A stretch of DNA of 63,449 nt, the filler included, from Folioceros fuciformis (lineage: Eukaryota), in assembly GCA_049999805.1 (NCBI GenBank). It is 16 parts of 16 records of this genome, joined end to end, with 100 filler letters (N's around TTAATTAATTAA, not from the genome) between each part and the next. Parts side by side here need not be neighbours in the genome. Positions count along the whole stretch, not along the records: positions 47,534 to 49,736 come from JBNGIO010003658.1; 15 more parts are not named here. One strand, given 5' to 3'. Position numbers and translations under genes: made by a program. The notes beneath the pieces were generated by a model. It made no database searches, was not told the origin of the DNA, and worked only from the letters and a program-made list of their open reading frames with translations. Below are positions 1 through 63,449 of this stretch, piece by piece. Position 1 is the stretch's first letter; each line of letters starts with the position of its first letter.

Positions 1-1359
1 GGGCGGGGGGCCAGGTCAGGACGGAACGGGGGGACGAGGCCCCAAACGGTGGCGGCCCCGTAACCCGTAACCCGTGCCCCGTGCTGGGGACATGGGGCAA
101 TGCCGATTTACCGACCGTATGCCGCATGATGAAGGGCCGAGGCGGCTAAGGAGGGCGTTGGGCGTTGTGTTTCAAGAACGGGGGCGCGGTAAATCGGCGC
201 AGTAAAACCCGCATCATTGTAGAAATCTTGGTCGACGCTCCAGCCTGCGCTGTTACGCGTAATGTATAATAGCACAACAAGTAGGAGCGGAGGCGGAGGT
301 GGCGCGGGCCGGGCTGCCCAGGGCTGTTAAAACCGCACACGCACACTTGAGGTTATGGGGGCATGGGCTGCCATGGGGTNNNNNNNNNNNNNNNNNNNNN
401 NNNNNNNNNNNNNNNNNNNNNNNNNNNNNNNNNNNNNNNNNNNNNNNNNNNNNNNNNNNNNNNNNNNNNNNNNNNNNNNGCCTACGCCTCATGTCCCCTG
501 GCCAGCCCCGGCTCCCTCCATACGCGTATCTAGATACGATCCTAAGCGCCGCGGGCCCCATCATTATGGCTCCACTAATTACATAATTAGGCCTTCCCCA
601 TTCACCCACACGTTTACCAACCGTATTTCACACGCCCGCTTTTACTACATACACGCAGCTACAGATCGGTCGAGTACGTGCCATATCGGCCCACACCCTG
701 GAGTTAAACTCGCTCGCCGCAGCCGCAATACCTTAACCGTGGTTGCCTCCTCCCCGTCCTGTCCCGCCTATGATGCCCTGGATGTACCAGACGTGTGTGG
801 CGTTGGCCTCGCTCTTTGTCGTTTCGCGATTCCAACAGAAGGCCCCGGCCCGCTGCTGGTTCGTTGCACCTCTGCCTCCTCCCTCTCATCACTGCCGCGC
901 GAGGGGGATCCCGGAGGGCCCCCGAGGATGCCCATGGCTATGGCTGCCTGCATGCCGCTTCCTGCTCGCCGCGTCGCCAACATGAGTCTCACAGGCCAGC
1001 GGAAGAGCGATGCGTCTCATTACGCCTACCGCCTCCTAGAACTACTAATTGGATGGCCACTGCCAACCGTTGTCCAATGGAACATTCAAGTACGCCATAC
1101 AGGCCACACACACTCACAGCAGACAGCAATCAGACAAACTCCGCCGCTGCTCTGCTCTGGCCTGGCCTGACCTTCCCTGCTCTGGCCTGCCCCGCGCAAC
1201 CCCTCCTGCCAGACACCCTACTGCCCCCGGTTGACTACCCGCTCAAGGGCTCCACCCTCCACCCTTACACCTGCCCCCATACATACACACATGGAACCCC
1301 ACATACGCCAAGCCTACATACGGTCTGAGATGCTCGTCGGGGAAGGAGTGTCGTTAGTG

Positions 1360-4300
1360 TCACAACGTTCTACACTCCGTAAAGAAGTCATGTTGTAGGG
1401 CTGTATGGGCGTCCACCCTATTGTCTGGGTTTATCTGAAGGCACTGCTCTAGGAGGTGGAAGACGCTGGGAGGCCACAACCGCTTCACCTTGTCTGGTTT
1501 CTTCGATAACCGCATGCACAGGGATTGCAGGGACAGTCCTTTGTATTTCACCTCGGCAATTCCCTGCGTCACAAACACGATGCCATCAGTTGCGGTGCTC
1601 GAGAGAAGCACTCATGAGCAGACGGGGCCGGCGGGATATCGATACCACATGCGTTCAGTTCGTCCCCCACGCTTACCTCGGAGATGGGCCTGCCGTGATC
1701 GCGGGCCAGGCTAACAACCTCGTGCACGCCTCGGAGCTTGGCTATGTCACGCACAGCCCTGCAAAATCCCAACCAAAGATCAGGGTCCGGGCGGGCGGGT
1801 GTCTAGTGTCACGGGGAACAGGCGGGTGAGGGGTAAGGTGAAATCGACATACTGCTCGCTGCTGCTGGACGGGAAGATGTTCCGGCCCACAATCAGGTTC
1901 ATCAGAGTTACGCCTGCTGACCACATGTCCACCTTGGTCGACTGATAGTTTGATCTCAACAGCACCTGAACATATCCAAACGGAGACAGCATGGATACAG
2001 GACGGAACAGGACAGGACGGAGGACTGGCACAGCTGGCAAGGATTTACTAAAGGGTGAAAGCATCAAGGGGAAGAAGGGCAGACCAACCTCTGGAGCGCG
2101 GTAACCCTTGGTGCCAGCGAACGGCCCGGCCTTGGTTGCCTGGCGAGCCTCGGTCCTCCGTTTCCTGGTTTGCTTCGACGGCGGGAATTTCACTTCCGAG
2201 TTGGGGTGGCGGTTTTCAGGAGACGCAGCCTGAGAGTTTGAGCACCCTGCCTGCTGCTCTGTCGCGCTTGTGCCAGCTTGCTCTTGAGCTGCATCGGGAG
2301 CCGGCACTCCGCTCTCCAAGCCGCACCCCCTGTCGTCTAAGGCTACGTCGCACTCCGGCGTCAGTCTCAGTATCTTGCAGGGAGGTTCGTCGAAGTTGCG
2401 CCTTGGTGCTTTGTCTTGGGAAAATGAAATCGGTAACATACTAGGTTTCTTATTGGCGCCCGCCTTGCTCAAGAGGCGTAAAGGTTTCCCTGCATCAACG
2501 TCCACACATGAGTATGCCGAGCCAGTTTTTGCCATTCGCAGGAACCATGTACATACGATGCCACCACTACTCACTCCGCATGCTCATCTTGCAGTAGTCC
2601 TGCACACACAACATGCCGCTTTTCAACTGTCTGCACATACGTCTGGAATGGGATGGGCAATCACTGTTCTATGCTTGGAGGGTGAAATCACATACTAGGC
2701 GGAATACACAAAGCTGGAGGTGCAAACGTTTCTTGTACCAACGCCAGGTTGAAATCGATGAGACAGCCCACACCAGATTCCCTTGAGAAGAGAAAATTTG
2801 CTGGTTTTATATCCCGATGCATAACATTCTGCCAGATCACAAGATTAATAGACCCCCTCTAATGCACTCCACTGTGAACATGGAGGCAAGTGACCATGAC
2901 CATGACGTGTACCTTTTCATGTAAACACTTGATGGCATTGAAAAGGCAGAACGCGTAAGACCTTAGCTGCGGCACTGTGATCTCCTTCTTCAGGACCTGG
3001 CAACCAAGAAGCAGGACAATCAGATGGTCTCATAGATAATATAACAAACGGAAGCCCTGGAACCCAAAATCCTGGGGTCTGGAACTACCTCGGGCTTGTC
3101 GTGAGGAAAGTATTCCATCACGATGTTGGCTTTTCGTCGTTCATCATCAAGGACAACACTCTCACATTGCACGATGTACTTCTGGCCTCTATATCCCAAG
3201 CCAGAATAGGAGGCAAAAAATAAGACAAGACAACTTCAACCAAAGATGGGCCATACAACAAATCTCACAAAAATGATAAACGGCGCAGGAGTAGAGACAT
3301 ACTTAAACTTTTGAAGCATATCGATTTCGTTCTTCACATAGCAGTCCACAGTTTTCTCCAGGGGACCTAAGGCAACCAAGGGCGTGACGTTAAATGCGCA
3401 GCACACACACCAGTACCTTCACTCGTGCTTGCGGAAAACACAGAGTATCATTTTGTGGCACATATATAATGCTTAACTACTTACTACTCATAAGCATGCC
3501 TGCAATTCTGAGCACGCCAGTTCAATGACTAGGACACAGGCACCTGCAGAAGCAGTTTTACATCAACTAACCTAACTCATGAAGGCACAGAAGTTCTTGC
3601 ATGCAGCAGCCCTATTAATGCAAACTGTTCCCAACTCTCTAGGCACACATCCAAAGGACGAAGAGGGCTGGAATAGGATTTAAAATTCCTTTACACAACG
3701 GCACCTACATTTGATAGCAAAAATCTTGCCATCAGTCTTGCGCGTAGCTTTGTAAACTGTTCCGTAGCCACCTTTTAAGTGCAAGAAACAAGAAAAAAAA
3801 TCAAATCAGAATGTTAGCAACGTGCGAAAGCTTGACTACATGAACTCGACGGGAAAAGACTTTAGCTGACATGCTAATTTGTTTTACAGATGAAACAAAT
3901 CAGTGTCTGTTAGGCGGTGCGAGGGACAACCGAGCATTTAGAGTACAAACCCTAATCCAGGGACAAAGCTAGTACCAGTGCTTCCTTCGCTCTCCACCAC
4001 GTATTTCGCAAAGATGGGAAATGGACCCACGGCCGATATATGGCTCTCGTCGGTTGCTGCTTTGATCTGCATATATTTTGGATTTGCAGCACTTCAGCCA
4101 ACAGAATGTCTATCTCAGGTCCAGGCAGGCAAATTGTGAATTTTCAATGCGATTCGTTGCGCAGTACCTCGCTTGGAGTAGACACCGGACAGACTGTGGC
4201 TGTTATTGAAGGTTGGAAAGGTTCAGTCGATCCTGATACACAAACGTTTCCACACTCAGAATCAGATACCTCAAATAAACTTTCCCAACTTACATCCACA

Positions 4301-4687
4301 TGCACAAGTGAAAGGTAACGCACTGGGCAAGTCTGTCGTCTTTCTGCTGTTGGCCACATTTTCCTTATTGGCAACCAGCAAACTTCTCTTCGAGAGCAGC
4401 GAGGGGGCCATTGGTTTGGAGGTTGGACAGCATAAATCGCATCTGGATTTCACTTGTTCTTTCACCAGTTCCACTTTTCCCTCGGCAGTAATCCGAATCG
4501 GTGCGCCCGGTGAGGCGCAAAGTTTTGTCATGTCATCCGCAGTAGCATCCCCACTGCACAGCTTCGCCAGCTCCCAAGGCGACGCAGGATGGCCAAGGAA
4601 CAGAATCAGTCCAACCACATTCCAAGTTTGCCTCATGTCCGCTCTGTCCGCTCCTGCCCGTGCTTGTTCAGACCCTACACTTCCCAT
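1360..4687 (-). CDS. CDC7: Cell division cycle 7 (CDC7)-like Ser/Thr kinase, multi-exon
   Basis: Manually spliced GT-AG exons give GGYGTVYKA..FAIKCP (3709-3771), NEIDML, MEYFPHD, HRDIKPANFL..IDFNLA (~2735-2828), a long kinase insert, AGTKGYRAPEV, KVDMWSAGV and CLQINPDNR. The N-terminus WNVVGLILFLGHPASPWELA resembles plant CDC7. Some exon borders are approximate. Confidence 0.9.
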
Positions 4688-5908
4688 GGCGTCTCCTTTC
4701 CTCACCTCAACGGGAATTTCACCTGTTTCCGTTACTTGACACATCCAAACCGTCCAATATTTCCCGCAGTTCCACCACGAACACCAATTGAAATTGCGCT
4801 TTCTTCGCCCTCATGAGGTCTTGGCGCTGGCAACCACCGTCACCCCAAATGCTCTGACTGCGTTCCTGACATTGTACACCACAGTATCGGTAGCATTGGA
4901 TTCCAGCCTTCAGAAACAGGCGATGAACATACCGCCGGAAATGTTTGCGAAGAGACGGGACATGCGAAAATGCAACTTGTGGCGCGCGGGAAGCACGCCG
5001 AGCGGGAAAGTGCACCATCAACCTGAGTGGAGCGATGGCGCGTTTGAATTCAAATGTGCGAAGGCAAAGCATTTCAGGATTTAGGGTAACAAACATTCAT
5101 GGGAGAAAGGCAAGTTTTATCTACAAACAAAAAGAATGATGGACAGGGTATCCACCCAAGTGGTGATCGTCCGTGGTGACCCAGGTGGCCGTCTGCACTC
5201 CGTCAGACCCACATCGTCCGGCGCTAACAGGCCTCCCTGCACACCAAGATGGGCGTCGCTTAAATCTGGCACCTACAGCGTTGCTGCGTTGCGTGTAACC
5301 ACGGAGGCCGAGATCAGGCTCTCTGGTCTCGTGGGAGGAATCATGAAAGGAGGAACTCTTCTCACCTCATCAGAACTGCTCATTTCTACAGTTCTCCCAG
5401 GATACAAGATACGTCGGAAACATACGGGACAGAGAAGGGGAAAAGGGTCACAGGGCCACATAAATTGGAGGGAGGAGCTACTACGTGATTCGAAAGGGTA
5501 GTAGGCTCAGCTCAATACACTGTTGTACAAGGCTACAAGAAAGCCCTTTCCTCAACTTCAAAAGATTGGATCCGTCTTCCCTCTCTTCAACGCCGCCAAG
5601 AGGGATATTTCAAACAGACTTTGCTATCAAGTAAGAATAAAGAGAGGCTTTGATCTAGCGGGGTCACAACTTCATAGCTTGGGAGTTCAAGTCTTCCGGG
5701 TACAGATCCATGGGGAAGGTGAGGCAGCTTTTGCTTGGCCAATGCTCCCCATGACTACATACATCTCGCAATCCCTGGCTCCGACGTTGAGCAGTGTACA
5801 GGAGCAAAGCCAGGACGTACTGGTGGAAAGGAAGGGGCTCCAGAGGAGCACCTGGCTCCTTGGTCTAGATAGGTGCGCTCAAGTCGGCTCATTTTACAAC
5901 AAACTGTG

Positions 5909-7357
5909 TCATCCCTCCAAACCATCTTCGCCGTCGCTCTCCACGGACACCAGCTTTTTTGCATCGGTGGCGATATTAGAAGGCACAGACTCTATCCTCA
6001 AACCCTGAATGAGCCGAGGAGGAGGTACGGGCAAGGGAATACGAGCCCCACCTTCCAGCATGAGTACCACCACCGGCATGGACGGCCTCATCTCCGCTTC
6101 ATCCTGAAGACACCAGAAGGCAGTTCGAACAACTCTGACCAACTGATCCTGGTCAAAAAGCGCACCCAAGTGCTCATCCGCCAAAGCTCCAAAGTTGGAT
6201 AACTCCAACTGCTGGTATGCCCATGCCGGAAAATTCCACTGCTCCCCTTCCACAGACGGATCAAAGCTCCTCCGCCCACTCACAATCTCCAGCAAAACAA
6301 GCCCGAAGCTGTACACATCCACCTTCAAAGTAATGGGCAAGCCGGCAGCCCACTCAGGCGCCAAGTAAGGATGCCTGCCCTGCATGTACGAGACGATCCG
6401 CTCCCTGTCGTTCCCCAGAATGAGCTGAATCAGCCCGAAGTCAGTGACCCGAGCCTTAAACTGCCCATCCAAAACGATACTCTCAGGGCGAATGTCACCA
6501 TGAATGATGCTGGGGCGACACTGGTCGTGCAGGTAAGCAATCCCATTCGCAGCCCCCATAGCGATATCAAACCGAGTGGACCAGTCCATGAGGTTATACG
6601 ATGACTTCCGTTGAAACAGAAACTTGGCAATAGAGCCATTCTCCACGAAATTGTAGACCAGCAACCTTCTCCTCCCCTCGATACAGAACCCCACCAGCCT
6701 CACCAGATTCACATGATTCACATGTCCCAGCTCCTCCACCCTCCCCCGAAACTGTTGCTCCTCATCCCCATGAAACACAGTACTCTCGAACAACACAGTA
6801 TCCGGAGGCAAGTTTACGGATGCATTCCTGGACAAAACCCCGCTCATCCCCAACTCCTGACTATACCGCAGCTCCCCGGAATGGGGAGCTCTCCTGCTGG
6901 ACGGCTTCTGGCTCTGCACCGAATACCTGATATCCTCAGGAGCCACACCGCCAAAGAAGGACCCGAAAGGCCCGCTCCTAGCAGCGGAGTTGTTCCCCAT
7001 GGTCCTCGAAAACTCCTTGGAGTCGTCGGAATCCCCATCCGCCCTGGGATTGCCCCCCACGTATCTCGCCGCGGGGGCCGACTCGAGCCCGGGAGTGGCA
7101 AACCCGAAGCTGACACTGATCTGCCTGGCCACCCCAAGTCCTAACCCCAGCGACCTCGACTTCCTGGCCTTGCCGCTGGAACCCCTGGACCCCAGAGCTG
7201 CAAGATACGCCGCGTCCTGGCTGGAGCTCCGCACAATCTCCCTGGGCAGCAGCACCTTCTCGTCATCCGAGCGCTTCAAAGCCAGAATGGCCGAGGCGTC
7301 CGAAGACGCCTGAGCCCTGGGCACAGGCCCGCTCCCCGTCTCCACAGAGTTCCTAGG
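5909..7357 (-). CDS. SD-2/G-type lectin-like receptor-like kinase cytoplasmic region, probable pseudokinase, 5' truncated by scaffold edge
   Basis: Intronless ORF with HVNLVRLVGFCIEG, WSTRFDIA..ANGIAYLH, IIHGDIRPES, DFGL, YLAPEW, KVDVYSFG and WCLQD..RPSM. Confidence 0.85.
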   Translation of the reverse strand, partial: PRNSVETGSGPVPRAQASSDASAILALKRSDDEKVLLPREIVRSSSQDAAYLAALGSRGSSGKARKSRSLGLGLGVARQISVSFGFATPGLESAPAARYVGGNPRADGDSDDSKEFSRTMGNNSAARSGPFGSFFGGVAPEDIRYSVQSQKPSSRRAPHSGELRYSQELGMSGVLSRNASVNLPPDTVLFESTVFHGDEEQQFRGRVEELGHVNHVNLVRLVGFCIEGRRRLLVYNFVENGSIAKFLFQRKSSYNLMDWSTRFDIAMGAANGIAYLHDQCRPSIIHGDIRPESIVLDGQFKARVTDFGLIQLILGNDRERIVSYMQGRHPYLAPEWAAGLPITLKVDVYSFGLVLLEIVSGRRSFDPSVEGEQWNFPAWAYQQLELSNFGALADEHLGALFDQDQLVRVVRTAFWCLQDEAEMRPSMPVVVLMLEGGARIPLPVPPPRLIQGLRIESVPSNIATDAKKLVSVESDGEDGLEG

Positions 7358-7457
7358 NNNNNNNNNNNNNNNNNNNNNNNNNNNNNNNNNNNNNNNNNNN
7401 NTTAATTAATTAANNNNNNNNNNNNNNNNNNNNNNNNNNNNNNNNNNNNNNNNNNNN
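7358..7457. other. Artificial scaffold-joining linker (N44-TTAATTAATTAA-N44), first of 15
   Basis: Identical 100-bp linkers also start at 10042, 12378, 15809, 20525, 26721, 28919, 34475, 38368, 40435, 45004, 47434, 49737, 58237 and 61024. The core has stop codons in all six frames. Confidence 0.98.
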
Positions 7458-7839
7458 AGGCTTCCTTCGAAACGAATAGAATTCTTCGTGTACTTCTTCG
7501 AAGTGGGAAGACCGGAGCTCCGATAGCACAACCGATGCAACCGGCCCGGTCCTAAGAGGTATCTGTACCCGACGCAAATAGGCACAACAAGGTGCTCTCA
7601 AGACTGCACATATGTAGGTTTTTTCTCCGGAAGCACCTGATAACAACAGGTAAAGGAGAGACTGCCGGGTTGAATACAAGACCGTCTCTGTGAAAAAAAT
7701 GCTGACACAAAAAATCAATCGCCAACAAAACCCGCGCGAAGTGCAAATTTGTGAGCTTCGCCGACTCGACCCCAGCTAAGTAAGGGGGTCCAGGATAAGG
7801 CTGGACCTGGGGAAAGAGAAAAAAATGTGATGGAGCCCG

Positions 7840-9470
7840 TCATGGTTGCCTCCGTTTGGTTAGAAGCGATAAGGCCTTGTCCAGCACGGAGACGTAATAG
7901 TCCAGACTGAAGGGCGTGCTACTTCTCACGGGTTCGGGGGCCTGGATGTTGGCCTTCCTCCCGCCCCCGGCTTCCTTGTCCTTGTCCTTGTCGGAGGCAA
8001 CAGAGGTGAGCTCCGGGGCCGGGGACGGCGCAGATGGCTGCTGTTGTTTCTGCTGCTGCTGCGTTGAACGGGCCTTGGTCCAGGCTATCACCTTGTCCAG
8101 GACATCCACGCACTGCGCCACCACATCGGCCTCGGAGTTGTCGATGCCATTGGTGCTGGCGTTGGAGTGCCAACTCCCCAGACTGGTCTTGCGCTCTCCA
8201 CTAGACTCTAGACTGGGGAAGAATTCGTAGGACTCGGCGTGCTGCAGCAGGGTGGGTAGTGGCGTAGGGGACGGGCCNNNNNNNNNNNNNNNNNNNNNNN
8301 NNNNNNNNNNNNNNNNNNNNNNNNNNNNNNNNNNNNNNNNNNNNNNNNNNNNNNNNNNNNNNNNNNNNNNNNNNNNNTGGCGTGGTCGGTCACGAAGGAC
8401 TCCGATTCCAGCTCCGAGGCCGAGAGCGTGGTGATCCCGACCGCCACCGAAGGCCCTACCAGGCTCGGCGGCCGCAGAAGGCGCGGGCTGGCTAGCTCCC
8501 GGGAGTTGGACCTGGAGTAGTCTTTACGGCTGCTGGTAGTGGAGAGCTCCTTCATGAGCGGGGCCAGCACCTCCTGTCCGTCCTCGGAATCCTCACGCCG
8601 TCCGGAAGTCGCCATTGCGGCCGCAGCCTCGTCGTCCTGGGGAGCTGCAGGGCCGGCGGCCGCGGGGTCGGCGGAGGAGGGATCCAAATCCTCCGGCCGC
8701 CCGATGGCGAGAGCCCTGGCCCGGCGTATGGCCTCGGCAGTTTCGTGCTCCATGCGGCGCACGTCATCCATGGTGAGCCCGAACCACTCATCCAGCCAGC
8801 AGAAACACTTCCTGTGACCCTCCAGGAAGATCTTGCGCTGAGCCGTCTTGCCTATGAATTTCTCTAGGCGGGAGCCGAATCCCCAGTACGGCACGTCCAC
8901 CGTCACCAGCTTGTAGGCGCACATGACGGGTTCGCACTTGAGCTGCCAGCCCTGACCCAGAGGCCCCCGCCCCGTCTTCGAGCTGCGGAACTTGCTGGGG
9001 TCTTCCTCCTCCACGTAGTTGTCCACCGGATCCATGGAGATGTCGATGAAGTCCACGATGCGCTTCTTGAGCGTCTTCGCGTCCAGATCCAGGGCGTTGT
9101 TGGTAGTGCCGCGGTCTGCGATGTGGCGGGTCTCCAGCACCAGCCGGAAGTTGGAGAAGAAGGGGCACTTGAGCACCGTCATGCAGTAGGGGTAGGCGTT
9201 CCACGCCTCCTCCTCCAGCACGAGAGCCTTCTTGGGGAAGAGCCCCACCAGCCAGCTCGGGAGCTTGCTCGCCAGGTGGTAGAGTTTGTGCGTGTACTGG
9301 CCCTTGCGGTCCTCCTCCTCGAACGGCTCATTCTTGAGTAGCTCCACCCCGTCCCCGTCGCTTCCGTTGGACTCGCTGGCGCTGTACTTGGCCACCATGT
9401 ACAGCTGCGCGATCTTGTACTCCTCCAGGGTAAAGGGCAACACCACCCGATACTCCCAAATGCACACCAT
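7840..9470 (-). CDS. Phosphatidylinositol transfer protein (START-like PITP/RdgB family) with long C-terminal extension; spans the N gap at 8278-8377
   Basis: MVCIWEYRVVLPFTLEEYKIAQLY, GQYTHKLYHL, EEAWNAYPYC, DPSKFRSSKTGRGPL, MCAYKLV and HRKCFCWLDEWFGLTMDDVR. Below the gap one open frame runs from 8277 to the stop at 7840. Confidence 0.9.
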
Positions 9471-10141
9471 GGCGGCCTGATATGTTTGTCCTTGTCCTCC
9501 TCCTTCCCCTACCTGTTGCAATGCTACACTACTACACCACTCTCGTGACTGATGCCAATTCCTCTCCCCGAATCATCAACACACCATGCCGGATCTGATC
9601 CGATCCACCTCGAGGCAACCTCCGACAGAGAGACCAGCTGCACCACCCACCCTGAGGACAGACCAGTCCGATCCGTCCCATGCAAGAGCATTCCCGCCCA
9701 ATTTAGAAGCGTCAGGCTACAAATGTTCCCGGACGGATCCTCTCGCGAGCCCTGCCTTCTCGCCTTCCGCAACAGGCAAAAAAGGTCAGTGCGATTGCCT
9801 CCGGGATCCTGCTTCCCAGTACCGCACCACCGGGCGCTGAAGGGCTCCGGCTCATGCGCGCTCACGCAAAGGCAGCAAGCTGCCTCCGCCCACAGCTCTA
9901 CACCTCTTACGCCGGCCTTTACTATTGGAGGCGATAGTGGAGCCTGATAAGCTGGCTGCCCATTGCCTGCGGGAGGGGATGGAAAGACCATGCCAAAACG
10001 AGGCCGGTGCCGGTGCTGGTGCCGTTGTGTCCGTGCCTGTGNNNNNNNNNNNNNNNNNNNNNNNNNNNNNNNNNNNNNNNNNNNNTTAATTAATTAANNN
10101 NNNNNNNNNNNNNNNNNNNNNNNNNNNNNNNNNNNNNNNNN

Positions 10142-11593
10142 GGCCTGGCCTGGCCTGGCCTGGCCTGGCCTGGCCTGGCCTGGCCTGGACTGGCCTGACT
10201 GGAATCACCGAGTCGTTCGCGGAGTTGCTTTGGCTTTGCTTTGCTTTTGCCATGCATGCATGCATGCAACACAGCATGCAGCCATGCAGCACAGCAGAGC
10301 AGAGCATGCAGGGTGCTCGGCTCCGGTCGGCTCGGCTCGGCTCGGCCCGGGCCAATCCTGGCCTCGGCCTCGGCCTCGGCCTCTGCCTCTGCCNNNNNNN
10401 NNNNNNNNNNNNNNNNNNNNNNNNNNNNNNNNNNNNNNNNNNNNNNNNNNNNNNNNNNNNNNNNNNNNNNNNNNNNNNNNNNNNNNNNNNNNNTGTAATG
10501 TACTGTACATATGGCATGTACTGTAGCGCGTGACAGCGCCGTACGTGTCGCGTGATGATGGCAAAGCCTGCTGAGGATCCCTAGATCTGCAGCACCCTAA
10601 GGGGATCCATGGGCCATGCGCTGTGATAATCGTCATGAGCGCAATCATGCAGCTGGAAGGCCAGGCCACGCAGCCCAGCATGGAGGGAGAGGGAGGAAGA
10701 GAGATAGAGAGAGAGAGGGAGAGAGGAAGAGAGGGAAAGAGGGCAAGAGGGAAAGGGGGCAAGAGGGAAAGAGGGCAAGAGGGAAAGAGGGCAAGAGGGC
10801 AAGAGGGCAAGAGGGAAAGAGGGCAAGAGGGAAAGAGGGCAAGAGGGAAAGAGTGAAAGAGAGAAAGAGGGAGGTACTGAGGGAGGGAGGACGATGGTTC
10901 CATGACCATCATGCCTTATTCTCTCATGGCCGGGCTGGCCATTAATGGGAGCCCGCACTCCCGTACCACCAGTATACCAGCGCCGGGCACCTGGCTTCTG
11001 GGACCTCGGACTGGGACTCGGACTCCTGCTCTATTCTTTTCGACATGCATACTCTATGTGCAAATGTACATTACTCTATGTTTGGTCCTAGCGCTAGGAC
11101 AGTAGTACTTGGTGGTGTGTATCTCCTGGACAGTCCAGGCCGGGTCCAGTCCAATCCAGGCCGGGTCCAGCCCAATCCAGGCTGGGTCCAGTCCAATCCA
11201 GGCCGGGCCAGGCCAGTCCGGTCCAGGGGGGTTTTCATTACGGAACGTTCCACGGGGGAAATGGAAAGGGAAAGGAAAAGCAAAAGGCGTAGAAGCCACG
11301 CCCGCAACGGACCTCAGGCTGGGCACCCACAAAGCTACAGGAGAGAAGAGCAGAGAAGAGCAGAGCAGAACAGAACAGAACAGAGCAGAACAGAGCAGTG
11401 CAGAGCCCGACACCCTAGAAAGCTTTCGCTACGTCGACATGAAAAATCCTTTCTGCAATGGCCCGACCGCCGCCCCGGCCCGACGTCGCTGCTGCGCCCA
11501 CGTTGCGTCTTGTATGGAGCGGCGTGCGCGTTCTGGGCTGAGCTGAGCCTGATGAATCTGAGCCTGAGCCTGATGAATCTGAGCCTGATGAAT

Positions 11594-11628
<35 letters not shown>

Positions 11629-12336
11629 CCCGAGCCCGAGCCCGAGCCTGAGCCCGAGCCCGAGCCGGAGCCGGAGCCGGAGCCTGACGTGATAAAAAGG
11701 AAAAAGGCCCGAGGTCCGGCCCAGCCAGACCCCGGTCCAGGGCCAGGGCCAGGGCCACGCCCCCACCACTCTTTTTCCTTTTTTTTTCCCAATACAATAT
11801 TGCATTCACACAGGCTATTAAACTAATGGAGGAGTCACCCCATTAAACTAATGGAGTCTTAGCGCCACACGCAAATGGCAGCTGACAAAAAGCGGGGGCA
11901 GATAGGCCAGGCCAGGCCAGGCCAGACCGGGCCAGTCAGGCGCTCTGTTGTGCTGTGGAGTAGACTAAAGTAGAGTGTGATATATGACATAATAAAAACA
12001 ATCGACGGGATCCAGGCACAGACCAGAGCCTGGACCATAGGGCCTCTTGTTGTTGCCCTTTTCAGACGCTCTGCTCTGTAAATGGAAGGAAAAGCAGCGA
12101 GAGCGCAAGCCTGAGAGCCTCATGACTCATACGTCTCGTAACACCACACCACTGACATAAACTATGTACATCAAACATGTAGGCTCCATGTACGGCACTA
12201 TGACATCATGTGCCGAACGCATCGAAGGGACAAGAGGGGCAGTCAGTGATGCAGAAGCTTCATCATCACGCTGACACGCCTCGCCCAGCCCCGGCTCGGC
12301 TCGCCCCGGCTCGGGGAATGGCACCTGCACCTCCTC

Positions 12337-12377
<41 letters not shown>
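10142..12377. repeat. Microsatellite-dense scaffold
   Basis: (GGCCT)n at 10142-10190, (CTCGG)n, polypurine (GAGGGCAA/GAGGGAAA)n at ~10685-10890, 21-bp repeat at 11135-11210, (CAGAA/G)n, (GAGCCY)n at ~11545-11685 and (GCT)n at 12342-12377. Confidence 0.9.
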
Positions 12378-12477
12378 NNNNNNNNNNNNNNNNNNNNNNN
12401 NNNNNNNNNNNNNNNNNNNNNTTAATTAATTAANNNNNNNNNNNNNNNNNNNNNNNNNNNNNNNNNNNNNNNNNNNN

Positions 12478-13737
12478 TCCCACCTCTTCTCTATCTTTCC
12501 CATTGCTCATGCTCCTCCCCTAGAGGCTGGCTCAGCCACCAAGGGTGAACAGTTGCAGGGGAAGACTTAGCGGGCGACCATCCAGCAAGGAAGAGGCGGC
12601 GTCCGCAGATCTTTCAAGATCAGACATCCTCTGAAGTCTCTGGATAGTCTAAGAGGTAGTAGATCCTTGTGGTGGTAGGGCCAGGAGCTCATTGGTGGCA
12701 GGTTGTGCTAGAAGTCTAAATAAGTGGCTGGTGACAGCCGGCTAGGCTATTAAAATAATATTTCTCAAGTTAGAGAGAGGTGAAGTCAGAGAGAGAGAGA
12801 GGCTCCTATAAGATCAGGTGAGCCTGAAGGAAGAAGGAGTCATTCACTTTGGGAGTCAGTCTATCTCTTTGTGAGCTCTTGGAGGTCCTCTCTTCATGGG
12901 CTCTTGTGGTTTGTTCCTGCTTGGTTTAGGACTTGCAGTGTGTTGCCGGCTGTGCAACGTCTGGTAGGATCGCAAGCNNNNNNNNNNNNNNNNNNNNNNN
13001 NNNNNNNNNNNNNNNNNNNNNNNNNNNNNNNNNNNNNNNNNNNNNNNNNNNNNNNNNNNNNNNNNNNNNNNNNNNNNGGCAGCGTGTTGCCGGTTGTATA
13101 GTGTCTGGTAGGATCACAAGGTGTAATGACCAGGGTGTAGGGGCTTGCCCCTAGCTCTTGATTGTAAAGGGTGTATCTTTCTCTCGACCTATCCACTCTT
13201 GTTCCTTGCTTGGTCAAGTGTTGTAGGCCGGCCATGTTCCATGGCGTTTGGTAAGGTTGTGGGGAGGAGATATCCAAGAGGGGAGTGTGTTCCCTTCTTC
13301 CTTTTGTTTGGGGTTAGTCTAGTGACTCTTGCCGGGTAGGAGGAGTCCGTAGGGAAGTGTAGAAGGTAGTGGTGTCGTTGTTGGTTGCTGGTAGTTATTG
13401 GTGTTGGTGCTGGAGCGAGAGAGTGAGTGAAGTGTGTGAGGGAAGTCGCAGATCTGAGAGGTTAGAGTCGTTGTAGTGACTAGAGTGAGTTTGTGGGCAC
13501 CGAGAGAGGTGCAGCTGACCGCCGGACAGCGAGGCCTGTCCTACGCCTGATCGGAGCTAGAGGGGAGCCCTCGAATCCATCATCGAGTCGATCAAGTCCG
13601 ACCCTCCATCCACAGCAGTAAGGAACCCCATCGCTCCTTCGTGGGAACGAAACCCAATGTCTCAACGACAGTGGGATAAGTATGGCCACTAAAGGTGGAA
13701 CCCATTGGCAATCAGTGCCCGGGGTTTTGCCTTTACA
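12478..13737. mobile_element. Long LTR (probably Gypsy-type) inserted into Copia gag
   Basis: Highly similar to 15909-16692. It ends ...GGGGTTTTGCCTTTACA and interrupts gag after EEQSRAFSQST. Confidence 0.75.
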
Positions 13738-15491
13738 AGTGCTTTGAGAGAATGCACGGCTTTGCTCCTCTTGATATAAAGCTCCAATCACGTCTTCTAA
13801 CGTGATTGTACTAGTGCTTCCAGAGGCTGTTGCAGTGCTAGCTTGACGAATTGGGCCATTTTGGCTAGTTACAAAAGATTGATAAGATGGAGGAAGTCTT
13901 GTCAGCAACTCGGCCACAGCATCAACTTCAGGCATTGAGATGCCTGTCAAAGAAGTTATCTGGGCCTTCAGAGTCCGGAACTTGCTGGTAAATACAGCAA
14001 CTTTGTCTCCTTCTTTCATTCGTAGGTTATAAAATTCATGTTTAAGGGCACACAGTGTAAGGACATTTTTAACCTGATATGTCTTTTCCAACTGATCCCA
14101 TATCTCTGATGCTTGTGTCAAAAATTCTACTTCAGGAACCAGATCAGCATCTAGCCCAGCAATAAGGAGAGCGACTGCAATACCATTCAACTCTTCCCAT
14201 TCTGCTATTTTTTCAGCTGTTGGGGCAGGTATTGCATTCGGATCAGGGTTTCTTTACTGTACCATTCACTATACCCCAAACATGTCTTGCAGTTAAGGTA
14301 GCCCTCATACGTATCCGCCAGACAGGGTACTTGGTACCATTGAAACGGTCTTTTTCTTTAAGTTCTGAAGTATAAGTTGCTTTAGGTGGTATTATACTTG
14401 CCATACTAACGGATGCTATTGGATTCAATGACAGAGTTTGAAAACTATGTATAATAGAATCCAATGCATTAACGAAACCAGTGGTCATAAATGACTCAAG
14501 GCAAGTACAGACAGAAACTATGGCTTTGACAACATAGGTAAGTGGGTTCTGCACTCTATTGTCTGTTTTTCCGGACACCAAGTTCTCACAAGTGGTTAGC
14601 TAGGGAAGATTCGATTTTAAAAACAGCCCGGTAAGGATGAGGCTCTGAGGAGCTTCAGCCTTATCTTGCTGGCTTTGTTATCGAATTTTCCCTCTCAAGA
14701 ATTCACCTCAAAAACAAAACAAAAAATGTAAGGTTAAGCATAACTTAAAACATGGTGTCGTTTCATGAATAAAACCCTAACTTCCTTACCGTTTCGTGCA
14801 AAACAGCAAAAAAACGGGTTAGGTGAACCAATCACAAGGGATTCGACACAACAGATCGAAGGGACACAAAAACAATTGTGTCACTTCAATCTGGCTTGTA
14901 GTGGACGCTGTCGTTGCCTACATCGCAAGGTTCTGTCCGTGCCATAAACAAAGTTAGATCCTGTAATAGAGCAATAATCTCATTTAAATCAATTCGGATT
15001 TCTCGAGATTCAGCATGTATCAATTTCTCTGTACATTGTTCGATATCTTGTATTCTGTTTTGAGTAATGGCTAGTTGATATATCAGTTGTGATTGAGAAT
15101 GTTGAATTCGTTTCAATTGTGGAAACAGCGCTGACAGTTGACCACCAGTTGTCTTCTTTTGTGTACGAGGTAATTGATAAATTCCTCCAGAATTAGGGAA
15201 TCTACCACAGGATTCCAGTCTGTTATATTGCGTATGGCTGGGCGATGCCTTCTGTTGCCGTCGGGGTTTCCTTATCACCTTATTACAACATTTTCCCTTT
15301 TCTAGATGATTTAGAAAATCTAGATTAAATACAGAGGATATTCTCTGTTGGTATTCCAGGCAGTCATGTCTATCTGGACGTACTGAAAAATATGGAGTCA
15401 TTTTGCGACTTTGATTCTTTCCGTTTCTATCATCCTGATAATTCTTCATGACTGCCCAGATGCATTATTAAGTTTGGTTGCTCTGATACCA
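13738..15491 (-). mobile_element. Ty1/Copia 5' part: PBS, upstream ORF and frameshifted gag
   Basis: PBS TGGTATCAGAGC at 15480-15491. gag starts at 14404 (KDRFNGTKYPVW, WDQLEKTY, LPPSY, LYQEE) with a frameshift near 14243. Confidence 0.85.
14886..15449 (-). CDS. Unknown 187-aa ORF between Copia PBS and gag
   Basis: The ATG lies ~30 nt downstream of the PBS. The ORF stays open for 187 codons in AT-rich DNA and has a coiled-coil-like C-terminal half. Confidence 0.45.
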   Translation of the reverse strand: MKNYQDDRNGKNQSRKMTPYFSVRPDRHDCLEYQQRISSVFNLDFLNHLEKGKCCNKVIRKPRRQQKASPSHTQYNRLESCGRFPNSGGIYQLPRTQKKTTGGQLSALFPQLKRIQHSQSQLIYQLAITQNRIQDIEQCTEKLIHAESREIRIDLNEIIALLQDLTLFMARTEPCDVGNDSVHYKPD

Positions 15492-15908
15492 TATCAAACT
15501 TAAATAAAGCATCATTATTAAGTATTAATCATGTCTATAATAAATTACATTTATTGTTCTAAATGGGAACAACTATATATGCACTATCTGCTTATGTATA
15601 TATTCAAACATAAATGTATGTAGGCTTAAATACCATAACTTAGACCTAAAAATGAAAGGACACATCCATTGGCCTTCCGGGCAAGTTAGGGTTTATTTTA
15701 GCCGCTTTCACAGTTACTCCCGATCCCCGCGCTTTCGGATGCTGGACAAAGCTCCCCCTTCTCTCAGGTTTTTATGCCCTGCCTACTTTCTCTCCTTATC
15801 GCCCGTCGNNNNNNNNNNNNNNNNNNNNNNNNNNNNNNNNNNNNNNNNNNNNTTAATTAATTAANNNNNNNNNNNNNNNNNNNNNNNNNNNNNNNNNNNN
15901 NNNNNNNN

Positions 15909-16692
15909 CCTACAGTGTGTTGCCGGCTGTGCAACGTCTGGTAGGATCGCAAGCCGTGTGTTGCCGGCTGTACTGTGTCTGGTAGGATCGCAGGCAGCGT
16001 GTTGCCGGCTGTACAGTGTCTGGTAGGATCGCGGGCAGCGTGTTGCCGGTTGTATCGTGTCTGGTACGATCACAAGGTGTAATGACCAGGGTGTAGGGGC
16101 TTGCCCTTGGCTCTTGATTGTAAAGGATGTGTCTTTCTCTCAACCTGTCCACTCTTGTTCCTTGCTTGGTCAAGTGTTGTAGGCCGGCCATGTCTCATGG
16201 TGTCTGGTAAGGTTGTAGGGGGGAGATACCCAAGAGGGGAGTGTGTTCCCTTCTTCCTTTTGTTTGGGGTTAGTTTAGTGACTCNNNNNNNNNNNNNNNN
16301 NNNNNNNNNNNNNNNNNNNNNNNNNNNNNNNNNNNNNNNNNNNNNNNNNNNNNNNNNNNNNNNNNNNNNNNNNNNNNNNNNNNNAAGTGTGTGAGAGAAG
16401 TCGCAGATCTGAGATGTTAGAGTCGTTGTAGTGACTGGAGTGAGTTTGTGGGCACCGAGAGAGGTGCAGCTGACCACCGGACAGCGAGGCCTGTCCTACG
16501 CCTGATCGGAGCTGGAGGGGAGCCCTCGAATCCATCATCAAGTTCATCAAGTCCGACCCTCCATCCACAGCAGCAAGGAACCCCATCGCTCCTTCGTGGG
16601 AACGAAACCCAATGTCTCAACGACAGTGGGATAAGTGTGGCCACTAAAGGTGGAACCCGTTGGCAATCAGTGCCCGGGGTTTTGCCTCCACA
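15909..16692. mobile_element. Same LTR family as 12478-13737, inserted into Copia RNase H; contains ~41-bp tandem repeats
   Basis: About 4 copies of GTGTTGCCGGCTGT...TCTGGTAGGATCGC at 15917-16075. It ends GCCTCCACA directly after KHIELYHH. Confidence 0.75.
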
Positions 16693-19600
16693 CATGGTGA
16701 TACAACTCAATATGCTTGGTTCTTGCATGGACTCGGGGGTTAGACACCAAGGCAATAGCTAACATATTGTCACAGAGCAGCAAAGTTGGCTCCTTCTGTG
16801 GTAAGTGAACAACATCAAGAAATTGTCGTTCCCATTCTAACTCCTTACATGCATCCGTCAGGGCCTTGTACTCGGCTTCAGTCGAGGACAGTGCAAGAGA
16901 AGTTTGCTTCTTACAAGACCAGTTAATAGCACCTTGTGCCAGCAAGAAAACATGAGCTGATAAACCTTTCCTAGTATCCACATCAGACGCCCAATCAGCA
17001 TCAGCAAATGCGGATAAGTCAAACTCCGACTTGCTAGTCTTGGTGTAGTGTAGGCCATATTGCATTGTCCCTCAAAGATAGCGATATATACGTTTAACAT
17101 CACCCCAATGTGGTTTGCCAGGTGCCTTCAAGAATTGCAACACAACACTAACAGAGTAGCTATTATCATGGCATGTCCAATTGGCCAGAAAAAGTAAACA
17201 ACGTACAACCTCAGCATACGGAACTCCAGTCATCATAGCCTCATCAATAGCATCCTGTGGTGACTAGTCCAAGGTAAGTTTTCCCCCCACTGCTGTAGGT
17301 GTTGAAACAGGCTTTACAGAATCCAGATTAAACCTCTTAAGGATTTCTTTTACATGTTTGGTCTGATGTAAAATGATGGTGCCGTGTGACCTGTCCCGTA
17401 GGATTTGTATACCGAGATAGAAGGCAAGCGGCCCCTGATCTGTCATTTCAAGTTCAGACCAAAGAGGAGCTTTCAGTGTGTCAAATTGCTCAGGGCGATT
17501 GCTCAACAGAATTGCATCATCTACATAAAGAGCAAGAATGACAAATATCCCGTCAGAATTGAGGTAAAAAACATTAGAATCTGCTGGTGATTGAACAAAG
17601 CCATGCTTTTTGAGGAACTTCATGATCCTCTTGTACCAGGCACGAGGGCTCTGCTTAAGCCCATATATGGTTTTTAACAGCTTGTAGACTTTTTTGGAAA
17701 TTGCTTATCAACAAATCCTTCAAGCTGGTCCATATATAGGACCTCCTCAAGTTCCCCGTGAAGAAAGGCTGTGCAAACATCCATCTGATGGAGTTCGAGA
17801 TCAAAGTCAGCAGCCATGGCCAACAAAATATGAATAGAAGGCAGTTTGACCACTGGCAAAAAGGTGTCTCCATAATCAATTCCAAGTATATGTGAGAAAC
17901 CCCAAGCTACTAGTCATGATTTATACCTTGCAATTGTGCCATATGCCTTTAGTTTAGTTTTGAAAACCCACTTACATGTGATAGATTTCCGGCCAAGAGG
18001 CAAGTCTGCAAGTTCCCAGGTGTTGTTCTTGACCAACGAGCTATACTCATCATCAATCAAAGTCCTCCAATGTTTACCATCAGGCCCTTCAAGTGCCTCT
18101 TTGTAACTCTAAGGGTCAAGCCTAACTTAAGGCACATGTAAATCTGTCACATGAGCTGATGGTCTGCGAAAATCAATAGCTTGATACGGAGGTTCCTGCC
18201 ACTCTGCATGTGGACGGCGTTCACGGACAGGATACCGAGGGGAAGTATCCCCTACTGCAGTGGCAGGAGGTGCTCCCTCTTCATCCGTATGATCTGAATT
18301 CAAGAGAGAGTCCTCCGAACCAAGAGAGCCAACGTCACTATGGCTTACAACACTTGCAGCATTGCATCCATATATGATTCAGGGTAAGCAACATCTGCAA
18401 GATGTTCATCTTCGCTGTCCTCATGTTCGGAGTGATCTACAACAGCTGAAGGATCATCATCAGCTACTTGTTCATTAGGGTTCTAAGGAAGAAGCTGTCT
18501 AGGCTTATTAGCTAGGACAAGAGGATTTATACCCTCATCCACAGCTGTGTGATCATTAGTGTATGGTGGCTCTCCATCAGACTGAGGATAATGGACTGGG
18601 ACTGTGAGAGATTGCTCGTCCACCAATGAATTGGAACGAGAAGAGCTGCCAGAACCCCCTGTGTCCACATCAGTTTGTGGGAGGACAAGCTCCTTGAAAG
18701 TTGCACTTCTAGACAGAGTTATTTTTGATGTTGCTGGATCAAACAGTTTGTAAGCCTTTGACTCCTTTGAGTATCCAACAAACACCAATTGTTTAGCCCT
18801 ATCATCTAGCTTCTTGCGCTTTGCTTCAAGTATGAATGCAAACGTTGGTGATCCAAAGACCTTGAGAATTGACAAGCTTGGCTTCCTTCCCCAAAAAGCT
18901 TCATAAGGTGTCTTTCCAGGCAGAGCAGATGTGGCTACTCTGTTCAATAAGTAAGTTGCTCTCACAACTGTTTCTGCTTAGTAGAGTTTATGCAACCCTG
19001 CATATGATAACATGCATCTAGTCATTCCCATGAGTGTTTGGTTTTTCCTCTCAGCAACCCCATTTTGTTGCTGCGTGTAGGGCACAAAGAGTTGGCGAAT
19101 AATTCCAAACTGCTGGAAGAGATCATTAAACTTCTGGCCTATGAACTCTCCTCCGTTATCAGTCTTGAAACACTTCACCAAATGGCCTGTCTGGCGTTGC
19201 ACCATGGGGATCCAGGAAGCAATATGATCATACACATCACTCTTATGTTTGATGGGAAATGTCCACGTGTATCTTGAAAAATCGTATGTCAATGTTAGAT
19301 AGTATTCAGCACCTCCTAAGGACTTGACCTGAATTTTTCCAGCAATATCGGCGTGTATGAGTTCAAGCAAGGCCTTGGCACGATTAGGCGTCTTGTTCTT
19401 AAATGGTAGCTCCTTCTGCTTGGACAGAACACAGGAGCTGCAAGTTTGAAACAGGAAGGTAATTTCTCCCTACACAAATCTGAATTGGCCATGACGTTTA
19501 GCTTAAACTTGTTGACATGACCCAACCTTGCATGCCAGAGTATAGCTTGTGCATATGATGCAGCAACTAAAGCCCTAGCTCTAGACTTGGTAACTTTGAC

Positions 19601-20524
19601 TAGCTGGTACAAATCATTGACGAGTATGGCCTTAGCTACATAGTTTTATGAGTTACTAAGCTCATAAACGTAGCATTTCCTATCCTCAAAACGGAAGCCA
19701 TACTATTGACTTTGTGCCACAGCCCTAATACTCAGCAGGTTTTTGCTCATATCAGGTACGTACAGGACATCTTCCAAGTACAAGAACGCACCTCCTAGCA
19801 AAGGTATGGTCACATCTCCACAGCCCTTAACTTCTACACCTCTAGAGTCCCCAACAAAAACTGACTATGGTGACCTCTGTTTGTGAAAGGTGGAGAACAG
19901 CTGATGGTTGTTACAGACATGTGCAGTGGCACCTGAATCAGCAAACTAGGAGGATGAAGTTTCCCTGTAAGATGTCAAGCAAACTGTTCATATAGAACTG
20001 CTGCTCTTAGGTTTCTCCTGACTTAAAAAATTGATCTTCACATTGAATGTGACATGAGCCTCAGGCTTGCTCTCCCTCTTGGCCTCGCCAGCTTTCTTTT
20101 TGCGGCAGTCATGTTCCCAGTGACTTGGCACTTGGCACCAGTTGCAGTTACCTTGTCTTTTCGGTGCGATAGGCATCAAGGAATGTTGATTTTGAGATGA
20201 GTTACCCTTCTTTCCTTTCCCCTTCCAAGGTCCTTTGCCTTTCGTTGCAAACAGGACCTTCTCGCCTCGAAGACGAGTGCCACCTAATTTATGTCTGCTT
20301 TGCTCCTCTTGTAGGAGCGCTCCAATGACTTCATTCAAGTCCAAGGCAGTAGGCTGTCCACTGGCTGCTGCTTGGTAGCAGCACGCAAGGAAGCATTCTG
20401 TCCTAAGATAAAAGTGTGATAGGATGGAGGCAAGCCGGTCAGCCTTCCTTCATCCTCAGACTATGAAATTGTTCTTGAACATGAATCAAGGTGCAGACAT
20501 TTTTGACCTGGTAAGTGTCAACTA
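16693..20524 (-). mobile_element. Degenerate Ty1/Copia gag-pol
   Basis: Zn knuckle CNWC..SHWEHDC, protease ADSGAT, WHARLGH, integrase (LIHADI, TDNGGEF, QNGVAER), RT (QMDV, LYVDD) and RNase H (ADADWA, SSTEAEY, CDN) in Copia order, with many stops and frameshifts. Confidence 0.95.
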
Positions 20525-21035
20525 NNNNNNNNNNNNNNNNNNNNNNNNNNNNNNNNNNNNNNNNNNNNTTAATTAATTAANNNNNNNNNNNNNNNNNNNN
20601 NNNNNNNNNNNNNNNNNNNNNNNNGGCGTCATGGTGCCTACAAAAGCATCAGAGTTCATTTCTCAAGGTAGGCCACGACTTTGGTTGAAGACGTGCTTTC
20701 GTTTGTTGAAGTTGATAGTTTGATCTTCGCTGTTCCCGTCTTGCTGCTTTGTTCCCGATGATTCTGAAGGAATCGACATCCACTTCCGACAGTCCCCTGT
20801 ACGTCTGAGTCTTCTCGACGGCATCCATATGCTGGCAAGCCCTTTGCGAAGCCGGTATCCTTTCACGCCAGCTACCATGAAAACAACACCTCTGAAGCGG
20901 AATGCGGATCGCACAATCTTGCACGGGGACTTTGANNNNNNNNNNNNNNNNNNNNNNNNNNNNNNNNNNNNNNNNNNNNNNNNNNNNNNNNNNNNNNNNN
21001 NNNNNNNNNNNNNNNNNNNNNNNNNNNNNNNNNNN

Positions 21036-21602
21036 GCTTTCGGGATTTGAGATACCGATTTCTAAACCTGTGCAGGACAGAGCAAGAAATGTATTTGCAG
21101 ACCCTGTTTGATGTCAAGCGCGCTTCGGATGGACGCTCGATCGTGGTGGCTTTTCTCATTGGATCTGTAAAGATACGCTCTTGTCGGGACGTGTTTAGAC
21201 GAGTTTTCTGCATCAGTGTGAACAGGTACGAGGCAGCAAAAGAAAGAGCTTTGGATAACATTATGTGGGTGGGCTCTGTCCACGCAGGAAAGCCCACCTG
21301 GGATCACGCTATGGCTGCTTTTGTTTGGATGGATCAATTGTTCTGCCTCCTTGCAGAACACATGCCAAACATTGAAGTGTACCATGTTCTCGACTCGTAC
21401 ACAAAAGGGGAAATTTTTAGGGAGTACAAGCAGCAAATGCAACGAGCGGAACAGTACAGTGTGTCTTACTCTTATTTCTATCAATTGTGGGCTTCACATT
21501 TCTACAAGGTGCGAATTCCAAAGACAAACTAGTTTTCGCTCTGTACAACCTGCGATTACCTTAAAAGGAACAACAAAGCCGAGTCTGATAAGAAGAAACA
21601 AG
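21036..21602 (+). pseudogene. Sola/DUF7869-like DNA transposase fragment
   Basis: C..VF..VF.IS..R, W......AEHMP....H......K..IF..Y and S.SYFYQLW...F..VRIPK..*FSLCTTC (in-frame TAG at 21530), followed by a GTATGT donor. Family assigned from recalled motif pattern. Confidence 0.6.
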
Positions 21603-21647
21603 GTATGTGAGCGTGTTTTTTCAGTTACGTTTCACGTGGGCATATGA

Positions 21648-21905
21648 AGTGCGCCGGTCGACCGGCGCACTGCATTCCATCATATGAAGTGCGCCGGTTG
21701 ATCGGCACACTTTTTCTTCTCAATGATGTTGTGAGTGCGCCGGTAGACCGGCGCACTGCCCTTGTTTCGAACCCTTCATTTGTCATGGTAACTGTGCATT
21801 GCTGGGTTTGTGCCAGTCTACCGGCGCACACCTTCCTCTCCCACTCAAGAAATGAAGGGATTGACTGCTTTGTGGCGGGTATGCGCCGGTCTACTTGCGC
21901 ATACC
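21648..21905. repeat. Five copies of a ~24-bp GC-rich palindrome
   Basis: AGTGCGCCGGTCGACCGGCGCACT is perfect at 21648-21671, with variants at 21688, 21734, ~21805 and ~21878. Confidence 0.9.
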
Positions 21906-21933
21906 TTCCTCTCCTACTCAAGAAATGAATGGA

Positions 21934-23202
21934 CTAATGGTCTGCCTCATCCCATTGAGCAACTTCTTCTAGCGTGGCATCTGCACCAGGCCTTGGTGTT
22001 GGCACAGGAGGTGTGCTGGTGCCATGTACGTGAGCCCAGAGTTTTCTGGACTTAAGAATCTCCTCCGTGCTCTTTTTCCAGACATGGTAATTCTCCCCAT
22101 CGAATTTATCTTCTTTGGGGATGCTGATTGCAGGTGTAGTAGTGGTAGCTTGCTGTTGAGCCATGGCAGATAGGATAGCTTAGGGCTGCACTTACAGCCA
22201 GTTTGCCTTGTTGGATGGTGATGTGTTTTGTTCTTCACAAACTTCTAGGGTCACCTTCAACTTGTAGGGCATATCCAGAGCATGTTCAGTTTGGATTCTG
22301 AACAAAATATGGGAAGTATACTACCTTAGAATGTACAAGGGCTCTTGTGCTTGTGCTCTGGAAAATGATTTTGTTACATGATAGTGCAAGTGTAACCACA
22401 CTCCTCCTGCTGTTATTGGAAAATGCAAATGAAGGACTTCCTTACTGGAGGGGAGCAACATTTTAGTCATACAAGGTCAGAGACGTTGACGTTGCTCCAG
22501 TCATAACCATCTAATGCAGGAAAACCTTGGATGACATTTGTTGCCATGAGTTCAAGGATTATACAAACTTTAATCCATACTTGTTTCCAGCGTGTGGGGG
22601 CGAGGGTCCGCATGTAAGCTTCCTCCCTCACTGTCTCCCAGTCACGCAGTTCACGCAATCGTAGTGCTCTTCTTGCTAATCGTTGGCGCTTTCTAAAACC
22701 AGGCATGGCTGCTGACCTTGTGCTTCTGCTACTGACCTTGGCCAGGAGGGAAACGCCTGAACGCACTTGTAACAGCGGAGCAACTTGGACTGCAACGCTC
22801 AGATCTTGTAAAAGAGCCAACAATGCATTGCTACCTCGCAGAGTAGACAGGGAATCAAGAAGAGCACACTGCGCTATAAGCGCTATGCGTCAACAAAAGA
22901 ACTTCTCACAAGAACGCGAAAAATTCTAGGCATAGCGTGAGCGTAATCGCTTAGACCAGATCAGGAATCAAAAAGATTCCTGATCTGGTACCATGACAAG
23001 TCTAAGATCATGCGAGGGGCACGAGTAGTCGGAAGCTGATTGCATTATCGTGAATGTCTTACACGGTCGTGTCACATGCACGCGACAAACGGTTATTAAC
23101 CGTCAGCTAAACCTAACCTAGGACCTGTACTCTAACCTATAGTAAGTTAGATATATATACTTACTATCATCCTTATATAGGCCCCCTATAGCTTATTCAA
23201 CC
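21934..23202 (-). mobile_element. Ty1/Copia 5' fragment: ~210-bp LTR, variant PBS, leader ORF and truncated gag
   Basis: The LTR ends ...TGTCA at 22994 and is followed by TGGTACCAGATC. gag starts at 22164 with KFDGENYHVWKK..LKSRKLW..V.G. Confidence 0.75.
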
Positions 23203-23227
23203 ACCAAGACCCAAGGTGTCAGGATGT

Positions 23228-23304
23228 GTTAAGCTGTGCTTATAGTTAGCTTAGTAGCTAGTTAAGCTGTGCTGGTAGTTAGCTTAGTAGGTAGTTAAGC
23301 TGTG
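23228..23304. repeat. 33-bp tandem repeat, ~2.3 copies
   Basis: GTTAAGCTGTGCT..TAGTTAGCTTAGTAG.TA units. Confidence 0.7.
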
Positions 23305-24936
23305 AAAGCAGGGTCAACTGACAAACATGTTTAAGCCAACATATTCAGTACTGGCAATCAACTGCAAGGTGACCTTCACGCTTGAGTAGCGAGGTGGAAG
23401 AGTGGTCGGACTAGCCTGATCACGTGAAGGTGCATTGGTGTGAGAAGGAGCGTGGACGAGCACTTGAAGAGGAGTGCAACACTGGTGTGAAGCGCGTGGC
23501 TGGCGGGAGAACATCATCAGGGCGAGTTGTGACGTAGCAACTAAGTGCAGAGCAATCGGGGGAAACCTCAGTTGTGAGAAGTCTTTTCCTGTTGAGCAGA
23601 CTGGCAAGCTAGTGCCGTAGGGGTTCTCCTGACGATGCCGATGGAAACCTGTATGCAAGCATACGGTGTCATAACTCGCTGTGTTCTTAGAAGTTGAATG
23701 ATTAATGTCGGCACAAACCAAGCTTCCAAAAGTTCTATGTTAGGGTCACGCTTTGAGGATCAAAGAATGGATGTGCTTGAGTCTGCTGGAGGTGCTGCTT
23801 GTCGGTGTGATCAAAAGGGAGATGACTTACTTCAGCTCATGTTTTTGTGCTGCTCGATCGTTGGGTGTGCATGTTGGGTCGTTTGGGGATTAGCCATCCG
23901 TGTTCGCCTTGACTACCATGGTGGACACTAGGGCCTTAATTAGGGGTGACTCGCATGACGTGTGTGTTGTGTGCCGTCTGCGAGACCCTTCAAACCTCAA
24001 TTGAATTTAATTAGGATAAATCCATTTTTCTCCCTTTTCACTGCTCTTGTGAGGACACTTCTAGCCAATGGGCAACATCTAAGGACAGGATGCTAGGAAG
24101 ATGAGATTAAATGCTCAATCTTGGTGTGTAGGTTGATATGAGGTGTGTGAGCTACTGTTTAGAACATCCATTATAGGAACAGGTTGCACACTGACAGTTT
24201 CACGACAAAGGACCAAATGGCCCAAACAACCGGACCACTTGTCCCGTTTTTGGTCTACCCCAAAACTTCAAGACCCAAGGAGGTCTTGTGTATATATAAC
24301 CCTGCCTATTCTCAACTCAAGCCGCTTTCACCCTTATCTCACAAAAAAAATGAAAAACCACCAAGTCTGGCACTTGGCGAGGGGATTTTCAAACATTTTT
24401 TCTTCTACACCTAGGCAGGACAACTAAATGGCGGCACCCTAAACCATGGTTAAAAGCACCCTGAGGTGCAAACCGGTCACCTCTAGGCCAATGGGTTTTC
24501 TAGGTAGGCATAATAGCAATCTTCTCCATTACAATTTTTTAACTATGATTCAGTAACGAATACCATCTTCGGATTTAATGTTATATGAATGCAAAACGTG
24601 TAGTATAGGTGTATTTAACTCTATAATTTTTTCATAGTCATTCTAGTAGTGAGATCGGGGCAATAGACATAGGATCTAAAAATTACTAACAAGAGCATTC
24701 AATTGTGTTGCAATGAACATAAAAACTTAGGCAGACAGTACGAGACTATGGCTTGACCAGCACAACTAAGTATTCATGTACCAAATGTGTTTATGTAATT
24801 AATTTGTAATACAACAGGAAAACTAATCATTGTGTGCAAGAAGGGGGTTGAAGGATTCAACCATAGAAGGTGGTAATGGAAAGTTATGCCCTGCTTGAGT
24901 TGAGCTCCTCAACTTTCCTTCAGACACTTATGAACG

Positions 24937-25160
24937 ATTGCAGAATTAGAAAAAACCATCAGACAGTTCTTATGGAGCAGGCCTGTGGAGGGTGAAGGCA
25001 ATTGCAAAAAAGTAGCATGGGACCTCCTGACTCAACCCAAACTTCAGGGTGGCCTAGCCTTACTTGATCTGGTCCTCAAGACCCACGCTCTACATGCTCA
25101 ATGGGTGCTCAAAGCTATGGGTCCTATGGATTGCCCATGGAAAAACTTCCTCAATACTTA
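24937..25160 (+). mobile_element. LINE (L1/Tx1) ORF2 fragment
   Basis: Manual translation gives IRQFLW...KKVAWDLLTQPKLQGGLALLDL...ALHAQW, the post-RT region of L1-clade ORF2. Confidence 0.8.
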
Positions 25161-25847
25161 AACAAGAATGGTTCATTAGTTTGCATAGGTAGAAGCCATA
25201 GCAATCAGCACATAAGAGAATGATTATAAGAAAAAGGGGTTGGCAAGGTACAAGAAAGTGTGTGAAGGGTCGTAACCATTCGTAACCCTAAAAAAAAACT
25301 TAAAACAACGTTTCAACTTGACCTCTAACCCTAATTTAATTAATAAGTTAGGGCTGGACCCTTTAAATAATAAACCCATTATTTAATACCCCCTCTCAAG
25401 CCTAATTTAGATAATTAAATTAAATACTAAGTAGCCCTAAAAAGGAAAAAACGTGCGTTGCCTGTTCACGGAGTGAGGCCGCGTAACCTCATTCCCTTGC
25501 AGATGGCTGCATGCGCGAATCTCCTATGAGCGTGAGATAGTGGATTGCAGCACATGCTGCTGTGAAAGGGGAACGGCACCAGAAGACCTGCATGGATCTG
25601 TCCATTACAGACATGGAGCTGCTCCGCGTCCAAAAACAGCTTGCTTGATGCCGTTGGCTGGTGGAGAGGGAAAAGGATTTGCTGCAGCTGCACACTGATT
25701 TGATGTGGAGTAAGGGCTTCATCCAGGGTGTTGCTGCTACGTCTTGTGCTGAACTTATGCTGGCCACGCTGCTAATAGTTGGCTCCGTGTAATTCTAATG
25801 TCCATTTAAACTCCTGATGCTATTCCCTTTGTCTGCAGGTGACATGA

Positions 25848-26720
25848 TGTGGACTCCACATGCTGAGCAGACCCCCGGGAAATTATAGGTTTTCTTTTTT
25901 TTTGGATTTGTGAGTGAGTGTTGTAGAGGAAAGGTTTGGAGATTAGGTTAGAATAGTAGCTAGATTGATGGTGAGTCGATAGGGTAGGTAGGTTGTGTGG
26001 TAGATAGGACGTGGGCTCTGGACCTTGGAGTAAGGTGACGGAGGAATAGTAAACCCCAGGACGTCATGGAAGGCGAGTGGGGCTTGGCTCTCTCTGGTGA
26101 TGCTGGTGGAAGCGGGAGACGAGGATAGCGGTGCCGAGGACCGAGGGTCCGAGAGCAGGCGGTCACGCAGGGAGGGCCTAAGGTTGTGGGAGCATCAGAT
26201 TCGGGAAAAGTTAGCTAGCCAAATGGCCAGGCCAGGGGGAGCGTCGACTCAGTGTAAGTAGGCTGGAGAGTAGCCGGATCAGGAATGGGCCGGCTATTCG
26301 GCTAGCCACACTGATCGGCTGACTTGACCTGGGCTGAGGACGGGCCTGGCTGGCGGGATGCAGTCGGAGTCGGGGCGGCGCGAGGTTGGTCGGCTATGCA
26401 TGCAGAGCCAGCCAGCTGGAAACGGTTGGGAGTAACAGTTGGGTGCAAATGGGTTGGTCGGGCAGTTCGTTGGTGGGCTGGCATCCAGGCGGTGGTTGCA
26501 GAAGACATACCCGACCCATCAACAAGCAGTCAGGCAGCTGCCTGGTGGCTGGCTGGGACGGATCTGGATGGATGGCAGGTAGAGGTGGGTCGGCTGGTGC
26601 TAGGCAGGCGGCTTGGCTGATCGGCCAAACAGCTACTGGCTTGCAAAGGCCGGCTGTGGGCAGTAGCCAAGCGACTGAGGAGTCTGTGGGCGACCAATAG
26701 ATCAGGTAGGGCCGGTGGCT
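25848..26720 (+). mobile_element. GC-rich LTR-like repeat beginning TGTGGACTCCACA
   Basis: The first ~230 bp closely match 30759-30990. Confidence 0.6.
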
Positions 26721-26820
26721 NNNNNNNNNNNNNNNNNNNNNNNNNNNNNNNNNNNNNNNNNNNNTTAATTAATTAANNNNNNNNNNNNNNNNNNNNNNNN
26801 NNNNNNNNNNNNNNNNNNNN

Positions 26821-27447
26821 AAACCTACCTTCTCCTTGGGTGTGAGGTACTTGGACACCTTGACCTTCTTCCCTGGGGTCAACTCCATGTCCTCGACAGC
26901 ATCGGGATCCACGTAAACTCCTTCGGGACTACTCCCTACACTTGTTCCTGATCCTTCTTCTGGGAAATCATAGTCATAGGCTTTCCCCTTCCAAAAGGCA
27001 GCTCCTTCCCTTTGCTCTTCATCCTCCTGTGGATCTTCATTCTCCACCACTTCAGTATGGAAACAAGTCACCTCTTGATCCAAATCCACCATCCTGACAG
27101 TATGCCCTACTCCCTTGTAGGCTCCTGTACTACTGGAAGTGCTACCTCCAGCACTACCGGATGTGTACCCGGGGAATGGTGCTGCTGTTTCTCCCCCATA
27201 GGGAGCTTTGCTCCACGAGACAAACGAANNNNNNNNNNNNNNNNNNNNNNNNNNNNNNNNNNNNNNNNNNNNNNNNNNNNNNNNNNNNNNNNNNNNNNNN
27301 NNNNNNNNNNNNNNNNNNNNNNNNNNNNCTCCCAAGGAGCACCTTGTACCCTAGGTCAGACACTGGCCTCATGACAATGTAGGTTAGCTTGAACATGATC
27401 CCTCCTATCACCGTGGGCATGTCAAGGTTTCCTACAATCTCCCCCAC
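26821..27447 (-). mobile_element. Ty3/Gypsy pol fragment (protease end and pre-RT linker)
   Basis: IVGNLDMPTVIGG..F...YIVM......YKVLLG followed by ...KKVKVSKYLTPKEK. Confidence 0.6.
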
Positions 27448-28430
27448 TCTACCCTAATCTAATCCTATCTATCAGCCGGCTCCTAGACCTAACCACACTA
27501 CAGCAAAAAGATCAGAACCCTATCTTCAACACCAACTACAACCCCAGTTGAATGAGGACTCAGCATCATCGTCAGCTCCCACTCCTAGCTCCGGGTATTA
27601 GCCGCCTCAGCATCTGAGAGGAGGTTCCAGCCCTGGCCTCAACCTCCACTCTCAGCCCTAAATGCCAGTGACCTCTGCAGCTGATTGAGAACTTGAGCAC
27701 CTAAGCTCCTCACCTCAGCACAACAACTCTCTACTGCAGCACTTCAAGTCTCTACTCCAGCGCTTCTCCAGCACTTCAAGTCTCTACTCCAGCGCTTCTC
27801 CAGCACTTCAAACCTCTACTCCAGCACTCCAACTCTTCAATTCTTCACCATCATGTCTCACTCTAGGATTTTGAAACACAGCAGCCCCTCATTTGCAGTC
27901 CTTGAGGCAAGGATGTGCAGACCCAGGCTGGATAGCCTCCTCGGCTCACAGCCCTGCAATCCGTCGCCTTGGAAATCCCTTAGGGACATCAAGGTACCCC
28001 AACCACCCAACCAGCATGCAAGAAAGATCAACCCCTGTGGATCTGGCCACCCAGATCTTGGCGATTTTGGGAGCCGCCACATTCCCCTCGTGGCCTGGGG
28101 AATCAAGGCCGAGGCACATCTGCACACTGGGTTAAACCTCTAACCTAGCAGCCTGCACACAAGATCAAGGGAGCTCTCACCAAAAAGCCCCCCCCTCAAT
28201 GACAGGCTTGGCCTCTTATACCTCCTTGGCCAAGAACCCCTGTCACTGCCTAACCAGGTCAGCATGCCTCCGACAGAACCCTCCACTAGTCAAAACCCTA
28301 AACCTAACTCCGACCTAATCCTAACCTGACTCTAACCTAACCCTAACCCCAACTTGTGGCCCTGGTTGCTCTTATCAAAATTAATCAACCTCTCAAAACT
28401 ACCAAAACTCACGAGTGCCTCTCGACACTC
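27448..28430 (-). mobile_element. LTR-derived sequence related to 61681-63127
   Basis: 27450-27505 is similar to the reverse complement of 63005-63070. Contains CTCCAGCACTTCAA-type repeats. The right boundary is approximate. Confidence 0.55.
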
Positions 28431-29018
28431 TCTTCCCCCCTCCGATCCTCTCCTTTCCCTTCGATCATCTGCAACCCTTCAGAAACCCCACTATCTTTAG
28501 ATCCTTTCCTCCATTCTGCTGGCCAAGGCCCATGACCCGGCAGTGCTACCCATCTAGTGCCCCTGAGTGGGTAAGCTTGGCACTGGAAGCGTCAACCCAC
28601 AATCTCTGCCAACATAACTATCACCGGGCTTCCCACCTACTAGCAGCACGCCTATACTAGGCTTTCCGCCTACAAGGCAGCCAAGCGTGCTACCCCTGGA
28701 TGGTAAGCCAAATGCCACTTATGTCATCTGCTGACCAAAGGGCAGGAGAGATGCATCACTCCTGACCCCGATACCTGGATGGGGCAGTTCGCAGGTCCCT
28801 CAGCTTTGTCTTCACGCATTCTCCTAGTGGCTGCGCCCCCACCTTCGTCCAAGCCACCGTAGCCTCCTTGCTCGAAGCCAGACGACTCAAGCCGGAGCCA
28901 AACTCGAGCTGTTTCGACNNNNNNNNNNNNNNNNNNNNNNNNNNNNNNNNNNNNNNNNNNNNTTAATTAATTAANNNNNNNNNNNNNNNNNNNNNNNNNN
29001 NNNNNNNNNNNNNNNNNN

Positions 29019-29550
29019 GTATAAATACCCCCTTGAGCTCCCTTGGTATTGAGACTCTATTGTGAGAGTGTGACCTCTCTTTCTCCTCCTCTCCTCCTTC
29101 ACCATGTAGCTCCTTGTAGCGATCCTACAGCACATGCGTCTACAAGCGGAGAAGGATCTCGAGAGGGCGATACGGGCAACGTTGAATTACGAAGAGTCCA
29201 ACGCTGAGGTGAACACACCTGTCAAAACCCTACAGATATTCTTACCAAGGGGCTCTCTACGGAGCAATTCGCACAAGCTTGGACACTCATGGGCATGAGG
29301 TAGACCAGTCTCCTATGCAGGTAAATTGGCCTTTAAGTGGGAGGTTGTTGACAAATTATGGAGGTAAATGCAAAGGAATTATATTAAAACATTAGATTTG
29401 CATTATTGGTTCAAGAAAAGAGACTTAGTTTATAAAACATGAAACTCAACTTAAACTAACTGAAACGTTATAGTTGTTCACTTAAGACGTGACTCTCCTG
29501 TAATGTCACTTAAATATTCTAAACGTAACCCTACATATCTTATCTTAACA
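29019..29550 (+). mobile_element. LTR end nested in a Copia 3' end (RNase H tail, PPT, 3' LTR at 29346-29550)
   Basis: A foreign LTR ends ...GAACACA at ~29217. It is followed by QNPTDILTKGLS..QF, PPT AAGTGGGAGG and an LTR TGTTG...TAACA. Confidence 0.75.
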
Positions 29551-30758
29551 GCACAAACCCTTTAATCATTACCAGCACTATTTATCATTACTCCCACTTG
29601 CTGATTAAGATTCAAGGACAGTCGTAGCCGTCGTGAGCTATTCGTGAGACCGTGTCCCTTGAGCTTCAGATCCGCAAAAGGGCCACCGCTGCGGAGTAAG
29701 CATTGAGTTGTGCGAGCACCTCTCCATGGCACCTTTGAATATGATGGAGTGCAATAACAGCTCAAAATCGGGGCCTGAATACAGGTTTGCTCCCATCCTT
29801 ATTCTCCTTTACGCCCTCAGCATCACGTTCATAAGCCTTCTGGAGCAGAAACTAGTTGAGCTTTGCGAGATGGATACTTCTGCTAACGAAGCGTCGACCA
29901 AGCGTTGATGCCAGGCATGGGACACCCTGGGGCGGTTTGCCGCCACTAGAGCAGCTGCCTGCAACAAGGGGAAAGCAACGTCTTGTGGAACAACAGGCAA
30001 CAGCGCTGACAAGAAGCAAAAACCTAGGAGCCCTCGGAGCGCCGTCACAAGATTTCTTCAGCGCTGCAAGAACTCGCTTGCATCTCAAGGCTGCATGGGA
30101 GGATCTTCAACACCTCGTCCAAATCAGCGCGGTGCCTAAGGTTGCAAGACAGGTTTTGCCGACCAATGCTGTGAGTGGAAGGCTTCCTTCTTGGGAATTT
30201 GAGACTGACCAAAATCAACATTGAGCTTTCTTGTCCCACCAAGCTTGGATGAGGAAACACAGATCGTCACATTTGGTTCCATCAAGCATCCACGCAGCCC
30301 TCTTTGGTACAACTTTGATGTGGGCTACATCAAATCGACTATGGAGCACATAATGGTTGAAAATTGTTGGTTGTTTGTGGGGCATGTTGTTAGCACCTAT
30401 AGTAAGTTGCAAGTCTGAAAACTGGTGCTTGGCTTTGGCTGCTGATATGTTTGAAGTTACATTTTTTCACTATGTTGAGCTGTGAAACAGGAGGCATTCT
30501 AAGCTCCCACAGTTTGTGGCAAGGTCTACCACATGGATGGAGGAAGAAGCAGATTTAGATTCTGATAGTAGGCTCTTTGGTCAAGCAAGAAAAAGAGAGA
30601 AGAAGAGAATCAAATCTCTATTCAGTCCATATACGCCAGATTCGTCCAAAGCAGATGAAGATAGTCCTCAATCAAGAGAATCTGACTCTGGCTCTGGTTC
30701 TTTCTTGAATGACTATTTCTGAGGAAGAGAGCTCTTCCTTCAGCCGTAGCTAGGACCC

Positions 30759-33517
30759 TATGGACTCCACATGCTGAACAGGTCCCTGGAAAATGGTAGG
30801 ATTTCTTTTTTTGGAATCTCTGAGTGAATCCTGTAGTGAAATGGTTAGAAGATTAGGTTAGATTAGTAGCTAGATTAATGGTGAGTCGATAGGGTCTAGG
30901 AGGGTGTGTGGTAGATAGGACACGGGCTCCAGTTCCTTAGGATAAGGTAACAGAGGAACAGGAACCCTAGAACGGGTCATGGGAGGTGAGCCGGGGTTCC
31001 CTCNNNNNNNNNNNNNNNNNNNNNNNNNNNNNNNNNNNNNNNNNNNNNNNNNNNNNNNNNNNNNNNNNNNNNNNNNNNNNNNNNNNNNNNNNNNNNNNNN
31101 NNNGGCTCAAAGGGCGGGCTAGGTGGGGTGGCTGCCTGCCAAATTGCCAAGGTAGGCCGTGGCCGGTCCCGTTGAGATCTGGACCAGACGAGCAATCCGT
31201 GGGTTGCATCCAAACAATCGGGTTGTGAGCATTGAGCAGCCCGGGCTTTGGCTGAGCGGAAGGAGGGGTTGGCAGATCCGAAGGCAGCCGGGCCTTGGCG
31301 GGCCTGGCAAGTGGGGTCTAGCTGGCTAGGGGGCTGGCTGGGCCATGGCGAGGATCCGCCAGGCAGAGGCGGCGCTGGATCCGCCTGGCCTGGTTGACTT
31401 ATCTGAACCAAGTCAGGCCTGCTGCAGGCGAGAGGCAGCCTGGTTGGTTGATTTTTGAGTCAGGCAGCTGATGGCTGCAGTGCCGGGAGCTGATTGGGAG
31501 GACTAGGGGGTGAAGCGCCTGGCTAGATCGGGAAGCCGGGCTGGTTGCGGCTGGGACAGGCTGGTGAGTAGGCCGAAACCCAGCTCTGGCTAGTGGTGGA
31601 GAGATCTAGCCAGCAGCGGTAGATGACGGCCGGCTGCCCGATTTTGGAGCCGGGCTGGTTGCGGCTGGGACAGGCCGGTGCAGGCAGGCTGAGAAGGAGG
31701 ATCTAGCCAGGGGCCATGGACGAGGCATGCAGACAAAGCCGGATCCGGGTGGGGATGTTGGCTGGATCCAGCCAGCCAGCAGATGGGCTGGTCGGTCTAG
31801 CTGGCTAAGTCGGAGCAGGCGGCCTGTGGCCGGCCGATCTGCTGGCCGAATCCACGGCAACAGGCTGCAGGGTTCAAGCCAGCGGGAAGGCAAATCGGAT
31901 CCAATCAACACCCAGGCCGGGGTCCTGGCCGAAGCTGCGAAGCAGTCAGTTGAGTAGGCCGCCGGAGCGCTGGATGGAGCAAGGTAGGCAGCCAGGCGGG
32001 GCTGTTGGAACCAAGCCAGCAATCCAGCTCGGGCTAGTGGCAAGAAGGAGGCCCGGGGCCAGATCCGGGCCGGGGGCCTGGCCGGATCAGGCAAGCTGTC
32101 TAGCAGGCAGTCATGCAGGCCAGGAGGACGGCTGCTGAGGCAACGGCGGCGGAGCACAGGCAATTAGCAACCTGATGGCGGGCTGGCTAGAGCTGGATAG
32201 GCGGTTGGTTGGGGCTGCCCAACCAGTCGGCATGGCGAGCTGCAAGCAGGCCAGCCATGGGCTAGGCCGAAGCAAGTCGGCGTAGCCAGTTCGGCCTGAC
32301 TGCTCGGCCAGCCGGGCTGACGGGATGCAGGCTCTAGGTAGCCAGGCTTACAGGCTGCCTGCAAATCGAGGAGTAGCCTGGCCAGGTAGGCAACCGGGCT
32401 TTAGGGAGGCGGTCCTGTAGGTCCAAGCTTTAGGCCAGTTGGTGGATCCAGCCGGGTTGGACAATAGACCAGGATGGAGCCTAGAGCAGGTCAGGGAGGC
32501 TGGGGCTTGGTTGGCTAGCCAGGTTTGGACCAGCAGCCCGACGACCAGGAGCGGCTGGGCTGGCCGGAGCTGGATGAATTGGGAGTCCACAGAGGGAGAG
32601 CAGCCAAGCTAAGGGCAAAAGGCAGAAGAAAGGTGACGGGCTGCTGAGAAGTCTTGACAATCGTGAGCCTGGGACGGATGCATGCGGGCTGGGTAGAATC
32701 CAGGCAACGGCCGCCTGGCTGTCATCACCAGGCAGTCGCTGGCTTGCTGGTGGCGTGGTAGGATCCGGAAGCCGGGCAGTGACGTGCCTAGCTGGATTGA
32801 GAGGTTAGGGCCTCGGGCCTATCGATCGGGCAGGGCTTAGTGACTGAGGATGTCCTGGCGGTTATGACCACAGATGGAGGGCCAGTAGACTGGGCTGCAA
32901 GTAGCCAGGCACCCTAGAGGTGGGTCGGCTGGTTGATCTGGAAGGCTGGCTGGTTGGCTGGCCTGTCGATCGGGCAGGGCTTAGTGACTGAGGATGTCCT
33001 GGCGGTTATGACCACAGGTGGAGGGCCAGTAGATTGGGCCGCAAGTAGCCAGGCACCCTGGAGGTGGGTCGGCTGGTTGATCTGGAAGGCTGGCTGGTTG
33101 GCTGGCAGGCTAGGTGACAAACGAATTCGGCCGCCAACGCCAGGCTAGGACGGGCTAATCGGGCGGCTTGGCTGGTCACAGTTGGGAGCAGAGTAGCGAG
33201 GTTGGAGCCAGAAGCAGGCCGGGCAGGTTGGTGGCTGGCTGCTTGGCCGGCTTGGCAGGCAGCTGACAGACGGGGCTGGTGGCACATACCGATGGGCAGG
33301 CCAGGCCAGAGGCAGTGCTGAAGCCTGGCCGGCGTGGATGAGGTTGGTTGCAAGACTGGTGCGTCAGGATCAGCTCCGGGGCTGTGGCAGTCCAGAATCA
33401 GGATGCAAGGCAGGCTGGCTTACAGGAACCTGGACTGATCAGCAGCAGGTCGGCGGGGCCAGCAAGCTGGCTGGATCATGGCCATGCCAACCCGGCAGGA
33501 AGCAAGGCGCTATCTCG
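30759..33517 (+). mobile_element. GC-rich LTR-like element (family of 25848) with a 144-bp tandem duplication
   Basis: The start matches 25848. A duplicated unit lies at ~32822 and ~32966. The right end is approximate. Confidence 0.55.
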
Positions 33518-34474
33518 TGATACAGAGAGGCTGACGAAACCCGGCAGGCAGAAGAACGTGACGTGATTAGCACAACCGTACACACAATACAAAGTTGCAT
33601 TAAAAGAAGATCACACACACAATAGTTCTTGGTGGGTTTTTATGCGCGCACGGTGACTCGACAGATATTCGTGAAAAACAACTTCTAACCCTAACTACTT
33701 ACATTTAAGCTAGGTATAGAATTTAACCCTATATAAAGAGGGCCGAATAAACATATCCAACACCCCTACTTGAGGTCCGACTTATACAGTTCCTAATCCT
33801 AATGACGCTCCTACGCTCCACACTCCTCCTGATGCGGTGGCAGCTGGAATTCCTTATTGCAACACTCTCTTAGGTTATCACCATACTTGATACTGTCACT
33901 GCAGAACTTGGAGCTGCCCACGATGCGCTTGCTGAAGATGATCACCCGCCGCCACGCTTAAACCCAGCTGCCAGGCTTTCCAGTACAATCCAACAGAGGC
34001 CACCTTCTCTTTCTCTACCTCGCAGCTCTTAAGCCTGCATCAGTGGCAGCAGCTCCCAATCGGCACTAAAAGCGGCTGCACACTTGTCTGCCGCGGCGCC
34101 GACTGAGCTCCGCCCTCCTTCATTTGCAGCAAAACAGGCCTTTATCTGCTGCGAGTAAGGATTGATGCCGAGTCCTCACCTGACACTAGCTGGAACTTCT
34201 ACACAGCTGATAGTCTGGAGGTGGATGAGGCGTAGACGAGATGTTTGATGCTACTTCTCACAGGCGGCTATGCCCAGCCTAATTGCATGTTTATTATGCA
34301 GCTCTCTAGGCAGGTCTTTGGTCAGTAGGTCTGCAGGGTTCTCAGCTGTAGGAATATAGCTAACTGCCATCTGGCCATTGCTCACCACTTCTCTGATAAA
34401 ATGGTGATGTATTTCCATATGCTTCATTCTGGAGTGGAACACTGGGTTTCTTGTGAGCGCTATGGCGCCTTGGT
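33518..34474 (-). mobile_element. Ty1/Copia 3' end: RNase H tail, 3' UTR, PPT and 3' LTR
   Basis: FHSRMKHMEIHHHFIRE...NPADLLTK, then AAGTAGGG followed by TGTTGGA at 33762. The distal LTR end is uncertain. Confidence 0.8.
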
Positions 34475-34574
34475 NNNNNNNNNNNNNNNNNNNNNNNNNN
34501 NNNNNNNNNNNNNNNNNNTTAATTAATTAANNNNNNNNNNNNNNNNNNNNNNNNNNNNNNNNNNNNNNNNNNNN

Positions 34575-35177
34575 AATAGTAGGGTAGCTATATGCATAGA
34601 GGTCTAGCACTGAATTAGTTGGTAAAGGTGCTGAATATCTTGGTGGACGTCCTCCACGACGAAATTGTCTCGGAGGTCCACCACAACGAGGACCTCTAGA
34701 GCCACCCCGCCTCGACATATTGTTCAAGCCTTATTAATAAAGCAAAAACATGGCTCTGATACCATGAGTAAAACGAGCGTAGGCGAGAGCATACATACAA
34801 CTTTCATAAGAATTAAAGAATAACAATCTCAATGTCAAAAACGTTTAAATATTGTCCATTTGTCTTTTGNNNNNNNNNNNNNNNNNNNNNNNNNNNNNNN
34901 NNNNNNNNNNNNNNNNNNNNNNNNNNNNNNNNNNNNNNNNNNNNNNNNNNNNNNNNNNNNNNNNNNNNNGCCTTGGCATATTGTTCAAGCCCCATTGATA
35001 AAGCAAAAGCATGGCTCTGATACCATGAGTAAACCAAGCGTAAGCGAGAGTATACAAACAACTTTCATAAGAAATAATTAGTTACAATCTCAGAGTCAAA
35101 AACATTTAAATACTGTCTATGTGTCTTTTGGCTAGACAACCTTAACCCGGTAACCTAATCATAATAAAGACATAACA
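34575..35177 (-). mobile_element. Two diverged LTR-PBS(tRNA-iMet) units
   Basis: TGGTATCAGAGCCA occurs at 34751-34764 and 35012-35025, each preceded on the minus strand by an LTR ending ...ACTCA. The copies are similar but not identical. Confidence 0.8.
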
Positions 35178-35253
35178 TAAGATTCTTTTTTTTCTTAAAG
35201 TTTTGGAGTTTGAAGGCCACATGTACCACTTGGTTGTGGGCTTGAAGCAATTG

Positions 35254-37194
35254 TGTGGAGATCGATTATGTCCACCACACGTCAATATAACTGGTTTTTG
35301 AAAAAAAGGCTAAAATGTAGATATGTGACTAGGATGGTGTAAACTCAAATGTGCACCAAATGGGCTTCGTGGAATACGACCGTTAGGTGTAGACCATGTT
35401 TGATGGTCCTCAGCAATAGGTGACTAGAAGGTGGGGGAAGGACCCCTCGGTGGATCCCACCCACGCCTCAACAAGAGAAGTCAGGCGGCAGTGAGAGTGA
35501 GGTGAAGGTTTTATTGGAAGACTTGCCTATCTTGCCTGAAGAGGGAGGAGCGCCCGGGGATTTGGCGGCCGAGGAAGGAGTACGCAAAGGCCGAATAGGA
35601 GGCGAGCGCGGTGATAGGATAGGCCAGAATTCATTGCATCTTAGAATAATATTTAGTTAAGATTTGGTGAAGATGCTTTCTTGGACTTGATGTCGCTCGC
35701 AATTAAGATTGCTTGACTGCTTAAGAGTAGACTTAATGGCGGCTATGATCCTTCCCTGGCGTGTTGTACAAAGAGGCCTGTCGGGCCTCAGGAATTAGCA
35801 AATGTTGAAGACTCTTCCCAGTCAAGATCCCCGCCCTGCCCATGGCTGGATTGGAGATGTCTAGGTGGGTAGTGTGTGTGCAACACTCCTAGGGGTGGTC
35901 GAGAACTTTTGCTCCGCAACTGGTGGTGAGGGTGACAAATCAGCAAATTCCCTGTTGAGTGGAAGGTCACCTTCCCTTATTCCCTGAATTGCTAGTGGTG
36001 TTCTGCGATGAGTGGTGAGGGGGACGATTCCGCCAGTTGCACGGAGTGGAAGGAGAACTTCTCTTTCCCTTATCCCCTAAACGGCTAACTGTGGTTCGTA
36101 GCTGAGGTGAGGGGAACGAATCTGCCAGTTGCGCGGAGTGAAAGGGGAGCTTCTCCTTCCCTTATTCCCTGAATCATTGGCTGCGTTTTGAATCTGGTGT
36201 TGAGGAGCATGTGTGAGAAAACGAGGTGTTGAAGTGAGTGTGAAGGAGTGAGTGAAGAGAGCGTGTATGAGAAGACGAGGTGTTGAAGTGAATGTGAAGA
36301 AGTGAGTGAAGAGAGCATGTGTGAGAAGACGAGGTGTTGAAGTGAGTGTGAAGGAGTGAGTGAAGAGTGAATGTGTGAGAAGAAGAGGTGTTGAAGTGAG
36401 TGAGTTGAGAAGAGAAGAGGAGAAGAACTAACTGCAACTAACTGAAGAGGTCGGTTGAGAGACTGAGGAATACCCTGGAAGATTGCTGAGATTGTTGGTG
36501 ACTGAAGAGAATTGCTGAGAAATCGCTAGAGCATAAAGAAAGATTGCTGAGGCTTGGACGTCATTTTTGGAGAATTTCAAAGAGATTTCCGGACGTGTGT
36601 GGAAGACTGTTGAAGATTGTTGAAGCTTGTGAGGGGTTGTGAAGGATTGTTGAGGAATTGCTACCGATTTGTGGACGTTGCTGGGAGATTAAAGACGCTT
36701 GGAGACAGCCCCGTGAGGAATAAGTGTACACCAAAGTTCCAGTGTGTTTTGCATGTGTATAGAGTGATGCATGGGTGTGTGAGAGGGTGTGGCTGATCCG
36801 TGGGGTCTTGTTCCCCATGGACTAGCATTTGCATGTATGAGGAGCATACAATAGGACTAGATATGTGAGTGTGGAAGCCCTTGGGGCAGGAACCCGTGGT
36901 GGAAACCCGCAGCGGCGCGTGCGCTGTGAAATATTAGTTAGGGCTTTTGGGTGGGACCCACTACGGTCTTGGGGACCACTACCGTTCCCGGAACCAGTGA
37001 CCGCGGTCGTAGAGTAGGGACCAGAGTCGTGGAGTAAGGTCTACGATAGCTAGGCTAATCGAGGGTAGTGGTAGAGAGCTAGTGGGTAGTAGAACGGAAG
37101 TGGATAAGGCTTGACCTAGGTAAGAGTCAGTAGTAGAAGAAACCTATGTTACTTGGCACAAATCATTCCCTTGGGAGCGAATCCCATGGCTACA
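35254..37194 (+). mobile_element. Probable long LTR with internal ~55-bp tandem repeats (36205-36410)
   Basis: Starts TGTGGAG. The end (CCTTGGGAGCGAATCCCATGGCTACA) resembles the end at 63127 (CCTTGGGAACGGATCTCAAGACTACA). Confidence 0.5.
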
Positions 37195-37870
37195 ACGACA
37201 TAGAGGGTTTGTGTGGGCCTCGCAATGTCCTCACACACAACATTTTACTCCACACATAGCAATTATTGGTAGGTCTTAATCTCTTGGTAGGTGTGCATAG
37301 TTAAAGTTGGTGGCGTATAGTATGAGAGGAGGGTAGCCCACCACCTACATGTAGGGGAAGGTTCATGTGTCAATCTGTTGCTTCCCTTGTGAATGGTTGT
37401 TGTGTGAGTTGCTTTGCCGTAGGTGTGTGGTGATACATGTAGGGAAAGAATCCCTAGAAGTTCTCGCTAATAGGCGCAAGCATGTACCTACCGGCCCAAG
37501 GAAAAACCTGTTGGTTGTTGGACGTAGGGAGACGAGCAGCTAGATTGTTGGGTTGAGTAAGGTGTCGTAGGGAGCCTTCTAAGGAAAGGGTATTGATTGT
37601 AAGGAGGTAGAAATCAGTAGGGGGAGTATTGGGGTCCTTTTAAATGAGGGAATGGTGCCCTCCCACTGTCTGGACGTGTTGCAAGATTGGTAGGTACGTG
37701 ATTGGGAGTGTTAACTATCGTAGGGGAATGATAGACATAGTTGGGGTAGTTGACTAGGCTCGGAGGGAAGCAATTTCGGGGAAGCCTACAACAACCGTGC
37801 GATTGATGTGGCCAAGATACATGTGAGCAAGTATCTAGTACGGGTACCATACCCGCTCGCCCACATTTTT
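37195..37870 (+). repeat. Dispersed repeat, homologous to the reverse complement of 45190-46320
   Basis: Shared blocks include TTGGTAGGTCTTA..CTCTTGGTAGGTGTGC.TAGTTAAAG and GATTGATGTGGCCA.GATACATGTGAGC. Confidence 0.75.
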
Positions 37871-38725
37871 GGTGCCATTGCCGGGAGCCTATAGTTAGCA
37901 ACGGAGGTAGTGCATTGAATTGGAAGCAAGGTTGGGTAGATGCATAAATAGAGTGAGTCCAAACGTGAGGACATGAAAACCTGAACCGTGGGAATTTGAA
38001 AGATTCTCCACGCAATATGAAGGGAACTTATTTGGGGGCCAAGCGAGTGAGAAAAGGGCCACTATAGGGAGAGCTTCGAGGGTCTTGGGGTTCTCCCATT
38101 ATCATTTGGCAAATTGCTAAAGAGAGAATCCTACCCTTGACTTTGTGTGGACGGAGAACATAAGCTAGCTCTCAACAAGAAGGAGAAGAAGCAGAGGTTC
38201 AAGCCCTTGTGATGGATCGCAGACCCATGAGTTGGGACCATTAGCTGTAATGGTAGAACTCAATCATTTCCTAGGAGGCTACGAGGTCCCAATATGAGTC
38301 ATGTTATTTTGGAGTAGATGCGACTTTATATCTCTTTTTCAATAATGGAAGAAAAAAAAAAAAGTCANNNNNNNNNNNNNNNNNNNNNNNNNNNNNNNNN
38401 NNNNNNNNNNNTTAATTAATTAANNNNNNNNNNNNNNNNNNNNNNNNNNNNNNNNNNNNNNNNNNNNGGAGGTGTGCTGGAAGCGGTGCATGTGTCTGGT
38501 GGCGTTTTATCCCTGCATGCAAAGGACGCGGAGTTAGTTATTTTTCCTTTCCTCAACCGCCATCACCTAATGTTTGCTGCCGTCTGACCCCCTGGTCTTC
38601 CTTCCATGCCGCTTTGCGCTCTTTCTCCCAGCTTTCCTGCTATCCATCTTGACGCACTTTCTGAAGAAGGTCCTGGTGTGGCTTGATCACCCGCAACCTG
38701 TATCTTCTCCAAAAAGCGAGTCTGA

Positions 38726-40434
38726 ATGGCGACAGTAGGAGGGGGAGGAGGAGTGGGCGGTGGTGGAAGTGGGGGAGCAGGTAGTGGTGGAGTGATTCCT
38801 CAGCCACTCCCGCCTGTGCCAGTGATTCCACAACCTTCTTACTCAGTTGAATTTAAGGAGCGAGATCGCTTTAATGGCATGAAGTTCGAAGGTTGGAAGG
38901 TGCGCATGACAGCTGCCCTGCAAGCGAGACACGTTTGGGGAGTTGTTAGCGGTACGCTTAAGGAACCTGCACAGTCTGCCACACAAGAAGAGAAGGACAA
39001 GTGGGCGAACCTTAATTATGTTGCTCGTGCCGTCATCATAAGCGGGCTGGACGAGACTCTCCTTGCGGATGTTGCCTTCTTAACCAAAGCTGAAGACATC
39101 TGGATCCTGCTCACACAAACATATGAAGCTAAGAACATTCTTACCATGTGTGCTGTGCGTGGTGAACTCTTCTCTTTGCGGCTTAAGGAAGGCGATAAGG
39201 TGTCCCCATTTGTCATTCGTTTTCGTCAACTGCGGGCTCAACTCATCAACCTCGGCTCACAATTCCCGGAGCTTGATGCCGTTAGCCAACTTCTGACCAG
39301 CTTGCCTCCTAGCTATCAGACTTTTGTCTCCAGCTACGGAGCAATTGTTCGCGCTGCCGATGAAGCTAGAGCAGCCGGCCAGCCAACCAACATCAACCTA
39401 GCTAATGTGATTGGCGCCCTGCTACAAGAGGAACAAAGCCGCAGTCAATCTACTGTTAGTAGTGGTCTAACCAAGGCTGATAAAGTTCTCTATTCTCAAG
39501 GAAAGAATATCAGAAGGAAGCCTACCTCCGGTGCAGGTGCAGGCTCTTCGAAATCCACCTCTGTAAAGAGATCTAGCGCCTGTAACTGGTGTGGTGTACA
39601 GGGCCACTGGGAACGGGAGTGTAGAAAAAAGAAATCAGGGGAGCCACGCAAAGCTGAGAAGTCCTCCAAACAGGCTGAAGCTCATGTGGCATCCAAGGAT
39701 TGACTTTCCTCGTCGACTTCAACCAAACCGCCTGTTGTCATGACGGTTTGCCTTGCATCTTCTGCTCACCCTTCCCCACAAAGTTGGTATATCGATTCAG
39801 GGGCCACTTCTCACATCTGTAACGATAAGTCACTGCTCAATCATTTTCGTTCTTCTCAAACTACTGACAAAGTGCTTCTGGGAGATGAGCTTACACGTAC
39901 AGGTTTGAAGATAGCAGGTTCTGGCTCCTGTCGTTTCCGTCTCCGGGACGGTTCAGTCCTTCACCTGGACAATGTTCTTTACGTCCCTCATATGGCTAAG
40001 CACTTGTTGTCCGTTAGCCAGCTTATGTCCCTACGCACCTATGATTTGCTCTTCTCTTCTTTCCGCTGTGAGCTTAAGACGAGAGGGGAGGGAGGTCAGG
40101 TTGTTGCTACTGGACATATAGTACATGACTTGTATCAACTTGATTTAACAGTCATACCTCCAGATTCTGCTCATGTTGCCCAGTCGTCGCAAGCTGCTCA
40201 GGCCAGTCTTTGGCATGCCCGCCTAGGTCATGCGAACTGNNNNNNNNNNNNNNNNNNNNNNNNNNNNNNNNNNNNNNNNNNNNNNNNNNNNNNNNNNNNN
40301 NNNNNNNNNNNNNNNNNNNNNNNNNNNNNNNNNNNNNNNCAAAAGGAGAGACCCTTTCCAACATCCAAGGCACATCGAGCTTCACATATTCTGGAACTGG
40401 TACATGCAGATATCTCTGGAAAGGTCCACATACC
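38726..40434 (+). mobile_element. Ty1/Copia gag, protease and integrase N-terminus
   Basis: DRFNGMKFEGWKVRM, LPPSY, CNWCGVQGHWEREC, WYIDSGATSH, WHARLGH and ELVHADI. A single in-frame TGA lies at 39701-39703. Confidence 0.92.
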
Positions 40435-40534
40435 NNNNNNNNNNNNNNNNNNNNNNNNNNNNNNNNNNNNNNNNNNNNTTAATTAATTAANNNNNNNNNN
40501 NNNNNNNNNNNNNNNNNNNNNNNNNNNNNNNNNN

Positions 40535-42063
40535 TCATCTACAGCAATTGTCGCCACATCACCCCCCACAGCTCCATTCCCAGCCATATCAACTGAAGTG
40601 GTTCCCATTGGAGCAGTTTCAGCAGGCTTTGCTGCGGTGTCCTGCCCTTCCTTCCCCTTCTGTACCTTGATCCGTTTCTTCCTCTCATTGTCAGCAGCAA
40701 GTGCAGCTACCCCTGCAGCAGAATCTACGGCAGGTGCCATCCCAACTTCCTCTTCCACCTCCTGTGATTCCTTCACCGCGCCGTCCACAGCTATCACAGG
40801 CTCACCAATAGCCGGCTTTTTCTTTCTAGATTTTTTGCTGATACCCATTCCCACTGCCTCCTGTCCTCCATTCCCATGAGCGATATCAAATGAAGTGGTT
40901 CCCATTGGAGCAATTTCAGGAAGCTTTGCTGCAATGTCCTGCCCTTCCTTCCCCTTCTGCACCTTGACCCGTTTCTTCCTCTCATCGTCAGCCACAAGTG
41001 CAGCTTCCCCTGCAACAGATTCTACGACAGATGCCATCCCAACTTCCTTTTTCATCTCATGAGATTCCTCAACCGCGCCGTCCTCAGCTGTCACAGGCTC
41101 ACCAATAGTCAGCTTTTTCCTGTTAACTTTTTTGCTGGTACCCATTCCCACTGCCTCGTGCTCAGCAGTTTCGACACTTGCTTGCGCTGCTGCACCTACG
41201 TCAGGGGTCTCAACAGCAACTGGAAAAGCATCTATCAAAACCTTCGAGTGGGCACCCGTGTCGAAGACAATGCTGCCTCCGAAACCCTGCACTTCAGATT
41301 TCCCAAATTTCTTGCCCTTGGTCTTCTTGTTTACCTTGGCGTCACTATCACTAATAGCAACCTCCTTCACTGCTCCATTTTCTACTGGTTCAATGCCCTT
41401 ACTATTCTTCTTCCTCTCCTTGGCAACGGAAATGCCAAATGCAGCAGCCTCTTGCTTTGTCCCAACATCAGCTGCAGGAGAATCCTCGTCCCGAATATCA
41501 TCATAACTTTGCGTGGCAAAAACCTTTTTCCACTTGGCAATGTCTGCAGCCTTCGCATCCACCACCGTATCCTGCTTCACTCTCTTCTTCTTCGACCTTT
41601 CCTTCTCACCATTCTCGGGGCTGCCCACAGAGCTTATAGCTGCTTTCGTGATACCCACCCCCTCCACTTCTCCACAAAGGGAAGCACCCGAAGCGACCCC
41701 TGATTTCCCTTCCGTGGCAGGGGAAGTCGGNNNNNNNNNNNNNNNNNNNNNNNNNNNNNNNNNNNNNNNNNNNNNNNNNNNNNNNNNNNNNNNNNNNNNN
41801 NNNNNNNNNNNNNNNNNNNNNNNNNNNNNNGAGCTGGGATGCCTGCGTCCACCTCCACCGGCTGCCAGTTCAACCACATCCCAGCACTCCAATCAGTGCC
41901 TACTGCCATCAACAATCAGGTGAGGAAACACGACCCTGTGCCAACGAATGCAAACACTCACCAGTTTCGCCTCCTTCCTGAAACAGGCCAAAGTATCCAC
42001 CAGGTTGCGCTTCCGTAGGTATTCCACGAAAGCCGCGGCCTGTGCATCAGCCTCCACAGCCAT
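40535..42063 (-). CDS. LisH-motif, Lys/Glu-rich protein (Nopp140/SRP40-like), 3' truncated
   Basis: Exon 1 (42063-41962) encodes MAVEADAQAAAFVEYLRKRNLVDTLACFRKEAKL, a LisH pattern, followed by GTGAGT. A long ORF with alternating basic and acidic tracts follows. Confidence 0.65.
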
Positions 42064-42396
42064 TCCTGGTTCGCGGATTGGGACTTCTTGCACCAGCTGC
42101 CCAAGAGTCCGAGAAGGGCAGGATGCGGGAGAGGAGACGGATTCCGCCTCGACTAACCCCAAACGTAGGCGCAGCGTGCGCGGCAGGAATTGATGCCTCA
42201 TTCATCTATATACACATGTAATAGTCTCGAGCTTCCAGAAACTAGATCCAGAGGCAGCGTTTAGGGCTAGCTTCCAATGTAGGGCCTCCTGCCCCTCTAG
42301 AGAGGATTCACTTCTATGATCATTTTGGGTCCTGGATGATCACAATTCGGCGAGTCGTGAATTGGAATCGCTGCTCCACCAAGATTGGTAGAAGTT

Positions 42397-43845
42397 ATGT
42401 GGGGCCGAGGTTCTCACCGGCTCCTCCTTCGTTGCCTAGGTGAGTAAGCAGGAGCTGGATGTGGTGTGTGAGAGCTCTCGTCTCCGTGGTTGATGGCCGT
42501 TTGGGTGATGGTGTTGTGCAGGCAGTGTGTCTAAGCATGGGGGAGCAAGGTCAGCAGCTGGTCCGGGAGGGTTGCAGAGTCGGGTGGAGAACGGCTGGTA
42601 TGTCAACTGGATTTCTGCCTGACGTTCTGCTGTCGTGGAGCAAACTTGTGGGGAGGATCTTTCCTCACTGTTTTTTTGGCAGGGAGCGGCAGATGCAGTC
42701 AGGTGCCGAGCTCATCTGGACTCAGCAAGGGAATGCTTCGGATAGATTAGGGCGTAGTTTTGCAGGTGAATGTCTAGGGATTTGTGACCTTTTCTGGATC
42801 CAGCCCTTCTGGCTGAGCATGTTTCATTCCTTTGAGGATCTGATGAAATCCGAGGAGCTAAGACCGTGTGTTGATTACTTAAATACGATTAGGTTTCTCG
42901 GCTGAAGGCAGGCATGGAGGTGGATGGAGAGGGGGGCAGGAACAGGGAGTCTGCATGAGGTTGATGACAACAGGCACGGACGATCCCAGTTCACAAGCAC
43001 AGCATGTGGAGAACTCGGTTGGCTCAGATGAAGGCGATTCAGCTGAGGTGGGAGTGACAGCTGTTGTGGGGGAAGGCTTTTCATTGGACGGTGGGAATCT
43101 GCCTGTGACTGCTTCAGGGGCTGAAGAGGGCTCTTCCGGAGAGTTTGACGATTTGATAGTAACAGTTTCAGGGCCTGAAGACAGCTCCTCCTCGACCTCC
43201 GACGAGGATGTACCTGCTGCAGGAGAGGAAGGTTCGTCCACAGATGGTGGTGATGTTGTAGACTTACAGGTCGGAGACTCGGACTCGTCTGGCGTTCTGC
43301 ATGCCGAAGCAGCGTCAATCTCATCAGCGGGGCACGAGGGCATGGTAACAGGGACAGGAGGGCAGGCTGTGGATTCTGATGATGCAACAGGTGCAACTCT
43401 TCAATCCACTCCTGATGACCTCCTCACAAAACCAGAAGAGCAAGAGATCTCAGAATCGGAGGAAGCCAAGCAGAAGATGGCAGAGCTAGCTGAGGAGTTA
43501 AACAAGTCCCTCGAAGACTTCAAGAAAGCCCGATCGCACACAGCCAAGGTCTACGTCCACATCAAGTCCTTCGAGAAGATCCGGCCAGGAAGGCTGCCCA
43601 ATGTGCGGAGCGCGGGGTTGCCAGCCCGACGAAGCCTTTTCACTATCAACAGATCACCCCACGTCGACAAGAAAGCTAGAGACCAGTTCCAAATGAAGGT
43701 ACGCAAACACTTGCTTGTCATAGAAACAGAGACCCACAAACTCCACGAGAAGCTCCACCAGCTGAGAAACCATGATCTACCAGGTGTCCAGCTCAAGGTG
43801 ACCTTCCTTTACCAGACCCGTCTAGACATGTCAAAGCTAGCGTAG
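42397..43845 (+). CDS. rps10: Nuclear-encoded mitochondrial ribosomal protein S10 with presequence and acidic extension, 4 exons
   Basis: Exons 42397-42439, 42522-~42597, ~42683-42765 and 42893-43845 splice in frame. The S10 core GLPARRSLFTINRSPHVDKKARDQFQM...GVQLKV resembles plant mitochondrial rps10. Confidence 0.85.
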
Positions 43846-43951
43846 CCACCGTTGTTACTATTACTCTTTCATGTCAAAATTCCTGCTCCACCATTAATCC
43901 ATTCCTCCACATACTCCCCGGTTTGTGCTTCTCCTCTCCTTATCTCTTTTA

Positions 43952-45003
43952 TCAGTGAACCAGCTGCAGCCCAGAGGCATCTTGACAGGGCTTCAGGGAT
44001 GGCACCAGCTTTACCACGGCCTTGGCGTCCAGCTCGGGATCATGGGGACACACATAGGTGGATGCTCCTCCCTGGTAGCAGCCATCCATGGACTGGCCCC
44101 GGATGCACCCACCCCCTTCCTCGAAGCTGATGATCCACGGAGTAAGCCCCCCATACGCCTGAGCCAGCTCACTGTACGTGGACATGGGGCTGGTGAGCAG
44201 CTGATCAGCCAGACTCAAGCACAGTATCTCCACCAAAGCTCTCTCATCCACATCCAGCCCAGAATACTGGTCTCCTTCCCGGGTGAGCTGCACCAACCCT
44301 ACCACCTCCCCGGTCTCCGTGCCCTCTTCTGGGAACCGTCCTCCGAGATACTCATACAACCCGCCGTACAAGGACGCTATGAAAACCATCACCCGTCTCT
44401 CCTCACCATGTCCCTGCCTTCCCCCGACCTCCACGGAACGGTTCGGCAGAATCCCGTTCTCCAAGGCGCACTTAAGCACGTTCCGGTTGACCACCCCGTT
44501 CCGCTCCCTGTACTCCGGGTACCCGTCCCGGTACCGGACGTGCACTCCAACGACCCGGTCGGCGTCCAGCATATACGCCTTGTGCACCCGCTTCACCCTC
44601 GTCCAGACAGCGTCCACCGGCAGCAGCCCGTAGCGCAGCAGGTGCGTCAACGGAATTCGTTCTCCGAACAGCTCCTCCAGAACGGGCCGGAAGGCCGGCA
44701 CGGCGAAGAGCTCCGGGAGGAAGTAGAGGCATCCTCCGAGCGTGAGCCAGGGAACTGCCTGGAAGGCGCGTTGCTCCGTGGTGCAGTAGAAGCGCGTGGC
44801 CGGGCCCCAGGAATCATCGCCCCGCGCCGCGTAAACAGACGGCGGCTTGCCCTTGGCGCCGTCAATTTTTGACGTGAACTCGTCCGCCGTCGTCCATAGC
44901 TCGGGCCGCAGGTCCGCGAACGGGAAGTCTGGCGGCGCCAGCCAGGACGAGCCTGGGAAGGGCTCGCACACGAGGTCGGGGACGCGCGACCTCGGGTCCA
45001 GGA
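43952..45003 (-). CDS. Xyloglucan galactoside 2-alpha-L-fucosyltransferase (GT37), 5' truncated
   Basis: CEPFPGSSWL.P.DFP, YFLP.LF..P.F...LEELF, VGVHVR, VFIASL, ALVEI..LSLAD.L.TSP.ST....AQ..GGL.PW and PCQD...GLQL. Confidence 0.9.
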
Positions 45004-45189
45004 NNNNNNNNNNNNNNNNNNNNNNNNNNNNNNNNNNNNNNNNNNNNTTAATTAATTAANNNNNNNNNNNNNNNNNNNNNNNNNNNNNNNNNNNNNNNNN
45101 NNNCCCCATCTTGTGACCCCTTCACAGGCAGGCCTGGACAAAGTGTGGCTGATCAGCATCATAACTTGCAGCATTTCTTCTCAACTTGC

Positions 45190-46320
45190 TGTCAACCTGT
45201 GGGCAAGCGGGCATGGTATCCCTACCAGGCACCCGCTCACATGTATCGTGGCCACATCAATCCCACGGTCGTTGTAGGTTTCCCCAGAATCGCTCCCCTC
45301 TAAGCCTGGCCAGCTTCGTGTATCGCTCCCCTACACTAGTCAACTCTCCCAACCACGTACCTACCAATCTGGCCACACGTCCCATCAATAGGTAGGCACC
45401 ATTCCTTCACTTGGAAGGGCCCCAGTACATCCCCTACCGATTTCTACCTTCCAATCACGTTCCTACCAATCGTGCAACACGTCCCGTCAGTAGGNNNNNN
45501 NNNNNNNNNNNNNNNNNNNNNNNNNNNNNNNNNNNNNNNNNNNNNNNNNNNNNNNNNNNNNNNNNNNNNNNNNNNNNNNNNNNNNNNNNNNNNNTCCCGT
45601 CAGTAGGTGGGCACCATCCCTTCACTTGGAAGGGCCCCAGTACCTCCCCTACCGATTTCTACCTCCCTACACTTGATACCTTTTCCTCACAAGGCTCCCT
45701 ACAACACCTTCCTCTACCCACAATCTAGCTGCTCGTCTCCCTACACCCAGCAACCAACAAGTTTCCTCCGAGCCTACTCCGCTCCCTCCAACTCTGTTTA
45801 TCGTTTGCCTACGACATTCAACCTTTCCCAGCGCGTACCTTCAACACGTCCAGTCGGTAGGAAGGCACCATTCCTTCACTTGGAAGGGCCCCGGTACCTC
45901 CCCTACCAACTTCCAACTACCTACACCCAGCACCTTTCCCCACAAGTCTCCTCACAACACCTTCTACACGATCCAACTCCACGTTTCCCTACATTCAAGA
46001 CTCCCAACCAGACATCACAAGAACCTTTGCGATTGGCAACAGAAAGGGCACTCGCAGCTCCCCCTTCCACTAGGATGTCCCCGCAGGCTTACGAAAATTG
46101 GTTCTCTATTCGTCACGAAACACTTACAATCAAAGAACGGGGGCCTCTGGCTCAAGTTCTTCGTTCTACTTATATAGGATGGCAGACGGCTTCCTACCTG
46201 CCACTAGCCGCGGCCAGCTTTAACTACGCACACCTACCAAGAGGCTAAGACCTACCAATAGTTGCTAAGGCAGTGCGCGCAGATGAAGATTAGGATTGTC
46301 AGTGTCGCCATAGAAGATTC
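45190..46320. repeat. Retroelement-derived region with repeated ~70-bp units
   Basis: CACCATTCCTTCACTTGGAAGGGCCCC.GTAC.TCCCCTACC occurs at ~45396, ~45612 and ~45866. Homologous to 37195-37870. Confidence 0.7.
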
Positions 46321-46348
46321 GTTGACCCCCTTTTTCAAAAAGGTATGG

Positions 46349-47433
46349 CTAGGATGGCTCTTGAAGGGAGGCAGAGTCTGAAGGTTGAGCCACTGAGCCC
46401 CCCTCCATTATTGGGATTCGTCTTCTTTTGGATCCACAAGCTTCCACCGTACCTTCCTCTGTGTGGATCTCTTGGGCTATCCCTTCACCACCACCTACAA
46501 GTTTGGTAGGGGAGGGTTCCCCTTGTTCCTCAACTTGAGGCTCCTTCCCTACGTAGGGTGGGAATGTTCCCTCCGTAGGTAGGGTACCTACCATTCCTAC
46601 CCCTCCTCTCGTAGGTAGGTTCCCTACCCCTCCTCTCGTAGGTAGGTTCCCTACGGGAGTAGGTACCCCTTGTTGCGTGCTCTTCCTAGCCCATAGCAGC
46701 TCCTCAGGTTCCCATTGCGAGCTCTCCACGTCCATACTGCTATCCTCTTGAAAGTCTGTTGGTAGAGGCACTATCTCTAGGGCCTCACGGTCGTCATCAT
46801 GTGGCCCAAGATACCTTCGCCTTGCCAATGCTGCCAGTTCCTTGTGATGAGCGAGTAGACGTTGGTGTAGGTGGAGGTTGCGATTCTGTTGAGCTAGGTC
46901 TATGGTATCCATGTCAACAACCCAATCCCCACTCTCGCATCTACTCTTGTAGATATCCCGTTCAGCCTCCATCGCCCCTACCTTCAACTGTAGGTCAAGG
47001 TTTTCTTGATGAGTTGCATGAAGCTTGGTCATGCACCCCGTCAAGTAGGCATAGTCAGCACGAAACCTACGAGCTCGAACCACCAGCATCCTGTGAATCT
47101 TGGTCTGATGCTCAGCTTCTTGTTGTGCTTTCTCCTGCTGAAGGTCTTCTAATTGGATGGTCAATTGTTCCCTCTCCACTCGCTCTCGTTGCCCTGCTTC
47201 AAGTCGTTGCTAGAGTTCCTGGTTCGCTTTAGCATTCTGTGCCTCCAACTCATCTAGCTTTCCTTGTAAATCCTTTGCAATGTAGACTTGTTCTCGTAGC
47301 TGTTCCTCCACCACCTTCCTAGTTTCCTCAGATTGTCCCTTCGACATGCAATGATCTCATGTGATAAACCTTGTTGGGAAGTTTGCAACGTGGTCACCTG
47401 CTGGGTCAACTTCTCCAGTCCTTGCCTTTGCTC
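46349..47433 (-). CDS. Unknown coiled-coil ORF, probably a retroelement accessory ORF, partly degenerate
   Basis: 276-aa ORF with E/Q/L-rich heptads and a VGNLPTRGG repeat, directly adjoining the dispersed repeat. Confidence 0.4.
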
Positions 47434-47533
47434 NNNNNNNNNNNNNNNNNNNNNNNNNNNNNNNNNNNNNNNNNNNNTTAATTAATTAANNNNNNNNNNN
47501 NNNNNNNNNNNNNNNNNNNNNNNNNNNNNNNNN

Positions 47534-49736
47534 GGAGGTAGGCTAAAGGAGGCGATGGATGTGTTCAACAGGGTAGGGAACGCGAATGTCTTCATGTGGG
47601 TTTCCATAATCTCTGCACATGCTAAGCACGGGAAGCCGAAGGAGGCCATACAACTGTACCATAAAATGCGTAGGTCAGAAGTGAGGGCGAATGGTTATGT
47701 CTTTGTAGCCGCCCTTCAAGCTTGTGCATTTGCTGCCGATTTAGAATCTGGCAGAACAGTGCACCGCGACGTGTTGCGCAGTGGCTTCCGTACTGACTTG
47801 TTTGTTAACAGCTGCTTGGTGGACATGTATGCAAAATGTGGCCGAATGAAAGATGCACGCCAGGTTTTTGATAACATGAACACGAAGAATGTGGTGACAT
47901 GGAATGCCCTGATCGCTGGGTATGCACAGCAAGGACTCGGCCAAGAGGCGCTTGTTGTGTATGGACAGATGGAGGAGGCAGGCCTCCTGGTTAATGATGT
48001 CACTTTTGCTTGCCTTCTGAAGGCGTGTGCAAGCACTGGTGCCTTGCGGAAGGGCAGGGAGCTTCACTCACAGATTGTCAAGAGAGAACTGCTGGATAAT
48101 ATAGTGGTGGGAAACTGCCTGGTGGACATGTATGCAAAATGTGGTGAGCTGGAATGTGCCCGCCAGGTTTTCGACAAGATGGCCTCGAAGGATGTGGTGA
48201 CATGGAATGCCCTGATCGCTGGGTATGCACAGCAAGGACTCGGCCTAGAGGCACTTGTCGTGTATGGACAAATGGAGGAGGCGGGCCTCGTGGTGGCTGA
48301 CCGTGTTACTTTTGCCTGCCTTTTGAAGGCGTGTGCAAGCACTGGTGCCTTGCAGAAGGGCAGGGAGCTGCATTCACAGATTCTGAACAGAGGTCTGCTG
48401 GATGATGTAGTGGTGGGAAACTGCCTGGTGGACATGTATGCAAAATGTGGTGAGCTGGAATATGCACGCCAGGTGTTTGACAGCATGGACACGAAGGATG
48501 TGGTGACATGGACGGCCCTGATCGCTGGATATGCACAGCAAGGACTCGGGCAAGAGGCGCTTGTTGTGTATGCACAAATGGAGGAGGCGGGCCTCGTTTT
48601 TGCTGACCGTGTTACTTTTGGTTGCCTTCTGAAGGCGTGTGCAAGCACTGGTGCCTTGCAGAAGGGGAGGGAGCTTCACTCACAGATTGTTCACAGGGGT
48701 CTGCTGGATGATGTAGTGGTGGGAACCTGCCTGGTGGACATGTATGCAAAATGTGGTGAGGTGGAAGATGCACGCCAGGTTTTTGACAGCATGCCCACTA
48801 AAGATGTGGTGACATGGAATGCCGTAATTGCTGGGTATACACAGCAAGGACTCGGCCAAGAGGCACTTGTTGTGTATGGACAGATGNNNNNNNNNNNNNN
48901 NNNNNNNNNNNNNNNNNNNNNNNNNNNNNNNNNNNNNNNNNNNNNNNNNNNNNNNNNNNNNNNNNNNNNNNNNNNNNNNNNNNNNNAGGCAGGCCTCGTT
49001 TTGGCTAATGATGTTACTTTTGCTTGCCTTCTGAAGGCGTGTGCAAGCACTGGTGCCTTGCAGAAGGGCAGGGAGCTTCACTCACAGATTGTCAAGAGAG
49101 AACTGCTGGATAATATAGTGGTGGGAAACTGCCTGGTGGACATGTATGCAAAATGTGGTGAGGTGGAAGATGCACGCCAGGTTTTTAAAAGGATGGCCAC
49201 TAAAGATGTGGTGACATGGAATGCCATGATCGCTGGGTATGGTGCTTGTGATGAAGGTTGCAACGCGCTAGCTTGTTTTGAGGAGATGTTAGCTGCCGGT
49301 GTTCATCCTGACGATGCTACTTTTACTTGCCTTCTAGTAGCATGCAGTCATGGGGGTCTGGTCCAGGAGGGTCGCAAGCTCTTTGATTCCATGGCTGAAC
49401 AGCATGGTGTCATACCTACTGTTGAGCATCACGCCTGCATGATTGATCTTCTTGGGCGTGCTGGCGAATTAGATGAGGCAGAGAGGGTGCTATTATCATG
49501 TGAGGGCCAAAGTGATGTGGTGTGTTTGACATCTTTGTTGAATGCCTGCAAAAGTCATGGAGATGTAGAGAGGGCTGTGTGGTGTTTTGAAAGCATTGTT
49601 AGGCTGGACCCCCAGAAGGCACCGGCCTATGTTCTCATGGCCAATGCCTATGCAGATGCAGGTAGGTGGACCGATGTAGACAGGATTGAAACACAGAGAA
49701 AGGCAGCAGGAGCTAAGAAGAAGCCAGCAGTGGCAA
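47534..49736 (+). CDS. PLS-class PPR protein with E1/E2 motifs and the start of a KPAxA (DYW:KP-type) domain; truncated at both ends
   Basis: Repeated P-L-S triplets, then P2-L2-S2 (ACSHGGLV, HHACMIDLLGRAG), E1, E2 (AYVLMANAYA..GRW) and KKKPAVA at the scaffold edge. Confidence 0.93.
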
Positions 49737-51383
49737 NNNNNNNNNNNNNNNNNNNNNNNNNNNNNNNNNNNNNNNNNNNNTTAATTAATTAANNNNNNNN
49801 NNNNNNNNNNNNNNNNNNNNNNNNNNNNNNNNNNNNCTCCATGAGAGGCGCGGCGCGTAATGTATGATGCTCTGAAAATACTTTCAGGCCCGTGAATGCG
49901 ACTGCGGCGGGAAGTCATGATCGCCCTAATCACAAGCATGTGGGATTCAGAAGCCTGTAATGACTTACTCGTTGGCTTTTATAGCAATGTCTAAATTTCA
50001 GACTGCAAATGCGAATCACGAGAATGAGGATGATTTTGCAACGACAATAATGTGGGACGACCTTCCAACGACAGGGTAGACATTTCATTGTTCTACTTAG
50101 TTCCTGATCTTGCTTGCTGGTCAGACTATGAGAACCCTCCATCCAACCCCCTCGGAAGGTGAATGCCGCGATAGTGCATTCAAGGTATGCACAAGTTGCA
50201 CTGTTCACAGTTGGACAACTTCCCAATCAAAAGGTGTGCCAGACCGCAGACGCGACAAAACAAACACAGCTATCCCGAAAGAAATGTTCTGACACTAGTT
50301 CCATTAATGCTCACTTTCCACCCATNNNNNNNNNNNNNNNNNNNNNNNNNNNNNNNNNNNNNNNNNNNNNNNNNNNNNNNNNNNNNNNNNNNNNNNNNNN
50401 NNNNNNNNNNNNNNNNNNNNNNNNNCTTTCCACCCATTTGGCAGCATGATGGAAGGCACGGTTGTTCATTTGCTAACGAATATGATTCAAAATTATGCAG
50501 TTCATCATCAATCATGCCAGGCAAGACACACTGCGAAACGGATGGAATCGCCAGATGACACACAACGAAGAAAACGAAGACAAGCAAAATCCAGTAGCAA
50601 GTCAGCGACGAGGAGATGCTCGACGAGAAGATGCTTGACGAGGAGGCGCTTGGACAAACCAATTCAAATGGGGGGCGGGATTGATATGCCAGTGCAAGAC
50701 AGATGCGGCCTACTTCAGGATTTGAACACAGGGATGCAATTTGTATACTGGTCTACATTGAACTGCTCATGGGCTGGCTCGTTACCCCACCTTGGTACTC
50801 GGCATCCCTGTAGACAGACCTAATGCAAGACACGGGCGTACCACACATAACAGTGCCATTTCACGGACGGCACAAGCATTAGACTGCTGGACCCTGGATG
50901 TGTGAATGTTCGAGAAAAAGGTGATGTGGAAGGGTCCACTCCTTCGAAAATATTGAGATGCACTTGTGAAAAGGAATGCAAACTTAACTTTGATTTTAGC
51001 TTTGGCTTTGGGGTAAAAATTGACACTACCCTTCCTCATTACGCTCACACTGCACGATGGCATTGGAAGCATATAATGGAACTACGACAGGTGCCAAGGG
51101 TGAAGGGTCAAAAGAGATATTTTGGATCGTTCTGTTATGCTCGTGTTGAGGGAACTGGGAAGTGCACGTGCCATTCATTTCAGGATGGTATGCTTAGTTC
51201 CAGCAGCAGACTTTGAAAGCTAAAGGGGACTCACAAGACATTGACGGCTCATCAGGCTGACATTTCCCTTGTGCAGCACATTTCAAGAAAAGACTCCCAT
51301 TGTTAGGCCCCAGAAACCCGGGTCGGTTAGATTCAGGACAAAAGCACGGTGTGCAACAGCACAGAAAACATACCTGCGCAGAA

Positions 51384-54300
51384 CTACTGTTGCTCCTGGC
51401 CACCTCGTGGCTTATCCTGCTGTTGCATCTGTTGCAGAAGTGCAGCAGCCAGCTGCAAAGTAGCTTCAAAACGCTTTTGCTTCTCGACTTCTTCTTCCCC
51501 ACCTGTTGACACCTGACTAGGAGCTGCTTGTTGCTCGGCAGGAGTCAAACTACGAATCTGCTGCACCTGGGGTTCAGCCCCGTCCCAGTGCTGAGTCTGA
51601 TTTGGCCGTTGCCCTTGCTGCTGTTGCGACTGTAGTGCATGCTGCTGCTGTCCCCACTGGGACTGGGAAGTTGCTCCCACAGCTGGAGGCTGCAAAGGCT
51701 GCGATGAGTGAACTTGCTGAACTTGACCTTGCTGGGCAACATGCGACTGAACAGTTTGGGGCAGTTGCTGAGAGGTGCTGGTTGCAGTAGGCTGCTGCTG
51801 CTGAAAATGTTGCTGAAGCAAGTGAGCAGCTTGCTGCTGAGCAGGCTGCTGCTGTCTTTGAGTCAAAAGTGCAGTCAATTGAGCCAACTGCTCAGCAGGT
51901 AGCTGAGGCGCAGATGAGGATTGTGGTGGCCTGGACTGCTGGAGATACTGTCCACTGAATCCAGGTAAGGGGAACTCCTGACTCTGGACGTTATGAATAC
52001 TTGACGAGGAAACCTGTGGAATACCCGGCTGCTGTGGAGAACTCTGTTGCTGCGCAAGAGGAGTTTGCTGCTGCTGGTGTTGCTGCTGAGCAGCTCCTGC
52101 CTGATAGATCTCCGGCAAGGCCTGCAAGCCAGTAGAATGATGGGTGACACCACCGCTGGCAGGAGATGGCTGATTCTGTTCTTGATGTAACTGATGCCAG
52201 CCCTGGGAGGCCGGACTTTGGGTTGGTCTGAACGCCGGTCTGGGATCATTTACTCCTGAACTACTAGTCAATAAAGGACCCTGCGGCATTGCAGAAGGGC
52301 CTCTTCCTGCAGTGACTGTGCCACTTTGAGAAAACTGTGCAGAGACAGCTACTGCTTGCCCTGGAGCTGAGTTTGATGTGACTGGGTTGTTATGTGCTTG
52401 CTGTGGCAGCAAAGCGGTCAAGGAAGCTATCAGCTCCGGTGTCAGACCTGCCAGGTTACCAAGTGGAGCCTGAGAGGCTGTGTTGGGTCCTGCTGAAGGA
52501 CCCTGTCCAGATTGATGTCCCGGAATAAGGGGAGGAGATGGGCCACGAAAGCCAGGAGGAGCATCCTGTACAGGGCCAGGAACCACAGCAGGTCCCACAG
52601 CTTGGGAAAATTGCTGATGGGTTGAAGGCTGTGATGGCTGCTGTACTGATGCCTGCTGCTGTTGAGGCTGTGAAGGCTGAGCAAGAACTACATGTGGTTG
52701 TTTGAGAACAACACCAAATAAACAATCGTTACCTGGTACCTTGAGGACTTTCTCAGAGAACTCAGAAGGTGGAACCAAAAAGAGGGTGGTTCCATCACCC
52801 AATTTTGCGACTCCTGCTCGACGTTTCTCTCCCAAATAATGCATGAAATCCTGATACGGTGGGACATCAGGGTCTGCTTCAGGCACAAAAAATACTACAC
52901 CAAAGTCCCCTGCTTGATACACATGTTTAGCTAACATGTCGAGATCTGTCCGAGCCGTGCAATTAACCACGTCAGGCCTGCAAATCGTTCCAAAGCAGTT
53001 AGTACGGGAGCTTGCGATGATAAGATCAGGAGTCTGAGTGCAAACATTGAATATGAAATAACGATCTGGGAACTTGGACACAAACAGAATGCACCCTTCA
53101 CACACTTCCACACATGCACAGCAACTTACACATTGGCATCGATGCCCTTCCCAACAGGAAAGCAACGGGCACGACAGACAGGAGTGCCTCCTTTGGCTAT
53201 AGTGCCATGCCACCCCCAACTTTCGTTTACAGGACCTGTTCCACTTTCTTGACCATGCAATTCCCGCTTCCCTCCGGCAAGATATCCACTGCCCACAGAG
53301 GTAGCATGTGGCAGCATGCCGGCTGGTCTGGAGACCTCCAACTGCAAGTTCAATCGAGCCCTGGATCCCGAGAGTGCATAGTCATCACCTGCCAGTACAC
53401 CTTGTCTAGCGACACCATAACCTGCACTTCCCAGGTCCGTGGTGGAACCTAGATTTACACCTTCTATCCCTGCAAATCTACGGCCATTGAAATTGTCGAA
53501 GGAAGAAGCTTCTCCAGAAGCACCAACCGAATAGACTCCAACGCGAGCTCGCTTTTGCTCCCTTGATGCAAGATCTTCATCTGGCAAATCCCAGGCATCT
53601 TCATAGCTATGTCTACCACCAGCTCTCAGACCTGAGCTAGAAACACCAACACGTGCAGCCTGACCAGCCATTTGAAATTCCATCTCATCCATTATCATTC
53701 TTCCGTCTCCTCTACCCATACCACGCCCTAGGCTCATACCTGGCCCCAGGCCTACAGTCCTGGAGGACACAACCCCTCGACCAACAGGATTACCTGTCAA
53801 CACTTCTGGTCGCAAACTACTTATCCTCATGCCTGGACTTGAAGGCCTCACAGGGCTGCCAGCTCCAAGACGGTCCACACCACCAATGGTAAAACGAGTT
53901 GGCCCCACACCCTTGACCGGCGGTTCTGAGTACCTGGTACCTGGGGACTCTATTATATCTCTGGGATTGTCCACAGGACCTATTTCACTCTTGGAGTACC
54001 TTATATGGACACGAGGGTCATCAAACAGCTTTCCCTCAAGACCATCTTTCGCTCGCGTTGCCTCTTCAACACTCCTGAACTGCACGAAGGCATAAGTGCG
54101 ACCCGGAAAAGTTTTGATCCTCTCAATCTCGCCAAACGGAACGAAAGCTCTACGGAGACCTTCCTCATCAACCTTTGCATACAATGGGAATCCTACCCAC
54201 AAGACTTCACTAGGTTCTCCGTCTTTGTCTTTGGCCCCACTAGTTGAACCTAAGCCGCTTCCAAACCCAGCCTGCACAGGTGTAAGGGCCAAATAAATCC

Positions 54301-55725
54301 GTGACAGTCAGCGCTTGACACTGATGTCGCAGTACGGAACACTTCCAAGAAAGAAAGAAAGAAAAGTAAGTCAGTAAGGACCACATGCTGCAATAGCTGC
54401 ACCCTTGGAATCAAGAGAACATGCTAAGTAGACAATCCCACAGACAATAATCAAACGGTAATAAACATACCCGATGATCCCTAGACACAATCCTCTCCTC
54501 TCCCTGATGTCGATTACCAGACAGTGCAGCTTCCTGCAAATACAGCTACAACAATGTCAGCAGTCTGTGGAACCCGATGTTGTGCACAAAACTGTCATCT
54601 AAAAACGAGACATGGTACCCCTCGAGCCTCGAGTGGAACTCGGGAAACACGTACACGTTTAAGAGGCTGAGACCGCACATAGTCAACTCGAAGCTCCTCA
54701 TCTCCAAGGCGTTTCCGATTCACAGCATCAACTGCAGCAACTGCATCTTCAAGCCTTGCATATTCTACAATGGCACAATTACCGTCTTGCAAAGATTGAT
54801 AGTACTCCAGGTCTCCAAATCCCCGTAAACTCACCCTCAAAATCTTCCTTGGAGACTGTCTGACCGATCCCTCCTACCCATGGATGCCTGCTGGGCTTGG
54901 CCTGGACAATTTTGAACGCAGGCAGCTTCATCCGTAAGGAATGGTTGCTCATGGCGTAACTCACACGATAGAAGAAATTAAGACAACCAGTGCTAACAAT
55001 CCATCCTGCATCTGCTCATCATCCTGCACGAGTTTAACCCTTACGCCACCTCTGGACCGCTCTTCGCAGTGTGATGGCAAACCATGCTGGCTGCTAACGG
55101 ACCTAACAACAAAGGCATGCAATGAAGCTGTGCAGGAAATCCCACGGGCCAGGCGCAAAGGTACAGTCCGGGCTCTAGACCAGCTTACCCCCTTGGCGAA
55201 CTCAATACGCATAGCCAGTCCTCCCAGATTGACTCCTTGCAAACCATTTTTAGCATCCACAGCGTCCTCTTCCTTCATAAAATTGATGAAGGCATAGTTC
55301 CTTTGAGAGTAGACGGTCACGCCCTCAATCTCCCCATATTTGGAAAACTTCTCGGTAAGGACATCTTCCGAGACGTCTTGCGACACATTCCCAACCCAAA
55401 GGTGCCTCGAAGCAGGAGCATCCTCGTCTTCTGGCCTCTGAGAAGCAGAATGAGTGCGAGAAACGTGATGCCGCCTGTCGTCAACACGGGGTCCGTGGTC
55501 GACGGGAAATCCTCCTCGGAAGGGAGGTCCAGCCTGATATACCAGCACACAAGCAGATGCCGCAGAGTCGTAAAACCTCACCTCACAACCAGAAGAATTC
55601 ACCTCAAACATAGACAGGGGCCCGGAGGCCTTGACGCTGAAAAATTTACCCACCGGAAACGGTGGAGCACCTGGGCGCCGGACAGAGTAGCCAGGGCCAC
55701 TTGCAGCTTCAGGGCGGAATTGCAT
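51384..55725 (-). CDS. FPA: FPA (Spen family): RRMs, SPOC domain and Q-rich tail, multi-exon
   Basis: RRM1 SRHLWVGN..RNYAFINF, degenerate RRM2, RRM3 PSEVLWVGFP..GRTYAFVQF, SPOC WHGTIAKGGTPVCRARC..RTDLDML..TLFLVPPSEF, and C-terminal KRFEATLQLAAALLQQ. Confidence 0.9.
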
Positions 55726-56916
55726 GGCGGGCGCTCTTGTGCTGAAGGGAATCCGTTTCTGCACGACCGCATATTATGTCAGGTATGTACGTCCGGGGAG
55801 GGGAGGGGATCGGCCGCCAGAACAAACACTAATCTACCTCTCCTTCTCATCACCCGACGCTCCAGTGACCATCTAAGCAAGGCCTGAGGAGTGCATACCT
55901 AATAGCTCGCCCAAGCACCCGACCGCCTCCCCTCAGTGCAGCTCCACCCAGGCCTCACTCTGCCGCAAATATTTTGGCCCAGCCACCCTGGCATCGCCAG
56001 AAAAACCCGGCAAGTCAAGTCAGCAGAGCATGTTCGCCCCTTAACAACGACGTAAGCCCTAATTCGCCACAATTCATTACTAAGAACAGTAGTATGTCCA
56101 GAGGTGTATTTGTTCTGGTGCACAAAGGCAGGGCTCCCTTATCTCTTTCTCGCTGAAGAGATTCCTTATTCAAGGAAGGTTAAAACGTGCTCAGCGTTGC
56201 TTACTGACGATGGACGATGTGGCTTCCAAATGGCCTAGGGCTTGGGGCCATGAGAGCGTGGGATGAGGAAACCGGAGACGATGTAGCAACTGGGAACGAG
56301 GCGTTAGGCATCGCGTAGTACACTGAACTCCTTCAGCTTCATTCGCGCTTCACTTCAAAGTCATCGGGAGACCTAATCCGATTCCCCTATGGGTAGACGG
56401 AAGAGATGGTTCTCTAGATGCGGCCAACCACACCTGCTGCAGCCCCGCTCTCACCCTAGCCGAGAGGAGGGACGCCCACCTAGACGCGGCTTCAGCTTTT
56501 TTAATTTTTCTACAGATATTTGGTTCAATTTCTTTTTTCTTTTTCCCCGGTTTCTGTTTGATAAACTGGATGCACGAGGTCGACCTGGGTCTTCCCATCA
56601 AAGTCTTCAGACGCCGTCGGGCAGCACACCTTCGCCAAGCACAGTACAGTACGAACAGGACACTCACAAGAGGCAAGTCATTCCGCTCGCCCATGTAAGC
56701 ATGATCGCGCCCAGGCTGGCATGCGGATGTCTACCGGTGAAGGACAACCACACACACCACCCATTTAATTGGTTTGTAACAACTGCCCTTGGAGCATAGA
56801 AGAGGGCGGTCCGAAAGACGGGGCCCTGTGACATCTGCACCTACATCTACTGTACGTAGACCACCGCACTACCATAGAAGAGAGCAACAAACAAAAGAGA
56901 TCATGGTAGGTTGCTG

Positions 56917-57842
56917 TCAGACGCCAAAAACCAGATCAACTAGTCTAGAGAAGGTGGACTTCACTGGCGACGCAAGGGTGACAGCTGAGGTAGAGGCTCC
57001 ACTTCGGGCACTGTGCAAGTACAAGGAGCGGGATGAAGGCCGCCAGGCTGGTACAGAAGTAGAACTCTTGCCTAGCGTGCCCAGAGGGAGAGCCATGGAA
57101 GGTGAAGGCCTCAAAGGCCCCCTGTTCATGAGAGCTATTCGCTGCAGGCGGTCCAAAGGCTTCACCCCGACGATGAGAGCGGTGTTGAGATACATCCCGT
57201 TCTTCTGAAGAGCGAGTTGGGCATCATAGCTGTTTTCGTACTGCAGATGCATCCAATTGACGCTACCAGGCCCTGGCACGTAGTGGACAATCGGTCCACA
57301 TTTCTCGAACTCCCTCAGCACCAGCTTGGTCTCATCCACCCCGAATCCGAAGACAGTGACCCACTCCTCCCCCTCGGATGCATAGGACGCAGCTGCCCTA
57401 GCAAGCTCAGGCCGGACGATGTTGCGTTGACAGGCTGCAGCATCCAGCACCACACCGCTACCGTCTGATGGCAGCTCCTGCTCGTGGCCACCGGCGTACC
57501 CCAGCTGCGCGAAATCGGCGAAGGAGGAGGAGGAGGAGGAGGAGAGCATTGCAGTACCACCGTCCGAGCGGACACGGGGTGCTGCCAGGGCGGAGGCAAA
57601 TTCAGGAGAAGCTTCAACACGATCCTCCAAGGAATAGAACGGAGGAGGAGGCAGCTGGTGAGCGCCGGTCCCATGGCCATCACCTGCCGCTGACGCTGAT
57701 GGAACAGCAAACGAGGCATCCCTGAAAACCATAGGTTGCTGCTGTCCAACTCGCCTCGGAAGCATTGTCGCCGCTTGATTCGTTTCCCAAATCCCTTGGC
57801 CACTGCAAGCTGTGGGAAGGAAACTCCTACAGCTTGTCTGCC
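56917..57842 (-). CDS. NUP35: Nucleoporin NUP35/Nup53, last exon
   Basis: LPPPPFYSLEDR, EEWVTVFGF, VLREFEKCG, NWMHLQY, ALQKNG, IVGVKP and C-terminal SRLVDLVFGV. Confidence 0.9.
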
Positions 57843-58336
57843 CTAGGAAATACACACAGCATAGTGTACATTACATGACAACACACCAGGGCTCTCTTTT
57901 TATTAACACGTACAGATGGACCTACTGTACGTACCTACATATACGGTCCGCTTGGCGCACGCTTTGGCTGTTTGCACTAGTATGGCATGACAAAGGGGAC
58001 ACGCCCCTTCTCTCTAGCTTTTTTTTACAAACACTTGGGTTATGCGTCCGCTTTGGCGCATACACGAGTTTGAAGGCCAAAACCAAACCGAACATGCTTG
58101 CACTTTGCAAGCAAACCTTGCCCAAGCACGCGCGCCCCCCCCCACCCATGGTTACAGGCAGTGTTTGGTATGGTTTTTTTACAAACACATGGGTTATGTG
58201 TCCCCTTTGGCTCGTATGCGAGTTAGAGGGCCAAAANNNNNNNNNNNNNNNNNNNNNNNNNNNNNNNNNNNNNNNNNNNNTTAATTAATTAANNNNNNNN
58301 NNNNNNNNNNNNNNNNNNNNNNNNNNNNNNNNNNNN

Positions 58337-58801
58337 GGGCTTGATCGTGGACCATATGTCGATGGTGAGACTGTCGGGGTGCGTTGTGAGGTAGATGACA
58401 GCTACGGCTCCGTGAGAAGGATCTTCCTCCAGCTTGAGCTGGTAAGACGCATTTTTGGCGGAGTTGGAAGTGAAGGATTGCCAGATAATGGCCTGATCTG
58501 ATGTGCTTTCATGGACGACCAGGTTGCCGTTGGTCATCATGCTGAGCATGCATGTTTGGCCGCTTCCTTCCGTGTAAGAGGACCAGACTGCTTGCGGCGC
58601 GCCCTCCCTGGTAAGCACCAGCCCGCAGTCCGGCTGCATCGTCAGGCGAAGTTGGCTTGATTGGAGATACTGGCCCGGCCATAGCGACGAACCTTGGTCC
58701 AGGACATCCTGCGCGGCCCAGTCCTCTTGGTCGCTGCCGGAGAGGGCCTCCGCGACCCGAGACAGCATGAGCGGCAGGAGCAGAAGGCAGGAGGATGCCA
58801 T
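58337..58801 (-). CDS. Secreted or receptor bulb-type (GNA/B-lectin) domain protein, 3' truncated
   Basis: Hydrophobic signal peptide followed by L.PGQYL, LTMQPDCGLVL, VWSS.T, LSMMTNGNLVV and IWQS. Confidence 0.85.
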
Positions 58802-59298
58802 GGACGGTGATTTTGGAGCCTTGAGTCGGTGGTAAGGGTTTAGGGTTTTGAAGTCGTGCAGTGTTCGAGGGCGGGAGTGTAGGATTCCGTGACTCATTCA
58901 TCGGAGAGGGCCTCGCCTGTCGCGTGGGAATCGTTTGCTCTGTCCAATGCATCTGGATTCCTGAACGCGAATTGGATCTCCGCCTTGGAACCCACGAGAC
59001 GAGACGAGACGAGACGCCAGAGCTCGAGCTTCGAGCACGTCTGCGACACTACAACTTTATCAGCTTTGGGAGGACGAACCATATCTTTATCCAACGTGCT
59101 CTCCGTTAGATCACATGAGCTGTCGAGGATTTCTATCAAAAAAATATACATGTACAGACAAAAGAGACTCATTTTTTATTATTTTCTGCTTACTGACGTA
59201 CAGATTTCTATATTGCATATAATCCCGGGGCCTTTGAAAGGCCCTTGAATGATCGTAAATATTAAACCATGCAGCCCTTGGGCAGACTGTGGACAGAT

Positions 59299-59615
59299 TG
59301 TTACTCCTCTATAGATCCTTTGGCTCCCAACCTACTAGTTCTTATATATGTGCTTACAATGTCACTCCTCAAGAGATTCATGCCATGAACCAGGAGTTTT
59401 TAAATTCGCGGCTAGAATGTGACTCCTCATGAGATCCTAAACATGAATTACATAGGTTCTGACTATGACATAGTGAGTTTCTATACCTGTGGCCTAGAAT
59501 TTCACTCCTTGAGAGAGTCTGATTATGAGCTAGGAAGTTCTTAAACTCATGGCTAGAATGTCACTCCTTAAGAGAGCCTATAAGAAACCTTGGAACCTTA
59601 ACTCTTGTGGCAATG
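59299..59615. repeat. Degenerate ~59-bp tandem repeat
   Basis: Core GGCTAGAATGTCACTCCT..AGAGA at ~59350, ~59410, ~59491 and ~59551. Confidence 0.7.
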
Positions 59616-60022
59616 TCTAAAATGTGGCACCTCATCATGCCATGAAAAGTTTTGTTGCTCAACAAGTTTTGTTCCAAAATGTTGATACTCAACATGTTAC
59701 ATCCCAACCCACAAATTCTCCAATCAAGGATTGAAATCCAACTCCATATTCTAACTACTAGACCACTACAAACAAGCAATTCTGTTCAATAGTACCCAAA
59801 TTTCTTAGAAGTGTCACTTCTCAAGCATGAACTTGTCCAGAAGTTATTTGATTTGAAAGATAACCATCGAATGTATTTATTTATTTGAGAAAAAAATAAC
59901 ATTCTACCCTTAAAAAGGAGATAAATCATGGTTGGAACATTGGGGACTAACCCTTGAAGCTTAATGAGTACCGATAGCTCCTAAAATATCATGGTTGTGG
60001 AAGGAGAGAGTTGTTGACACTG

Positions 60023-60126
60023 CCTAAACCCTAAACCCTAAACCCTAAACCCTAAACCCTAAACCCTAANNNNNNNNNNACCCTAAACCCTAAACCCTAA
60101 ACCCTAAACCCTAAACCCTAAACCCT
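60023..60126. repeat. Interstitial plant telomeric repeat (CCCTAAA)n
   Basis: Perfect heptamers on both sides of a 10-N gap. Confidence 0.95.
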
Positions 60127-61371
60127 CTCTCGAGATAATGAGATCCATTCTAATAGATGCCAATCTCCCAAATGTCATGGGCTGAGTTGATATGTATTGA
60201 AATCAAACCCACCCTTCCAAATCGCTTCCATGTGAGCTTGGAAAGTTCTACGAAGTCCAAATCACTCACTCCTCCAAAATTTGTTTCAAAGTGATGTTAG
60301 TTTATAGAAAATTGTTAATAGAGTCATCACGGCGCACGAGACCACAGCAGGACCAGGACCAGGACCAGGACCAACGAGATTTGGTTTCAACAGGTCTATG
60401 GCTGGCGACGTAACGTGTTCGGCAAGGCTGCAAGGATCTGCCCAGTCGAGCCGCAATGTCAGATTCAACAGACTGTAGCAGTAAAAATAATTTGAGGCTT
60501 GTCTGAATGATATAAAAAGTGTAAAGAAACAAAAAAAATAATGATCCACAGTGATGTCCGGCCGGAATGGCTGCCAGCGCCAATGATTTGTGCACGCAAC
60601 CGGCCCAGCCAGCAGGTCAGCAATGCTCTGGCTGGCAACCACAGTACTGGCCAATTGGGTTCTCTAACTGCAACTGCCGACACAGTAATAATTGCTAGAT
60701 CCCACTCTCCTGACGCGATGTTCCGTAACCCCGCCGGATCCGCTCTGTTTCCCCCCGTGTGCGCTTGTTCGGTACGCCGGGTCGTGAGGAACAGATCCGC
60801 CGCCCACCATCCCGTTACGATCCTGGCCGCGAAGAGAAAGGGAAGCATCAGCATGTAGGAACAAGTGTGCGAGGCGTTCACAGATGTGACCGACCTCGGG
60901 CTGCTCGCTGCACATGGGGTGGTGGCTTTTTTAATGTGTGGGTCGTGAAGCTGGGGAAGGGGCAGCAAAGAAAATTGGAGGAGGAGCGGAGGGTGCAGGA
61001 GATGCCTCCAGGGTGAGTGTGGANNNNNNNNNNNNNNNNNNNNNNNNNNNNNNNNNNNNNNNNNNNNTTAATTAATTAANNNNNNNNNNNNNNNNNNNNN
61101 NNNNNNNNNNNNNNNNNNNNNNNGCTCTCAACTCTCTACAGCGAATTTAAGAAAACTGATAATAAACAAATTATTCTATTCATGTCTTGACTTAAAAAGA
61201 CCGTCAATAAACATCATGAAGTGCAGATACAATTCAGACTTGCATTTCTAGATGTATTTGCAATTCTTGCACAGCCATAGCCTTCTAACTTGCATTATGA
61301 ATAGTAGCATGTAATTTCCTCATAGTCTTAACTCCCACCTCCAAGTTGGGAACCTTGATTGTTGCATCTAC

Positions 61372-61484
61372 AGTTGCAAGTGCTATGTAATGAGCACCAC
61401 AATAAGTTGCAAGTGCTATGTAATGAGCACTACAATAAGTTGCAAGTGCTATGTAATGAGCACCACAATAAGTTGCAAGTGCTA
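61372..61484. repeat. 33-bp minisatellite running into a gap
   Basis: AGTTGCAAGTGCTATGTAATGAGCACYACAATA, more than 3 copies. Confidence 0.9.
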
Positions 61485-61680
61485 NNNNNNNNNNNNNNNN
61501 NNNNNNNNNNNNNNNNNNNNNNNNNNNNNNNNNNNNNNNNNNNNNNNNNNNNNNNNNNNNNNNNNNNNNNNNNNNNNNNNNNNNCATTACCTTTTATCCC
61601 TACCAATTGTAACTAATGCTTCATCGCTCGTAAATCCACTCATTTTTTTATGTTTAAAGAAAAGAATTGCAATTGCTTAG

Positions 61681-63127
61681 TGTGGAGTCCACATGGCAGA
61701 TAGATCCCCTAGAAAAATGGTAGTGTTTGTTTTTTTTTGAGTTTTGATTAAATTCCTTGGGAAAGTAGTTAAGAAACTATGCTAGGTAGGTCGATCAGGA
61801 CCTGGGTAGTGGTTGTGGGCGGAGGGTGAACGACTAAGTCGTTGCTGTGGATCGGGTGTGCGTGGAACCCTAGGTCAGTGTGTGTGAGGCGGTTGGGAGA
61901 TGTTGGGGTACGGGGCAAGGATATGAAGCTGACGGGTTGTGTCCAGATTACAACTTTAAGGCGGATCGTCTTGGCCAGCTAGATGAGATAGTCTTGGCTA
62001 GCCAGATGACATAATTAGCATTGGGCTTTCCGTCTGTGAGTAGCTCATCCCACCGCACGTAGGTAGAAAGCCTAATGTTAATCATGGCGACAATGGATTG
62101 TAGAATGTCACTTTCGAGTTCGCCGTGCTTATGAGGCTACCTCAGGGGTACAAGACGGGGCAGCTCTGGCAAACCATGGAGGTCTCTCTGGCCAGCAAGA
62201 TGGGGGTGGCAGGACTTGAAGAAGGTGGAGACCCTGAGGAAGGTACATGATGATTTGAAGGAGGTGAGGGAAGTCGTGGAGATGCACTGATAGTTTTGGT
62301 AGGGGTACTCAATAATGAGTGTCAAAGGGGCAACTGATAACCCCTCATAGGTCAGAGTTAGGGTTGGGTTTACGTCGGAGAGAAGGATTGCCAGATGTGT
62401 GACTAATGCTAACTCTATTCGTCGGTGATGAGAGTTCTTTGCTGGGCAGTCTTTTGGTGTGATTCCCCTTGTCCCTTGTGTGCAGGCTACTGGATTAGGG
62501 CGCTAATCTGGTGTGAGAGTGCACCTTGGGCTTGATTCCCTTGTCACAAGGGGGACGTAGTAGATCCCTAGGCTGCCAAGATCTGTGTGGCCATATTCGC
62601 AACTGCCGACTCTTTTTCCATGCTGGCTGAGGTGCCTTGACATCCTTAGGTGGGTTTCCAAGGTAAGAATTACCGAGCTGTGAGCCAACAAGGCTATTGA
62701 GCCCAAGACTTCACATCTCTGCCTTAAGGCTACAAGTAGGGAAGGTTGTTGTGTTGCAAATTCCATGATTGGAGAGTTGTGTTGCACATTTTAGGGTGTT
62801 GAAGTGGAGAGTTGGAGCTAGAGTTGAGGCTGGGGAGTGGAGTTGAGACTGAAGGTTGGTGTTGAAGACTGGAGATTAGAGCTTAAGGTTGAAGATTGGG
62901 GGGGCTGAAGATTGGAGGTTGGGCTGAGGTTGGAGCTTGGCATTGGGGTAGGAGTTCTTTTTTAGTTGTTGAGGTAGTTGATAAATTTACGGAGCTAGAC
63001 CTAACTGCTGTAGCTACTATTAGGGTTAGGTAGGAGCCGATAGATAGGATTAGGTTAATACGTTAGGGTAGATTAGTGGACTGCCTTGACACGAGGTCAC
63101 TCCTTGGGAACGGATCTCAAGACTACA
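61681..63127 (+). mobile_element. Probable long LTR (TGTGGAGTC...GACTACA)
   Basis: TG...CA ends with an imperfect terminal inverted repeat, and homology to 27450-28430 and the 37194 end. No TSD seen. Confidence 0.55.
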
Positions 63128-63449
63128 ATAACAATGAGGGCTAATGTGGACCTTTTGGTAATTCTTGAGTTGATAGAATCGCTCCACACTTAGCTAAACC
63201 ATTAAAATCCCATATACACATGCTCTTCCAATGTTAGCTAGCTCTAATAACTCTATGTGTATCGTTTCATTGTACAAGTAATACACATAAATAATTATGT
63301 GTTGCTGTGGAGCGATTCTTGCAACCAAAAACCACTAAAAAAGCTACATTAACCCTTATTGCGATGTAGTCAAGGGAATGAACTAGTGTCAAGAAAGGCT
63401 ATTATTCTTCTCTAATGCGCTATCCTGATAGTATCTATCTGCACTTACC

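What the first reader, a model, noticed from the sequence alone, without database searches (positions are those of the whole stretch)
49420..49736. KPAxA-type PPR: candidate reverse (U-to-C) organellar RNA editing factor
Seen: after E2 the sequence reads RKAAGAKKKPAVA (KPAVA at 49721-49735), where canonical C-to-U factors have the PG box (PGxSWIE). Established: the KPAxA/DYW:KP variant is confined to lineages with U-to-C editing (hornworts, ferns, some lycophytes), and designer DYW:KP proteins perform U-to-C editing, but native factor-target pairs are largely unassigned. The catalytic domain itself is cut off by the scaffold edge, so activity is inferred.
Basis: partly seen in the sequence, partly recalled or inferred. 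Interest (0 to 1): 0.75.

Follow-up and report, generated by a model that had tools for sequence, protein, structure and literature searches.

The report
Truncated hornwort-type DYW:KP PPR gene fragment
This is the front and middle of an ordinary plant nuclear gene for an organelle RNA-editing protein of the known "KP" class linked to U-to-C editing, cut off by the end of a small scaffold just as its catalytic domain begins.

Summary
RKAAGAKKKPAVA is read in frame at 49697-49735, and KPAVA (49721-49735) sits exactly where C-to-U factors carry the PG box. It lies on a 2,203-bp scaffold (47534-49736), one of 16 joined in the window. The scaffold carries an open PLS-class PPR frame cut at both ends, with a 100-N gap inside.

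The catalytic domain is absent from the window and could not be recovered.

Indirect evidence that the gene belongs to the DYW:KP class is strong:
- With KPAVA removed, the L2-S2-E1-E2 region matches KP-type proteins best.
- In a careful tree it groups with three proteins ending in GRP (100/89), inside an all-HAE group (99/83).
- All 8 database relatives with KPAxA at this junction continue into a 132-134-residue domain, 7 with HAE and 1 with HCE.

A neighbouring scaffold's gene points to a bryophyte that is neither moss nor liverwort, so probably a hornwort.

The class has been described since 2020, and designer versions perform U-to-C editing. I rate this a new member of a known kind. Its activity and target are untested, so interest is low.

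The parts
47534..49736 (+). Whole small scaffold. It carries one open reading frame (734 codons including the gap), open at both ends: a PLS-class PPR gene fragment.
   Evidence: N-runs and linkers. Translations without stops. Pfam PPR E 4.6e-79 and 9.7e-30.
47534..48886 (+). PPR array, first part: the 3' end of an S1 motif, then P1-L1-S1 triplets a, b, c and d, then the first 27 residues of a fifth P1.
   Evidence: Motif map, (boundaries drawn by hand). Pfam. Triplets b, c and d are 88-90% identical to each other in DNA.
48887..48986 (.). 100-N scaffolding gap inside a P1 motif; true size unknown.
   Evidence: The flanks read ...VVYGQM | (E)AGLVLAN. Near-identical family members read ...VYGQMEEE before 48992 (loose ends). 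The gap may therefore be only a few bases, or those bases plus whole triplets (inference).
48989..49207 (+). End of a P1 motif, then L1-f and S1-f.
   Evidence: 93% DNA identity to triplet b.
49208..49516 (+). P2 (49208-49312), L2 (49313-49420) and S2 (49421-49516).
   Evidence: Pfam PPR matches.
49517..49720 (+). E1 (49517-49618) and E2 (49619-49720), the PPR-like motifs.
   Evidence: Pfam E_motif PF20431, residues 190-248 of P0001, E 1.7e-14..
49721..49735 (+). KPAVA: the first five residues of the DYW domain, KP-type in place of the PG box.
49737..49836 (.). N44-TTAATTAATTAA-N44 linker to the next, unrelated scaffold. The gene's 3' end is not in the window.
   Evidence: tblastn with six full-length KP relatives found matches only inside 47537-49699.

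Best explanation
This is a fragment of a nuclear gene for a PLS-class pentatricopeptide-repeat protein of the DYW:KP subclass, most like the GRP-ending variant, from a land plant that is probably a hornwort. What the sequence shows: at least 18 P/L/S motifs followed by E1, E2 and the first five residues (KPAVA) of the C-terminal domain. What is inferred: the missing 3' part encodes a domain of about 133 residues with HAE...CxxC zinc ligands, the conserved active-site lysine and a GRP-like end. Also inferred: the protein is imported into a chloroplast or mitochondrion, its PPR tract reads the RNA just 5' of one uridine (S2 at -4, E1 at -3), and the domain converts that U to C. The chemistry proposed in print for designer KP proteins is attack of the lysine on C4 of the uridine, giving a Schiff-base intermediate. 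The target site is unknown.
For: The motif sits at the PG-box position. With KPAVA stripped, the 136-residue L2-S2-E1-E2 region gives six KP-type proteins as its top BLASTP hits: three ending in GRP at 60-62% identity, then DRH, DHH and DAH enders. A designer PG protein reaches 51% and natural PG proteins 49% or less. The careful IQ-TREE run (68 rows x 136 columns, motif excluded) puts the window in a 4-row group with the three GRP proteins (100/89). That group lies inside a 10-row group that is otherwise all HAE (99/83), and the KP|PG split has support 96/89. All 8 of 8 relatives with KPAxA at the junction carry a 132-134-residue domain, 7 with HAE and 1 with HCE, while 0 of 117 xPG relatives have HAE. 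The relatives show the printed KP hallmarks: the 3-residue xHP deletion, HAE, NLRMC and GRP/DRH ends (compared with PMC9478123 passages). The frame is open over all 700 readable codons. Thousands of short contigs in four public runs match at 90-99%, as expected for a very large PPR family. Hornwort genomes are reported to hold 1,583-2,308 PPR genes (PMC13386178 passage). For lineage, a PITP gene on another scaffold has liverworts and mosses as its best named hits, at only 64-67%. Designer GRP-type KP2 and KP3 edit U to C at about 26% and 22% with no C-to-U activity in E. coli, and Lys88 is essential (PMC11845758).
Against: The catalytic domain is not in the window. No active-site residue, domain length or terminus has been seen. 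The single base after KPAVA is A, so the next residue cannot be the G (GRP type) or C/V (DRH type) seen in the closest relatives. One KPAxA relative (P0223) has HCE, keeps xHP and ends CQQ, so the motif alone does not fix the subtype. Triplets b, c, d and f are 88-93% identical in DNA and the scaffold comes from a short-read-style assembly with an internal gap, so the array may be collapsed or chimeric between paralogues. C-terminally truncated PPR forms are reported as enriched in hornworts. The sample of relatives is small and was shaped by the length limits of the searches. The lineage is inferred, since no named hornwort protein appeared. No native DYW:KP protein was seen tested in the papers listed.
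Confidence: 0.75

Rival explanations
1. The gene is a truncated or decayed family member (an E+-like protein or pseudogene). It has the KP-type box but no working catalytic domain. It would then be inert, or would act only as an RNA-binding specificity factor.
For: The domain is unseen. Of 117 xPG relatives that reach the junction, 70 have tails shorter than 120 residues, although some of these are fragments. PMC13386178 reports the truncated E+ subgroup as enriched in hornworts. The base after KPAVA does not fit the closest relatives.
Against: All 8 of 8 KPAxA relatives have a full domain. The frame is open through all 700 readable codons, with well-kept PPR consensus residues.
Confidence: 0.12
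2. The scaffold is an assembly chimera or collapse of several near-identical paralogues. On this reading the array as written (the order and number of triplets, and perhaps the join of array to E1-E2-KPAVA) is not one real gene, although each piece is real KP-family sequence.
For: Triplets are 88-93% identical in DNA. There is a 100-N gap inside a P1 motif, and the scaffold ends on both sides within the gene. Pieces laid at 90% or better on 750 bases numbered 24,318, 6,059, 1,937 and 9,743 in the four runs. Only 277 to 3,828 per run were at 99% or better, and no listed piece spanned the stretch.
Against: The stretch from S1-f to KPAVA (49115-49735) is continuous sequence, and P2-L2-S2 is only about 60% identical to the repeated triplets. 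The part that matters for the finding is therefore unlikely to be a join. The classification does not depend on the upstream array.
Confidence: 0.2
3. It is a DYW:KP-class protein that in vivo works as a C-to-U editor or as a two-way editor, not as a dedicated U-to-C editor.
For: Designer KP6 shows both activities in human cells. Single substitutions switch the direction (PMC11845758). Four of seven designer KP proteins showed no U-to-C activity in E. coli.
Against: The window groups with the GRP type. The designer versions of that type, KP2 and KP3, gave U-to-C and no C-to-U editing in E. coli.
Confidence: 0.06

Closest known systems
DYW:KP PPR proteins, GRP variant (hornwort candidate U-to-C editing factors; designer KP2/KP3 of Ichinose et al. 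2022, PMC9478123)
   Same: It has a PLS array ending P2-L2-S2-E1-E2 and KPAxA at the start of the C-terminal domain. The three nearest database proteins (P0003, P0005, P0009; 60-62% identity over L2-E2) end in GRP and carry HAE and NLRMC in a 133-residue domain.
   Different: Only 5 residues of the domain are present. The residue after KPAVA cannot be the G seen in those three relatives. The nearest relative is only about 62% identical, so no orthologue is in hand. The name 'KPAxA' is recalled from Gerke et al. 2020, which is not held; a full-text search for the word found no relevant paper.
DYW:KP PPR proteins, DRH variant
   Same: These have the same KPAxA box, HAE and a 132-133-residue domain (P0006, P0008, P0004, P0007). 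They form the sister group in the tree.
   Different: They are 54-57% identical over L2-E2 and fall outside the 4-row group that holds the window.
Canonical DYW:PG C-to-U editing factors (e.g. OTP86, PPR56, designer PG protein P0010)
   Same: They share the overall architecture, the same E1/E2 motifs and the same position for the box. [quoted passage not shown]
   Different: They have PGxSW rather than KPAVA. Identity over L2-E2 is 51% or less, and they lie on the other side of a 96/89 branch.

Membership tests
PLS-class PPR protein | Tandem P, L and S pentatricopeptide motifs followed by E1 and E2 | tested here: met
   Pfam PPR E 4.6e-79 and 9.7e-30, and E_motif E 1.7e-14. Motif map with lengths 35/35/31 and P2-L2-S2-E1-E2 (boundaries drawn by hand).
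DYW:KP subclass | A KP-type box (KPAxA) in place of the PG box at the start of the DYW domain | tested here: met
   KPAVA at 49721-49735 lies in the same alignment columns as the PG box.
DYW:KP subclass | The upstream C-terminal motifs (L2-S2-E1-E2) group with DYW:KP proteins rather than DYW:PG proteins | tested here: met
   Careful tree with the box excluded: 100/89 with the GRP proteins, 99/83 inside the HAE group, and a KP|PG split of 96/89. The BLASTP ranking agrees.
DYW:KP subclass | HxE(x)nCxxC active site with Ala in HAE | not testable with these tools
   The sequence lies beyond the scaffold end. Recovery failed. Relatives have it.
DYW:KP subclass | A domain of about 132-133 residues lacking xHP, and the conserved Lys88 | not testable with these tools
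   Same reason. The feature is described in passages of PMC9478123 and PMC11845758.
DYW:KP subclass | A C-terminal triplet other than DYW (GRP or DRH) | not testable with these tools
   Same reason. The nearest relatives end in GRP.
DYW:KP subclass | Source organism is a hornwort, lycophyte or fern | tested here: inconclusive
   For the PITP gene of scaffold 7458-10041, the best named hits are liverworts and mosses at 64-67%, and the top unnamed hit is 83%. This fits a bryophyte outside those two groups, so a hornwort is inferred, but no named hornwort sequence was seen.
U-to-C RNA editing factor (function) | Site-specific U-to-C conversion in organelle RNA | not testable with these tools
   No organelle genome or editome of the source is at hand. 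No RNA holder was listed.

The most novel reading that the evidence does not exclude
The four to five P1-L1-S1 triplets that are 88-93% identical in DNA are real and mark a very recent duplication of triplets inside a GRP-type gene. The few differences fall at the specificity positions: residue 5 is T in both P1-d and S1-d, but N in the other triplets. The locus would then catch a native U-to-C factor in the act of acquiring a new, longer target. Once completed, it could give a native factor-target pair for the least understood DYW:KP variant.
Probability: 0.12. Interest if true: 0.45.

Novelty: new member of a known kind. Interest (0 to 1): 0.2.

Why it matters
DYW:KP proteins are the only known candidates for site-specific U-to-C RNA editing. 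So far the chemistry has been studied with consensus-designed proteins, which stall as RNA-protein crosslinks in bacteria (PMC11332814 abstract and passages). A native, full-length factor of the GRP type with a known target would be useful for that question. This fragment is not that: it lacks the domain and the N-terminus, its array may be misassembled, and it is one of what are probably hundreds of such genes in its genome. It mainly confirms that the source genome belongs to a U-to-C-editing lineage.

Tried and rejected
Extending the 3' end was tried five ways, and none worked.
- No whole genome is held for this window.
- tblastn of six full-length KP relatives against the window matched only 47537-49699, so no stray DYW domain lies on the other 15 scaffolds.
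- I laid the Logan contigs of four runs (X1, X2, X4, X13) on 48987-49736. This gave thousands of pieces of about 90-120 nt at 90-99%, and no listed piece spanned the stretch. One 313-nt contig of X4 overhangs the end, but it has 8 mismatches in 102 bases, so it is a paralogue, and its letters are not shown.
- A protein search for shorter entries (136-436 aa) gave a best hit of 56% identity, so there is no near-identical fragment.
- An exact 37-base search of metagenome contigs gave 0 matches.

Expression: no RNA holder was listed, and contig depth cannot be used to judge expression.

Whole-library phmmer with P0001 ranks hits by bits summed over repeats, so long arrays win. I used it only as a pool of sequences.

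Target prediction: I drew a 5th/last-residue table. The P/S code recalled from memory (ND=U, NN=C>U, TD=G, SN=A) would give, from -19 to -6, A C n U U n U G n G C n U U, if the gap hides no extra triplet. No organelle sequence of the source is available, so nothing could be matched, and I place no weight on this.

Earlier findings of this scan: three look-ups returned nothing.

Gerke et al. 2020 is not held. Supplementary figures of PMC9478123 and PMC11845758, which hold the KP alignments, could not be seen and might refine the subtype call.

I considered a structure prediction and dropped it, because a PPR solenoid without its domain would add nothing.

Full report
WHAT THE WINDOW IS. The 63,449-base window is not one stretch of a chromosome. 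It is 16 small scaffolds joined by N44-TTAATTAATTAA-N44 linkers, nearly all with a 100-N gap inside. The finding lies on the scaffold 47534-49736 (2,203 bp; gap 48887-48986). No whole genome is held for the window.

THE OBSERVATION. One search shows aag cca gca gtg gca at 49721-49735. Translation from the scaffold's first base gives 451 residues without a stop up to the gap (P0002). After the gap it gives 249 residues without a stop up to the last full codon (P0001), ending ...RIETQRKAAGAKKKPAVA. Both parts are saturated with PPR matches (PF01535, E 4.6e-79 and 9.7e-30). Pfam's E_motif model, which runs through the PG box, aligns residues 190-248 of P0001 to profile positions 1-59 of 63 (E 1.7e-14). 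My motif map (boundaries drawn by hand against recalled motif lengths of 35/35/31) reads as follows:
- the 3' end of an S1 motif;
- four complete P1-L1-S1 triplets (a-d);
- a fifth P1 broken by the gap;
- L1-f and S1-f;
- P2 (49208-49312), L2 (49313-49420), S2 (49421-49516), E1 (49517-49618), E2 (49619-49720);
- KPAVA (49721-49735).
One further base (A) follows, and then the linker.

IS IT REALLY THE KP CLASS? The motif alone is five residues, so I looked for evidence independent of it. A search of the 5.8-billion-protein set with the last 135 residues gave seven top hits (P0003-P0009, 53-63% identity, 194-245 bits). After them the score drops to a synthetic PG-type protein (174 bits) and natural PG proteins (150 bits or less). 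Six of the seven carry KPAxA followed by xIEV, and the seventh carries RSAKA. All seven end in GRP, DRH, DHH or DAH rather than DYW.

I then cut KPAVA off and used only L2-S2-E1-E2 (136 residues). By BLASTP against the fetched proteins P0003-P0272, the best six hits were KP-type: three GRP enders at 60-62%, then DRH, DHH and DAH enders at 54-57%. The designer PG protein reached 51% and natural PG proteins 49% or less.

For a tree I kept hits whose alignment covered the region and that had at least 120 residues after E2. That gave 65 rows, to which I added P0006 and P0008 by hand. I labelled rows by the residue in HxE, a feature outside the tree's columns. The careful IQ-TREE run (68 rows x 136 columns) gave these supports:
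- the window with the three GRP proteins: ultrafast bootstrap 100, SH-aLRT 89;
- that group inside a 10-row group that is otherwise all HAE: 99/83;
- an 18-row side (13 HAE, 3 other, 1 HSE, plus the window) separated from 50 HSE rows: 96/89.
The label needed 2 changes, not 1, so the split is not perfectly clean.

Of 189 fetched relatives whose alignment reaches the end of E2, 8 have KPAxA at the junction. All 8 continue into a domain of 132-134 residues, 7 with HAE and 1 (P0223) with HCE. None of the 117 xPG proteins has HAE.

The alignment shows in the relatives the features that PMC9478123 lists for DYW:KP (passages read): a changed PG box, loss of xHP, HAE for HSE, Met for Val in NLRxC, and GRP/DRH ends.

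WHAT COULD NOT BE SHOWN. None of the catalytic features is in the window, and five attempts to reach them failed:
- no genome is held;
- no DYW-coding sequence lies on the other scaffolds;
- public-run contigs are about 100-nt pieces of a very large paralogous family, with 24,318, 6,059, 1,937 and 9,743 pieces laid at 90% or better in four runs and no listed piece spanning the 750 bases;
- no near-identical shorter protein exists in the database, the best being 56%;
- the last 37 bases have no exact match in metagenome contigs.

Two details argue for caution. First, the lone base after KPAVA is A, so the next residue is not the G or C/V of the nearest relatives. Second, triplets b, c, d and f are 88-93% identical to one another in DNA. 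In a short-read-style scaffold with a gap inside a P1 motif, that invites collapse or chimerism.

The flanks of the gap read ...VVYGQM and (E)AGLVLAN. Loose ends of near-identical family members read ...VYGQMEEE before 48992. The true gap may therefore be only about four bases, or that plus whole triplets, and either keeps the frame. This is inference.

The part that carries the finding (S1-f to KPAVA) is continuous sequence, and P2-L2-S2 is only about 60% identical to the repeated triplets. The classification therefore does not hang on the doubtful part.

SOURCE ORGANISM. A phosphatidylinositol-transfer-protein gene on another scaffold (window 8379-9470, minus strand) has liverworts and mosses (Riccia, Marchantia, Calypogeia, Ceratodon, Physcomitrium) as its best named hits, at 64-67% identity. 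The top unnamed hit is 83%. [quoted passage not shown] The GRP and DRH variants are described for hornworts. A hornwort is therefore the simplest reading, but it is an inference, because no named hornwort sequence appeared. Composition (about 38-59% G+C in 2-kb windows) and long uninterrupted exons do not contradict it.

HOW IT MOST LIKELY WORKS. By homology with the family, the nuclear-encoded protein is imported into a plastid or mitochondrion. The PLS tract binds the RNA 5' of the target in register (E1 at -3 per the PMC9478123 passage; S2 at -4 recalled). The C-terminal domain then converts one uridine to cytidine. Designer GRP-type domains (KP2, KP3) do this at about 26% and 22% in E. coli with no C-to-U activity, and HAE-to-HAA or CxxC-to-AxxA mutations abolish it. 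Lys88 is essential, and its replacement turns the enzyme into a C-to-U editor (PMC11845758 abstract and passages). A Schiff-base crosslink between the lysine and C4 of the uridine has been proposed. In bacteria the reaction stalls at the crosslink, while edited RNAs in a fern are not crosslinked (PMC11332814 abstract and passages). All of this is transferred from designer proteins, and none of it was tested for this gene. The listings of two literature searches showed no paper testing a native DYW:KP protein. Code-based matches of native proteins to U-to-C sites are reported to exist (citing work that is not held).

VERDICT. I put the chance that this is a genuine DYW:KP-class gene, GRP-like, at about 0.75. 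Rivals are a truncated or decayed copy (0.12), a two-way or C-to-U KP enzyme (0.06) and, not exclusive of the others, a partly misassembled array (0.2). The class has been in print since 2020, and such genomes hold very many PPR genes: 1,583-2,308 in four hornworts. This is a new member of a known kind, incomplete at both ends, and of low interest by itself.

Noticed in passing
window 1-63449: The window is 16 unrelated small scaffolds joined by N44-TTAATTAATTAA-N44 linkers, nearly all with a 100-N internal gap. Gene neighbourhood across linkers therefore means nothing.
   Followed up: yes
window 47891-49207: P1-L1-S1 triplets b, c, d and f of the PPR gene are 88-93% identical in DNA, while triplet a and P2-L2-S2 are about 60%. 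Residue 5 is T in both P1-d and S1-d but N in the sister triplets. This is either a recent duplication of triplets within the gene or an assembly collapse.
   Followed up: partly
window 51387-55773 (-): Exons of an RRM-RRM-SPOC protein with a long Gln-rich tail. SPOC matches at E 8.6e-18 and RRM_1 at 2e-10 and 1.3e-13. The architecture recalls FPA/SPEN-like RNA-processing proteins (recalled, not tested).
   Followed up: partly
window 8379-9470 (-): Phosphatidylinositol transfer protein (PF02121) in a single long exon. The best named relatives are liverworts and mosses at 64-67%. I used it for placing the lineage.
   Followed up: yes
window 38726-40486 (+) and 13480-14253 (-): Copia-type LTR retrotransposon gag (PF14223, E 1.5e-28, for 38726-39700). 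A similar gag-like frame lies at 13480-14253 (not scanned).
   Followed up: partly
window 43955-45001 (-), 5912-7357 (-), 58337-58897 (-), 56920-57870 (-), 42883-43842 (+): Other ordinary plant genes: xyloglucan fucosyltransferase family (E 1.1e-43), a receptor-like protein kinase, a B-lectin domain, a Nup35-type RRM nucleoporin and a ribosomal S10 domain protein.
   Followed up: partly
window 48064-48675 (-): There are long antisense open frames opposite the PPR array, for example one of 203 residues. I read them as a by-product of the repeated, stop-poor sequence, not as genes.
   Followed up: no
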